The notes below the pieces were generated by a model. The model was not told the origin of the DNA and made no database searches. It saw only the letters and a list, made by a program, of their open reading frames with translations. The position numbers and the translations under genes were made by a program. This document shows, piece after piece, positions 1 through 45,880 of a stretch of DNA of 45,880 bases; the stretch's first letter is position 1; the number at the start of each line of letters is the position of its first letter. Source of the DNA: Macrostomum lignano (Eukaryota); the NCBI GenBank assembly GCA_002269645.1, contig NIVC01004438.1, forward strand, positions 1 to 45,880, given 5' to 3'.

Positions 1-748
1 GTCCAGTCAGCTGCTGCGGCCGCATGTCACGCCCGCACGGCCCTCCCTGCTGTCTGCCGTTGTCTCCCAGCATCCTTCCCTGCCCCATCACCCCCTCCTT
101 CTCTGCATCCCTCGCTGTTGTTGGTTTCCTAGAAAGCTGCTAAAAATTCCCACGGCTTGGCCGCGGCTGACCGGGTCGGCTGTAAAATCTGACCAGACCA
201 TGAGACGCTGCTGACTAGAAATCGATCCACTGCAGTCAGCTTCACGGTCGCTGAATTTTCAATTTCTCCCCCCCCCTAAACTCGCCGGCCAGTTGTTACA
301 CTAAATTTCTTTTCTCTTCTCCTCCTCTCTGCCGCTTTTAGAAGAAGAACAAAACAATCCGGCAACTCCGAGCTCGCCTTTGATGTCGGCCCGTCGCCGA
401 GATGAGAGTTCTAAAAGCAAGTTTTTTTTGCAACAGATGAAAGCAACTTGCCGCCATGGCAGAAAAGAAATAAGCGAGATTGCTTTTGTCGCTCATGGAG
501 ACTTGAGCTGAGCTGGCGGGGTGGGGGTGAGAAAATCTGCATTTGAAGGCTTCTGGAAGAAGCTTCTCTTAAACCCAGCTTAACGCACCTGACTGACGAA
601 ATACCTTTTATCTTGTGACCCTCACTTTCTCTTATCTCCGTTACTTTTCCCATCATCGCTCATTTTCAAAATCCTCCTACTTAGGTTACTATCAGTCCGT
701 CAGTCTTGCTGCCTTTGTGGCTTAGTTTTGAAGGGCCTCAGTAGCTAG

Positions 749-1338
<590 letters not shown>

Positions 1339-2599
1339 TTCTTTTATTTTTGTCTTCTTCAGCTTTTTCAGCTTCAGTGTATTTGGTGACCGCTAAACGC
1401 CCCAGCTCCCTGAGCACTCCTTCGATCTTTATCGCTATAAAAGACTCGCTTCATCAGTCGTTCCGCAAACAAATCGAGTCTGAATATTTAAAGTCTCGGC
1501 TATATTTAGAAGCTTTTAGTTCCGTGGTCGTAAAAAGTCCGCAGTTTTGGGCAGAGATTTTTCTGTCTTGCTTTCAGGCGAGCACAGTCTCTCGTGTTTT
1601 CATACTTTCTGCTTTCAGCTGCATCGCATTGCAAGGACAGCCTCAGCTTAACGGCTTGTTGAGTTGCCAAGCTGATCTGTCATTAAAAAACACCCAAGTG
1701 CTCAAACAAATTTTCCGTCAAGTTCGCACCGCTTCCTTTTTCACCTCCAGCTTCAGTATTTGTTTTTTCAACTGGGCACGCAATGGAACCAAATTCGAGT
1801 AGCTACGCAAAATCAATTTTGTGTTTAAAAAATCGCATTCTCCCTGTTCACTGGCAGTTGCTGGGGCCTAAAATTGTTGACGGGACAGGATAGAGAATTC
1901 ACACACCTCTTCTCGGCAAAGTTTTCCCCAGAACTCCCCAGCTCTCCAGGGTGCCCGTTCATCTCGTCCCCAGAACGGCAGTCGCCTTGCTTTGCCCTGG
2001 CATTTTGCCTCCCCGCCGCCGGTCCATAGATGACGGCAGACATAAGGACATGAGAGAAGGGGGCGAGCCAAGGAAATGAGGAATTGATTTCTACTAAGGC
2101 AACAGAGGACTGCAGGCCACCTAAGCCTCCTCTCTACCCTCCCTTCTCTCTCTTAAGACACAGCACCCAATGCATATGGCAAAAAGATTCATTGAGCAAG
2201 AGGCAAGAGGCAGCGGCCTTTTGATACCCTGTCAGTTTCAGCCCCCCCCCCAGTCACATTGCCGCAGCACTCTGCTTCTGTTGCTGTTGAAGCTGTTTCC
2301 TTTCAGCTCAGGCCTGTTCAGCATTTCCTGAGCCGGTGCAGTGCCGCATTTCAGGGTGTCGATAAGCCAGACGACTTGGGCGCAAATACCGGATGCGCCG
2401 AGCAATTTCCGATGTAAAAATGTGTGTTAGCGCTGACTAGAAGGGGAAATACCTGGGATTGGCGGAATTAAAGTACTTTGGCAGGCCGCCACAGTAACAA
2501 GACTGGAAATTAAAGGCCCAGAAGTGTGTCGAAGTGTAGCTGGTACAAAGACCTGTAGGGCAAAACAAGGATAACAAGGATAATTCTACGTACGCAGTC

Positions 2600-2819
2600 A
2601 CACACTTCACACAGAAGTGTACAGTGGCCCTGACTTTATTTATCGTCAGGCATGTACACTTCTGTGCCTTGGGGGGTTGGCCCTCAAGGGCGTTAATTGC
2701 ACGAGCAGAGCCAAGCCAAGATTCCAATTTAGCCCCAAATTAATGTGACTGCACTTGGAATCGAGCCTGGGCCGCTGGCACATTACAACGCCGCGCTTGG
2801 CCACAGGGCTGCGGCCCCC
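2600..2819 (-). mobile_element. tRNA-derived SINE, family B (3' boundary uncertain)
   Basis: The minus-strand head has A-box-like TGGCCAAGCGCGG and B-box-like GGCTCGATTCC. The body motif GTGTACA..CCTGAC..GTCAGGCATGTACAC..GTGCCTTGG recurs at 35581-35635. Confidence 0.6.
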
Positions 2820-3284
2820 TTAGTGTACACGTCTTATAGGTTTCTGCGATCGGCCTGACTCATTGACGGGCATTATAGCAGCATTAAAACTATAGTCAAA
2901 CAGGGATTAACTTTGACTTCAACAATATTAACTTTAATTTAATTTTAATTGTTGAGAAAACGAATAACTGTTTTTCCGGCCTGGCAGACTGGGACCCAGC
3001 TGACTAAGTGTAAAATAATTACTAGGCCAAGCACAGCTCTCGGAAATGGTGAAGAAGACTCAGTCAATGATTTATTACTACACTCCTGGCCGGGACTTCC
3101 TCTTCGCAAAAGACTTTCCACTATTTTTTTCACCTATGAACGAATCGGTCGCGAATTCCGGTGTGGCATTAAAACCGCTCCGATCGCTTCTGCTGCTGGG
3201 AAGCTCATTCTATGAAAATCAGATACTGTCAAGCTCGAACCGGCCAGAACTTTTGGGGACACCGGGCACGAACCCGCGAGTCTT

Positions 3285-3831
3285 ATGCAGGGCCTAATGT
3301 AGGGCCTAATGTAGGGCCTGATGCAGGGTCTAATGCAGGGCCTAATGCAGGGCCTAATGTAGGGCCTGATGCAGGGTCTGATGCAGGGCCTAATGCACGG
3401 TCTAATGCAGGGCCTGATGCAGGGTCTAATGCACGGCCTAATGCACGGTCTAATGCAGGTCTAATGCACGGCCTAATGCAGGGCCTGATGCAGGGTCTAA
3501 TGCAGGGCCTAATGTAGGGCCTAATGTAGGGCCTGATGCAGGGGCTAATGCAGGGTCTAATGCACGGTCTGATACAGGGCCTGATGCAGGGTCTAATGCA
3601 CGGCCTAATGCACGGTCTAATGCAGTGCCTAATGTAGGGTCTAATTCACGGTCTAATGCAGGGCTTAATGCAAGGCCTAATGTAGGGTCTAATGCAGGGC
3701 CTAATGCAAGGCCTAATGTAGGGTCTAATGCAGGGCCTAATGCAAGGTCTAATGTAGGATCTAATGCACGGTCTAATCCAGGGCGTAATGTGCGGTCTAA
3801 TGCACGGTCTAATGCAGGGACTAATGCAGGG
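3285..3831. repeat. 12-bp minisatellite (GGGCCTAATGCA / GGTCTAATGCAG variants)
   Basis: Visible tandem array; it explains the PNAG/PDAG ORFs. Confidence 0.95.
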
Positions 3832-4433
3832 GCGTTGCCACATATTTTACGATAAGGGAAAGGTCTAAACTAAAAATAACAATGCTGAATTGTCTTGGTT
3901 CTTTCACTGCTGCTCGTAAGACGAATGAGAGTGACGCAGCGTCCAGGAGAGAAAAGATAGGGTCACACATCCTTCCATCTCAAAGCGAATTGTAAAGGCA
4001 TTGATCTTGCCTTGCTTTGTTTTGGCCGGGGCGGGGCCGGCAAAGCACCCCCGTGGAGGGAGGCCGGTGGCATTTGCATTGATTAAAAGAGAAAGAAGGA
4101 AGAAGTGGAGGCAGCCTCGTCTCATCTTTAATTTTTTTTCAAGTTGCCTCAAGATTTTTTCTGTCCTTCTGAGAAGAACGGGTCCACTGCCGGTCCTTGG
4201 AAAGTGCCTTGACTTTGGGATTTGGGAAACGAATGAGCGAGGGGAGAAAGAGATAGTGAGACAGGGATGGCAATCGCTTTCCTTTGTTCGGGCAGGGGCG
4301 GATCCACTTAAACTTTCCTATGGAAATCAGGCTTGAATTTCTTGACTGCTCAGCCTCTGCTGCTCCAGCGTGGACTTTTAAACTTTCGAGCTTCTTCATC
4401 TGGCTCCAACTCTACTAAACAGGCTGAGTATTT

Positions 4434-4700
4434 CAGATGTGCAACCGACAGCTCAGCCGCAGCTATTGCGCGGCGCATCTGAAGGCTGCGTACGGCTGTT
4501 CAGTACAAGGACTGGGGGGGGGGGTCGCCACACACAGCCTCAATTACCCCAGCTAATGCTGGCACCCATTTTACAGCTGGGTGAACTGAAGCAATGCAGA
4601 GTTAAGAGTCTTGCTCAAGGACACGAATGGGTCGAGAATCGAACCCCCAACCTTTCAGCCTTTCAGTCGTGAGTCCGATGCTCTAACCACTAGGCTACGA
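4434..4700 (-). mobile_element. tRNA-derived SINE, family A, copy 1
   Basis: Reverse complement of the 10930-11206 and 12508-12794 copies. A-box TAGCCTAGTGG and B-box GGTTCGATTC. The central CCTTGAGCAAGACTCTTAACTCTGC...CAGCTGTAAAATGGG resembles the CORE-SINE domain. Confidence 0.88.
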
Positions 4701-6136
4701 CAATACGTATGAAAAAAATACAAAGTGAAAAATCAGAGGCTATACGGGAGAGCTACGTAGGAATGACAAGGGGAATGAAATGGAAGTGTAATTTTTGTCA
4801 TAACCAAAGAAAAATCCGATTGAACTGTCATTTATACAAAATCTCCTTGATTTTTGACAGCTTTAATCTCTGTTCTACGTTTAATCTCCCTCACAGGCTG
4901 TGCTTTTGAGCTGCTTTACGAAAATACATTCTACAGAGAGAGAGAAGGGAAAGAAGTGCGAAATCGTAATCAGATATGATGCCTGTGCTGGATAGTTAGG
5001 GTCCCCAGGACTCCCGCTATCAATCACGAACTCGGAAACATGGACTGCAACCCAAGTCTACCCGGTATTCGTCGTGCTCAACTAGGGATCAGTAGATAAG
5101 TGAGCAGCCTTTACTGCAGTCCGCCACCTTTTCCTGACCCAGACTACGGAGCACCTATGCTCATCTGACCGGTTGGCCAGCTCATCCTGATCACCACGGG
5201 AAAGCGGCGATTTGTGAAAGTGAAATATTCGTTTCCGATTTGCTCCCCATCATCCCCTGATGGATGAGCTGGGCGAGGCCGGAAACTCTGCCGGGCTTTG
5301 TGGCTGAGTTCCGCGAATGAAAGTGATATTAGTAAGCAGAACTTTTGGTACGCTCTGATGCTCGGCTAATCCGAGGAAATTCCGTGAAATGAGATTTGAG
5401 TATTGTACATAGTTAGTATGTACATGGTTCAGGGTTCCCCTTCGGCTGGGAAATCCATGGAAATTCCGTAGGCGAATGAGTGTACATGGGCGCCTATGTT
5501 TGCAGTATAAGTAAGCTACTGCGCGGCATGGAAAAACCGTGGAAAATCCATAGACGCTATTGGTGAGCTCGAAAAAACTGAGATTGTGTTATTAAAGTCC
5601 GAGGCGCAATGGAATTTCCCCGGATTTTCCTGCGGAACAGTGCAACTAGTATCTAATAAAGACTGGTGAAGGAATCATTGAGATTTGATTGCAGAAAGGC
5701 TGCGAGAAAAATAACGACGGACGAAGAAGCGAAGCACTAACGTTATCAATAGAGACTATGAGCAGTACGATTGTAATGGCAGAACTGAGAAACCAACAGA
5801 CAAGAAAACAGGGGACAGAAGCAATGATTCAGCTAAAACGGAAGAACTGAACCTGAGACAATAAAGCCGGGAAAAGCATTGGAGAAACAATATTAGGATG
5901 GGGAAACGGAAGCCCCAAAGTAACAAACGAGAATGGATTCCGTATTGGAAATGAGAGTGAGCTAAAATGCGACGTCAACTCTGGACGGAGGTTCCTCCTC
6001 AGCCCAGATCTGAATAGCTGTTCTGCTTCTGTTTACCGACACGGGATGAAGCTTTCTTGGAGGCTGGAAAATATAATTGTTTCTTCAGCTTAGAGCGTAT
6101 TTTATAACATATGAACATACACTTCTCTGCCATCGG

Positions 6137-6731
6137 TATCAGACACTCACTCATTCACAAGCATTGTCAGACACGGTCACTCATTTAAAAGCATTGTCAG
6201 ACACGGTCACTCATGCACAAGCATTGTCAGACACGGTCACTCATGCACAAGCATTGTCAGACACGGTCACTCATGCACAAGCATTGTCAGACACGGTCAC
6301 TCATGCACAAGCATTGTCAGTCACGGTCACTCATGCACAAGCATTGTCAGACACGGTCACTCATGCACAAGCATTGTCAGACACGGTCACTCATGCACAA
6401 GCATTGTCAGACACGGTCACTCATTCACAAGCATTGTCAGACACGGTCACTCATGCACAAGCATTGTCAGACACGGTCACTCATGCAAAAGCATTGTCAG
6501 ACACGGTCACTCATGCACAAGCATTGTCAGACACGGTCACTCATGCACAAGCATTGTCAGACACGGTCACTCATTCACAAGCATTGTCAGACACGGTCAC
6601 TCATGCACAAGCATTGTCAGACACGGTCACTCATGCAAAAGCATTGTCAGACACGGTCACTCATGCACAAGCATTGTCAGACACGGTCACTCATGCACAA
6701 GCATTGTCAGACACGGTCACTCATTCACAAG
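6137..6731. repeat. 30-bp minisatellite (TCATGCACAAGCATTGTCAGACACGGTCAC), about 20 units
   Basis: Visible near-perfect tandem units with no unique spacers. Confidence 0.97.
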
Positions 6732-7352
6732 AATTAATGTTTTGTCCACAAAATTCGCATTTACAGTTGCCTTCCCAGATCCTCCGTTGCTGCTTGTCTG
6801 TCCAGCAGTAAACGTCTGCTAAGATTGAACCTGATCTATTCTTAGCAACATGAGAACCGAACTCGCAAATTACATACTCGTATAAAAGCTGAGTCGCTAC
6901 TCTCTACAAGTCGGCAAGTCTATCAAAGGCCTTTATTTCTTTGCCAACAGTTCATCTTAGGAGGAATCTTGCATCCTCGTTGCCTCGAGCGCTGCGTCTC
7001 TCTCCCTCCCTCCTTCATCTGCTGCTCCGCCTCCCCTCTGTATTCTTTTTCTCACCCAAGTTCTCACCCAAGTGCTGCTGCTGCAGCTACCGCTGTTAAT
7101 TGGGACTCGGCCTTGGCTTCATCATAGACCTCTGATTGTGTGTAATTATGCACAGCGGTCATTACTGCACGCGGCTGCGACGTGGGAGGGAGGCTAGCAA
7201 ACTCCCCAGCCCAGGGGGGGGGATAGAAGATATGCTCGCATGCAGTAGAGATGAGAATGGCCTTGAGCATGGATTTGTCTGAATCTTTCATTTGTCTTTT
7301 ACGCCGAGGCCTCGGGGGGTCAGAGCAAACTCAGTCAGTCCTGATAAATTAC

Positions 7353-7504
7353 TTTGTGGCTGGCCCTGTCTGTCTTAGCGCTTCGCCCACGCTTTGACTG
7401 GGATCGGGGCGGAAGACGCGAAAATTGGTGCATCGCGTTTGTGGCAGCAACAATGACTTTCGGTTGCCTGCTGAGTGCTGCGACCGCAGGGGTAACTGAG
7501 TGAC
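7353..7504 (-). CDS. Possible second exon of the minus-strand gene
   Basis: Acceptor CCCCAG| follows a very long pyrimidine tract. The exon is open in phase 0 (VTQLPLRSQHSAGNRKSLLLPQTRCTNFRVFRPDPSQSVGEALRQTGPAT) and ends at donor AAA|GTAATT. No homology recognised. Confidence 0.3.
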
Positions 7505-7509
7505 CTGGG

Positions 7510-7985
7510 GTTGCGAGGGAAGCGGGGGGAGAAAGAGTGGGGGGAGATGGGAGGAAGAAGGGAAGAAAAGGGGAGGAAGAGGGGGCAAGAGGGGAGGAAG
7601 AGGGGAGGAAGAGGGGAGGAACAGGGGGAGGAAGAGGGGGCAAGAGGGGAAGAAGGGAGGAAGAGGGGGAGGGAGAGGGGGAGGAAGAAGGGGGAAGAGG
7701 GGGAAGAGGGGAGGAAGAAGGGGAGGAAGAAGGGGGAAGAGGGAGGAAGAGGGGGAGAAGAGGGAGAGGAAGAAGGGTGAAGAGGGGAGGAAGAGGGGGA
7801 GGAAGAGGGGAGGAAGAGGGGGAGGAAGAGGGAGAGGAAGAAGGGTGAAGAGGGGAGGAAGAGGGGGAGGAAGAGGGGGAGGAAGAGGGAGAGGAAGAAG
7901 GGTGAAGAGGGGAGGAAGAGGGGGAGGAAGAGGGGGAGGAAGAGGGAGAGGAAGAAGGGTGAAGAGGGGAGGAAGAGAAAGGGAG
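7510..7985. repeat. GA-rich polypurine tract (GGAAGAGGGG-type), with a ~57-bp higher-order unit in the 3' half
   Basis: Almost pure purine on the + strand. The marker AAGAAGGGTG recurs at 7770, 7838, 7895 and 7952. Confidence 0.95.
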
Positions 7986-8059
7986 ATGATGGTACTGTTG
8001 AGTTTCGCATCTAAAAATATTAAAAAAGCGAATTATCGGAGCGGCCATGCAAGGCGTAC

Positions 8060-8458
8060 CTCATTCTCGTCCTCTCCTCCGCAGTAAACTCCTCCATCGT
8101 CGTCAAAATTTTCCCGCATATTCTGCTGCTGCTGCTGCTGCTGCTGCCCCGAGGGCGGCCGGCCGGTGAGCAGGGCGCTGGTGACTTTCTCGTCCTTGTC
8201 GCGGGAGAACAGTTTGACTGTGCGAATCACCGCCAGACGTTTGCGAAGCGGCGCCCAAGCCTTCGAGCCCGAGCTGCCCGCAGCTGCCGCCGCCGGAGGT
8301 GCCACAGCCGACTTTGTGGACTCATTCGATGCCGCCAACCCTGCCTGATGCTGGTGGGACTTAGCAGCGCAAGCGGGGATTGCTGATGCGGCTGTTGCTG
8401 ACGGCTGTCGGACATGATCGTTCTGCTGGCAGCCAGAGCTCGCCGCTACCTGCCGCAT
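8060..8458 (-). CDS. Probable first coding exon of an unidentified divergently transcribed gene (Ala/Ser-rich, polyQ, basic amphipathic segment)
   Basis: Non-repetitive GC-rich ORF with an ATG and an upstream in-frame stop. It includes KAWAPLRKRLAVIRTVKLFSRDKDEK and Q8, and ends at a phase-0 donor GAG|GTACGC at 8060/8059. I recognise no protein family. Confidence 0.5.
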
Positions 8459-8750
8459 TACCCGCGCGGGCCGTTCAACCTTGTTTTGCCGGCTGGTTTA
8501 CAAAGTTTGCCTGCTCCTGCTTTGAGCGCTCCTACTTTGCAGGCCTCTGTTCCGAATGCAACGGGACTGCGCGCTTTTCACTCCGTATTAGTTCATTCCT
8601 CAACCCTGCGACTGCCGCCGCTGCCCAGCCCAGTACGGCCAAGGCTGACATTGGTTGCTAGGGCCAGTTACCAATGAGGCCCTGCCTGTCTCATTGGGCC
8701 GCGCGGGACTGAGGAAGTTTCTCTGCGGGAAGTGACTGAATAGAACAGGC

Positions 8751-9274
<524 letters not shown>

Positions 9275-10026
9275 GAAGAGATGGTGGGTGGAGCTGCCTG
9301 CATTTTTCTAACTCACCTCGCGGATCGCCTCACCTCCCCATTGTTTGTACACCCCTCCCGGGCCCACCCTTCATCTGTCTCCCCGCTACCATTGCCGCTG
9401 CCGTCCCCTCCGTGCACTTTTAGTCGCCGCAGCTAGTCGGCCCCAGAGTGCAATTTTCGACACAGCAGCCCCGCTGCTGCCCGGCCAAAATCCCCTCTTC
9501 ATTCTCGGTGGCCTTCCCAGGACAAAATATCGAGGCAAAAAATGCATGCAACTTTCCACCGCAAGCCTTGAGCGAGGCCCGCACTGAGCAGGGTGGGTGA
9601 CAGAAGTTGACGAATTTTGGCACCTCATCTCTGCCCGCTGAAATCCGGCCGGGTTCTGAGGCTCCCTAGCTGTGCGCAAATGCCAATCAATTGCTTCAGT
9701 TCTCTCTTTTAATTGGCTTCCCTATTTGCGCTGATCCGGCTCCTGCTCCTCACTCTCTGGCGTGTCAGTTTTTCTGCATTCTGCTCAGCTCTCCATCAAT
9801 TTCTCGAGGCCAGTCTTCCTTCCAGCGCTTCTACGTGGGCTTTTAAAATTTTACCTATAAAAATTCTGCTTTGACAGACGTTGACTTTGTAAAGTTTTGC
9901 TTGGCTGGAAATTGCCTCGCAAAGAGAAATGATGGAGCTTCGCCAAGCAGAAATTGCACGGAAGAGACTCTTGCAGCTCTGCGCCCATTGCGGGGGAAAT
10001 GCTAAAAGCTGTCTTAGGCCGCCTCC

Positions 10027-10349
10027 CCCTGCCTGTCTCACCCTGCCTGTCTCACCCTGCCTGTCTCACCCTGCCTGTCTCACCCTGCCTGTCTCACCCT
10101 GCCTGTCTCACCCTGCCTGTCTCACCCTGCCCGTCTCACCCTGCCCGTCTCACCCTGCCTGTCTCACCCTGCCTGTCTCACCCTGCCTGTCTCACCCTGC
10201 CTGTCTCACCCTGCCTGTCTCACCCTGCCTGTCTCACCCCGCCTGTCTCACCCTGCCTGTCTCACCCTGCCTGTCTCACCCCGCCTGTCTCACCCTGCCT
10301 GTCTCACCCTGCCTGTCTCACCCTGCCTGTCTCACCCTGCCTGTCTCAC
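10027..10349. repeat. 14-bp minisatellite (CCTGCCTGTCTCAC), about 23 units
   Basis: Directly visible. Confidence 0.97.
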
Positions 10350-10929
10350 TCAATTTCTACAAATCAGCAGATAAGAGGAGCCATCACCGGCGCCCTGCCA
10401 GTCAAAATTTTCAGCTTCATTCGCAGTTTCACTCGCCCAGTCCCAATTCTGCAGAGATTTCAGCCGATGAAGGAGTTGCTAAGAGTCGGTACCAATTGCC
10501 CCCCATCCCACTCTACAGCAGCAGTCTAGTGCTCAAGTGTGCTCAACAAGTGCGGCGCGACCTGCCGAAAGAATCCCACGAAACGAGCCCGCCAACTCGA
10601 ACCCGAATCGATAGTTGAGCAAATTTTCTCTTACCGGCACAGTTAGCATTGGGTACTCAGTCAAATGTACTTTTATCGCTTCCTTCCTTTTTGTTTATCG
10701 GCGGTTGAGAAGCCAGTCGCTAGTCAGCCAGTTGCCAGTCAGTTATGATTAGTAATAAAAATCCGTGGCCGAGGGTTCAACTTATGCAGCCTAAATCAAC
10801 TGCTAGCTACCAACAATGTGTCTGTAGCGCTGAGCTAAATGGTAACTTTGAGCGCAGGTTACTTTCGAAAAACTTCGATTTCGCTAAGTCCCAAGCTATA
10901 CTTTACACCCTTAGTCTAGGGGGGGGGGG

Positions 10930-11206
10930 TTGTAGCCTAGTTGTTAGAGCGTCGGACTAACCGACTGAAAGGTCGGGGGTTCGATTCTCGATCCACTCGG
11001 AACAATTTGATTCCTTGAGCAAGACACTTAACTCTGCATTGCTTCAGTTCACTCAGCTGTAAAGTTAGGGTGTGTGTGTGGCGACCCCCCAGTCCTTGGA
11101 CTGAACAGCCGTACGCAGCATTCAGATGCGCCGCGCAATAGCTGCGGCTGAGCTGTCGGTTGCACATCTGGCCATTAGGGCAGGTGTCGTCAATTTTTTT
11201 ATTACT
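10930..11206 (+). mobile_element. tRNA-derived SINE, family A, copy 2
   Basis: A/B boxes (TAGCCTAGTTG, GGTTCGATTC), CORE-like centre with a small deletion, conserved 3' body, and a T/ATT-type tail. Confidence 0.88.
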
Positions 11207-11361
11207 AGGATCACACAGCAACACAGCAGCTTATAGGTATAATACTGTGGCTGGTCACGGATACCACAGCCGTGATTACATGTACGTACCCATACTGAGG
11301 TCATTTTGGTCAGTTTTTGGTACCAGTTTAGGGGTGCTGGTGCTGGTTTTGATGTAATTTT

Positions 11362-11768
11362 GGCGCCAGTTCAGTTATCATGGGCTCCAGTTCAGGGAGC
11401 ATGGGTGCCAGTTCAGGGATCATGGGTGCCAGTTCAGGGATCATGGGTGCCAGTTCTGGGGTATTGGGTGCCAGTTCAGGGGTATTGGGTGCCAGTTCAG
11501 GGATCATGGGTGCCAGTTCAGGGGTATTGGGTGCCAGTTCAGGGACCATGAGCGCCAGTTTAGGGACCATGAGCGCCAGTTCAGGGATCATGGGTGCCAG
11601 TTCAGGGATTATGGGTGCCAGTTCTGGGGTATTGGGTGCCAGTTCAGGGGTATTGGGTGCCAGTTCAGGGATCATGGGTGCCAGTTCAGGGGTATTGGGT
11701 GCCAGTTCAGGGGTATTGGGTGCCAGTTCAGGGATTATGGGTGCCAGTTCAGGGGTATTGGGTGCCAG
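11362..11768. repeat. 21-bp minisatellite (GGGTGCCAGTTCAGGG-GTATT/ATCAT)
   Basis: Visible array with two alternating variants; it explains the GASSGVL/PELAPNT ORFs. Confidence 0.95.
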
Positions 11769-12169
11769 GGGTTCCGGTTCAAAACAGAGTTCCTTAACGT
11801 TTGGCGGTCGTTGAATCCTTTCCACAATGCCGTGTCCTGGAGATAGCTGAAGCCACCCCATACTTAATATAATTAGTGTGACTGTAATGGGCTCTTCATT
11901 ATAAACCGGATGTAATTAGGAAATGGAAATTTCTGCTCCTGCCTCTACGAAAGGTTTGTTTTTGTTTTGGACAGTCTGGGACAGGCGCCAGTGATTGCTA
12001 TAATATCGATAATAATAGCTAAGAAAGTAAAATGTAGACTAACTATTGAAGGCGAAGTGCTTACTATACTACTTATTATAGCAGATGACAGTGAGTGTTG
12101 ACGGAAAAAGGAAAAAAGGAAGCTTTTCCCAGAGCCTAGGGGGTTGTAGCCAGATAAAGCATCCTGGTC

Positions 12170-12410
12170 AGATGGGAGTGGAAAGGAGAGACAGTGTGGG
12201 AAAGAAAAGAAGAGGAGATAAGAGATAACAGAAGAGAGAAGAGAGGAGAGAGAGGCGAGATGAAAGATGCGATGTGAGAGAAGAGAGAGAAAAGAGAGGA
12301 GAGACGAGAGGGAGAGAAAAAAGGAGATGAGAGAAGGGGAGGAGAGGAGAGGAGAGAGAAGAGAGAGAGAAAAGAAAGAAGAAAATAGGGGAGAGAAAAC
12401 AGCTGAGCAG
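12170..12410. repeat. GA-rich low-complexity tract
   Basis: Directly visible. Confidence 0.85.
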
Positions 12411-12507
12411 AGACAAACCTTGAGCGGGCCGGATTGCCACTGTGAAGTTTCAAAGGAGCCGAGGACCGGATAGAGAGGCTTCGCGGGCCATAGTTTTCCG
12501 ACCCCTG

Positions 12508-12794
12508 GGTCAGAGTGTCGGACTAATCAACGACTGAAAGGTCGGGGGTTCGATTCTCGATCCACGTACTCGGAACAATTTGTGTCCTTAAGCAAGACAC
12601 TTAACTCTGCATTGCTTCAGTTCACCCAGCTGTAAAATGGGTGCCAGCATTTACTGGGGTAATTGAGGGTTTGTGTGGCGACCCCCCAGTGCTTGGACTG
12701 AACAGCCGTACGCAGCCTTCAGATGCGCCGCGCAATAGCTACGGCTGAGCTGTCGGTTGCACATCTGCCCATTAGGGCAGGTGTTATCAATTAT
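12508..12794 (+). mobile_element. tRNA-derived SINE, family A, copy 3 (5' end missing or displaced)
   Basis: High similarity to copies 1 and 2 from GGTCAGAGTGTCGGAC onward. Confidence 0.88.
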
Positions 12795-13059
12795 CGCTGT
12801 TTATCCAGAGTAATTTAATAGTAGGTTTGAAGTAAAAAATTCATTCAAGACCATCGATATATTTAACGATTTCAGACTACATTTTGCAGACTAAATTTAG
12901 ATCACGTGCAAAGTTATTAAATACCGGTTCGTACACGTATATGCCTACTTAAAGTAGTTAAAAATCGCAAATAAATGTTTTTCATAACAGTATTGCTATG
13001 TTCTCTTCAAAATTTATTAGCATGGCTACATGTCCTGAAAGTCCATCCGTAATAAAAGA

Positions 13060-13317
13060 ATTCTAAAGCCGGAGCGAACCGAGAGATAAACAAAAGCAAC
13101 ACCGGAGATTTTTTGGACGCGCACTCCGCCGCAAACGCAACGAAACGAAGGAATGAAAAGAAAAGAAAGCGGGAAAAAATTGGCACAAACAGAACCCCGG
13201 GAGGAGCCGAGATTTTCTGCTTCCAGGTAAAGATTTTTGAGGGATGCCTGTTCAGAAGCTGTCAGTCAAGGCGGCGAGTCAGCTGGCGCTGCGAGAGGCG
13301 TCAACAACGAGGCAAAG
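13060..13317 (+). other. Putative non-coding 5' exon(s) of the Kv gene
   Basis: Strong donor-like sites CCAG|GTAAAG (13226/7) and AAAG|GTGAGG (13317/8). Acceptor-like sites just upstream of the ATG (cttttag at 14807, tag at 14810, ctctcag at 14859). The 5' boundary is a guess and there is no transcript evidence. Confidence 0.35.
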
Positions 13318-13475
13318 GTGAGGAAAGAAGGATGCAGAAATCGTGTTGTTTTGTTTAAATGGGACTATTTTTTCTAGTACAAGATTAGCCTCAGCCTGTC
13401 ATTTCATCATCAGCTTTTTCTTATTGATTCCAGCACCTTGTCACTCCTCGTTAAACTGACTTGCTGACTCGCCAA

Positions 13476-14040
13476 TTCACCAATTCTATCACCGTGTCTC
13501 AATCTATCAATTCTCCATTCACCAATTCTATCACCGTGTCTCAATCTATCAATTCTCCATTCACCAATTCTATCACCGTGTCTCAGTCTATCAATTCTCC
13601 ATTCACCAATTCTATCACCGTGTCTCAATCTATTAATTCTCCATTCACCAATTCTATCACCGTGTCTCAGTCTATCAATTCTCCATTCACCAATTCTATC
13701 ACCGTGTCTCAGTCTATCAATTCTCCATTCACCAATTCTATCACCGTGTCTCAATCTATTAATTCTCCATTCACCAATTCTATCACCGTGTCTCAATCTA
13801 TCAATTCTCCATTCACCGATTCTATCACCGTGTCTCAATCTATCAATTCTCCATTCACCAATTCTATCACCGTGTCTCAATCTATTAATTCTCCATTCAC
13901 CAATTCTATCACCGTGTCTCAATCTATTAATTCTCCATTCACCGATTCTATCACCGTGTCTCAATCTATTAATTCTCCATTCACCAATTCTATCACCGTG
14001 TCTCAATCTATCAATTCTCCATTCACCAATTCTATCACCG
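13476..14040. repeat. 42-bp minisatellite (TTCACCAATTCTATCACCGTGTCTCAATCTATCAATTCTCCA), about 13 units
   Basis: Visible tandem array; it explains the TNSITVSQSINSPF ORF. Confidence 0.97.
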
Positions 14041-14345
14041 CTGATTCACCAATTCCCGTTTCACAGTGTCTCTCCATTCACCAATTCCAGTTTCACAGTG
14101 TCTCACTCCGTTGGTTCTCTATTCACCAATTCCCGTTTCACAGTGTCTCTCCATTCACCAATTCCCGTTTCACAGTGTCTCTCCATTCACCAATTCCTGA
14201 TTCACAGTGTCTCTCCATTCACCAATTCCCGATTCACAGTGTCTCACTCCGTTGGTTCTCTATTCACCAATTCCCGTTTCACAGTGTCTCACTCCGTTGG
14301 TTCTCCATTCACCAATTTTTAGTTGATTATTCTCGATTCACCATT
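14041..14345. repeat. Related, more irregular minisatellite (TTCACCAATTCCCGTTTCACAGTGTCTCTCCA-type)
   Basis: Shares TTCACCAATTC...GTGTCTC...CTCCA with the adjacent 42-mer. Confidence 0.85.
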
Positions 14346-14860
14346 TAACAATCTGTATGCTACAGTTATGTATGAAATTCACTATTTATAGATATCTTCC
14401 GACACCGCTGATAAGCGGGTTCTTTGCTCGCAGAAATTTTCAAGCAACCCCCCTGCTGCACCAGAAGAGATCTCGGGATTCGGCCTTCCTTCACCCTGCC
14501 GTAATTAACTTGGAAAAGTCCGTGCCTCCGTGAAAGCCAAGCATGGCGTCCGGACAGCCTAGTTTTAATCAAGACACCGGCCTGGCACAGCATCCTCATA
14601 GGCAAACTTCGTGCTTGATCAGCACAGGTCAGTGTTATCAGTTTATCGTTTAAACAGCTGCCCAGTGAGCCTCTGCTCCAGTGCAGACGGACAGGAGTTT
14701 GAAAAGCGAAGCCAAGCCTCTGCTGGCCAATCACCGATTCCCTCGCTCCTTCTCCCCTCAGCAGGGAAGATAACCTAGCCAGGGGGGTGGGGGCTACCCT
14801 CTTTTAGTAGCAACAGCCGCTTTGCCTGTGTGCCGCAACTACGCAAGCAGCCCTCTCAGC

Positions 14861-15328
14861 ATGGCGGTGAATCCGGCAGACACCGTGACCATCACGGTTG
14901 GCGGCTGCAACTTCGTGACCCGCCGGGCCACTCTGTACCGGTTCCCGAACACCAGACTATACACGCAAATCGCGGCCGACGAGATGCAGAGGGATACGTA
15001 CTTTTTCGATCGGGATCCCGAGGTGTTCCGCTTCATCTTGGACTTCTATCGCACCGGCGAGTTGCACCTGCCGACCAACATTTGCGGCCCGTTCGTGCGC
15101 AAGGAGCTCATCTTCTGGGGCATCTACGAGAGCAGCATCTGGCCCTGCTGCCTGCCGCACTACATGCGCTTCGACGAGGAGAAGCGGACGAAGAACACGC
15201 TGTTCAAGGACTGCTTCGAGGACATCCAGCCGATGCAGTCTCTGGTCGGGTGCAGCCGCGGCATTCGCCGGTTGCGCTACCAGCTATGGCTGTTCCTCGA
15301 TTATCCAACCTCCTCTCTGCCGGCCAAG
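14861..15328 (+). CDS. Kv channel coding exon 1: T1/BTB tetramerisation domain and T1-S1 linker
   Basis: ATG at 14861. The translation contains YFFDRDPEVFRFILDFYRTGELHLPTNICGP...ELIFWGI...PCC, including the HX5CX20CC zinc motif of non-Shaker Kv T1 domains, and ends LWLFLDYPTSSLPAK. Donor is AAG|GTGAGC at 15328/15329. Confidence 0.93.
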
Positions 15329-15729
15329 GTGAGCGAATTTATCCGGTTGCTTTTAGCAGACAGAAATTGCTACTCAGATCGCAGGCTGCTGCTGCTGCTA
15401 ACTCGCTACTTTTCCATGCCCTGTCCTGCCTTAAAAATGAAATCTAACAATCTATTTTCACCAGACCTTGAGACATTGCATTTGTTCAGAACTCCATTAG
15501 TTTGAGTGATGAAACCTTGAGAGCAAGGAAAGTGGTTATTATCAAGAACAATAAACTGGTTCATAATTCTTAAATAAATTTCAGTTTAGGGCAAGGCCAA
15601 GGGTTGGGGTCTATTGTTAGGGCCAACAATCACTCAATTTTCATTTACCTGCTAAAAATAATTATTGTTCTGATTATCAACAGCTTTATGGCAGGCAGCA
15701 ATAGATGAGCGAAAATCTTTGAGACCTGT

Positions 15730-16441
15730 TGCAGGGACTCCAATTTCCCGACCTTTTTTTACCATCCCGGGATTCTCGGGATGTCAATTTCCTGGACTTT
15801 TATAATACCGGGATTTTCAAATCCAGTAGTAACGGTGTTTTTTCTAATCCCGGGTCCTAGCGATCCCGGAAAATATTTAATCCTTTTTTATTTAATCCCA
15901 GAATTTAAAACCCGGGATTTTGTCTCGGGATCCCGGAACTGAAAACGCGGGATTTTGTCTCAGGATCTCGGAACTGAAAATATGAAGATTTTGTCCCGGG
16001 ATCCCTGGATTGGAAACCCGGGTTTTTGTCCCGGGATCCCTGGATTGGAAAGTCGGATTTTTGTCCCGGAATCCCTGGATTGGAAACCCGTTATTTTGTC
16101 CCGGAATCCCTGGATTGGAAACCTAGGATTTTGTCCCGGAATCCCTGGATTGGAAACCCGGGGTTTTGTCCCGGAATCCCTGGATTGGAAACCCGTTATT
16201 TTGTCCCGGAATCCCTGGATTGGAAACCTAGGATTTTGTCCCGGAATCCCTGGATTGGAAACCTAGGATTTTGTCCCGGAATCCCTGGATTGGAAACCCG
16301 GGGTTTTGTCCCGGAATCCCTGGATTGGAAACCTAGGATTTTGTCCCGGAATCCCTGGATTGGAAACCCGGGGTTTTGTCCCGGGATCCCTGGTTTGTAA
16401 ACCCGAGATACTGTCCCAAGATCCTGGGCTTGCATTCCCTA
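15730..16441. repeat. 35-bp tandem array (TTTGTCCCGGAATCCCTGGATTGGAAACC...) within a CCCGGG-rich, possibly MITE-like element
   Basis: Regular 35-bp period from ~16000 to 16400, with degenerate copies on both sides. TIRs are only weakly suggested. Confidence 0.8.
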
Positions 16442-19400
16442 GCCAATCCCTATGATTGATGGCTCTGCTCTACCGAGTTTCTGTTGATGCAGACATCCAT
16501 CTGTGTACTGAGAACAGAGTTTGGAACGGAGAATTCCGAATGGAGCTGAGAGAGACTTAGGGGGGGGGGGTGGGGCACAAATTAATTCCAAATCAGTTTG
16601 GCTCTCATCTCTAGCCGAGAGCGCGAGATGCGAAGGCAGTATGCGAAAACAGAGTATTTGCCGTGCCCGCATGCATAATTCAGACAAAGTTCAGCAGCTT
16701 TTCACTGACGATTGCAGCTCCCCCCCAGTTGCGCGACTCGAAAATGCTGCGCTTTCCCTGGAATCAAAAATTCCCCCGTCCCCCCCGGGGAATCGGCATC
16801 CCTAACTAAGCCATTCGTTTCCCTTCTCCCCTCTCGCCTCCCGTCCCCCGCTCGATCAAGCCGAGCTCCGACAGTTGCAAATCTCCCCAATAGAGAAAAT
16901 TTGCTTCCGCCAAGATCTGCAGCAGCAGGTGATGATCCCGAGATCAAATGTTGTTGGCGGTCTGCCCCGGGGGCTGTGGATCCCAAGGAACATTTCTGCG
17001 CAGTTGACAATAATAAATATATTATTAATAATTCCTCAAGCAGTCAATTGACCCACCGAGAGTTTGGACTCATCTGATTTCCTATTTGAGTGAGTTTCAT
17101 TGCCTTTCTGGGCAGCCTTTCACGTGTTTTGCTGACAAAAAAGAACTGTTCTGTTAAAATCGGGGGCACGCATCTTAGCTGATTCGGATGCTGAGGAATG
17201 AGAATGATGACGCTAGTCCAGCCTCCTGTGGGAGTAGACTGAGCAGCAGTTGGTCGGCTGAATTCTGAGATAAAAAAATATTCAATAAAAATATCTAGAA
17301 AACTGGCAATAAATTTATTTGCATTATGATCTAGCATCAAATGGTGCGTTTTCAACAGTGAAAATCTGCAAGTTTACGCTCGAATTTCGCTCGATTCCGC
17401 GATGTTCGACCCCGGTTTCGATTTCGAAGCTCAATAAAGCAATCAGGAAAATGGGGAACTTTCTGGAAGACAATTAGCGGGATCCAGTGAGCGGAACTGA
17501 ATGATATTGGCTGCAATCGAAATGCGAGAACGCGATGATTGCAGTGGGAAATTCTCCCAGCCGACAGATGCTCCGCACCGGTGCCTGCTCACACAGTTTC
17601 TTTGAGTGCAGTTTCTACTCAAAAGAAAATTGCCTCTCAGAAACAAAAGTAGCGCTTGCTCAGATTTTGCTACTGGCTGCGAGGAGCTTGGAGAGAGTGA
17701 GTCTTGCTTTCAAGCAAGTCAATGGACTCCAGATGCTGCTGCAGCGGCAGAAGGAAGCAGCTGGATCGACCAGCATGCGCGCTTCGTGCAGTTTTCTGCG
17801 CCAGCTAGAGGGAAGCGAAATTGACGAAATTAGTTTGGCGGCTCAGACCGGGAAGATAAAAGAGGGAACGCGTGTAGTAAAAAGAGCACACAGGGGCCGC
17901 GCCCTCCCGTAACGGGATTCGGGTTGCATCGATTTTTAATTCGAAATCGGATCGAGCGCTCTCCGGTCTCCGGGAGGGGGCCAGCTATAAAAGACAGAAA
18001 TGTTACACTGAAGAATTGTGGAAAGTTTAGACCAAAATTGTCTGGGACTTCTGGGGCAGAAAATTCATCAGGAATTCGCGTGTTGTGTAAGAAAGTAGGG
18101 GCTTTTTGGCAGTGGAAGTGGGATCTGGGGGCATTCGATTTTTAATTTTCATTCAAGCAAGTTGGTTGAGGTGCCTGCTGTGGCTCCTCTGTAGTTCGAG
18201 GCTCTCTGGAAGAATCCTTCGAGCCAAAATCTCTTGCCTTGCCTTTCAATACAGGCCCTAGCGACGGCATGGATGTGACTGTCTCCGCTCTCTCCTTCAC
18301 TTTCACTCTCAGCTCACTCCGCCACCCCCCTTACCCAACGCGTCAGCCAGTGGCCGGGGAATCCCCGGGTCAACAGCTGAAGCAAATGCTGGTAATGAGG
18401 AGTCTCGCGCGGTAATTGAATTGCGGCCCCGCTGCCCGCCCACCGGCCTAACTATCCCGATCCGCCAGTGGCAGGGGGCTGCCCAGATGGACGCCTTATT
18501 GAACATGACACTGAGACACTCCCGATCCACCGTTCCTCAGCTACAATCCCTGCGCCGCGCTGCAGGCTGACTCCTGTTCGCAGCCCCAAGGAAAAGTGCA
18601 CTCGAACGAGCCTTAACGGAGGCTGGTATCGCTATTGGAATTACTTTACTCCCTTCGTTGCCTCTTTCGCCTCGGGGGCTGGAAGAGAGGGAGCTGGCGA
18701 GGCATCTCAGACCGGCTTTTGGGACAAGGAAACAGAGATGGCGCAAGCAAGAGTTTGCATGCATTTATTACCAAAGATGCGCCCCTACCCAGCTGCATTG
18801 CCTCGGCTCGCGTTTTCATGCGTGCGCAAGTTTGCAAATTGCCAATGTGTGTCTGTTTGCGCGTGTTAGAGATGCAAGGACACAAGCATACCGAGCAGAC
18901 AGAGCTGCTTTTGTCCTATTTAGCCATACGAGTAAAATTTAGCTTGGCTACTGCTGCTCCGTAACCATTTAGCTCGTCCATCCGCCCAACACCAACTTAG
19001 ATGCTTTTTGTCCTCGCATTCACTGGTAATGAGGAATTTGGCTCTTTTATCGGCTGCTTGCTTGCGTGGCATGGTAACTTTTTCTTTTAGCCAAGCTGTA
19101 ATTGCAGCGGGAAGCTCAGGTCAAGCCATTCGGTCGGGCCCCAGGTGCACTTCACACCAAGAAGCTCATCCGTCCTTATTTACCTTCAATCTTCCGGTTG
19201 ACTTCTCTGTTGTAACTAAGGCTCTCCATCTTTCTCCGGCAGTCAGGCCGCTATCTATTAGAACAGTTAGTTGGGCGGTAACACGAGAACCGGTAAAGAG
19301 GTTGCGGTCTGGACCAAAGTGCCAAACAGTGTCCTACCTGGTCACCTTAACTCCACCTTTCACTCTGCGACAACGCACGCAAATCTATATAGAGTTGGTT

Positions 19401-19669
19401 CCTTTTCGAAATAGCAAGTCAGTATTCAAAAGAAGCAAACGTTGACTCGCATTTAAAGCTGTTTTTGTCACAGAATATTCTTCTGTGGTTTTTGTTGGTC
19501 AGTCGACGCCACAAATACTAAAATAACTAGATGGGCCACTCAGGGCATATACGTCGTATATTCTTAGTAAAACAGCTTTCTAATTTCAATTCAGTAGCAA
19601 AGAAGAATACATAAGCTATTTTGTAAAAAGGCAGCTGAAATAACTTTGATAGGTTTAGAAGCCCACTAG

Positions 19670-20860
19670 CAATCTACGCCCCCCGTTGGGGAGCCAAAGA
19701 AATGCAATACACGTTTTTTAATAAGCTACATATATCCTTGAAATCTTAAAAAATCTCCTGTCAAACCTTGTAAGCCTTGACATGTCAATAATTCCCCCCC
19801 ACAAGCTTTAACACATCAACTTCCCCCCTTGACATCTCAGCAATGCCCCCAATAAGCCTTGGAAATCAAAAATATCTGTCAACCTTCTAACCCTAACCCT
19901 AGCCTAACCCTAACCCTAACCCTAACCCTAACCCTAACCCTAACCCTAACCTAACTCTAAAGCATTGAAATTTCAGTAATTCTCTTTAAGAGTCATTATA
20001 GCACTACTACAGCATTATAGCGATTCCCTGCAAGCCTCGACATCGTAGGGATTCCCAAATGAATCTCTTAACTTCGACATGAAGCTTCTTTTATTTTTTA
20101 CATTACGCTTTTTTTATCAGCGATCCCTCCCCTGAGGAGGCATCAAATAATGCAATAAAAAGTTTTCAATAAACTACATGTAGCTTCTGGCTTTAGCCTT
20201 GAAATTTCATTTATACCCCCGTGAGCCTTGACATCTCAGCTATTCCCCCCGTAAGCCTTAACATGTCAGCGATGGCCCCCATAAACCTTGAAATCTAAAA
20301 AATCCCCTGTTATTCTGTTAACCTTGAAACCCGATAAAATCTAACCCTCAACCCACACCTGACCTAAACCTAACTTTAACCCAACCTAAAGCCTTGAAAT
20401 CTCAGCAATTCTTCTCCCCTAAGCCTTGACATTTTAGTGATTCCTTCTTTAAGAATCACAGAACTATAACGATTTCCACCTAGCTTTGACATCGTAGCAA
20501 TTCCCAAATGAATCTTTTAACTTCGACATGACTTTTCTTTTATGTATACGTAGTGCTACTTTTATTTTTTACATGACTCTTCTTCTATCAGCGTCCCCCC
20601 CCCGTGGCGAGCCAACAAAGAATGCAATAAAAAAATTGAGTAAAGTACATGAACTTTGAAGTAGCTTCTGACTTTTGCTTTGACATCTCAGAACCCCCCC
20701 CCCGTAATCTCAGTTATTCTCTGAGAGCCTTGACGTCTCAGTTTTTCTCCCCACCACAGCATTATAGCTGCATTTATTTTTACATGACACCCTTCATGTC
20801 TGACATGACGCTTCTTTTATTGTACCATGATGCTTCTTAATTTTTTAAATGACACTCATT
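19670..20860. repeat. Degenerate ~460-bp tandem repeat (2 full copies plus 1 partial) with an internal ~30-bp AGCCTTGACATCTCAGC subrepeat
   Basis: Shared landmarks: CCCC...GAGCCAA..AATGCAATA at ~19680, ~20125 and ~20595; TTCCCAAATGAATCT.TTAACTTCGACATGA at ~20052 and ~20501. Confidence 0.7.
19887..19960. repeat. Interstitial telomere-like (CCCTAA)n tract
   Basis: Seven perfect consecutive CCCTAA units (19908-19949) plus degenerate flanks. Confidence 0.85.
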
Positions 20861-23800
20861 AGTTTTTAAATGAGGCTTCTATGATTTTTTCTTGACGCTT
20901 CTATGATTTTTAAATGACGCTTCTATGATTTTTTACATGACGCTTCAATGATTTTTATATGACGCTTCTATGATTGTTTACATGACGCTTCAATGATTTT
21001 TTAAATGACGCTTCTATGATGTTTATATGACGCTTCTACGATTTTTTACATGACGCTTCTATGATTGTTTACATGACGCTTCTATGACTTTTTACATGAC
21101 GCTTCTACGATTTTTTACGTGACGCTTCTATGATTGTTTACATGACGCTTCTATGATTTTTTACATGACGCTTCTATGATTCATTACATGACGCTTCTAT
21201 GATTTTTTACATGACGCTTCTATGATTCATTACATGACGGTTCTATGATTTTTTACATGACGCTTCTATGATTCATTACATGACGCTTCTATGATTTTTT
21301 ACATGACGCTTCTATGATTGTTTACATGACGCTTCTATGATTTTTATATGACGCTTCTACGATTTTTTACATGGTGCTTCTATGATTTTTTACATGACGC
21401 TTCTATGATTTTTTACATGACGCTTCTATGATTTTTTACATGACGCTTCTATGATTTTTATATGACGCTTCTACGATTTTTTACATGGTGCTTCTATGAT
21501 TTTTTACATGACGCTTCTATGATTGTTTACATGACGCTTCTATGAATTTTTACATGACGCTTCTATGATTTTTAATGAGGCTTCTATGATTTTTTACATG
21601 ACGCTTCTATGATTTTTATATGACGCTTCTATGATTTTATATGACGCTTCTACGATTTTTTACATGGCGCTTCTATGATTGTTTACATGACGCTTCTATG
21701 ATTTTTAAATGAGGCTTGTATTATTTTTTACTTGACGCTTCTATGATTGTTTACATGACGCTTCTATGATTGTTTACATGACGCTTCTTTGATTGTTTAC
21801 ATGACGCTTCTATGATTGTTTACATGACGCTTCTATGATTTTTTACATGACGCTTCTATGATTTTTACATGACGCTTCTATGATTGTTTACATGACGCTT
21901 CTATGATTTTTTACATGACGCTTCTATGATTTTTACATGACGCTTCTATGATTGTTTACATGACGCTTCTATGATTTTTTACATGACGCTTCTATGATTT
22001 TTAAATGACGCTTCTATGATTTTTTCATGACGCTGCTACGATTTTTTACATGACGCTTCTATGATTGTTTACATCACGCTTTTGTGATTTTTACATGACG
22101 CTTCTATGATTTTTAAAATGACGCTTCTATGATTGTTTACATGACGCTTCTATGATTGTTTACATGACGCTTCTACGATTTTTTACATGGTGCTTCTATG
22201 ATTTTTTACATGACGCTTCTATGATTGTTTACATGACGCTTCTATGAATTTTTACATGACGCTTCTATGATTTTTAAATGAGGCTTCTATGATTTTTACA
22301 TGACGCTTCTATGACTTTTAAATGAGGCTTCTATGATTTTTTACATGACGCTTCTATGATTTTTTAAATGACGCTTCTATGATTGTTTACATCACGCTTT
22401 TGTGATTTTTACATGACGCTTCTATGATTTTTAAAATGACGCTTCTATGATTGTTTACATGACGCTTCTATGATTGTTTACATGACGCTTCTATAATTTT
22501 TTTAAATGACGCTTCTATGATTTTTTACATGACGCTTCTATGATTGTTTACATGACGCTTCTAGGATTTTTGACATGACGCTTCTATGATTGTTTACATG
22601 ACGCTTCTATGAATTTTTACAAGACGCTTCTATGATTTTTTAAATGACGCTTCTATGATTGTTTACATGACGCTTCTATGACTGTTTACATGACGCTTCA
22701 ATGATTTTTTTAAATGACGCTTCTATGATTTTTATATGACGCTTCTACGATTTTTTACATGACGCTTCCATGATTGTTTACATGACGCTTCTATGACTTT
22801 TTACATGACGCTTCTACGATTTTTTACGTGACGCTTCTATGATTGTCTACATGACGCTTCTATGATTTTTTACATGACGCTTCTATGATTGTTTACATGA
22901 CGCTTCTATGATTCATTACATGACGGTTCTATGATTTTTTACATGACGCTTCTATGATTCATTACAGGACGCTTCTATGATTTTTTACATGACGCTTCTA
23001 TGATTGTTTACATGACGCTTCTATGATTTTTATATGACGCTTCTACGATTTTTTACATGGTGCTTCTATGATTTTTTACATGACGCTTCTATGATTTTTC
23101 ACATGACGCTTCTATGATTTTTTACATGACGCTTCTATGATTTTTATATGACGCTTCTACGATTTTTTACATGGTGCTTCTATGATTTTTTACATGACGC
23201 TTCTATGATTGTTTACATGACGCTTCTATGATTTTTACATGACGCTTCTATGATTTTTAATGACGCTTCTATGATTTTTTACATGACGCTTCTATGATTT
23301 TTATATGACGCTTCTATGATTTTATATGACGCTTCTACGATTTTTTACATGGCGCTTCTATGATTGTTTACATGACGCTTCTATGATTTTTAATGACGCT
23401 TGTATTATTTTTTACTGACGCTTCTATGATTGTTTACATGACGCTTCTATGATTGTTTACATGACGCTTCTTGATTGTTTACATGACGCTTCTATGATTG
23501 TTTACATGACGCTTCTATGATTTTTTACATGACGCTTTTATGATTTTTTACATGACGCTTCTATGATTGTTTACATGACGCTTCTATGATTTTTACATGA
23601 CGCTTCTATGATTTTTAATGACGCTTCTATGATTTTTTACATGACGCTTCTATGATTTTTATATGACGCTTCTATGATTTTATATGACGCTTCTACGATT
23701 TTTTACATGGCGCTTCTATGATTGTTTACATGACGCTTCTATGATTTTTAAATGACGCTTCTATTATTTTTTACATGACGCTTCTATGATTGTTTACATG

Positions 23801-26800
23801 ACGCTTCTATGATTGTTTACATGACGCTTCTATGATTGTTTACATGACGCTTCTATGATTTTTAAATGACGCTTCTATGATTTTTACATGACGCTTCTAT
23901 GATTTTTAAATGACGCTTCTATGATTTTTTACATGACGCTTCTATGATTTTTTACATGACGCTTCTATGATTGTTTACATGACGCTTCTATGATTTTTAC
24001 ATGACGCTTCTATGATTTTTAATGACGCTTCTATGATTGTTTACATGACGCTTCTATGATTGTTTACATGACGCTTCTATGATTTTTTACATGGCTTCTA
24101 TGATTTTTACATGACGCTTCTATGATTTTTACATGACGCTTTATGATTGTTTACATGACGCTTCTATGATTTTTATATGACGCTTCTACGATTTTTACAT
24201 GGCTTCTATGATTTTTTACATGACGCTTCTATGATTGTTTACATGACGCTTCTATGATTTTTACATGACGCTTCTATGATTTTTAATGACGCTTCTATGA
24301 TTTTTACATGACGCTTCTATGATTTTTAATGACGCTTCTATGATTTTTTACATGACGCTTCTATGATTTTTACATGACGCTTCTATGATTTTTATGACGC
24401 TTCTATGATTTTTTACATGGCTTCTATGATTTTTTACATGACGCTTCTATGATTGTTTACATGACGCTTCTATGATTTTTACATGACGCTTCTATGATTT
24501 TTAATGACGCTTCTATGATTTTTTACATGACGCTTCTATGATTTTTATATGACGCTTCTATGATTTTTATGACGCTTCTATGATTTTTTACATGACGCTT
24601 CTATGATTGTTTACATGACGCTTCTATGATTTTTAATGACGCTTCTATGATTTTTTACATGACGCTTCTATGATTGTTTACATGACGCTTCTATGATTGT
24701 TTACATGACGCTTCTATGATTTTTACATGACGCTTCTATGATTGTTTACATGACGCTTCTATGATTTTTTACATGACGCTTCTATGATTTTTACATGACG
24801 CTTCTATGATTGTTTACATGACGCTTCTATGATTTTTTACATGACGCTTCTATGATTTTTACATGACGCTTCTATGATTGTTTACATGACGCTTCTATGA
24901 TTTTTACATGACGCTTCTATGATTTTTACATGACGCTTCTATGATTTTTTCATGACGCTTCTATGATTTTTACATGACGCTTCTATGATTGTTTACATGA
25001 CGCTTCTATGATTTTTACATGACGCTTCTATGATTTTTAATGACGCTTCTATGATTGTTTACATGACGCTTCTATGATTGTTTACATGACGCTTCTATGA
25101 TTTTTTACATGACGCTTCTATGATTTTTTACATGACGCTTCTATGATTGTTTACATGACGCTTCTATGATTTTTACATGACGCTTCTATGATTTTTACAT
25201 GACGCTTCTATGATTTTTACATGACGCTTCTATGATTTTTAATGACGCTTCTATGATTTTTACATGACGCTTCTATGATTTTTACATGACGCTTCTATGA
25301 TTGTTTACATGACGCTTCTATGATTGTTTACATGACGCTTCTATGATTTTTAATGACGCTTCTATGATTTTTACATGACGCTTCTATGATTGTTTACATG
25401 ACGCTTCTATGATTTTTACATGACGCTTCTATGATTGTTTACATGACGCTTCTATGATTTTTACATGACGCTTCTATGATTTTTAATGACGCTTCTATGA
25501 TTGTTTACATGACGCTTCTATGATTTTACATGACGCTTCTATGATTTTTACATGACGCTTCTATGATTTTTACATGACGCTTCTATGATTTTTACATGAC
25601 GCTTCTATGATTGTTTACATGACGCTTCTATGATTTTTACATGACGCTTCTATGATTTTTTACATGACGCTTCTATGATTGTTTACATGACGCTTCTATG
25701 ATTTTTACATGACGCTTCTATGATTTTTACATGACGCTTCTATGATTTTTTACATGACGCTTCTATGATTGTTTACATGACGCTTCTATGATTTTTACAT
25801 GACGCTTCTATGATTGTTTACATGACGCTTCTATGATTTTTACATGACGCTTCTATGATTTTTACATGACGCTTCTATGATTTTTACATGACGCTTCTAT
25901 GATTTTTTACATGACGCTTCTATGATTTTTACATGACGCTTCTATGATTTTTACATGACGCTTCTATGATTTTTACATGACGCTTCTATGATTTTTACAT
26001 GACGCTTCTATGATTTTTTACATGACGCTTCTATGATTTTTACATGACGCTTCTATGATTTTTACATGACGCTTCTATGATTTTTTACATGACGCTTCTA
26101 TGATTTTTACATGACGCTTCTATGATTTTTACATGACGCTTCTATGATTTTTACATGACGCTTCTATGATTTTTACATGACGCTTCTATGATTTTTACAT
26201 GACGCTTCTATGATTTTTATATGACGCTTCTATGATTTTTACATGACGCTTCTATGATTTTTTACATGACGCTTCTATGATTTTTTACATGACGCTTCTA
26301 TGATTTTTACATGACGCTTCTATGATTTTTACATGACGCTTCTATGATTGTTTACATGACGCTTCTATGATTTTTACATGACGCTTCTATGATTTTTACA
26401 TGACGCTTCTATGATTGTTTACATGACGCTTCTATGATTTTTACATGACGCTTCTATGATTTTTACATGACGCTTCTATGATTGTTTACATGACGCTTCT
26501 ATGATTTTTACATGACGCTTCTATGATTTTTACATGACGCTTCTATGATTTTTACATGACGCTTCTATGATTTTTACATGACGCTTCTATGATTTTTACA
26601 TGACGCTTCTATGATTTTTACATGACGCTTCTATGATTTTTACATGACGCTTCTATGATTTTTACATGACGCTTCTATGATTTTTACATGACGCTTCTAT
26701 GATTGTTTACATGACGCTTCTATGATTTTTACATGACGCTTCTATGATTTTTACATGACGCTTCTATGATTTTTACATGACGCTTCTATGATTTTTACAT

Positions 26801-29800
26801 GACGCTTCTATGATTTTTACATGACGCTTCTATGATTTTTACATGACGCTTCTATGATTTTTACATGACGCTTCTATGATTTTTACATGACGCTTCTATG
26901 ATTTTTACATGACGCTTCTATGATTTTTACATGACGCTTCTATGATTGTTTACATGACGCTTCTATGATTTTTACATGACGCTTCTATGATTTTTACATG
27001 ACGCTTCTATGATTTTTACATGACGCTTCTATGATTTTTACATGACGCTTCTATGATTTTTACATGACGCTTCTATGATTTTTACATGACGCTTCTATGA
27101 TTTTTACATGACGCTTCTATGATTTTTACATGACGCTTCTATGATTTTTACATGACGCTTCTATGATTTTTACATGACGCTTCTATGATTTTTACATGAC
27201 GCTTCTATGATTTTTACATGACGCTTCTATGATTTTTACATGACGCTTCTATGATTTTTACATGACGCTTCTATGATTTTTACATGACGCTTCTATGATT
27301 TTTACATGACGCTTCTATGATTTTTACATGACGCTTCTATGATTTTTACATGACGCTTCTATGATTGTTTACATGACGCTTCTATGATTTTTACATGACG
27401 CTTCTATGATTTTTACATGACGCTTCTATGATTTTTACATGACGCTTCTATGATTTTTACATGACGCTTCTATGATTTTTACATGACGCTTCTATGATTT
27501 TTACATGACGCTTCTATGATTTTTACATGACGCTTCTATGATTTTTACATGACGCTTCTATGATTTTTACATGACGCTTCTATGATTTTTACATGACGCT
27601 TCTATGATTTTTACATGACGCTTCTATGATTTTTACATGACGCTTCTATGATTTTTACATGACGCTTCTATGATTTTTACATGACGCTTCTATGATTTTT
27701 ACATGACGCTTCTATGATTTTTACATGACGCTTCTATGATTTTTACATGACGCTTCTATGATTTTTACATGACGCTTCTATGATTTTTACATGACGCTTC
27801 TATGATTTTTACATGACGCTTCTATGATTTTTACATGACGCTTCTATGATTTTTACATGACGCTTCTATGATTTTTACATGACGCTTCTATGATTTTTAC
27901 ATGACGCTTCTATGATTTTTACATGACGCTTCTATGATTTTTACATGACGCTTCTATGATTTTTACATGACGCTTCTATGATTTTTACATGACGCTTCTA
28001 TGATTTTTACATGACGCTTCTATGATTTTTACATGACGCTTCTATGATTTTTACATGACGCTTCTATGATTTTTACATGACGCTTCTATGATTTTTACAT
28101 GACGCTTCTATGATTTTTACATGACGCTTCTATGATTTTTACATGACGCTTCTATGATTTTTACATGACGCTTCTATGATTTTTACATGACGCTTCTATG
28201 ATTTTTACATGACGCTTCTATGATTTTTACATGACGCTTCTATGATTTTTACATGACGCTTCTATGATTTTTACATGACGCTTCTATGATTTTTACATGA
28301 CGCTTCTATGATTTTTACATGACGCTTCTATGATTTTTACATGACGCTTCTATGATTTTTACATGACGCTTCTATGATTTTTACATGACGCTTCTATGAT
28401 TTTTACATGACGCTTCTATGATTTTTACATGACGCTTCTATGATTTTTACATGACGCTTCTATGATTTTTACATGACGCTTCTATGATTTTTACATGACG
28501 CTTCTATGATTTTTACATGACGCTTCTATGATTTTTACATGACGCTTCTATGATTTTTACATGACGCTTCTATGATTTTTACATGACGCTTCTATGATTT
28601 TTACATGACGCTTCTATGATTTTTACATGACGCTTCTATGATTTTTACATGACGCTTCTATGATTTTTACATGACGCTTCTATGATTTTTACATGACGCT
28701 TCTATGATTTTTACATGACGCTTCTATGATTTTTACATGACGCTTCTATGATTTTTACATGACGCTTCTATGATTTTTACATGACGCTTCTATGATTTTT
28801 ACATGACGCTTCTATGATTTTTACATGACGCTTCTATGATTTTTACATGACGCTTCTATGATTTTTACATGACGCTTCTATGATTTTTACATGACGCTTC
28901 TATGATTTTTTACATGACGCTTCTATGATTTTTACATGACGCTTCTATGATTTTTACATGACGCTTCTATGATTTTTACATGACGCTTCTATGATTTTTA
29001 CATGACGCTTCTATGATTTTTACATGACGCTTCTATGATTTTTACATGACGCTTCTATGATTTTTTACATGACGCTTCTATGATTTTTACATGACGCTTC
29101 TATGATTTTTACATGACGCTTCTATGATTTTTACATGACGCTTCTATGATTTTTACATGACGCTTCTATGATTTTTACATGACGCTTCTATGATTTTTAC
29201 ATGACGCTTCTATGATTTTTACATGACGCTTCTATGATTTTTACATGACGCTTCTATGATTTTTACATGACGCTTCTATGATTTTTACATGACGCTTCTA
29301 TGATTTTTTACATGACGCTTCTATGATTTTTACATGACGCTTCTATGATTTTTACATGACGCTTCTATGATTTTTACATGACGCTTCTATGATTGTTTAC
29401 ATGACGCTTCTATGATTTTTACATGACGCTTCTATGATTTTTACATGACGCTTCTATGATTGTTTACATGACGCTTCTATGATTTTTACATGACGCTTCT
29501 ATGATTTTTACATGACGCTTCTATGATTGTTTACATGACGCTTCTATGATTTTTACATGACGCTTCTATGATTTTTACATGACGCTTCTATGATTTTTAC
29601 ATGACGCTTCTATGATTTTTACATGACGCTTCTATGATTTTTACATGACGCTTCTATGATTTTTACATGACGCTTCTATGATTTTTACATGACGCTTCTA
29701 TGATTTTTACATGACGCTTCTATGATTTTTACATGACGCTTCTATGATTTTTACATGACGCTTCTATGATTTTTACATGACGCTTCTATGATTTTTACAT

Positions 29801-32800
29801 GACGCTTCTATGATTTTTACATGACGCTTCTATGATTTTTACATGACGCTTCTATGATTTTTACATGACGCTTCTATGATTTTTACATGACGCTTCTATG
29901 ATTTTTACATGACGCTTCTATGATTTTTACATGACGCTTCTATGATTTTTACATGACGCTTCTATGATTTTTACATGACGCTTCTATGATTGTTTACATG
30001 ACGCTTCTATGATTTTTACATGACGCTTCTATGATTTTTACATGACGCTTCTATGATTTTTACATGACGCTTCTATGATTTTTACATGACGCTTCTATGA
30101 TTTTTTACATGACGCTTCTATGATTTTTACATGACGCTTCTATGATTTTTACATGACGCTTCTATGATTTTTACATGACGCTTCTATGATTTTTACATGA
30201 CGCTTCTATGATTTTTACATGACGCTTCTATGATTTTTACATGACGCTTCTATGATTTTTACATGACGCTTCTATGATTTTTACATGACGCTTCTATGAT
30301 TTTTACATGACGCTTCTATGATTTTTACATGACGCTTCTATGATTTTTAATGACGCTTCTATGATTTTTTACATGACGCTTCTATGATTTTTTACATGAC
30401 GCTTCTATGATTTTTACATGACGCTTCTATGATTTTTACATGACGCTTCTATGATTTTTACATGACGCTTCTATGATTTTTACATGACGCTTCTATGATT
30501 TTTACATGACGCTTCTATGATTTTTACATGACGCTTCTATGATTTTTACATGACGCTTCTATGATTTTTACATGACGCTTCTATGATTTTTATGACGCTT
30601 CTATGATTTTTACATGACGCTTCTATGATTGTTTACATGACGCTTCTATGATTTTTACATGACGCTTCTATGATTTTTACATGACGCTTCTATGATTGTT
30701 TACATGACGCTTCTATGATTTTTACATGACGCTTCTATGATTTTTACATGACGCTTCTATGATTTTTACATGACGCTTCTATGATTTTTACATGACGCTT
30801 CTATGATTTTTACATGACGCTTCTATGATTTTTACATGACGCTTCTATGATTTTTACATGACGCTTCTATGATTTTTACATGACGCTTCTATGATTTTTA
30901 CATGACGCTTCTATGATTTTTTACATGACGCTTCTATGATTTTTACATGACGCTTCTATGATTTTTACATGACGCTTCTATGATTTTTACATGACGCTTC
31001 TATGATTTTTACATGACGCTTCTATGATTTTTACATGACGCTTCTATGATTTTTACATGACGCTTCTATGATTTTTACATGACGCTTCTATGATTGTTTA
31101 CATGACGCTTCTATGATTTTTACATGACGCTTCTATGATTTTTACATGACGCTTCTATGATTTTTACATGACGCTTCTATGATTTTTACATGACGCTTCT
31201 ATGATTTTTACATGACGCTTCTATGATTTTTACATGACGCTTCTATGATTTTTACATGACGCTTCTATGATTTTTACATGACGCTTCTATGATTTTTAAT
31301 GACGCTTCTATGATTGTTTACATGACGCTTCTATGATTTTTACATGACGCTTCTATGATTTTTAATGACGCTTCTATGATTTTTACATGACGCTTCTATG
31401 ATTGTTTACATGACGCTTCTATGATTTTTACATGACGCTTCTATGATTTTTACATGACGCTTCTATGATTGTTTACATGACGCTTCTATGATTTTTACAT
31501 GACGCTTCTATGATTGTTTACATGACGCTTCTATGATTTTTACATGACGCTTCTATGATTTTTTAATGACGCTTCTATGATTTTTACATGACGCTTCTAT
31601 GATTTTTACATGACGCTTCTATGATTTTTACATGACGCTTCTATGATTTTTACATGACGCTTCTATGATTTTTTACATGACGCTTCTATGATTGTTTACA
31701 TGACGCTTCTATGATTTTTACATGACGCTTCTATGATTTTTACATGACGCTTCTATGATTTTACATGACGCTTCTATGATTTTTTACATGACGCTTCTAT
31801 GATTGTTTACATGACGCTTCTATGATTTTTACATGACGCTTCTATGATTTTTACATGACGCTTCTATGATTTTTACATGACGCTTCTATGATTTTTACAT
31901 GACGCTTCTATGATTTTACATGACGCTTCTATGATTTTTTACATGACGCTTCTATGATTTTTACATGACGCTTCTATGATTTTTACATGACGCTTCTATG
32001 ATTTTTACATGACGCTTCTATGATTTTTACATGACGCTTCTATGATTTTTTACATGACGCTTCTATGATTTTTACATGACGCTTCTATGATTTTTTACAT
32101 GACGCTTCTATGATTTTTTACATGACGCTTCTATGATTTTTATATGACGCTTCTATGATTTTTTACATGACGCTTCTATGATTTTTTACATGACGCTTCT
32201 ATGATTTTTACATGACGCTTCTATGATTTTTACATGACGCTTCTATGATTTTTACATGACGCTTCTATGATTTTTACATGACGCTTCTATGATTTTTACA
32301 TGACGCTTCTATGATTTTTACATGACGCTTCTATGATTTTTTACATGACGCTTCTATGATTTTTACATGACGCTTCTATGATTTTTATGACGCTTCTATG
32401 ATTTTTTACATGACGCTTCTATGATTGTTTACATGACGCTTCTATGATTTTTACATGACGCTTCTATGATTTTTACATGACGCTTCTATGATTGTTTACA
32501 TGACGCTTCTATGATTTTTACATGACGCTTCTATGATTTTTACATGACGCTTCTATGATTGTTTACATGACGCTTCTATGATTTTTACATGACGCTTCTA
32601 TGATTTTTACATGACGCTTCTATGATTTTTACATGACGCTTCTATGATTTTTACATGACGCTTCTATGATTTTTACATGACGCTTCTATGATTTTTTACA
32701 TGACGCTTCTATGATTTTTACATGACGCTTCTATGATTTTTATGACGCTTCTATGATTTTTTACATGACGCTTCTATGATTGTTTACATGACGCTTCTAT

Positions 32801-34210
32801 GATTTTTACATGACGCTTCTATGATTGTTTACATGACGCTTCTATGATTTTTACATGACGCTTCTATGATTTTTACATGACGCTTCTATGATTTTTAAAT
32901 GAGGCTTCTATGATTTTTACATGACGCTTCTATGATTTTTACATGACGCTTCTATGATTTTTACATGACGCTTCTATGATTTTTATATGACGCTTCTATG
33001 ATTTTTACATGACGCTTCTATGATTGTTTACATGACGCTTCTATGATTTTTACATGACGCTTCTATGATTTTTTACATGACGCTTCTATGATTTTTACAT
33101 GACGCTTCTATGATTTTTTACATGACGCTTCTATGATTTTTACATGACGCTTCTATGATTTTTATATGACGCTTCTATGATTTTTACATGACGCTTCTAT
33201 GATTTTTTACATGACGCTTCTATGATTTTTACATGACGCTTCTATGATTTTTACATGACGCTTCTATGATTTTTACATGACGCTTCTATGATTTTTACAT
33301 GACGCTTCTATGATTTTTAAATGAGGCTTCTATGATTTTTACATGACGCTTCTATGATTTTTAAATGACGCTTCTATGATTTTTACATGACGCTTCTATG
33401 ATTTTTACATGACGCTTCTATGATTTTTAATGACGCTTCTATGATTGTTTACATGACGCTTCTATGATTGTTTACATGACGCTTCTATGATTTTTAATGA
33501 CGCTTCTATGATTTTTACATGACGCTTCTATGATTGTTTACATGACGCTTCTATGATTTTTTACATGACGCTTCTATGATTGTTTACATGACGCTTCTAT
33601 GAATTTTTACATGACGCTTCTATGATTTTTTAATGACGCTTCTATGATTGTTTACATGACGCTTCTATGATTGTTTACATGACGCTTCTATGATTTTTAA
33701 ATGACGCTTCTATGATTTTTATATGACGCTTCTACGATTTTTTACATGACACTTCTATGATTGTTTACATGACGCTTCTACGATTGTTTACATGACGCTT
33801 CTATGATTGTTTACATGACGCTTCAATAATTTTTTAAATGACGCTTCTATGATTTTTATATGACGCTTCTACGATTTTTACATGACGCTTCTATGATTGT
33901 TTACATGACGCTTCTATGACTTTTTACATGACGCTTCTACGATTTTTTACGTGACGCTTCTATGATTGTTTACATGACGCTTCTACGATTTTTTACATGG
34001 TGCTTCTATGATTGTTTACATGACGCTTCTATGATTGTTTACATGACGCTTCTATGATTTTTACATGACGCTTCTACGATTTTTATATAACGCTTCTACG
34101 ATTTTTTACATGGCGCTTCTATGATTGTTTACATGACGCTTCTATGATTTTTTACATGACGCTTCTATGATTTTTTACATGACGCTTCTATGATTTTTAC
34201 ATGACGCTTC
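20841..34210. repeat. 22-bp satellite array (TTTTTACATGACGCTTCTATGA)n, about 600 monomers, in Kv intron 1
   Basis: Directly visible, with 22/23-bp variants (TTGTTTAC, TTTTTT). Pure core at about 27.4-28.9 kb and variant-rich edges. Confidence 0.99.
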
Positions 34211-35574
34211 TTTTTAAAAAGTCTTTTAGTTTTCCTGACGTTGAAAAGCTTTAATTAAAAAAATTATACTCTATGAAAATTCGAACCATCGTCGCTGAAT
34301 TTAGCAGTTCAGTTTGTTCACCTCTAGGCTAGCTCTCATCGTTTTGATAACATCAAATTTTGCACTTATATAATTCAACACTTGAAAATCCAAGCATAGA
34401 GTAAATTACACGAAGCAGTTATGACATAATCAGTTTCTCAGTCAGTCAGTATCAGTTAACAATATGCATGGTTACGCAATTTAAATCAAGTCTGGTGCTA
34501 CGCTTCCACACTGCATTTTCAATTCAAGTCGGAGTTACAATTCAGTTATGATGCAATCTATTTCAGAATCAGAATTCAACCAGTCAGTTTTTTCTCTAGC
34601 ATTCTTACAATGCATTTCAAGTCGAAAAGTTTGCTTGACCTTTGCAAAAAAGCATGTTTTTCGAATATTTAATGCCTTTAGCATCGAGCAATTTCTTAGC
34701 CACGATGCATGTACAGTCACGGGAAAATTTCTGATTGAACAGTGCAAGTTCGAACAAAATCGGTCCAGCCATTTTTTCTCTAATCGATCACATAGACACA
34801 GACAGACCATTTTTAGTATATAGGAAGTTCGCAGGCGTTAAACAGCTTGCTAATTGGTTCAGCAATAATGTACATTAGCCAGTCCACTGAAATGTACATG
34901 GCAGCTTTAGGCTGGAATTCCGAGAAAGGCAATAAAAATTGGAGTCGGGCGGAGGGGGGTAGGGTGGAAGGGCACGGTTGGAGGGTTTAATCTGGGGGGT
35001 TAAGAACCAATAAAGAAGCCTTGGCTTTTAAAATACATTAAAATGCTTCAGTTTAACTTACTACTTAACTGAAAGTAGCTTACACGCAAATGTGCTGAGT
35101 GGCCCATCTAGTTATTCTAGTATCTGTGGTCGACGTTAAATTAATTAGAAAACACTCGATGCTGGGGCTTCACCGCAGATATGCAAATAGCGACCCAGCT
35201 ATTTACATTCCGATTTGGCAAAATTCCTCCTTTGCTAGACTATAAAAATCTACATAGCAAAAAGTAACTTTGTCTCTAGAGGCGTCGCAGTGCACCCCTT
35301 TGGGAGTTCAAACTATCCTGCAGTATTCATCGGAGAGAGAATTCGACATGTTTGTCAAAGCGTTGAATCGATAATTTAAACAAAAATCTGCCCTTTGGAA
35401 CCATTTACATTTTGAGCAGCAAGACGTGCAAAAGAAGACACTACAATGCAATAATTTCCTACAATTCTGGAAAGCAACGTCCCACAACCAGTGCTGGGTC
35501 GATTCTGTCCATTCCGCTGGCTCCTGAGCACATAGGAGCTGAGATACAAGCGCGCGGACTCATGCACTGTTCAT

Positions 35575-35640
35575 ACAGGATGTACAGCAGCCCTGACTTT
35601 CCAACCGTCAGGCATGTACACTCTCGGTGCCTTGGAGGAG
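35575..35640 (-). mobile_element. Fragment of SINE family B body
   Basis: TGTACAGCAGCCCTGACTTTCCAACCGTCAGGCATGTACACTCTCGGTGCCTTGG matches 2618-2672. Confidence 0.55.
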
Positions 35641-35899
35641 CCGGCCCTTGTGGCTGTGAATCGCACGACCGCCCTCGGTCAGGCCTCTGCCTCTGATCCA
35701 AAGGATTCATGTTTTTAGAAAACCAAGCGTTGCCTTCATATTTAGTGAGTCGTTGTGTTCATGGAACCAGTTGGGGGGTTCATTTCGATCTCTTGGAATC
35801 ATGACCGATGATCCTTCCTGCTCACGTCGCTACTAGATTGAGAGAGCAGAGGACTCACTGTATGAACTTTATCTGCATTGTCCACTTGATCTGTTTCAG

Positions 35900-36650
35900 C
35901 TGTGGGCGATGCTGCTCCTGCTGCTCATGATCTGCAGCGTGATGTGCTACTGCCTGCAGACGCACACGGCATTCCGCACGCCGAGCTCGAAGGTGTACCT
36001 GGGCAACACCACCGAGGGGCCGTGCAACAACGAGTCGCGCAGATGGAATCCAAAGTTCCGCAAAGACTGCGAAACCGAGACGATGAAAGGCTTAGTAGTA
36101 GTGGACGTCACTCTCAATGCCATATTCACATTTGAGTTCGTCATCAAGCTGGTTGTCGCGCCTGACAAGCCGAAGTTTCTGCGCTCGCCAATCTCCCTCA
36201 TGGACATCATCATCCTGGGCTCCTACTGGATCTACGTTTCCCTGACATTCTTCTACTACTATCGTCTGGGTGCTGAAGAGCTGCGCGCCTCGATGCAGGA
36301 GCAGTCGGCCGGAGTGGACCTCTGGTGGCTCAACGTGCTGTTCATGTCACAGGCGCTGCGCATATTGCGCGTCTTCAAGATCAGCAAAATCAGTCGAGGC
36401 CTCCGAGTCCTGATGCTGACGGTGAAGAAGTCGATCCCGGAGCTGGTGCTGCTGGGCTTCTTGCTGATGAACGGCATGTTCCTGTTCAGCTCCATGGTGT
36501 ACATGGCCGAGTACAATCAGTACGACACTTTCTCGGACATACCGCAGGCGTTCTGGTGGAGCATTGTGACGCTGACTACAGTGGGCTACGGGGACATTGT
36601 GCCCAAGGGCGGCCCGGGCTTCATCATCGGCTCTGTAGCGGCCGTATCTG
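35900..36650 (+). CDS. Kv channel coding exon 2: S1-S5, pore helix/filter, first half of S6
   Basis: Acceptor is tgtttcag| at 35899. The exon reads LWAMLLLLLMICSV (S1), AIFTFEF (S2), SLMDII (S3), LRILRVFKISK (S4), FWWSIVTLTTVGYGDIVP (pore). Donor is TCTG|GTGAGC at 36650/36651. Confidence 0.95.
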
Positions 36651-37339
36651 GTGAGCCCTCTAGTGCTTGCATATGTACTAGCGAACTACCGAAAGATCGG
36701 GGTACGGTTTGAACTTTTCGATACAGGATCTGGGACTCTCGAGGTGCTGGTTTACTTCTGATTGCATCCTACTTTTCGAATTATATAGCATCGGCGGTGT
36801 GAGCAGGTGTAACTGTTTGTAAATAATAGGTTGTGCTTGTAGGCATTGGTACAGGCATAGGCATATGCATAGGCATGGCATAGACATTAGCAGAGGCATA
36901 GGCATAAGCGTTACCGCGTCTTACCGCGTGTTAACTTTTAGCTTTTAGCGTTCCTAATCGGTTCCCACAGACTATATTGAACGGAAAAATCCCACGAAAA
37001 AAGTCAAAGACCTTCGTCTAGTGGAATCTGCACTGTTAGATCTACAATACCGATATTTCGGCTTCAAAATTCGAAACGGTAGTCAATTTGACTGGGATAA
37101 TAGACAATGGCATGGGCACAGTTGTTTGCTCTCACCGATAAAATGGGTGCTTTGTCCTGCCCGGGAAATTCAAATCGGACCACCCCTCCTTGCTCCAATT
37201 TCCTGCGATCCGGAATCAGCATCTCGATTGCTTTTCGCTTTTCTTTCCTAGCATTTCTCATCAGACAATGAGCCCGCATTCGATTGCCATGGCAGCTTAG
37301 GGAGTGCTCAGAACAGGCTTTGAGGGGTCAAAATCAAAT

Positions 37340-38525
37340 TGACTGTCTGTCCTACTAGTGTTTGTCTGTCATAGGGTCTGTCCTAGTATATGTCCTTGCG
37401 TCTGTCCTAGGGTCTGTCCTACTAGTGTCTGTCCCCGTGCGTCTGTCCTAGTGTCTGTCCCCGTGCGTCTGTCCTAGTGTCTGTCCTAGTGTCTATCCTT
37501 GCGTCTGTCATAGGGTCTGTCCTAGTATATGTCCTTGCGTCTGTCCTAGGGTCTGTCCTAGTGTCTGGCCTTGCGTCTGTCCTTGCGTCTGTCCTAGGGT
37601 CTGTCCTACTAGTGTCTGTCCTTGCGTCTGTCCTAGTGTCTGTCCTTGCGTCTGTCCTAGTGTCTATCCTTGCGTCTGTCATAGGGTCTGTCCTAGTATA
37701 TGTCCTTGCGTCTGTCCTAGGGTCTGTCCTAGTGTCTGGCCTTGCGTCTGTCCTTGCGTCTGTCCTAGGGTCTGTCCTACTAGTGTCTGTCCTTGCGTCT
37801 GTCCTAGTGTCTGTCCTTGCGTCTGTCCTAGTGTATGTCCTTGCATCAGTCCTAGTGTCTATCCTACTAGTGTCTATCCTACTAGTGTCTGTCTTAGTGT
37901 CTGTCCTAATGTCTGTCCTAGTGTCAGTCCTAGTGTCTGTCCTAGTGTCTGTCCTAGTGTCTGTCCTAGTGTCAGTCCTAGTGTCAGTCCTAGTGTCTGT
38001 CCTAGTGTCAGTCCTAGTGTCAGTCCTAGTGTCTGTCATGCGTCTGTCCCAGTGTCAGTCCTAGTGTCAGTCCTAGTGTCAGTCCTAGTGTCAGTCCTAG
38101 TGTCAGTCCTAGTGTCAGTCCTAGTGTCAGTCCTAGTGTCAGTCCTAGTGTCAGTCCTAGTGTCAGTCCTAGTGTCAGTCCTAGTGTCAGTCCTAGTGTC
38201 TGTCATTCGTCTGTCCTAGTGTCAGCCCTAGTGTCTGTCCCAGTGCCTCTCCCATTGTCTGTGCTAGTGTCAGTCCTAGTGTCAGTCCTAGTGTCAGTCC
38301 TAGTGTCAGCCCTAGTGTCTGTCCCAGTGCCTCTCCTATTGTCTGTGCTAGTGTCAGTCCTAGTGTCAGTCCTAGTATCAGTCCTAGTGTCAGTCCTAGT
38401 GTCAGTCCTAGTGTCAGTCCTAGTATCAGTCCTAGTGTCAGTCCTAGTGTCAGTCCTAGTGACAGTCCTAGTGTCAGTCCTAGTGTCAGTCCTAGTGTCA
38501 GTCCTAGTGTCAGTCCTAGTGTCTG
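37340..38525. repeat. Compound 12-bp minisatellite family (GTGTCTGTCCTA / GTGTCAGTCCTA / GCGTCTGTCCTT) with a 171-bp duplicated block
   Basis: Directly visible; the marker GTCTATCCT at 37491 and 37662 gives the 171-bp period. Confidence 0.95.
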
Positions 38526-39094
38526 CCCTCGTTTTTATGCCTAGCCGCGCCCAGCCAATGCCGAACGCCCGTGTTCAATAAGAAAATAAACCTGCTTTCA
38601 ATCGCAATTTTTCCATTTTTGAAAACTTTCGAATTTTAATAACTTCACTCACTCACTTACTTCATTAGAATCCCAAATGATTCTGGAAATGGCACCCTCA
38701 CCCAGTTACTTGGCGGCCTCGTTAAATACCCTTCCGGACAGGGTTTGATCTGCTGAGAATTGTCCGGCTTTTATTTTGACTTTGCTGGGATCTGCACCGC
38801 CCATTCCCAATCAGAGGCCATTCAAGGCGAGCTCAAACTGGGCCGCTTGTCCCGCCAGATCCCACTTTATCCCAGCTTCCCAATGTGGTTCTCCATCCCC
38901 CTCTCCCCTTCTGCATGCAGTCCCAATTACTTGATGAGGATCGATTTTTGCTCGCGGTCAAGCAAATGCGAGGGGAGCGAAGTCCCGCAGTGGACTGTGG
39001 GCGGCGCATTTTGGTTCATTTTTAGTGCCGTCAAAGCTGTCTGCTGCCGATTCGATTAGGACATTACTGAGATGACGCTAATAATGTAGACATT

Positions 39095-39712
39095 GGGATA
39101 GGCACTAGCACAGACAATAGGGCTGACACTAGCACAGACAATAGGGCTGACACTATTACAGACAATAGGGCTGACACTATTACAGACAATAGGGCTGACA
39201 CTAGGACAGACACTAGGACCGACACTAGGAGAGACACTAGGACAGAAACTAGGAGAGACACTAGGACAGACACTAGGACAGAAACTAGGAGAGACACTAG
39301 GACAGACACTAGGACAGACACTAGGACAGACACTAAGACAGACACTAGGACAGACACTATTGCAGACTCTAGGACAGACACTAGGACAGAAACTAGGAGA
39401 GACACTAGGACAGACACTAGGACAGACACTAGGACAGACACTAGGACAGACACTAAGACAGACACTAGGACAGACACTATTGCAGACACTAGGAGAGACA
39501 CTAGGACAGACACTAAGACAGACACTAGGACAGACACTATTGCAGACACTAGGAGAGACACTAGGACAGACACTAAGACAGACACTAGGACAGACACTAT
39601 TGCAGACACTAGGAGAGACACTAGGACAGACACTAAGACAGACACTAGGACAGACACTATTGCAGACACTAGGAGAGACACTAGGACAGACACTAAGACA
39701 GACTCTAGGACA
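39095..39712. repeat. 12-bp minisatellite (GACAGACACTAG) with a 60-bp higher-order unit, inverted relative to 37340-38525
   Basis: Reverse complement of the GTGTCTGTCCTA family; identical 60-bp blocks at 39481, 39541 and 39601. Confidence 0.95.
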
Positions 39713-40360
39713 GCGACGCCCAGAAGGCCTGCAGGTGCCTATCAGGAAGGGAGTCAATTGATGAACATTTTGGCCACAGGAAAAGAAGAAAACACAAAAA
39801 ATATGCCGGCATCTTGGAACCATTCTAACTGCTTACTGAGTCCGAATCAGTCTATAAAATTCTCCATTCCCAGTGACTCCTCACTTCCGTCCCTCTCTCG
39901 CGCAGGCTGGTCGGGTTGAGTTTCGCATGGCCGCACACGCCGCCAGAAAGTATAACGCACTGACTCACTAATCAGCATTATTCCTGTCCCGGGCATCCGT
40001 GACTGTGCCTGGCTTTAACTGGCATCAATTGGTCTTCGCCTTCTTCGCTAGCAAATTTATTTAGACTGCTGGGAGCCTAGGAAGAGTGTTCAAGGAGGAA
40101 TTCTTTGCCCATATTTGAGCTGAAGAAGGGCCTGATGAAGTCTTTCCTCTCCCAGCTGAGAGACCAAATGCGACGGATCTCAATGCCTGTCCGTTGTCAC
40201 GCAATGTGCACAATTTTCATTCACAGCTCTGCAGAGTGCATAAATTCCTGCACACTCTGGGAATTAAAACCGCTGATGAAGTTATTGATAGTTATAGCTA
40301 TTTATTCACAGTGAGAATTTCCTTTGAGAATGGAGTTGTTCGGTATAATTGGTGGTAATA

Positions 40361-40500
40361 TCGCTTTGTCGCTTTGCACGGATGAATTTGCACGGGGTAT
40401 ATTTGGTGGTACTGTCGCTTTGTCGCTTTGCACGGATGAATTTGCACGGGGTATATTTGGTGGTACTGTCGCTTTGTCGCTTTGCACGGATGAATTTGCG
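40361..40500. repeat. 54-bp tandem repeat, about 2.5 copies
   Basis: TCGCTTTGTCGCTTTGCACGGATGAATTTGC occurs three times at 54-bp spacing. Confidence 0.9.
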
Positions 40501-41480
40501 GGCCAAATTATTGAGATACAATTTGGTTATATTTTAAATTTCAATTGGTTATTCTCTTTTATTGAATCGGAGAAATCAGCCTCCATGCTACGAGCGTAGT
40601 CCTCCTGAACATTTTACAAAAACTTCCTTCAAATGAAAGTTCGCTTCCTAAATTCCTGCCAAAAAGCTCCAGTTTTTCTCCCAGCCCCACACAGTTCTGT
40701 CTCCTAAACCGGCATCTGCAATCTGGCTGACCCGATCTTCACAGACCAGCGCTTCCACGCCGCTGCGACGATCCGTCACACACAAATGGACGGACGCGTC
40801 CGCGAAAGTCCAAGTTGTCAGAGTTTTTATCCAGCTAATTTCCTTTTCATCTCTGCGCGTCTTGATTTTCCAATTATTCAGCCAATTTCATAAGACACCA
40901 GACAGGCAGGCTTTAGCTGGCTGGACAATTCGTTACTCGCGACAGCAATAGTTACAAGATTCGCCAAGTCCCCCACACACTCAGGTGATAACTATGTTGG
41001 ACCTGGCTAGTTAATCCAATCACAATCCAACGGATTTGTGTTATTTTCATGCGAAATCCCAGCTTTTTCAATAGTACGTATCTAAACCCCCGGCTCAAGT
41101 GAAGAGAATGCATGTAGTAAGAGAAGTTTCTTTGCTCAAACGTTGGTAATTAGATGCACCGGAGCTCGAGTGCTGCAGAAGCATAGGGATTTCCCTGTAT
41201 CCCCTTCTGTCTGAGCGGCGGCAATCTTCACAAAGTCAATTTTCTGTTAAGCCTCCCCCTGCCCTGACCAGCCGCAGTCGCTCACAGCACCGAAGCCGGG
41301 TGTCCCAGCGGCTTGCGGCTTAAGTCCCAATATGCTGCGCTTATTACTAGCAGTAAATGGTTCAGTCTCAACCCATCGATAATGAAATTGTCTCCGCGGG
41401 CGAAGGAGTAGAAGAAGAATAAGAAAAAAATAACAAAAAACGGATTAGCTACGGCTGATCGATCTGAAAGTCGCGCCAGG

Positions 41481-41980
41481 CAGAGGCTGGGATGGGAACA
41501 TGAAGCATGGGACATTGCAAGTGTGTCAAGCAGAGGCTGGGATGGGAACATGAAGCATGGGACATTGCAAGTGAATCAAGCAGAGGCTGGGATGGGAACA
41601 TGAAGCATGGGACATTGCAAGTGAATCAAGCAGAGGCTGGGATGGGAACATGAAGCATGGGACATTGCAAGTGAATCAAGCAGAGGCTGGGATGGGAACA
41701 TGAAGCATGGGACATTGCAAGTGTGTCAAGCAGAGGCTGGGATGGGAACATGAAGCATGGGACATTGCAAGTGTGCCAAGCAGAGGCTGGGATGGGAACA
41801 TGAAGCATGGGACATTGCAAGTGTGCCAAGCAGATGCTGGGATGGGAACATGAAGCATGGGACATTGCAAGTGTGCCAGGCAGAGGCTGGGATGGGAACA
41901 TGAAGCATGGGACATTGCAAGTGTGTCAAGCAGAGGCTGGGATGGGAACATGAAGCATGGGACATTGCAAGCGTGTCAAG
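41481..41980. repeat. 50-bp minisatellite, 10 units
   Basis: CAGAGGCTGGGATGGGAACATGAAGCATGGGACATTGCAAGTGTGTCAAG repeats at exact 50-bp steps. Confidence 0.98.
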
Positions 41981-42993
41981 CAAGTCATACGCCAAGCAAA
42001 GCGTAATGAGTATCGCATCGCATACAATCATTGGAGCTGCTTTTTAGTTGCTGCTTGACCGCAACTTTGGCTGAACTGAACTCAGATAAATCCATGCAGA
42101 TCACGCACTGGGAGCAGTGTGATACATAAAGTGCATTGCAGTCAGAGGCTTACACAGATTCCCCCGTGCAGATTTCCAATACTAGCAGCGCTCACTGTTC
42201 ACACCGCGGCGCGCTGCTTGGGTGGGTGGGGGATGTCTTTTTATCGGACCGCTGCATCGCTATAGGCATGGGATGGGGATGGGATGGGGAGCGGAAAATG
42301 GGATAAGGGGACCGGGCGCGACAGGCAGCAAGCTGAGATGGAGGAAGACAAATCCTTCGCGAAATTGCACTGCACTTCCAGCTTCCCACAGCCGCGCTCT
42401 CCGTGGACTCTCTCCTGCAGACTCTTTTTTTTCGTTTTCTCCGTCGATCTTAGCGGTCTCTGGTGGATTCGCCGCGCAGGCCAGCTCAGCCCAGAGCTGA
42501 ACTCCGGCTTTGCTTGCTTTGCGCTGGGAGGAGGGGCGAAAATTGCCCGAACATTTGTCGGTTAAGCGTTTCTTCCTCGGGAATTTATTTTCTGCCATTT
42601 GTAGACAAAAAAGCCAAAAACTTGCTTGCGTCCGATGCTTTCAATAGCGATGCGTCTATAAGAGGCTGAGCAAGGCCAAGGAAATCAGTTCGATTAGCAC
42701 ATAGGTGACCGGCTTTAGGCACCTTGTATTTACATTGGAATATTATAACAATAAATCATGACGCAATGATGAATGGCTGCAATGATCAAGCCACGGGCAT
42801 ACGGGAAGGCAATTACTAATAATTTAACGACAGGATTGAGGAATACCTGATTTTTTACTCGATTAATTTTCCTTTTTCATGTCGAGCTACAAACCGAAAA
42901 TCTTATAAGTCTACTAAGCCATATTATTAACCAGCTACTCATAGTAATCTGGCTGACATTTCAACTGAAAACTAATCCCCCTCCCTTCTGCAG

Positions 42994-43553
42994 GCTGCAT
43001 TGTGACTGGCTTGGCCATACCGATCATTGGAAACAACTTCAACACCTACTACAAGTACATGCAGAACCACCTGAAGGAGACAAAGTACATGAAGATAATG
43101 CAGAAGGACAATCAGAGCCAGCAGTGCAGCGGCCGCTATGGCCAAGGCGGCAACAAGAAGTTCATCCAACGAAATCACGACATGGACGACAAAGCGATGA
43201 ACGGCCTGATCAAGAAGAACCGGCAGCAGAACTTCTCCGCCAGGATGCCGCCGCCCATGGCCAGGCCGGCCACAACCGGCGGCTCCCCCCGAGACGTTGA
43301 CAGCCCGGTGAAGACCGCCGCCACCGCGGCTGCTGAAGCCGCCCCAACGCCCGCAGTTGTCGAAGAGTCCGTGTCAGAGACAATAACAACGGTGGCAGTG
43401 GTTGAGGAGGCCAAGATCGCCACCATGGCCGCTGTCGAATCATCACCGACTCCGCCGCCACCCCCGCCGACGCCGCCGCCGCCGCCGCCGCCACAGTCGG
43501 CTCCGTGCGCAGTGGAAGAGTCGATGGTGGAAGAGCAGGAGCAGTTTGTGTAG
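42994..43553 (+). CDS. Kv channel coding exon 3: second half of S6 and cytoplasmic C-terminus
   Basis: Branch-like ACTAAT at 42971 is followed by a pyrimidine tract and CAG| at 42993. The phase-1 join restores AVSG-CIVTGLAIPIIGNNFNTYY, which aligns with the Kv S6 GVLxIAxPVPVIVxNF. TAG stop at 43551-43553. Confidence 0.92.
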
Positions 43554-43773
43554 CAATCAGCTGCACGCAGGTCTGTCAGTTAACGCGAACTGACCAACTT
43601 GCGACTTTGTTTTTTGAGCGGCAAAAGGCGAATCACCTTTAGAGTAATTGAGTCTGGTAAGCAACATCAACATTGATTCACCCCATGGGGCTTCTAACCG
43701 CCATAATAAGTGTTATAGTTAAGATATAATTGATGCGATACCGGTAGAGATGTTGTTTTACTGTCCTAATTAA

Positions 43774-43779
43774 AATAAA
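43774..43779 (+). terminator. Putative polyadenylation signal of the Kv gene
   Basis: AATAAA (overlapping ATTAAA) lies about 220 nt after the stop codon and is followed by a GT-rich stretch. Confidence 0.5.
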
Positions 43780-45529
43780 CATTGTTGCTTAAGTGCATGT
43801 CAATCATACATAATAAAAGTACAAATTGCTTGAGTTGTGCAGGATTCTAATCGATTCTGCGGCTTCATCTGTAACGAATTTATTTCGTGAGAGTCTCTCA
43901 GTCTTACTCCTATGTCTATGAGCTGTATTAATTCGAATCTCACTATCATGATGAGGCAGTACAAAGCTTTGCTTAGTTATTCTATTCCTACAGATGTAGA
44001 CGTACTGCTGGCCCAGTTCCACAGAACTTTATTCTGACATGCTCTATATATAAAATGATATAAACTACTCGTATTGCTATTTATTCCCGATTTTGCGCAA
44101 CTTGCACCTGGTATAATTAGTGTAAATTTAATCATCTGAGCACAAGCGAATCATAAAATATCGTTTGAACTACGGTATTACTCATGAAGTTTTGTAGATC
44201 AGAAATCGTGATAGCTAGAACAACAGTGCTAGGATTATAACGCCATTGTTCTTTTCACCGATTTAAAAAAATTTTTAAACCCGGAAAATATTCACGAATG
44301 GCTGTATGTAATTTCGCGAAACGCAATTTTTCCGGGTTTTTTGGTTTTTTAATGGCATAATGCGAGCTGTCACTACATCGGAAATGTATTCTCTGAGTGT
44401 CTTATACAGAATATATTTTTCCTTGTCTGCAATGTACTATTACTATTCCTGTGCTGGTTTTTCACTAATTGAATCTCTATTGAATATTCATATGTGCAAC
44501 TTAGCACACATGCATTAATCTTGTTTGTGTAAAACCATGCGTTTGGCCATCGTTAATTAAAATCTTTACTTCCGTTAACGGAACGTAGCGTTAACGTACG
44601 AATGAAAAATGAATTTAAATTAATTTTTAACGCATATGTGTTCGTTAAAATTAAAAACATCTCTACGGTCAACCGTTAATAAGCGTCAACCCGTTAACGT
44701 TAACTTTTAGAGTCTTAATTTTCTATTTTACTAGTGCAGAAACTTGCTGTGCCTTCGTTGACTCATTACATTAGGTTACCAACTGATGATAACACAGTTC
44801 TGCTAATTAGTTTCAGCTCAAGCAGGTAGCATTTTCACCGCCTCCGGACCAGTGGAGACGCAGCTCTGTTGAGGACCCCAGTTCGGTGTTGGCTTCATCA
44901 GGAATCTGACTCTCTCCAGAAACGAACCTTTGCCAACCTGCAGTAATTCATGTACATAAGCGATGTATTTAGAAAATATCCAAGTCGCAAAAACCACGTG
45001 TACAAGTGGCTACCATGGAAGGTGCCACCTGTATCAGGTGGAATTACTTAACTATGACTATATGCACTTCGCCGCTTGAGCAAGTATACTCGTAAATGTC
45101 CGCAGGAGGGCTTGCCCTGGCGCAGCGTCTTCAGCGACATCGCCCCCGCAACTAGCAAGTGAGGCAATTCTGCCCGTTCCGCTGACTTCTGAGCGTGCAG
45201 ATACTGTACGCAGGCACCAAGGATGATACTACAAGTATTTAACAACTGGAATGTCAGACTGGCGCTAAAGCTTGCTTAAATTTTGACCCGCAAACCCTTC
45301 CTTCATGCTCATTGGCTGGAGGGTTTCAAATACACTAGGAAGATATATAACAAGCTTGCAAACACACCCCTTACATTCATCTCCTCTACCCACCACGGCC
45401 CACCAGCCCTCCCGTCTGTTTTTCTAACCCCCAGGCAATGTTTTGTACATAGGTCAGTATAGCAAGTGAGCTAAAAATAGCAGCCAATGAGGAGGAAGCA
45501 GGGGTTTCGCGAGTCACATTTTATTTAGG

Positions 45530-45880
45530 GGGGGGATCACAAACCCGAAAAATCACAACTCCGAAAAGCGCTTTCCATCATAAACCCGAAATATCATAAA
45601 CCCGAAAAATCACAACTCCGAAAAACAAAATAGCAACGCGCATCATAAACCGAAATATCATAAACCCGAATAATCACAAACCCGAAATATCATAACTCCG
45701 AAAGTTCTAGCAATGTCCAACACGTTGTATCATGTAGTTATGATATTTCGGGTTTATGATGAGCTTGCTAACACTTTCGGGTTTATGATATTTCGGGTTT
45801 ATGATGAGCGTTGCTATTAATTTTCGGAGTTATGATTTTTCGGGTTTGTGATATTTCGGGTTATGATGGGCGTTACTATT
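45530..45880. mobile_element. Foldback/MITE-like palindromic element with ~16-bp subrepeats, running off the window end
   Basis: Left arm (ATCATAAACCCGAAAT)n faces right arm (ATTTCGGGTTTATGAT)n around a unique centre at about 45704-45736. AATAGCAACGC and GCGTTGCTATT are also inverted. Confidence 0.75.

Follow-up and report, generated by a model that had tools for sequence, protein, structure and literature searches.

Unusual substitutions in the S6 gate, including loss of a hinge proline, are found in 42 of the 43 experimentally verified regulatory (R-type, 'silent') Kv subunits, against a PVPVIV consensus defined by 27 homotetramer-forming subunits from mouse and Nematostella (PMC6279357), and alpha-subunits showed no such degeneration of the gate (PMC6279357, PMC9989356). 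This published record supports the premise of an initial annotation of the DNA analysed here, that atypical S6 gates mark regulatory subunits. The marker is validated solely in mouse and Nematostella, and its authors consider that it marks the regulatory phenotype and is not its cause (PMC6279357, PMC9989356); the literature describes no consistent T1 sequence signature for these subunits (PMC6279357). Published silent subunits come from vertebrates, cnidarians, ctenophores and choanoflagellates, with none from a protostome in that literature, and those of the Kv3 type are known from Nematostella and, as Kv3.5, from vertebrates (PMC6279357, PMC9989356, bioRxiv 10.1101/2025.09.21.677649).

Among flatworms, the two Kv3 channels that have been studied, N.at-Kv3.1 and N.at-Kv3.2 from Notoplana atomata, yield currents as homomers (PMC2443804, PMC3982104) and have unusual properties (Klassen, Spencer and Gallin 2006, 2008). 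A trematode transcriptome survey reported the Kv subfamilies A, H, Shal, Shab and KQT, and no Shaw (PMC10728431).

Structure of the gene and identity of its product

The 45,880-nt stretch of Macrostomum lignano DNA that we analysed (hereafter, the window) contains a three-exon gene for a Kv subunit of 592 aa. Its translation after splicing is open throughout, with canonical splice sites in phase, and its features are as follows.

14861..15328, + strand: exon 1, from the initiation codon to K156, coding for the tetramerisation domain T1 (BTB_2, aa 9-96) followed by the T1-S1 linker
15065..15151, + strand: intact Zn motif of non-Shaker T1 domains, H69-x5-C75-x20-C96-C97, from a regular expression on the translation
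15329..35899, + strand: intron 1, 20,571 nt, GT..AG
35900..36650, + strand: exon 2, aa 157-407, running from S1 into the middle of S6 and ending on base 1 of the G407 codon
36341..36400, + strand: S4 voltage sensor, aa 304-323, F-M-S-Q-A-L-R-I-L-R-V-F-K-I-S-K-I-S-R-G, from the Kv3.1 alignment
36578..36595, + strand: K+ selectivity filter TVGYGD, aa 383-388, kept across the flatworm clade described below
36651..42993, + strand: intron 2, 6,343 nt, phase 1, interrupting the G407 codon (central Gly of S6)
42994..43553, + strand: exon 3, with the second half of S6, the gate, the post-S6 helix, the tail and the stop codon
43008..43031, + strand: gate region G412-L-A414-I-P416-I-I-G419, with AIPIIG at the position of PVPVIV and an extra Gly ahead of it
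43542..43550, + strand: C-terminal Q-F-V, before the stop codon

Exon 1 ends in the donor AAG/gtgagc, and intron 1, in which a 22-nt satellite forms a 13.4-kb array (20803-34211), lies at the T1/S1 boundary, where the orthologue of the trematode Calicophoron also has an intron, between two tblastn segments. Intron 2 is rich in minisatellites and has no counterpart in the monogenean and trematode orthologues. The post-S6 helix in exon 3 carries the conserved NNFNTYYKYMQN.LKE.KY, followed by a low-complexity tail rich in Pro and Ala.

Pfam searches identified the T1 domain (BTB_2, PF02214; E 8.9e-21, aa 9-96) and the channel core (Ion_trans, PF00520; E 2.1e-36, aa 156-427), with six transmembrane segments and TVGYGD, and the AF2 model (pLDDT 83) shows a confident T1 fold and a single long helix at aa 394-451. 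In phmmer comparisons with PDB sequences, human Kv3.1 scored 201 bits, versus 188 for Kv2.1, 187 for Kv1.2 and 173 for Kv4.2. Likewise, the isolated T1 found its best structural-database match in the Shaw T1 (3kvt), and Foldseek ranked Kv3.1 first for the whole model, at an identity of only 29%. An exhaustive search gave 223-237 bits for Shaws with a canonical gate versus 184-187 for Kv1/Kv2/Kv4-type sequences, a class that we assigned ourselves from the post-gate motif. The T1 Zn2+ site HX5CX20CC, common to Kv2-4 and absent from Kv1, is present, and its residues H69, C75, C96 and C97 align with their Kv3.1 equivalents. Finally, bootstrapped neighbour-joining (NJ) analysis of 46 sequences over 406 alignment columns separated Kv1, Kv2 and Kv4 from all Shaw-like sequences, including the flatworm clade with AIPI[IV]G gates, with 92% bootstrap.

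By sequence and modelled fold, then, Kv3 is the nearest of the Kv1-4 subfamilies to the protein, by moderate margins. As judged from its sequence, the gene is shown to encode a pore-forming subunit that is intact, belongs to the Shaker-type Kv superfamily and is closest to Shaw/Kv3; the initial annotation had also described a Shaw-related Kv subunit with filter and T1 intact, and the Pfam domains, Zn motif, TVGYGD and best match to Kv3.1 agree with it. The protein shares with canonical Shaw/Kv3 channels (human Kv3.1, PDB 7phh; Drosophila and Aplysia Shaw) the T1 Zn site, the six transmembrane segments, the filter, the central S6 Gly and the NNF that follows the gate. Unlike them, it has the gate AIPIIG, not PVPVIV, an additional Gly where Shaker has A471, an S4 without R1 and R2, and a long, aromatic (Tyr-rich) S3-S4 region.

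The S6 gate and the exon 2/3 junction

Exon 2 ends at position 36650 as GTA GCG GCC GTA TCT G/gtgagc, and exon 3 opens at 42994 as ctgcag/GC TGC ATT GTG ACT GGC TTG GCC ATA CCG ATC ATT GGA AAC AAC TTC, a phase 1 GT-AG splice with a pyrimidine tract upstream of the acceptor. The spliced S6 reads ...VAAVSG followed across the junction by CIVTGLAIPIIGNNF, that is, V402-A-A-V-S-G407 and then C408-I-V-T-G412-L-A414-I-P416-I-I-G419-N-N-F422, with the gate codons at 43014-43031 (A414, 43014-43016; P416, 43020-43022; G419, 43029-43031) and that of G412 at 43008-43010. In the alignment with human Kv3.1, A414 takes the place of the first Pro of PVP, P416 that of the second, and G419 that of the Val after PVP (Shaker V478 position). 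The conserved Gly in the centre of S6 is G407, and the additional one, G412, falls on Shaker A471. Direct reading and this alignment thus confirm what had been annotated, namely AIPIIG in place of PVPVIV at these gate codons, with Ala for the first hinge Pro, Gly for the V478 equivalent and a new Gly two residues upstream. Compared with the homotetramer-type consensus P-[VI]-P-[VI]-I-V, A-I-P-I-I-G has non-conservative changes at positions 1 and 6.

The gate could be an artefact of a wrong junction, of an alternative exon that restores PVP, or of a decaying pseudogene, and the public M. lignano protein model (P0022) does span exon 1 only. However, the corresponding stretch is uninterrupted genomic DNA in the orthologues of the monogenean Cichlidogyrus (L001 10001-11665, intronless; ..AVSGCVVTGLAIPIIGNNF) and of the trematode Calicophoron (L002, single exon 24057-25976; ..AICGCVVTGLAIPIIGNNF), and therefore the junction is not artefactual. 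A tblastn search of the window with canonical Kv1, Kv2 and Kv3 S6 peptides found no second S6 exon or PVP-encoding exon; the sole S6 match was at 42990-43052, the remaining ones being weak and located in minisatellites. Canonical splice sites join the exons in phase, the frame is open over its whole length, the same gate occurs in all 25 sequences of the clade, and a contiguous full-length orthologue ORF lies on a 2.9-kb Logan contig that is probably mRNA. An artefactual origin is thus close to refuted. The AIPIIG gate is real, and far beyond chance, because AIPI[IV]G occurs in all 24 database orthologues and T411-Y426 is nearly invariant in the 25 sequences.

Conservation in flatworms and related gates in other spiralians

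The stretch TGLAIPI[IV]GNNFNTYY is present in 25 of 25 sequences (window protein counted) from Macrostomum, monogeneans, trematodes and cestodes, with T411-Y426 invariant save for I418, which is I or V. Together with the S4-S5 linker (mean identity 0.94), the gate is the most conserved part of the protein. S4 has Phe at the R1 position (Ser in most orthologues) and Gln at R2, followed by R3, R4, K5 and K6; Q307 (R2) is invariant in 23 of 23 orthologues, as are R310, R313 and K319. Judging from these residues, the S4 sensor is reduced by loss of its two outermost charges, but not absent, and the strict conservation of gate, S4-S5 linker and post-S6 helix indicates a coupling machinery that is in use and has not decayed. 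The C-terminus conforms to [YF][VI] in 18 of the 25 clade members (window counted), mostly as -NYV, and may be a conserved ligand or trafficking signal. The T1 encoded by exon 1 shares 90% identity with that of the M. lignano protein P0022.

These comparisons show that the gene belongs to an old orthologue group, present in every flatworm lineage sampled, within which the gate is fixed as T-G-L-A-I-P-I-I/V-G-N-N-F. In NJ trees, the flatworm AIPI[IV]G clade has 92-100% bootstrap and falls within a divergent spiralian group (86% in the 46-sequence tree), separate from the canonical Shaws, which form their own group (87%). Gates of the type AIPII[GS] or PIPIIG also occur in the nemerteans Lineus longissimus (XP_064635118, XP_064619356) and Tubulanus polymorphus (XP_074641338) and in the annelid Owenia fusiformis (CAH1777471, CAH1801355). 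These nemertean and annelid Shaw-like proteins, members of the same divergent group, share with the window protein the gate context [ST]-G-[LM]-A-I-P-I-I-[GS]-N-[NK]-F and, in some of them (P0137, P0127, P0196), Gln at S4 R2, although their identity to it is just 33-40%. Given this gate in nemerteans and annelids, and its fixation in all the flatworm orthologues recovered, the suggestion that the subunit was lineage-specific and independently evolved finds no support in any narrow sense. The sister of the flatworm clade within the spiralian group has a bootstrap of 33% or less, so that shared origin and convergence of the AIP gate are indistinguishable in these trees.

The spiralian Shaw-like radiation, inside which the flatworm clade lies, is large and varied in its gates; it resembles the cnidarian expansions, which are mostly of regulatory subunits. 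Only one further flatworm Shaw-like group came up, from schistosomes (P0046, P0049-P0051) and with the gate TIPVLV, and among the matches of our word-based and exhaustive searches we found no flatworm Shaw with a canonical gate, a possible partner. Nor were the Notoplana proteins among the named matches of the word-based search, which detects anything sharing the invariant stretches of the clade, and N.at-Kv3.1 and N.at-Kv3.2 are therefore probably outside the orthologue group.

Regulatory subunit or self-sufficient channel

The window gate, AIPIIG, is atypical in the sense of the published marker of regulatory subunits, bearing in mind that this is a marker and not a cause. As that marker is a strong one, it is reasonable to consider the protein a silent Kv subunit, and by analogy this is our leading, if tentative, reading. 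Regulatory subunits (Kv5/6/8/9, Kv3.5 and those of the Nematostella Shaker, Shaw and Shal subfamilies) also combine a non-canonical S6 gate with intact filter and T1 fold, belong to lineage-specific expansions of one subfamily, and recurrently lose or displace a hinge proline, the first of which is missing here. The comparison made in the initial annotation with vertebrate KvS is loose: KvS (Kv5, Kv6, Kv8, Kv9) are Kv2 (Shab) members that have lost the second proline and gained an aromatic at position 6, whereas the window protein is closest to Kv3, keeps P416, lacks the first proline and has Gly at position 6. S6 also retains Pro416 and two glycines, which counts against the silent reading.

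A self-sufficient homotetramer, an ordinary alpha-subunit of flatworms with specialised gating, is nearly as likely. Its hinge would have been rebuilt with Gly412 and the single Pro416, its bundle-crossing Val replaced by Gly and its S4 left with only four charges, giving a K+ conductance with weak voltage dependence that opens easily or gates slowly. The frozen gate and S4-S5 linker, without drift, fit such a self-sufficient gating machine equally well; gate, linker and post-S6 region co-vary as the most conserved block, the pattern of a working electromechanical coupling unit, while T1 Zn motif and filter are intact and a canonical flatworm partner appeared neither among our search matches nor in the trematode transcriptome survey. 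KCNQ (Kv7) channels are gated homotetramers despite a one-proline P-A-G hinge and a Gly at the Shaker V478 equivalent. They belong to another gene family and lack T1, and what they show is only that a gate of this kind is able to close (for mention of the PAG motif, see PMC3440756). Prolines are required in mid-S6 but their positions are not fixed, the AXPP variant of Kv1.5 being functional, although homomers tolerate poorly the change of single PXP prolines to Ala (PMC3440756). Likewise, N.at-Kv3.1 and N.at-Kv3.2 function as homomers and show atypical phenotypes, but no homotetramer-forming subunit has a degenerated gate in the two species in which every subunit was tested, and four Gly at the hydrophobic seal should impair closure.

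It is unlikely that the protein conducts mainly through its voltage sensor, as a gating-pore (omega) current, or has a non-conducting role. A neutral R1 and a Gln at R2, found throughout the clade, would allow a sensor leak at negative voltages, the central gate being secondary. Many Shaw-type channels, however, have few S4 charges and are not known to carry omega currents. The residues that open the gating pore of Shaker (Ala, Cys and Ser) are small relative to Gln and Phe, and no part of the protein is more constrained than its filter and gate, which would be difficult to reconcile with an unused central pore. Omega currents arise in Shaker once R1 is neutralised, in Nav1.4 once R2/R3 are, and naturally in N.at-Kv3.2 (PMC2443804, PMC3982104). 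In the latter, too, outer charge positions of S4 are occupied by neutral residues, but its signature (R1 His, R3 Gly) differs from that of the window protein, with R1 Phe, R2 Gln and R3 Arg.

If the protein is a regulatory subunit, as we tentatively favour, a homotetramer of four copies would work poorly or not at all, and one or two copies would co-assemble, via the Shaw-type T1, with a Shaw-family subunit of more ordinary gate. In the heteromer, the bundle-crossing Gly would loosen the hydrophobic seal, the single-proline hinge and Gly412 would alter the bending of S6, and the S4 with fewer charges would lead to a smaller gating charge. The net effect of these changes in gate, hinge and S4 would be a shift in the voltage range and kinetics of the heteromer current.

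Gene structure and the S6 gate

Three exons on the forward strand encode the Shaw-type subunit, and their splicing leaves 592 open codons:

14861-15328, + strand: exon 1, ATG to ...CCG GCC AAG, then donor gtgagc
35900-36650, + strand: exon 2, acceptor tttcag, CTG TGG ... GTA TCT G, donor gtgagc
42994-43553, + strand: exon 3, acceptor ctgcag, GC TGC ATT ... TTT GTG TAG

The product contains a T1 domain (Pfam BTB_2, aa 9-96, E 8.9e-21) with a complete Zn motif (H69-x5-C75-x20-C96-C97) and an Ion_trans core (aa 156-427, E 2.1e-36) with the selectivity filter TVGYGD at aa 383-388, in agreement with the initial annotation, which had described filter and T1 as intact. After splicing, S6 reads GFIIGSVAAVSG from exon 2 followed by CIVTGLAIPIIGNNF from exon 3, and intron 2 interrupts the codon of G407, the central hinge glycine. 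Translation and a phmmer alignment, in which AIPIIG matches the PVPVIV of human Kv3.1 without gaps, confirmed to the base the codons annotated for the gate (A414, 43014-16; P416, 43020-22; G419, 43029-31), with G412 at 43008-10. In Shaker numbering, P473 is replaced by Ala and V478 by Gly, and an extra Gly occupies the A471 position, all three as originally reported; P475 is retained and the hinge Gly G466 is kept as G407.

A wrong exon 2/3 junction, an overlooked exon restoring PVP or a decaying pseudogene would each turn this gate into an artefact, which we regard as extremely improbable. The orthologue of the monogenean Cichlidogyrus casuarinus (locus L001, 10001-11665) has no introns and encodes the junction stretch ..TAVSGCVVTGLAIPIIGNNF in contiguous DNA, and in the trematode Calicophoron daubneyi a single exon (locus L002, 24057-25976) extends from S1 to the C-terminus and reads ..TAICGCVVTGLAIPIIGNNF; relative to full-length orthologues, no residue is gained or lost at either window junction. 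We thus take the exon 2/3 junction as probably correct, because homology to contiguous orthologous DNA supports it well enough, and this DNA, the open frame and the canonical splice sites rule out a pseudogene or a mis-splice. The initial annotation had also considered that transcripts might use a different acceptor restoring PVP. Searching the window by tblastn with canonical S6 peptides of Kv1, Kv2 and Kv3 returned a sole site, that of exon 3 (42990-43052), the rest being chance matches to minisatellites; an alternative or mutually exclusive S6 exon restoring PVP is therefore ruled out within the window.

Gene structure differs widely by lineage, from the intronless monogenean gene to that of Macrostomum, with its additional phase-1 intron through the central S6 Gly codon. 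This intron is missing from both neodermatan loci examined (Cichlidogyrus and Calicophoron). The Calicophoron gene does have an intron equivalent in position to intron 1, at the T1/S1 boundary, and tblastn mapping of L002 (10001-25979) indicates one or more long introns, with one at that boundary.

A 13.4-kb tandem array (20803-34211) makes up most of intron 1 (20.6 kb). It consists of ca. 600 copies of the 22-nt unit ACATGACGCTTCTATGATTTTT, with 94% matches, and is AT-rich (GC 0.32 vs ca. 0.48 elsewhere) with a strong AT skew. Intron 2 contains minisatellites at 37363-38529 and 39088-39713, from one 12-nt family (unit TGTCTGTCCTAG; complement CTAGGACAGACA inside a 24-nt unit), which lie in opposite orientation ca. 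560 nt apart, and thus potentially form a large inverted repeat in the intron interrupting S6. Related TGTC/GACA arrays occur at 749-1339 and 8782-9203, and other minisatellites with periods of 12-57 nt at 3285-3831, 6139-6735, 7525-7977, 10023-10349, 11365-11768, 13475-14040, 15894-16417 and 41480-41982. At 45530-45880 there is a dense foldback of ca. 16-nt sub-repeats (ATCATAAACCCGAAAT-like), the arms of which reach 72 nt and a complementarity as high as 100%; truncated by the window end, it is possibly a foldback or MITE-like element. A stop-to-stop scan of the upstream 14 kb found repeat-derived frames only and no other convincing gene.

A flatworm orthologue group with a fixed gate

Among the matches listed, the best for the window protein are flatworm proteins without exception. 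The T1 exon is 90% identical to P0022, a Macrostomum lignano UniProt model that is mis-built, with exon 1 only joined to an upstream ORF. In this model and in P0045, a UniProt model from the same species, an unrelated Gly/Ser-rich ORF from upstream has been joined to the T1 exon, and the channel core is missing. The gene is effectively unannotated in M. lignano, and its repeat-filled introns are probably the reason for the broken models. For the transmembrane core no close database copy was found, the best matches being 52-61% identical; these are from Monogenea (Cichlidogyrus), Trematoda (Calicophoron, Dicrocoelium, Trichobilharzia, Heterobilharzia and Schistosoma japonicum) and Cestoda (Schistocephalus, Mesocestoides, Rodentolepis and Hymenolepis), and Clonorchis and Echinostoma contributed T1 fragments only. 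Macrostomum is a free-living flatworm, outside the parasitic Neodermata, and, judging from these homologues, the orthologue group extends across all of the phylum that was sampled.

One orthologue ORF is full-length and in one contiguous piece on a 2.9-kb Logan contig. In the Schistocephalus genome, the T1 part and the core are two gene models on one genomic contig, so that the ORF-bearing Logan contig probably represents a spliced mRNA and would point to expression of the orthologue. Two further Logan proteins, P0036 and P0209, are divergent paralogues that join the flatworm clade with 100% bootstrap and have the filter TGVGYGD; the P0036 model enters apparent intron sequence 3-4 residues before the position of the window's S6 intron, which hints at an intron near that position in that gene too.

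The initial annotation had proposed that the gate is specific to this lineage. This did not hold, as the gate is common to every flatworm orthologue recovered, where it is fixed and without drift, and similar gates occur in nemerteans and an annelid. The stretch G-C-[IV]-[VL]-T-G-L-A-I-P-I-[IV]-G-N-N-F-N-T-Y-Y is present in all 24 database orthologues that reach S6, and in the 25-sequence alignment T411-Y426 is invariant but for I418 (I/V). In that alignment, the gate segment and the S4-S5 linker (aa 324-340; mean identity 0.94) show the highest conservation in the protein, above the filter region (0.86) and T1 (0.75); the linker and a segment of the T411-Y426 type constitute the electromechanical coupling interface of Kv channels. 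The voltage sensor is reduced, with Gln at S4 position R2 in 23 of 23 sequences and a neutral R1 (Ser in most orthologues, Phe in the window protein), although the charges R3, R4, K5 and K6 are retained.

The usual place of the S3b-S4 paddle linker of Kv channels is occupied by an aromatic run, YWIYVSLTFFYYYR (aa 265-278, window ca. 36224-36265), whose character is kept clade-wide, with as many as six Tyr in a row in trematode orthologues. At the other end of the protein, 18 of the 25 clade members, including the window protein (-QFV, 43542-43550), terminate in [YF][VI]; orthologues end mostly in -NYV, also in -DYV or -AYV, after an otherwise unconserved tail. This conservation suggests a docking or trafficking signal.

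Placement among Shaw-like channels of Spiralia

The superfamily is well known, and the gene itself is an ordinary member of it. Against solved structures, phmmer scores were highest for Kv3.1 (201 bits), followed by Kv2.1 (188), Kv1.2 (187) and Kv4.2 (173), and the top match of the isolated T1 was the Aplysia Shaw T1. An AF2 monomer model from 34 sequences (mean pLDDT 83, pTM 0.70), which confirms the fold and is silent on gating state and assembly, matches Kv3.1 structures first and Kv4 next. When relatives were ranked by bits in an exhaustive HMMER search, the flatworm clade (at least 340 bits) was followed by spiralian 'Shaw-like' proteins (up to 317; single-domain ones ca. 260-272), canonical-gate Shaws from arthropods, Trichoplax and Lingula (223-237) and Kv1/Kv2/Kv4 sequences (184-187), the class of the last being assigned here from post-gate motifs. 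A NJ tree (46 sequences, 406 columns, 300 bootstraps), which for such divergent sequences is weak evidence and open to long-branch effects, supported the flatworm clade (100%), the separation of Kv1+Kv2+Kv4 from all Shaw-like sequences (92%), a canonical-Shaw group (87%) and a divergent spiralian group with the flatworm clade (86%). From this ranking and these splits, the gene belongs to the Shaw family broadly, outside the canonical Shaw clade. Bootstrap for the sister of the flatworm clade did not exceed 33%, so that single and multiple origins of the AIP gate in Spiralia are indistinguishable.

Among the nearest relatives, atypical gates are the norm, and Gln at S4 R2 is common to the flatworm clade and some nemertean relatives.

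S6 gates of spiralian relatives (proteins auto-annotated as Shaw-like or Kv subfamily C)
AIPIIG: Lineus longissimus
AIPIIS: Lineus, Tubulanus, Owenia
PIPIIG: Owenia
SIPILG / SIPILS: Lineus
TVPIVV: Lottia
SVPAIV: Argopecten
TFPVIS: Haliotis
IVPVLV: Patella
PIAIIA: Lingula and bivalves
TIPVLV: second schistosome group

The schistosome proteins P0046 and P0049-P0051 make up this second, very divergent Shaw-like group, with a long T1-S1 insert; it could supply the AIPIIG subunit with its partner, or be a further atypical subunit. Shaw expansions in lophotrochozoans are large, with 13 genes in Lottia and 9 in Capitella (Jegla et al. 2012). For lophotrochozoan Shaw-like channels, the functional characterisation found in the literature consulted was that of two Notoplana channels only, and a literature search on AIPIIG-type gate motifs gave no relevant match.

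Regulatory subunit or self-sufficient channel

The window protein is a Shaw-family pore subunit from a flatworm orthologue group in which the gate is fixed as AIPIIG and S4 is reduced. Of 43 regulatory subunits verified by experiment, which come from eight independent clusters including a Nematostella Kv3 cluster, 42 have odd S6 gate substitutions, the PVPVIV consensus being defined by 27 homotetramer-forming subunits from mouse and Nematostella; a consistent T1 signature of regulatory subunits was not found (Pisupati et al. 2018, PMC6279357). Gate degeneration serves as a predictor of such subunits, stressed to be a marker and not a cause (Lara et al. 2023, PMC9989356). A recent preprint describes Kv3.5 as a vertebrate Kv3-type silent subunit and lists silent subunits from vertebrates, cnidarians, ctenophores and choanoflagellates, and none from protostomes (2025, bioRxiv 10.1101/2025.09.21.677649). 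The silent-subunit hypothesis of the initial annotation is thus legitimate and agrees with current thinking in the field, although sequence alone cannot show silence. Its comparison with vertebrate KvS subunits stands as far as an atypical gate is a published regulatory marker, but is loose in the details: KvS lack the second proline (PMC3440756), belong to a different subfamily and have an aromatic residue instead of Gly at position 6. Orthology to KvS is ruled out, the window protein being nearest to Kv3 and having lost the other proline.

Because the published gate marker points that way, a regulatory subunit is our first, if tentative, choice. The AIPIIG subunit would co-assemble, via its Shaw-type T1, with a Shaw-family subunit of more ordinary gate, and would add to the heteromer a weaker seal, an altered hinge and less gating charge. 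Ala in place of the PXP prolines is badly tolerated, and a functional Kv1.5 AXPP variant indicates that the prolines are not bound to conserved positions (Labro and Snyders review, PMC3440756). Several points speak against a regulatory role. The gate marker is validated in two species only, and a trematode transcriptome survey has no Shaw class in its list (PMC10728431). Among the matches listed, a canonical-gate flatworm Shaw was not found, the other Shaw-like group surfacing in flatworms being that with TIPVLV. Gate and S4-S5 linker are also frozen together, the pattern that a working gating unit should show, and S6 still has Pro416 and two glycines, an arrangement similar to that with which KCNQ channels gate. 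From these five points, a self-sufficient channel with unusual gating is nearly as likely as a regulatory subunit.

The sole flatworm Kv3-family channels studied, N.at-Kv3.1 and N.at-Kv3.2 from Notoplana, express as homomers; in N.at-Kv3.2, where R1 is His and R3 is Gly, the voltage sensor itself conducts (PMC2443804, PMC3982104). Compared by published S4 residues, the window protein has a different S4 pattern, which rules out an N.at-Kv3.2-type identity, and a gating-pore or other non-canonical role seems unlikely.

Returning to the regulatory reading, it is conceivable, and we advance it with reserve, that AIPIIG proteins are the first Kv subunits with a regulatory, obligately heteromeric role to be recognised in a protostome, as a Shaw modifier specific to flatworms and present throughout the phylum, within an unrecognised spiralian R-type Shaw radiation that parallels the cnidarian one. 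In a bolder variant, the neutral outer S4 charges would give a physiological gating-pore leak as in N.at-Kv3.2. In either case, the parasitic schistosomes, liver flukes and tapeworms would have a conserved pore subunit set apart by its inner-cavity and gate residues from the canonical Kv channels compared.

The flatworm gate is a natural experiment on the Kv gate, in which a one-proline hinge and a Gly at the hydrophobic seal are fixed in all orthologues recovered. Frozen and phylum-wide, it lends itself to a clean test of whether atypical gates predict regulatory subunits, as the rule has it, and also of the two-step model of regulatory-subunit evolution. The group, conserved in the monogeneans, trematodes and cestodes sampled, could give the first protostome regulatory Kv subunit; its members occur in schistosomes, liver flukes, rumen flukes and tapeworms, and have cavity and gate residues unlike those of the canonical Kv channels compared, human included, so that the group may be a selective drug target.

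What the first reader, a model, noticed from the sequence alone, without database searches (positions are those of the whole stretch)
36341..36388. Voltage sensor has lost its two outer gating arginines
Seen: S4 reads F-M-S-Q-A-L-R-I-L-R-V-F-K-I-S-K. Established: Shaw/Kv3 and Shaker S4 read R1xxR2xxR3xxR4xxK5xxR6, and R1-R4 carry most of the gating charge. Here R1 is F and R2 is Q, while R3, R4 and K5 remain. The S2 F/E charge-transfer centre (IFTFE) and the S3 Asp are kept, and the outer S2 Glu is shortened to Asp. Inference: shallow or shifted voltage dependence, a leak-like channel, or a subunit that retunes partner channels.
Basis: partly seen in the sequence, partly recalled or inferred. 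Interest (0 to 1): 0.75.

Follow-up and report, generated by a model that had tools for sequence, protein, structure and literature searches.

The report
Flatworm Shaw-like channel with charge-poor S4
The window holds an intact flatworm (Macrostomum-type) potassium-channel gene whose voltage sensor lacks the two outermost arginines. This is a conserved family trait shared with Drosophila Shaw and many invertebrate Shaw-like channels, so it is real but not very surprising.

Summary
Window 36341-36388 (+) encodes FMSQALRILRVFKISK. Three independent alignments to Kv1.2, Shaker, Kv3.1 and Kv2.1 put no basic residue at R1 or R2 (two put F304 at R1, one N301; all put Q307 at R2). There is no R, K or H in the 24 residues before R3.

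The segment is S4 of an intact three-exon, 592-aa Kv gene (T1 domain, S1-S6, TVGYGD filter). Its T1 exon is 90% identical to a Macrostomum lignano protein.

The trait is not private. All 20 members of a flatworm-wide orthologue clade have Q at R2 and a non-basic R1, with R3, R4, K5, R6 and K7 invariantly basic. S4 is among their most conserved segments.

The clade sits, with moderate support, in the Shaw (Kv3)-like radiation that is expanded in lophotrochozoans. There, 44 of 108 representatives lack both R1 and R2. Drosophila Shaw itself naturally reads E at R1 and S at R2 and gates very shallowly. A flatworm Kv3 relative (N.at-Kv3.2) with an altered S4 conducts an omega current.

Most likely this is a weakly voltage-dependent Shaw-type subunit. 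Regulatory-subunit and gating-pore readings remain open. I rate it a new member of a known kind, of modest interest.

The parts
14861..15328 (+). Exon 1 (aa 1-156): start codon, T1/BTB_2 tetramerisation domain with the HX5CX20CC zinc motif, and the T1-S1 linker. Donor GT at 15329-15330.
   Evidence: Pfam BTB_2 at E = 9e-21. Best PDB matches are the Aplysia Shaw T1 (3KVT) and Kv3.1. 90% identical to Macrostomum lignano P0140, which ends at the same ...SSLPA.
15329..35899 (+). Intron 1 (about 20.6 kb), containing a 13.4-kb 22-nt satellite array at 20803-34211.
   Evidence: GT...AG boundaries, flat GC of 0.32, TRF array of about 602 copies at 94% match.
35900..36650 (+). Exon 2 (aa 157-406, plus the first base of codon 407): S1, S2, S3, S4, S4-S5 linker, S5, pore helix and filter, and the start of S6.
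   Evidence: Ion_trans at E = 2e-36. The exon junctions are read through continuously in homologues P0121, P0122, P0005 and P0001.
36104..36136 (+). S2 countercharge and charge-transfer centre: D225 (36104-36106, outer acid, Asp instead of Glu), F232 (36125-36127) and E235 (36134-36136).
   Evidence: Alignments. In the clade, D is 20/20, F is 16/20 (L in 4) and E is 20/20.
36203..36205 (+). S3 Asp (D258), equivalent to Kv1.2 D259 and Shaker D316.
   Evidence: D in 20/20.
36311..36391 (+). S4 helix (aa 294-320 in the AF2 model). The finding's 36341-36388 corresponds to aa 304-319.
   Evidence: helix 294-320; pLDDT block means 82-88 over S4. Clade conservation of S4 is 0.85.
36341..36352 (+). 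R1 position = F304 (36341-36343) and R2 position = Q307 (36350-36352): the two missing outer gating charges.
   Evidence: In the clade, R1 is S16/F1/T1/G1/A1 and R2 is Q in 20/20.
36359..36397 (+). Retained basic ladder: R310 (R3), R313 (R4), K316 (K5), K319 (R6) and R322 (K7).
   Evidence: all 20/20 basic.
36578..36595 (+). K+ selectivity filter TVGYGD (aa 383-388), followed by I-V-P. Val occupies the external TEA site (Shaker T449).
42994..43553 (+). Exon 3 (last two bases of codon 407 through aa 592 and the stop): the rest of S6 and a low-complexity Pro/Ala-rich C-terminus. Acceptor AG at 42992-42993; stop at 43551-43553.
   Evidence: Matches P0001 ...SGCIVTGLAIPIVGNNFNTYYKYMQN.
43014..43022 (+). 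S6 gating hinge reads A414-I415-P416 instead of P-x-P.
   Evidence: A-x-P in 20/20 clade members.

Best explanation
The segment is S4 of an intact, selectively maintained alpha-subunit gene of the Shaker superfamily. The gene belongs to a flatworm-wide clade within the lophotrochozoan Shaw (Kv3)-like expansion.

Shown: the sensor keeps a complete inner apparatus (R3, R4, K5, R6, K7; S2 Phe and Glu; S3 Asp) and a canonical TVGYGD pore, but has had no charge at R1 or R2 throughout the flatworm clade sampled.

Inferred: only about two or three charges per subunit can cross the charge-transfer centre. The tetramer therefore gates with low total gating charge. That would give a shallow and probably shifted G-V, possibly with some open probability near rest, as in Drosophila Shaw, which naturally lacks the same two charges. 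The A-x-P hinge probably retunes coupling or kinetics further.
For: Intact GT-AG gene model and 592-aa ORF. BTB_2, Ion_trans and Ion_trans_2 domains. Confident Kv-like AF2 model (pLDDT 86.8) whose best structural match is Kv3.1.

F and Q sit at R1 and R2 in two of the three alignments; the Kv3.1 alignment puts N301 at R1; none gives a basic residue.

Across 20 flatworm orthologues, Q at R2 is 20/20, R1 is never basic, and R3 to K7 plus the S2 and S3 countercharges are invariant. S4 and the S4-S5 linker are among the most conserved segments (0.85 and 0.93, against 0.28 for the S3-S4 loop). This argues for a working sensor rather than decay.

Precedent: Drosophila Shaw has E, S and S at positions 1, 2 and 7, a net charge of +3, does not saturate below +200 mV and has a very shallow voltage dependence (PMC2217113, PMC2217114). 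It is open at resting potential and sets the resting potential in neurons (PMC2386553).
Against: No functional data exist for any member of this clade.

In Shaker, transplanting only the Shaw charge changes (ESS) altered the G-V little (PMC2217114), so the phenotype cannot be read from charge count.

Alanine substitutions in the P-x-P hinge are poorly tolerated in other Kv channels (PMC3440756). A homotetramer may therefore be non-conducting, or gate in a way not predicted here.

Subfamily placement is only moderately supported (66% NJ bootstrap). TM-core profiles score Kv1, Kv2 and Kv3 equally.
Confidence: 0.5

Rival explanations
1. It is a regulatory ('silent') subunit. It does not form conducting homotetramers but co-assembles through its Shaw-type T1 with other flatworm Shaw-like subunits and retunes their voltage dependence and kinetics.
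For: The S6 P-x-P hinge is altered (A-I-P) in 20/20 clade members. Hinge prolines are needed for voltage-dependent gating, and all vertebrate silent KvS subunits have a defective P-x-P (PMC3440756). Regulatory subunits have arisen independently several times inside expanded Kv subfamilies, and Shaw is expanded in lophotrochozoans, with 13 genes in Lottia and 9 in Capitella (PMC3519636). Other Shaw-like flatworm paralogues exist as potential partners (P0162, P0165, P0003, P0005).
Against: KvS subunits lack the second proline, whereas here the second is kept and the first is lost. Many other Shaw-like representatives also carry T/A/S/V-x-P, so this need not mean silence. The pore, filter and S4-S5 linker are as conserved as in conducting channels. 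There are no co-expression or assembly data.
Confidence: 0.25
2. It is a natural gating-pore (omega-current) channel. With no arginine at R1 or R2 and a shortened outer S2 acid, the voltage-sensor domain itself leaks cations at negative potentials, as reported for the flatworm channel N.at-Kv3.2.
For: N.at-Kv3.2 (Notoplana, Kv3 family) has H at R1, G at R3 and Asp for the outer S2 Glu. It conducts a weakly inward-rectifying, poorly selective, 4-AP-sensitive and TEA-insensitive current attributed to the gating pore (PMC2443804). Shaker R1 to A, C, S or V gives omega current (cited in PMC2443804). Sixteen of 20 orthologues have Ser at R1, and all have Asp at the outer S2 site. The sister paralogue P0005 has the unusual D/D/E acidic pattern and the same S3-Glu-to-R1 spacing (32 residues) that the paper gives for N.at-Kv3.2. 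This hints that N.at-Kv3.2 is a close relative.
Against: In the window protein R1 is a bulky Phe, which is more likely to plug than to open the pore. The window clade keeps R3 (G in N.at-Kv3.2), E235 (D270 there) and D258 (E293 there). In N.at-Kv3.2 the H325S mutation abolished the omega phenotype, so Ser at R1 is not sufficient. With R3 as the first charge, the resting state may simply park R3 in the transfer centre and stay sealed. The outer S2 Asp is common in ordinary Kv4 and Shaw-like channels.
Confidence: 0.12
3. It is a decaying or non-functional gene copy, or the missing arginines are an artefact of the gene model or alignment.
For: The locus is repeat-ridden, with a 20.6-kb intron carrying a 13.4-kb satellite. 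Macrostomum carries close paralogous copies (the 90% identical T1 exon).
Against: The ORF is uninterrupted across three exons with canonical splice sites. All diagnostic motifs are intact. The same S4 is present in 20 orthologues from monogeneans, trematodes and cestodes. Three alignment methods agree that neither position is basic, and no basic residue lies within 24 residues upstream of R3.
Confidence: 0.03

Closest known systems
Drosophila Shaw (Kv3-family archetype) and classic protostome Shaw / egl-36-type channels
   Same: Both have a Shaw-type T1 with a Zn motif. Both naturally lack basic residues at R1 and R2 while keeping R3, R4, K5 and R6. Drosophila Shaw has E, S and S at positions 1, 2 and 7 and a net charge of +3 (PMC2217113, PMC2217114). 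Insect and nematode representatives read EFxSII-R..R..K. The documented consequence is very shallow voltage dependence and activity near rest (PMC2217113, PMC2386553).
   Different: The residues differ: F (or S) and Q here, against E and S there. K7 is kept here (R322) but lost in Shaw. Classic Shaw keeps P-V-P and an outer S2 Glu, whereas this clade has A-I-P and Asp. The flatworm clade does not nest inside the classic Shaw group; the two join only at a 66% node, and identity is no more than about 35-40%.
N.at-Kv3.2 from the polyclad flatworm Notoplana atomata (Klassen, Spencer and Gallin 2008, PMC2443804)
   Same: Both are flatworm Kv3-family subunits with a non-basic R1, Asp at the outer S2 acidic position and a canonical GYG pore. 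It shows that S4 charge loss in flatworm Shaw-like channels can produce a qualitatively new conduction mode.
   Different: N.at-Kv3.2 keeps R2 and lacks R3 (Gly). It has Asp at the inner S2 site and Glu in S3. The window protein lacks R2, keeps R3, and has E235 and D258. Orthology could not be tested because the sequence was not retrievable here.
Vertebrate Kv3.1 (KCNC1; PDB 7PHH)
   Same: It is the best full-length sequence match in the PDB (202 bits) and the best structural match. The two share the T1 Zn motif, the S2 FxxE, the S3 Asp and the RILRIFK core of S4.
   Different: Kv3.1 has Arg at R1 and R2, Glu at the outer S2 site, P-V-P in S6 and Tyr at the external TEA site. Identity is about 30%.
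Electrically silent Kv subunits (vertebrate Kv5, 6, 8, 9; cnidarian NvShakR and jShal-gamma)
   Same: These are divergent paralogues inside an expanded Kv subfamily with a defective S6 P-x-P hinge and altered sensors. They modulate partners through T1-compatible co-assembly (PMC3440756, PMC3519636).
   Different: KvS subunits lose the second proline, whereas here the first is lost. KvS subunits belong to the Shab (Kv2) lineage. No evidence for silence exists here.

Membership tests
Shaker-superfamily Kv alpha subunit (Kv1-4 type) | N-terminal T1 (BTB_2) tetramerisation domain | tested here: met
   Pfam BTB_2 at E = 9e-21, aa 9-96.
Shaker-superfamily Kv alpha subunit (Kv1-4 type) | Six-TM Ion_trans core with a TVGYG selectivity filter | tested here: met
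   Ion_trans at E = 2e-36. TVGYGD at aa 383-388. AF2 model with pLDDT 86.8 and a Kv fold.
Shaker-superfamily Kv alpha subunit (Kv1-4 type) | S4 with basic residues every third position, plus S2 and S3 acidic countercharges and the S2 Phe | tested here: met
   Five in-register basic residues (R3 to K7), with D225, F232, E235 and D258 present. Only R1 and R2 are missing.
Shaker-superfamily Kv alpha subunit (Kv1-4 type) | P-x-P gating hinge in S6 | tested here: not met
   Reads A414-I415-P416. A-x-P in 20/20 orthologues.
Shaw / Kv3 subfamily | Non-Shaker T1 with the HX5CX20CC zinc site | tested here: met
   H69-x5-C75-x20-C96C97 read from the sequence. A regex check passes for the window and fails for the Kv1 references. 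This feature is shared with Kv2 and Kv4, so it excludes only Kv1.
Shaw / Kv3 subfamily | T1 most similar to Shaw/Kv3 T1 (the subfamily-specific assembly domain) | tested here: met
   PDB: Aplysia Shaw T1 and Kv3.1 at 1e-22, Kv4 at 1e-19, Kv2 at 1e-14, Kv1 at 1e-7. Group HMMs: Kv3/Shaw 94.5 bits, Kv4 79.5, Kv2 79.3, Kv1 45.3.
Shaw / Kv3 subfamily | Phylogenetic grouping with Shaw/Kv3 to the exclusion of Kv1, Kv2 and Kv4 | tested here: inconclusive
   The T1+core NJ tree groups the flatworm clade with lophotrochozoan Shaw-like genes, vertebrate Kv3 and classic Shaw at 66% bootstrap. Kv2 joins next (88%), then Kv4 (76%), then Kv1. The TM-core-only tree is unresolved, and core HMM scores tie for Kv1, Kv2 and Kv3. 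Nearest named outsiders are 'Shaw-like', 'egl-36-like' or 'subfamily C member 3-like'. No ML or Bayesian tree was made.
Shaw / Kv3 subfamily | Characteristic biophysics (vertebrate Kv3: high threshold and fast deactivation; Drosophila Shaw: shallow and non-inactivating) | not testable with these tools
   This requires electrophysiology.
Electrically silent / regulatory Kv subunits | Loss of the second proline of the S6 P-x-P motif | tested here: not met
   The second proline (P416) is kept and the first is Ala. The KvS rule is from PMC3440756.
Electrically silent / regulatory Kv subunits | No homomeric current; modifies partner subunits in heteromers | not testable with these tools
   This requires expression and co-expression.
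Natural omega-current Kv3 (N.at-Kv3.2 type) | Non-basic, compact residue at R1 together with Asp at the outer S2 acid | tested here: inconclusive
   The Asp is present (D225). R1 is non-basic but is a bulky Phe in the window, and Ser in 16/20 orthologues.
Natural omega-current Kv3 (N.at-Kv3.2 type) | Gly at R3, Asp at the inner S2 site and Glu in S3 (PMC2443804) | tested here: not met
   The window has R310, E235 and D258.
Natural omega-current Kv3 (N.at-Kv3.2 type) | TEA-insensitive, 4-AP-sensitive, poorly selective inward-rectifying current | not testable with these tools
   This requires electrophysiology.

The most novel reading that the evidence does not exclude
The whole flatworm-wide clade, including orthologues in schistosomes, liver flukes and tapeworms, has a voltage-sensor domain that conducts cations at rest. 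Its features are Ser or Phe at R1, invariant Gln at R2, an outer S2 Asp and an A-x-P hinge that disables the canonical gate. That would make natural omega-current channels a conserved, phylum-level feature rather than a single curiosity in Notoplana.
Probability: 0.08. Interest if true: 0.75.

Novelty: new member of a known kind. Interest (0 to 1): 0.3.

Why it matters
The finding adds a well-delimited, apparently uncharacterised clade to the set of natural low-charge voltage sensors. The clade is conserved across the flatworms sampled, from free-living Macrostomum to monogeneans, flukes and tapeworms. Its invariant combination is Q at R2, a non-basic R1, Asp at the outer S2 site and an A-x-P hinge.

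Such natural variants are useful test cases for three questions. How much gating charge does a Kv channel need? How do uncharged S4 residues and the S6 hinge set cooperativity? When does a gating pore open?

The clade is at most about 40% identical to any non-flatworm protein found here and is present in major parasites. It could therefore also be looked at as a parasite-selective channel. None of this overturns current understanding, because the key phenomenon is already documented in Drosophila Shaw and in N.at-Kv3.2.

Tried and rejected
1. The third homologue search, using the Aplysia Shaw T1 to harvest named full-length Shaw proteins, returned only T1-exon fragments. It gave no S4 information. 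I used PDB alignments and the representative search instead.

2. The TM-core-only NJ tree left deep nodes unresolved, with 0-13% support. Adding T1 helped, but placement in Shaw is still only 66%. No ML or Bayesian program was available.

3. I could not obtain the N.at-Kv3.1 or N.at-Kv3.2 sequences. A regex for H..R..G..R over all fetched proteins found nothing relevant. The paper's alignment is a figure and is not held as text.

4. The AF2 model's coordinates are not exposed. I therefore could not measure which S4 residue occupies the charge-transfer centre.

5. I tested the idea that another basic residue could be slid into R1 or R2. I rejected it because no R, K or H occurs in aa 286-309.

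6. I considered a pseudogene or model artefact and rejected it (intact ORF, conserved orthologues).

7. tRNA and Rfam scans of the window found nothing.

8. Asp is normal in Kv4 and in half of the Shaw-like proteins.

Full report
**1. The observation**

Window 36341-36388 (+) translates to FMSQALRILRVFKISK; the opposite strand contains a stop. The stretch lies in a long open exon that reads from S1 through the TVGYGD filter into S6.

HMMER alignments to Kv1.2 and Shaker line the segment up residue for residue with [25 protein letters not shown]. This gives F304 = R1, Q307 = R2, R310 = R3, R313 = R4, K316 = K5, K319 = R6 and R322 = K7. The alignment to human Kv3.1 opens a three-residue gap and places N301 at R1 and Q307 at R2. 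A 49-sequence MAFFT alignment reproduces the Kv1.2 register.

No arginine, lysine or histidine occurs in aa 286-309.

The accessory statements are also right. D225 aligns with the outer S2 Glu (Kv1.2 E226), F232 and E235 with the charge-transfer-centre F233 and E236, and D258 with the S3 Asp.

**2. What the locus is**

The S4 exon is the middle exon of a three-exon gene with canonical GT-AG introns:
- 14861-15328: T1 domain.
- 35900-36650: S1 to early S6.
- 42994-43553: the rest of S6 and the C-terminus, with the stop at 43551-43553.

The gene encodes 592 aa. Homologues read continuously across both junctions. Pfam finds BTB_2 (9e-21), Ion_trans (2e-36) and Ion_trans_2.

An AlphaFold2 model built on 34 sequences is confident (pLDDT 86.8). 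It shows S4 as a helix spanning aa 294-320. Its best structural match in the PDB is human Kv3.1, followed by Kv4.

Intron 1 is about 20.6 kb and carries a 13.4-kb array of a 22-nt satellite.

The T1 exon is 90% identical to a Macrostomum lignano protein fragment that ends at exactly the same exon boundary. The window therefore comes from Macrostomum or a close relative, a free-living flatworm.

**3. Relatives and conservation**

Near-full-length orthologues at 52-66% identity occur across Platyhelminthes: Cichlidogyrus, Calicophoron, Dicrocoelium, Trichobilharzia, Heterobilharzia, Schistosoma japonicum, Schistocephalus, Mesocestoides, Rodentolepis and others. An exhaustive HMMER scan of 1.84 billion representatives shows a sharp break after this block. 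All other hits are at most about 40% identical.

In the 20-member orthologue clade:
- R2 is Q in 20/20.
- R1 is S16, F1, T1, G1 and A1, and never basic.
- R3 and R4 are Arg in 20/20, K5 is K17/R3, R6 is Lys in 20/20 and K7 is Arg in 20/20.
- The outer S2 Asp, inner S2 Glu, S2 Lys and S3 Asp are each 20/20.
- The S2 Phe is 16/20, with Leu in cestodes.

S4 (mean majority fraction 0.85) and the S4-S5 linker (0.93) are as conserved as S5, the pore and S6. The S3-S4 loop is free to vary (0.28). The charge-poor S4 is therefore an old, constrained trait, shared from Macrostomum to the parasitic flatworms. It is not a recent loss or decay. The Phe at R1 is specific to this Macrostomum gene.

**4. Family placement**

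The T1 domain carries the HX5CX20CC zinc motif of non-Shaker Kv channels. It scores best against the Aplysia Shaw T1 and Kv3.1 (1e-22), ahead of Kv4 (1e-19), Kv2 (1e-14) and Kv1 (1e-7). Group HMMs agree: 94.5 bits for Kv3/Shaw, about 79 for Kv2 and Kv4, and 45 for Kv1.

The transmembrane core is not diagnostic. Kv1, Kv2 and Kv3 profiles tie at about 152 bits, and Kv1.2 is the best single PDB hit for the core alone. The full-length best PDB hit is Kv3.1.

In an NJ tree of T1+core (138 sequences, 200 bootstraps):
- The flatworm clade is monophyletic at 100%.
- It lies in a group of 85 sequences at 56%.
- That group joins vertebrate Kv3 and the classic E/S-type invertebrate Shaw at 66%.
- Kv2 branches outside at 88%, then Kv4 at 76%, then Kv1.

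Every sampled member of the 85-sequence group is a mollusc, nemertean or annelid protein. Sixteen of the 20 proteins looked up are such proteins, and the 12 that carry a family name are called 'Shaw', 'Shaw-like', 'egl-36-like' or 'subfamily C member 3-like'. This matches the published lophotrochozoan Shaw expansion, with 13 genes in Lottia and 9 in Capitella (PMC3519636).

I therefore file the gene as a divergent Shaw-related subunit. Subfamily membership is supported but not proven.

**5. How unusual the missing R1 and R2 are**

They are not very unusual. Drosophila Shaw, the founding member of the family, naturally has Glu at position 1 and Ser at positions 2 and 7, for a nominal S4 charge of +3 against +7 in Shaker (PMC2217113, PMC2217114). 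Insect and nematode Shaw representatives in my set read EFxSII-R-I.-R-LFK (P0369 is a moth 'Shaw-like' protein).

Among 108 non-flatworm members of the Shaw-like superclade:
- R1 is basic in only 27 and R2 in 42.
- 44 have neither.
- R3 is basic in 102 and R4 in 105.

Even among the classic families, Kv2.1 has Gln and Kv4 has Val or Thr at R1. An outer S2 Asp is standard in Kv4 and present in 57 of 108 Shaw-like sequences.

**6. An extra deviation**

The S6 gating hinge P-x-P reads A-I-P in the window and in all 20 orthologues. Hinge prolines are important for voltage-dependent gating, alanine substitutions are poorly tolerated, and vertebrate silent subunits all lack the second proline (PMC3440756). 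Here the first proline is lost instead. T/A/S/V-x-P variants are common in the lophotrochozoan Shaw-like expansion, so this is suggestive but not decisive.

**7. Mechanism**

Shown: the gene is intact, the pore signature is canonical, the inner sensor is complete, there are no outer charges, and constraint is strong.

Inferred: only R3, R4 and perhaps K5 can traverse the charge-transfer centre. Gating charge per channel should therefore be well below Shaker's. By analogy with Drosophila Shaw, the channel would have shallow, possibly shifted activation and might contribute to resting conductance. Drosophila Shaw has a very shallow G-V that does not saturate below +200 mV, is open at rest and sets the resting potential (PMC2217113, PMC2386553). 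I give this reading about 0.5.

One caveat applies. The Shaker ESS triple mutant shifted the G-V by only about +10 mV, while three conservative uncharged changes (ILT) did most of the work (PMC2217114). The window has Ile at the V369 position but not the other two ILT residues.

The rivals are:
- **Regulatory subunit, about 0.25.** It is supported by the hinge defect and by repeated evolution of such subunits in expanded Kv families (PMC3519636).
- **Natural gating-pore channel, about 0.12.** The flatworm N.at-Kv3.2 has His at R1, Gly at R3 and Asp at the outer S2 site, and conducts an omega current (PMC2443804). However, the window keeps R3, E235 and D258 and has a bulky Phe at R1. H325S in N.at-Kv3.2 actually abolished the omega phenotype.
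- **Decaying copy or artefact, about 0.03.**

The sister paralogue P0005 shares N.at-Kv3.2's odd D/D/E acidic pattern and its 32-residue S3-Glu-to-R1 spacing. This hints that the Notoplana channels are close relatives. I could not test that.

**8. Verdict**

This is a new, apparently uncharacterised member (a flatworm-wide clade) of a known kind, namely Shaw-type Kv subunits with naturally charge-poor S4 segments. Interest is modest (0.3). The most novel reading not excluded is a phylum-wide natural omega-current channel (probability about 0.08).

Noticed in passing
window 20803-34211: A 13.4-kb tandem array of a 22-nt unit (ACATGACGCTTCTATGATTTTT; about 602 copies, 94% matches) sits inside intron 1 of the Kv gene. 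It gives a flat GC of 0.32 and a strong AT skew over 13 kb.
   Followed up: partly
window 748-1802, 6077-6811, 7335-8087, 8668-9303, 9929-10618, 11306-11861, 13410-14348, 37422-38581, 39056-39823, 41626-42031: Numerous short-period minisatellites produce long spurious ORFs on both strands (for example the [16 protein letters not shown] and ALSDTVTH repeats). Several are variants of the same GTCTGTCT-type unit. No tRNA or Rfam family was found anywhere in the window.
   Followed up: partly
window 43014-43022 (aa 414-416): The S6 gating hinge is A-I-P instead of P-x-P and is invariant in all 20 flatworm orthologues. The neighbouring 'IIGNNF' has Gly where Kv1-4 have Val.
   Followed up: yes
P0003 and P0005 (Logan contigs; sister paralogues of the window clade): Two related proteins group with the flatworm clade at 97% bootstrap. 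They have N at R1, Q at R2 and Glu in S3. P0005 also has Asp at the inner S2 site, which matches the D/D/E pattern and the 32-residue S3-to-R1 spacing reported for the omega-current channel N.at-Kv3.2.
   Followed up: partly
window 43260-43550 (aa ~496-592): The C-terminal tail is low-complexity (Ala/Thr/Pro-rich, with a PPPPPPTPPPPPPP run) and unconserved. Orthologues have long, unrelated tails of 100-400 aa.
   Followed up: no
cestode orthologues P0123, P0135, P0138, P0139: The charge-transfer-centre Phe in S2 (window F232) is Leu in the tapeworm orthologues (VVLTxEF). This is a second sensor change layered on the missing R1 and R2.
   Followed up: no
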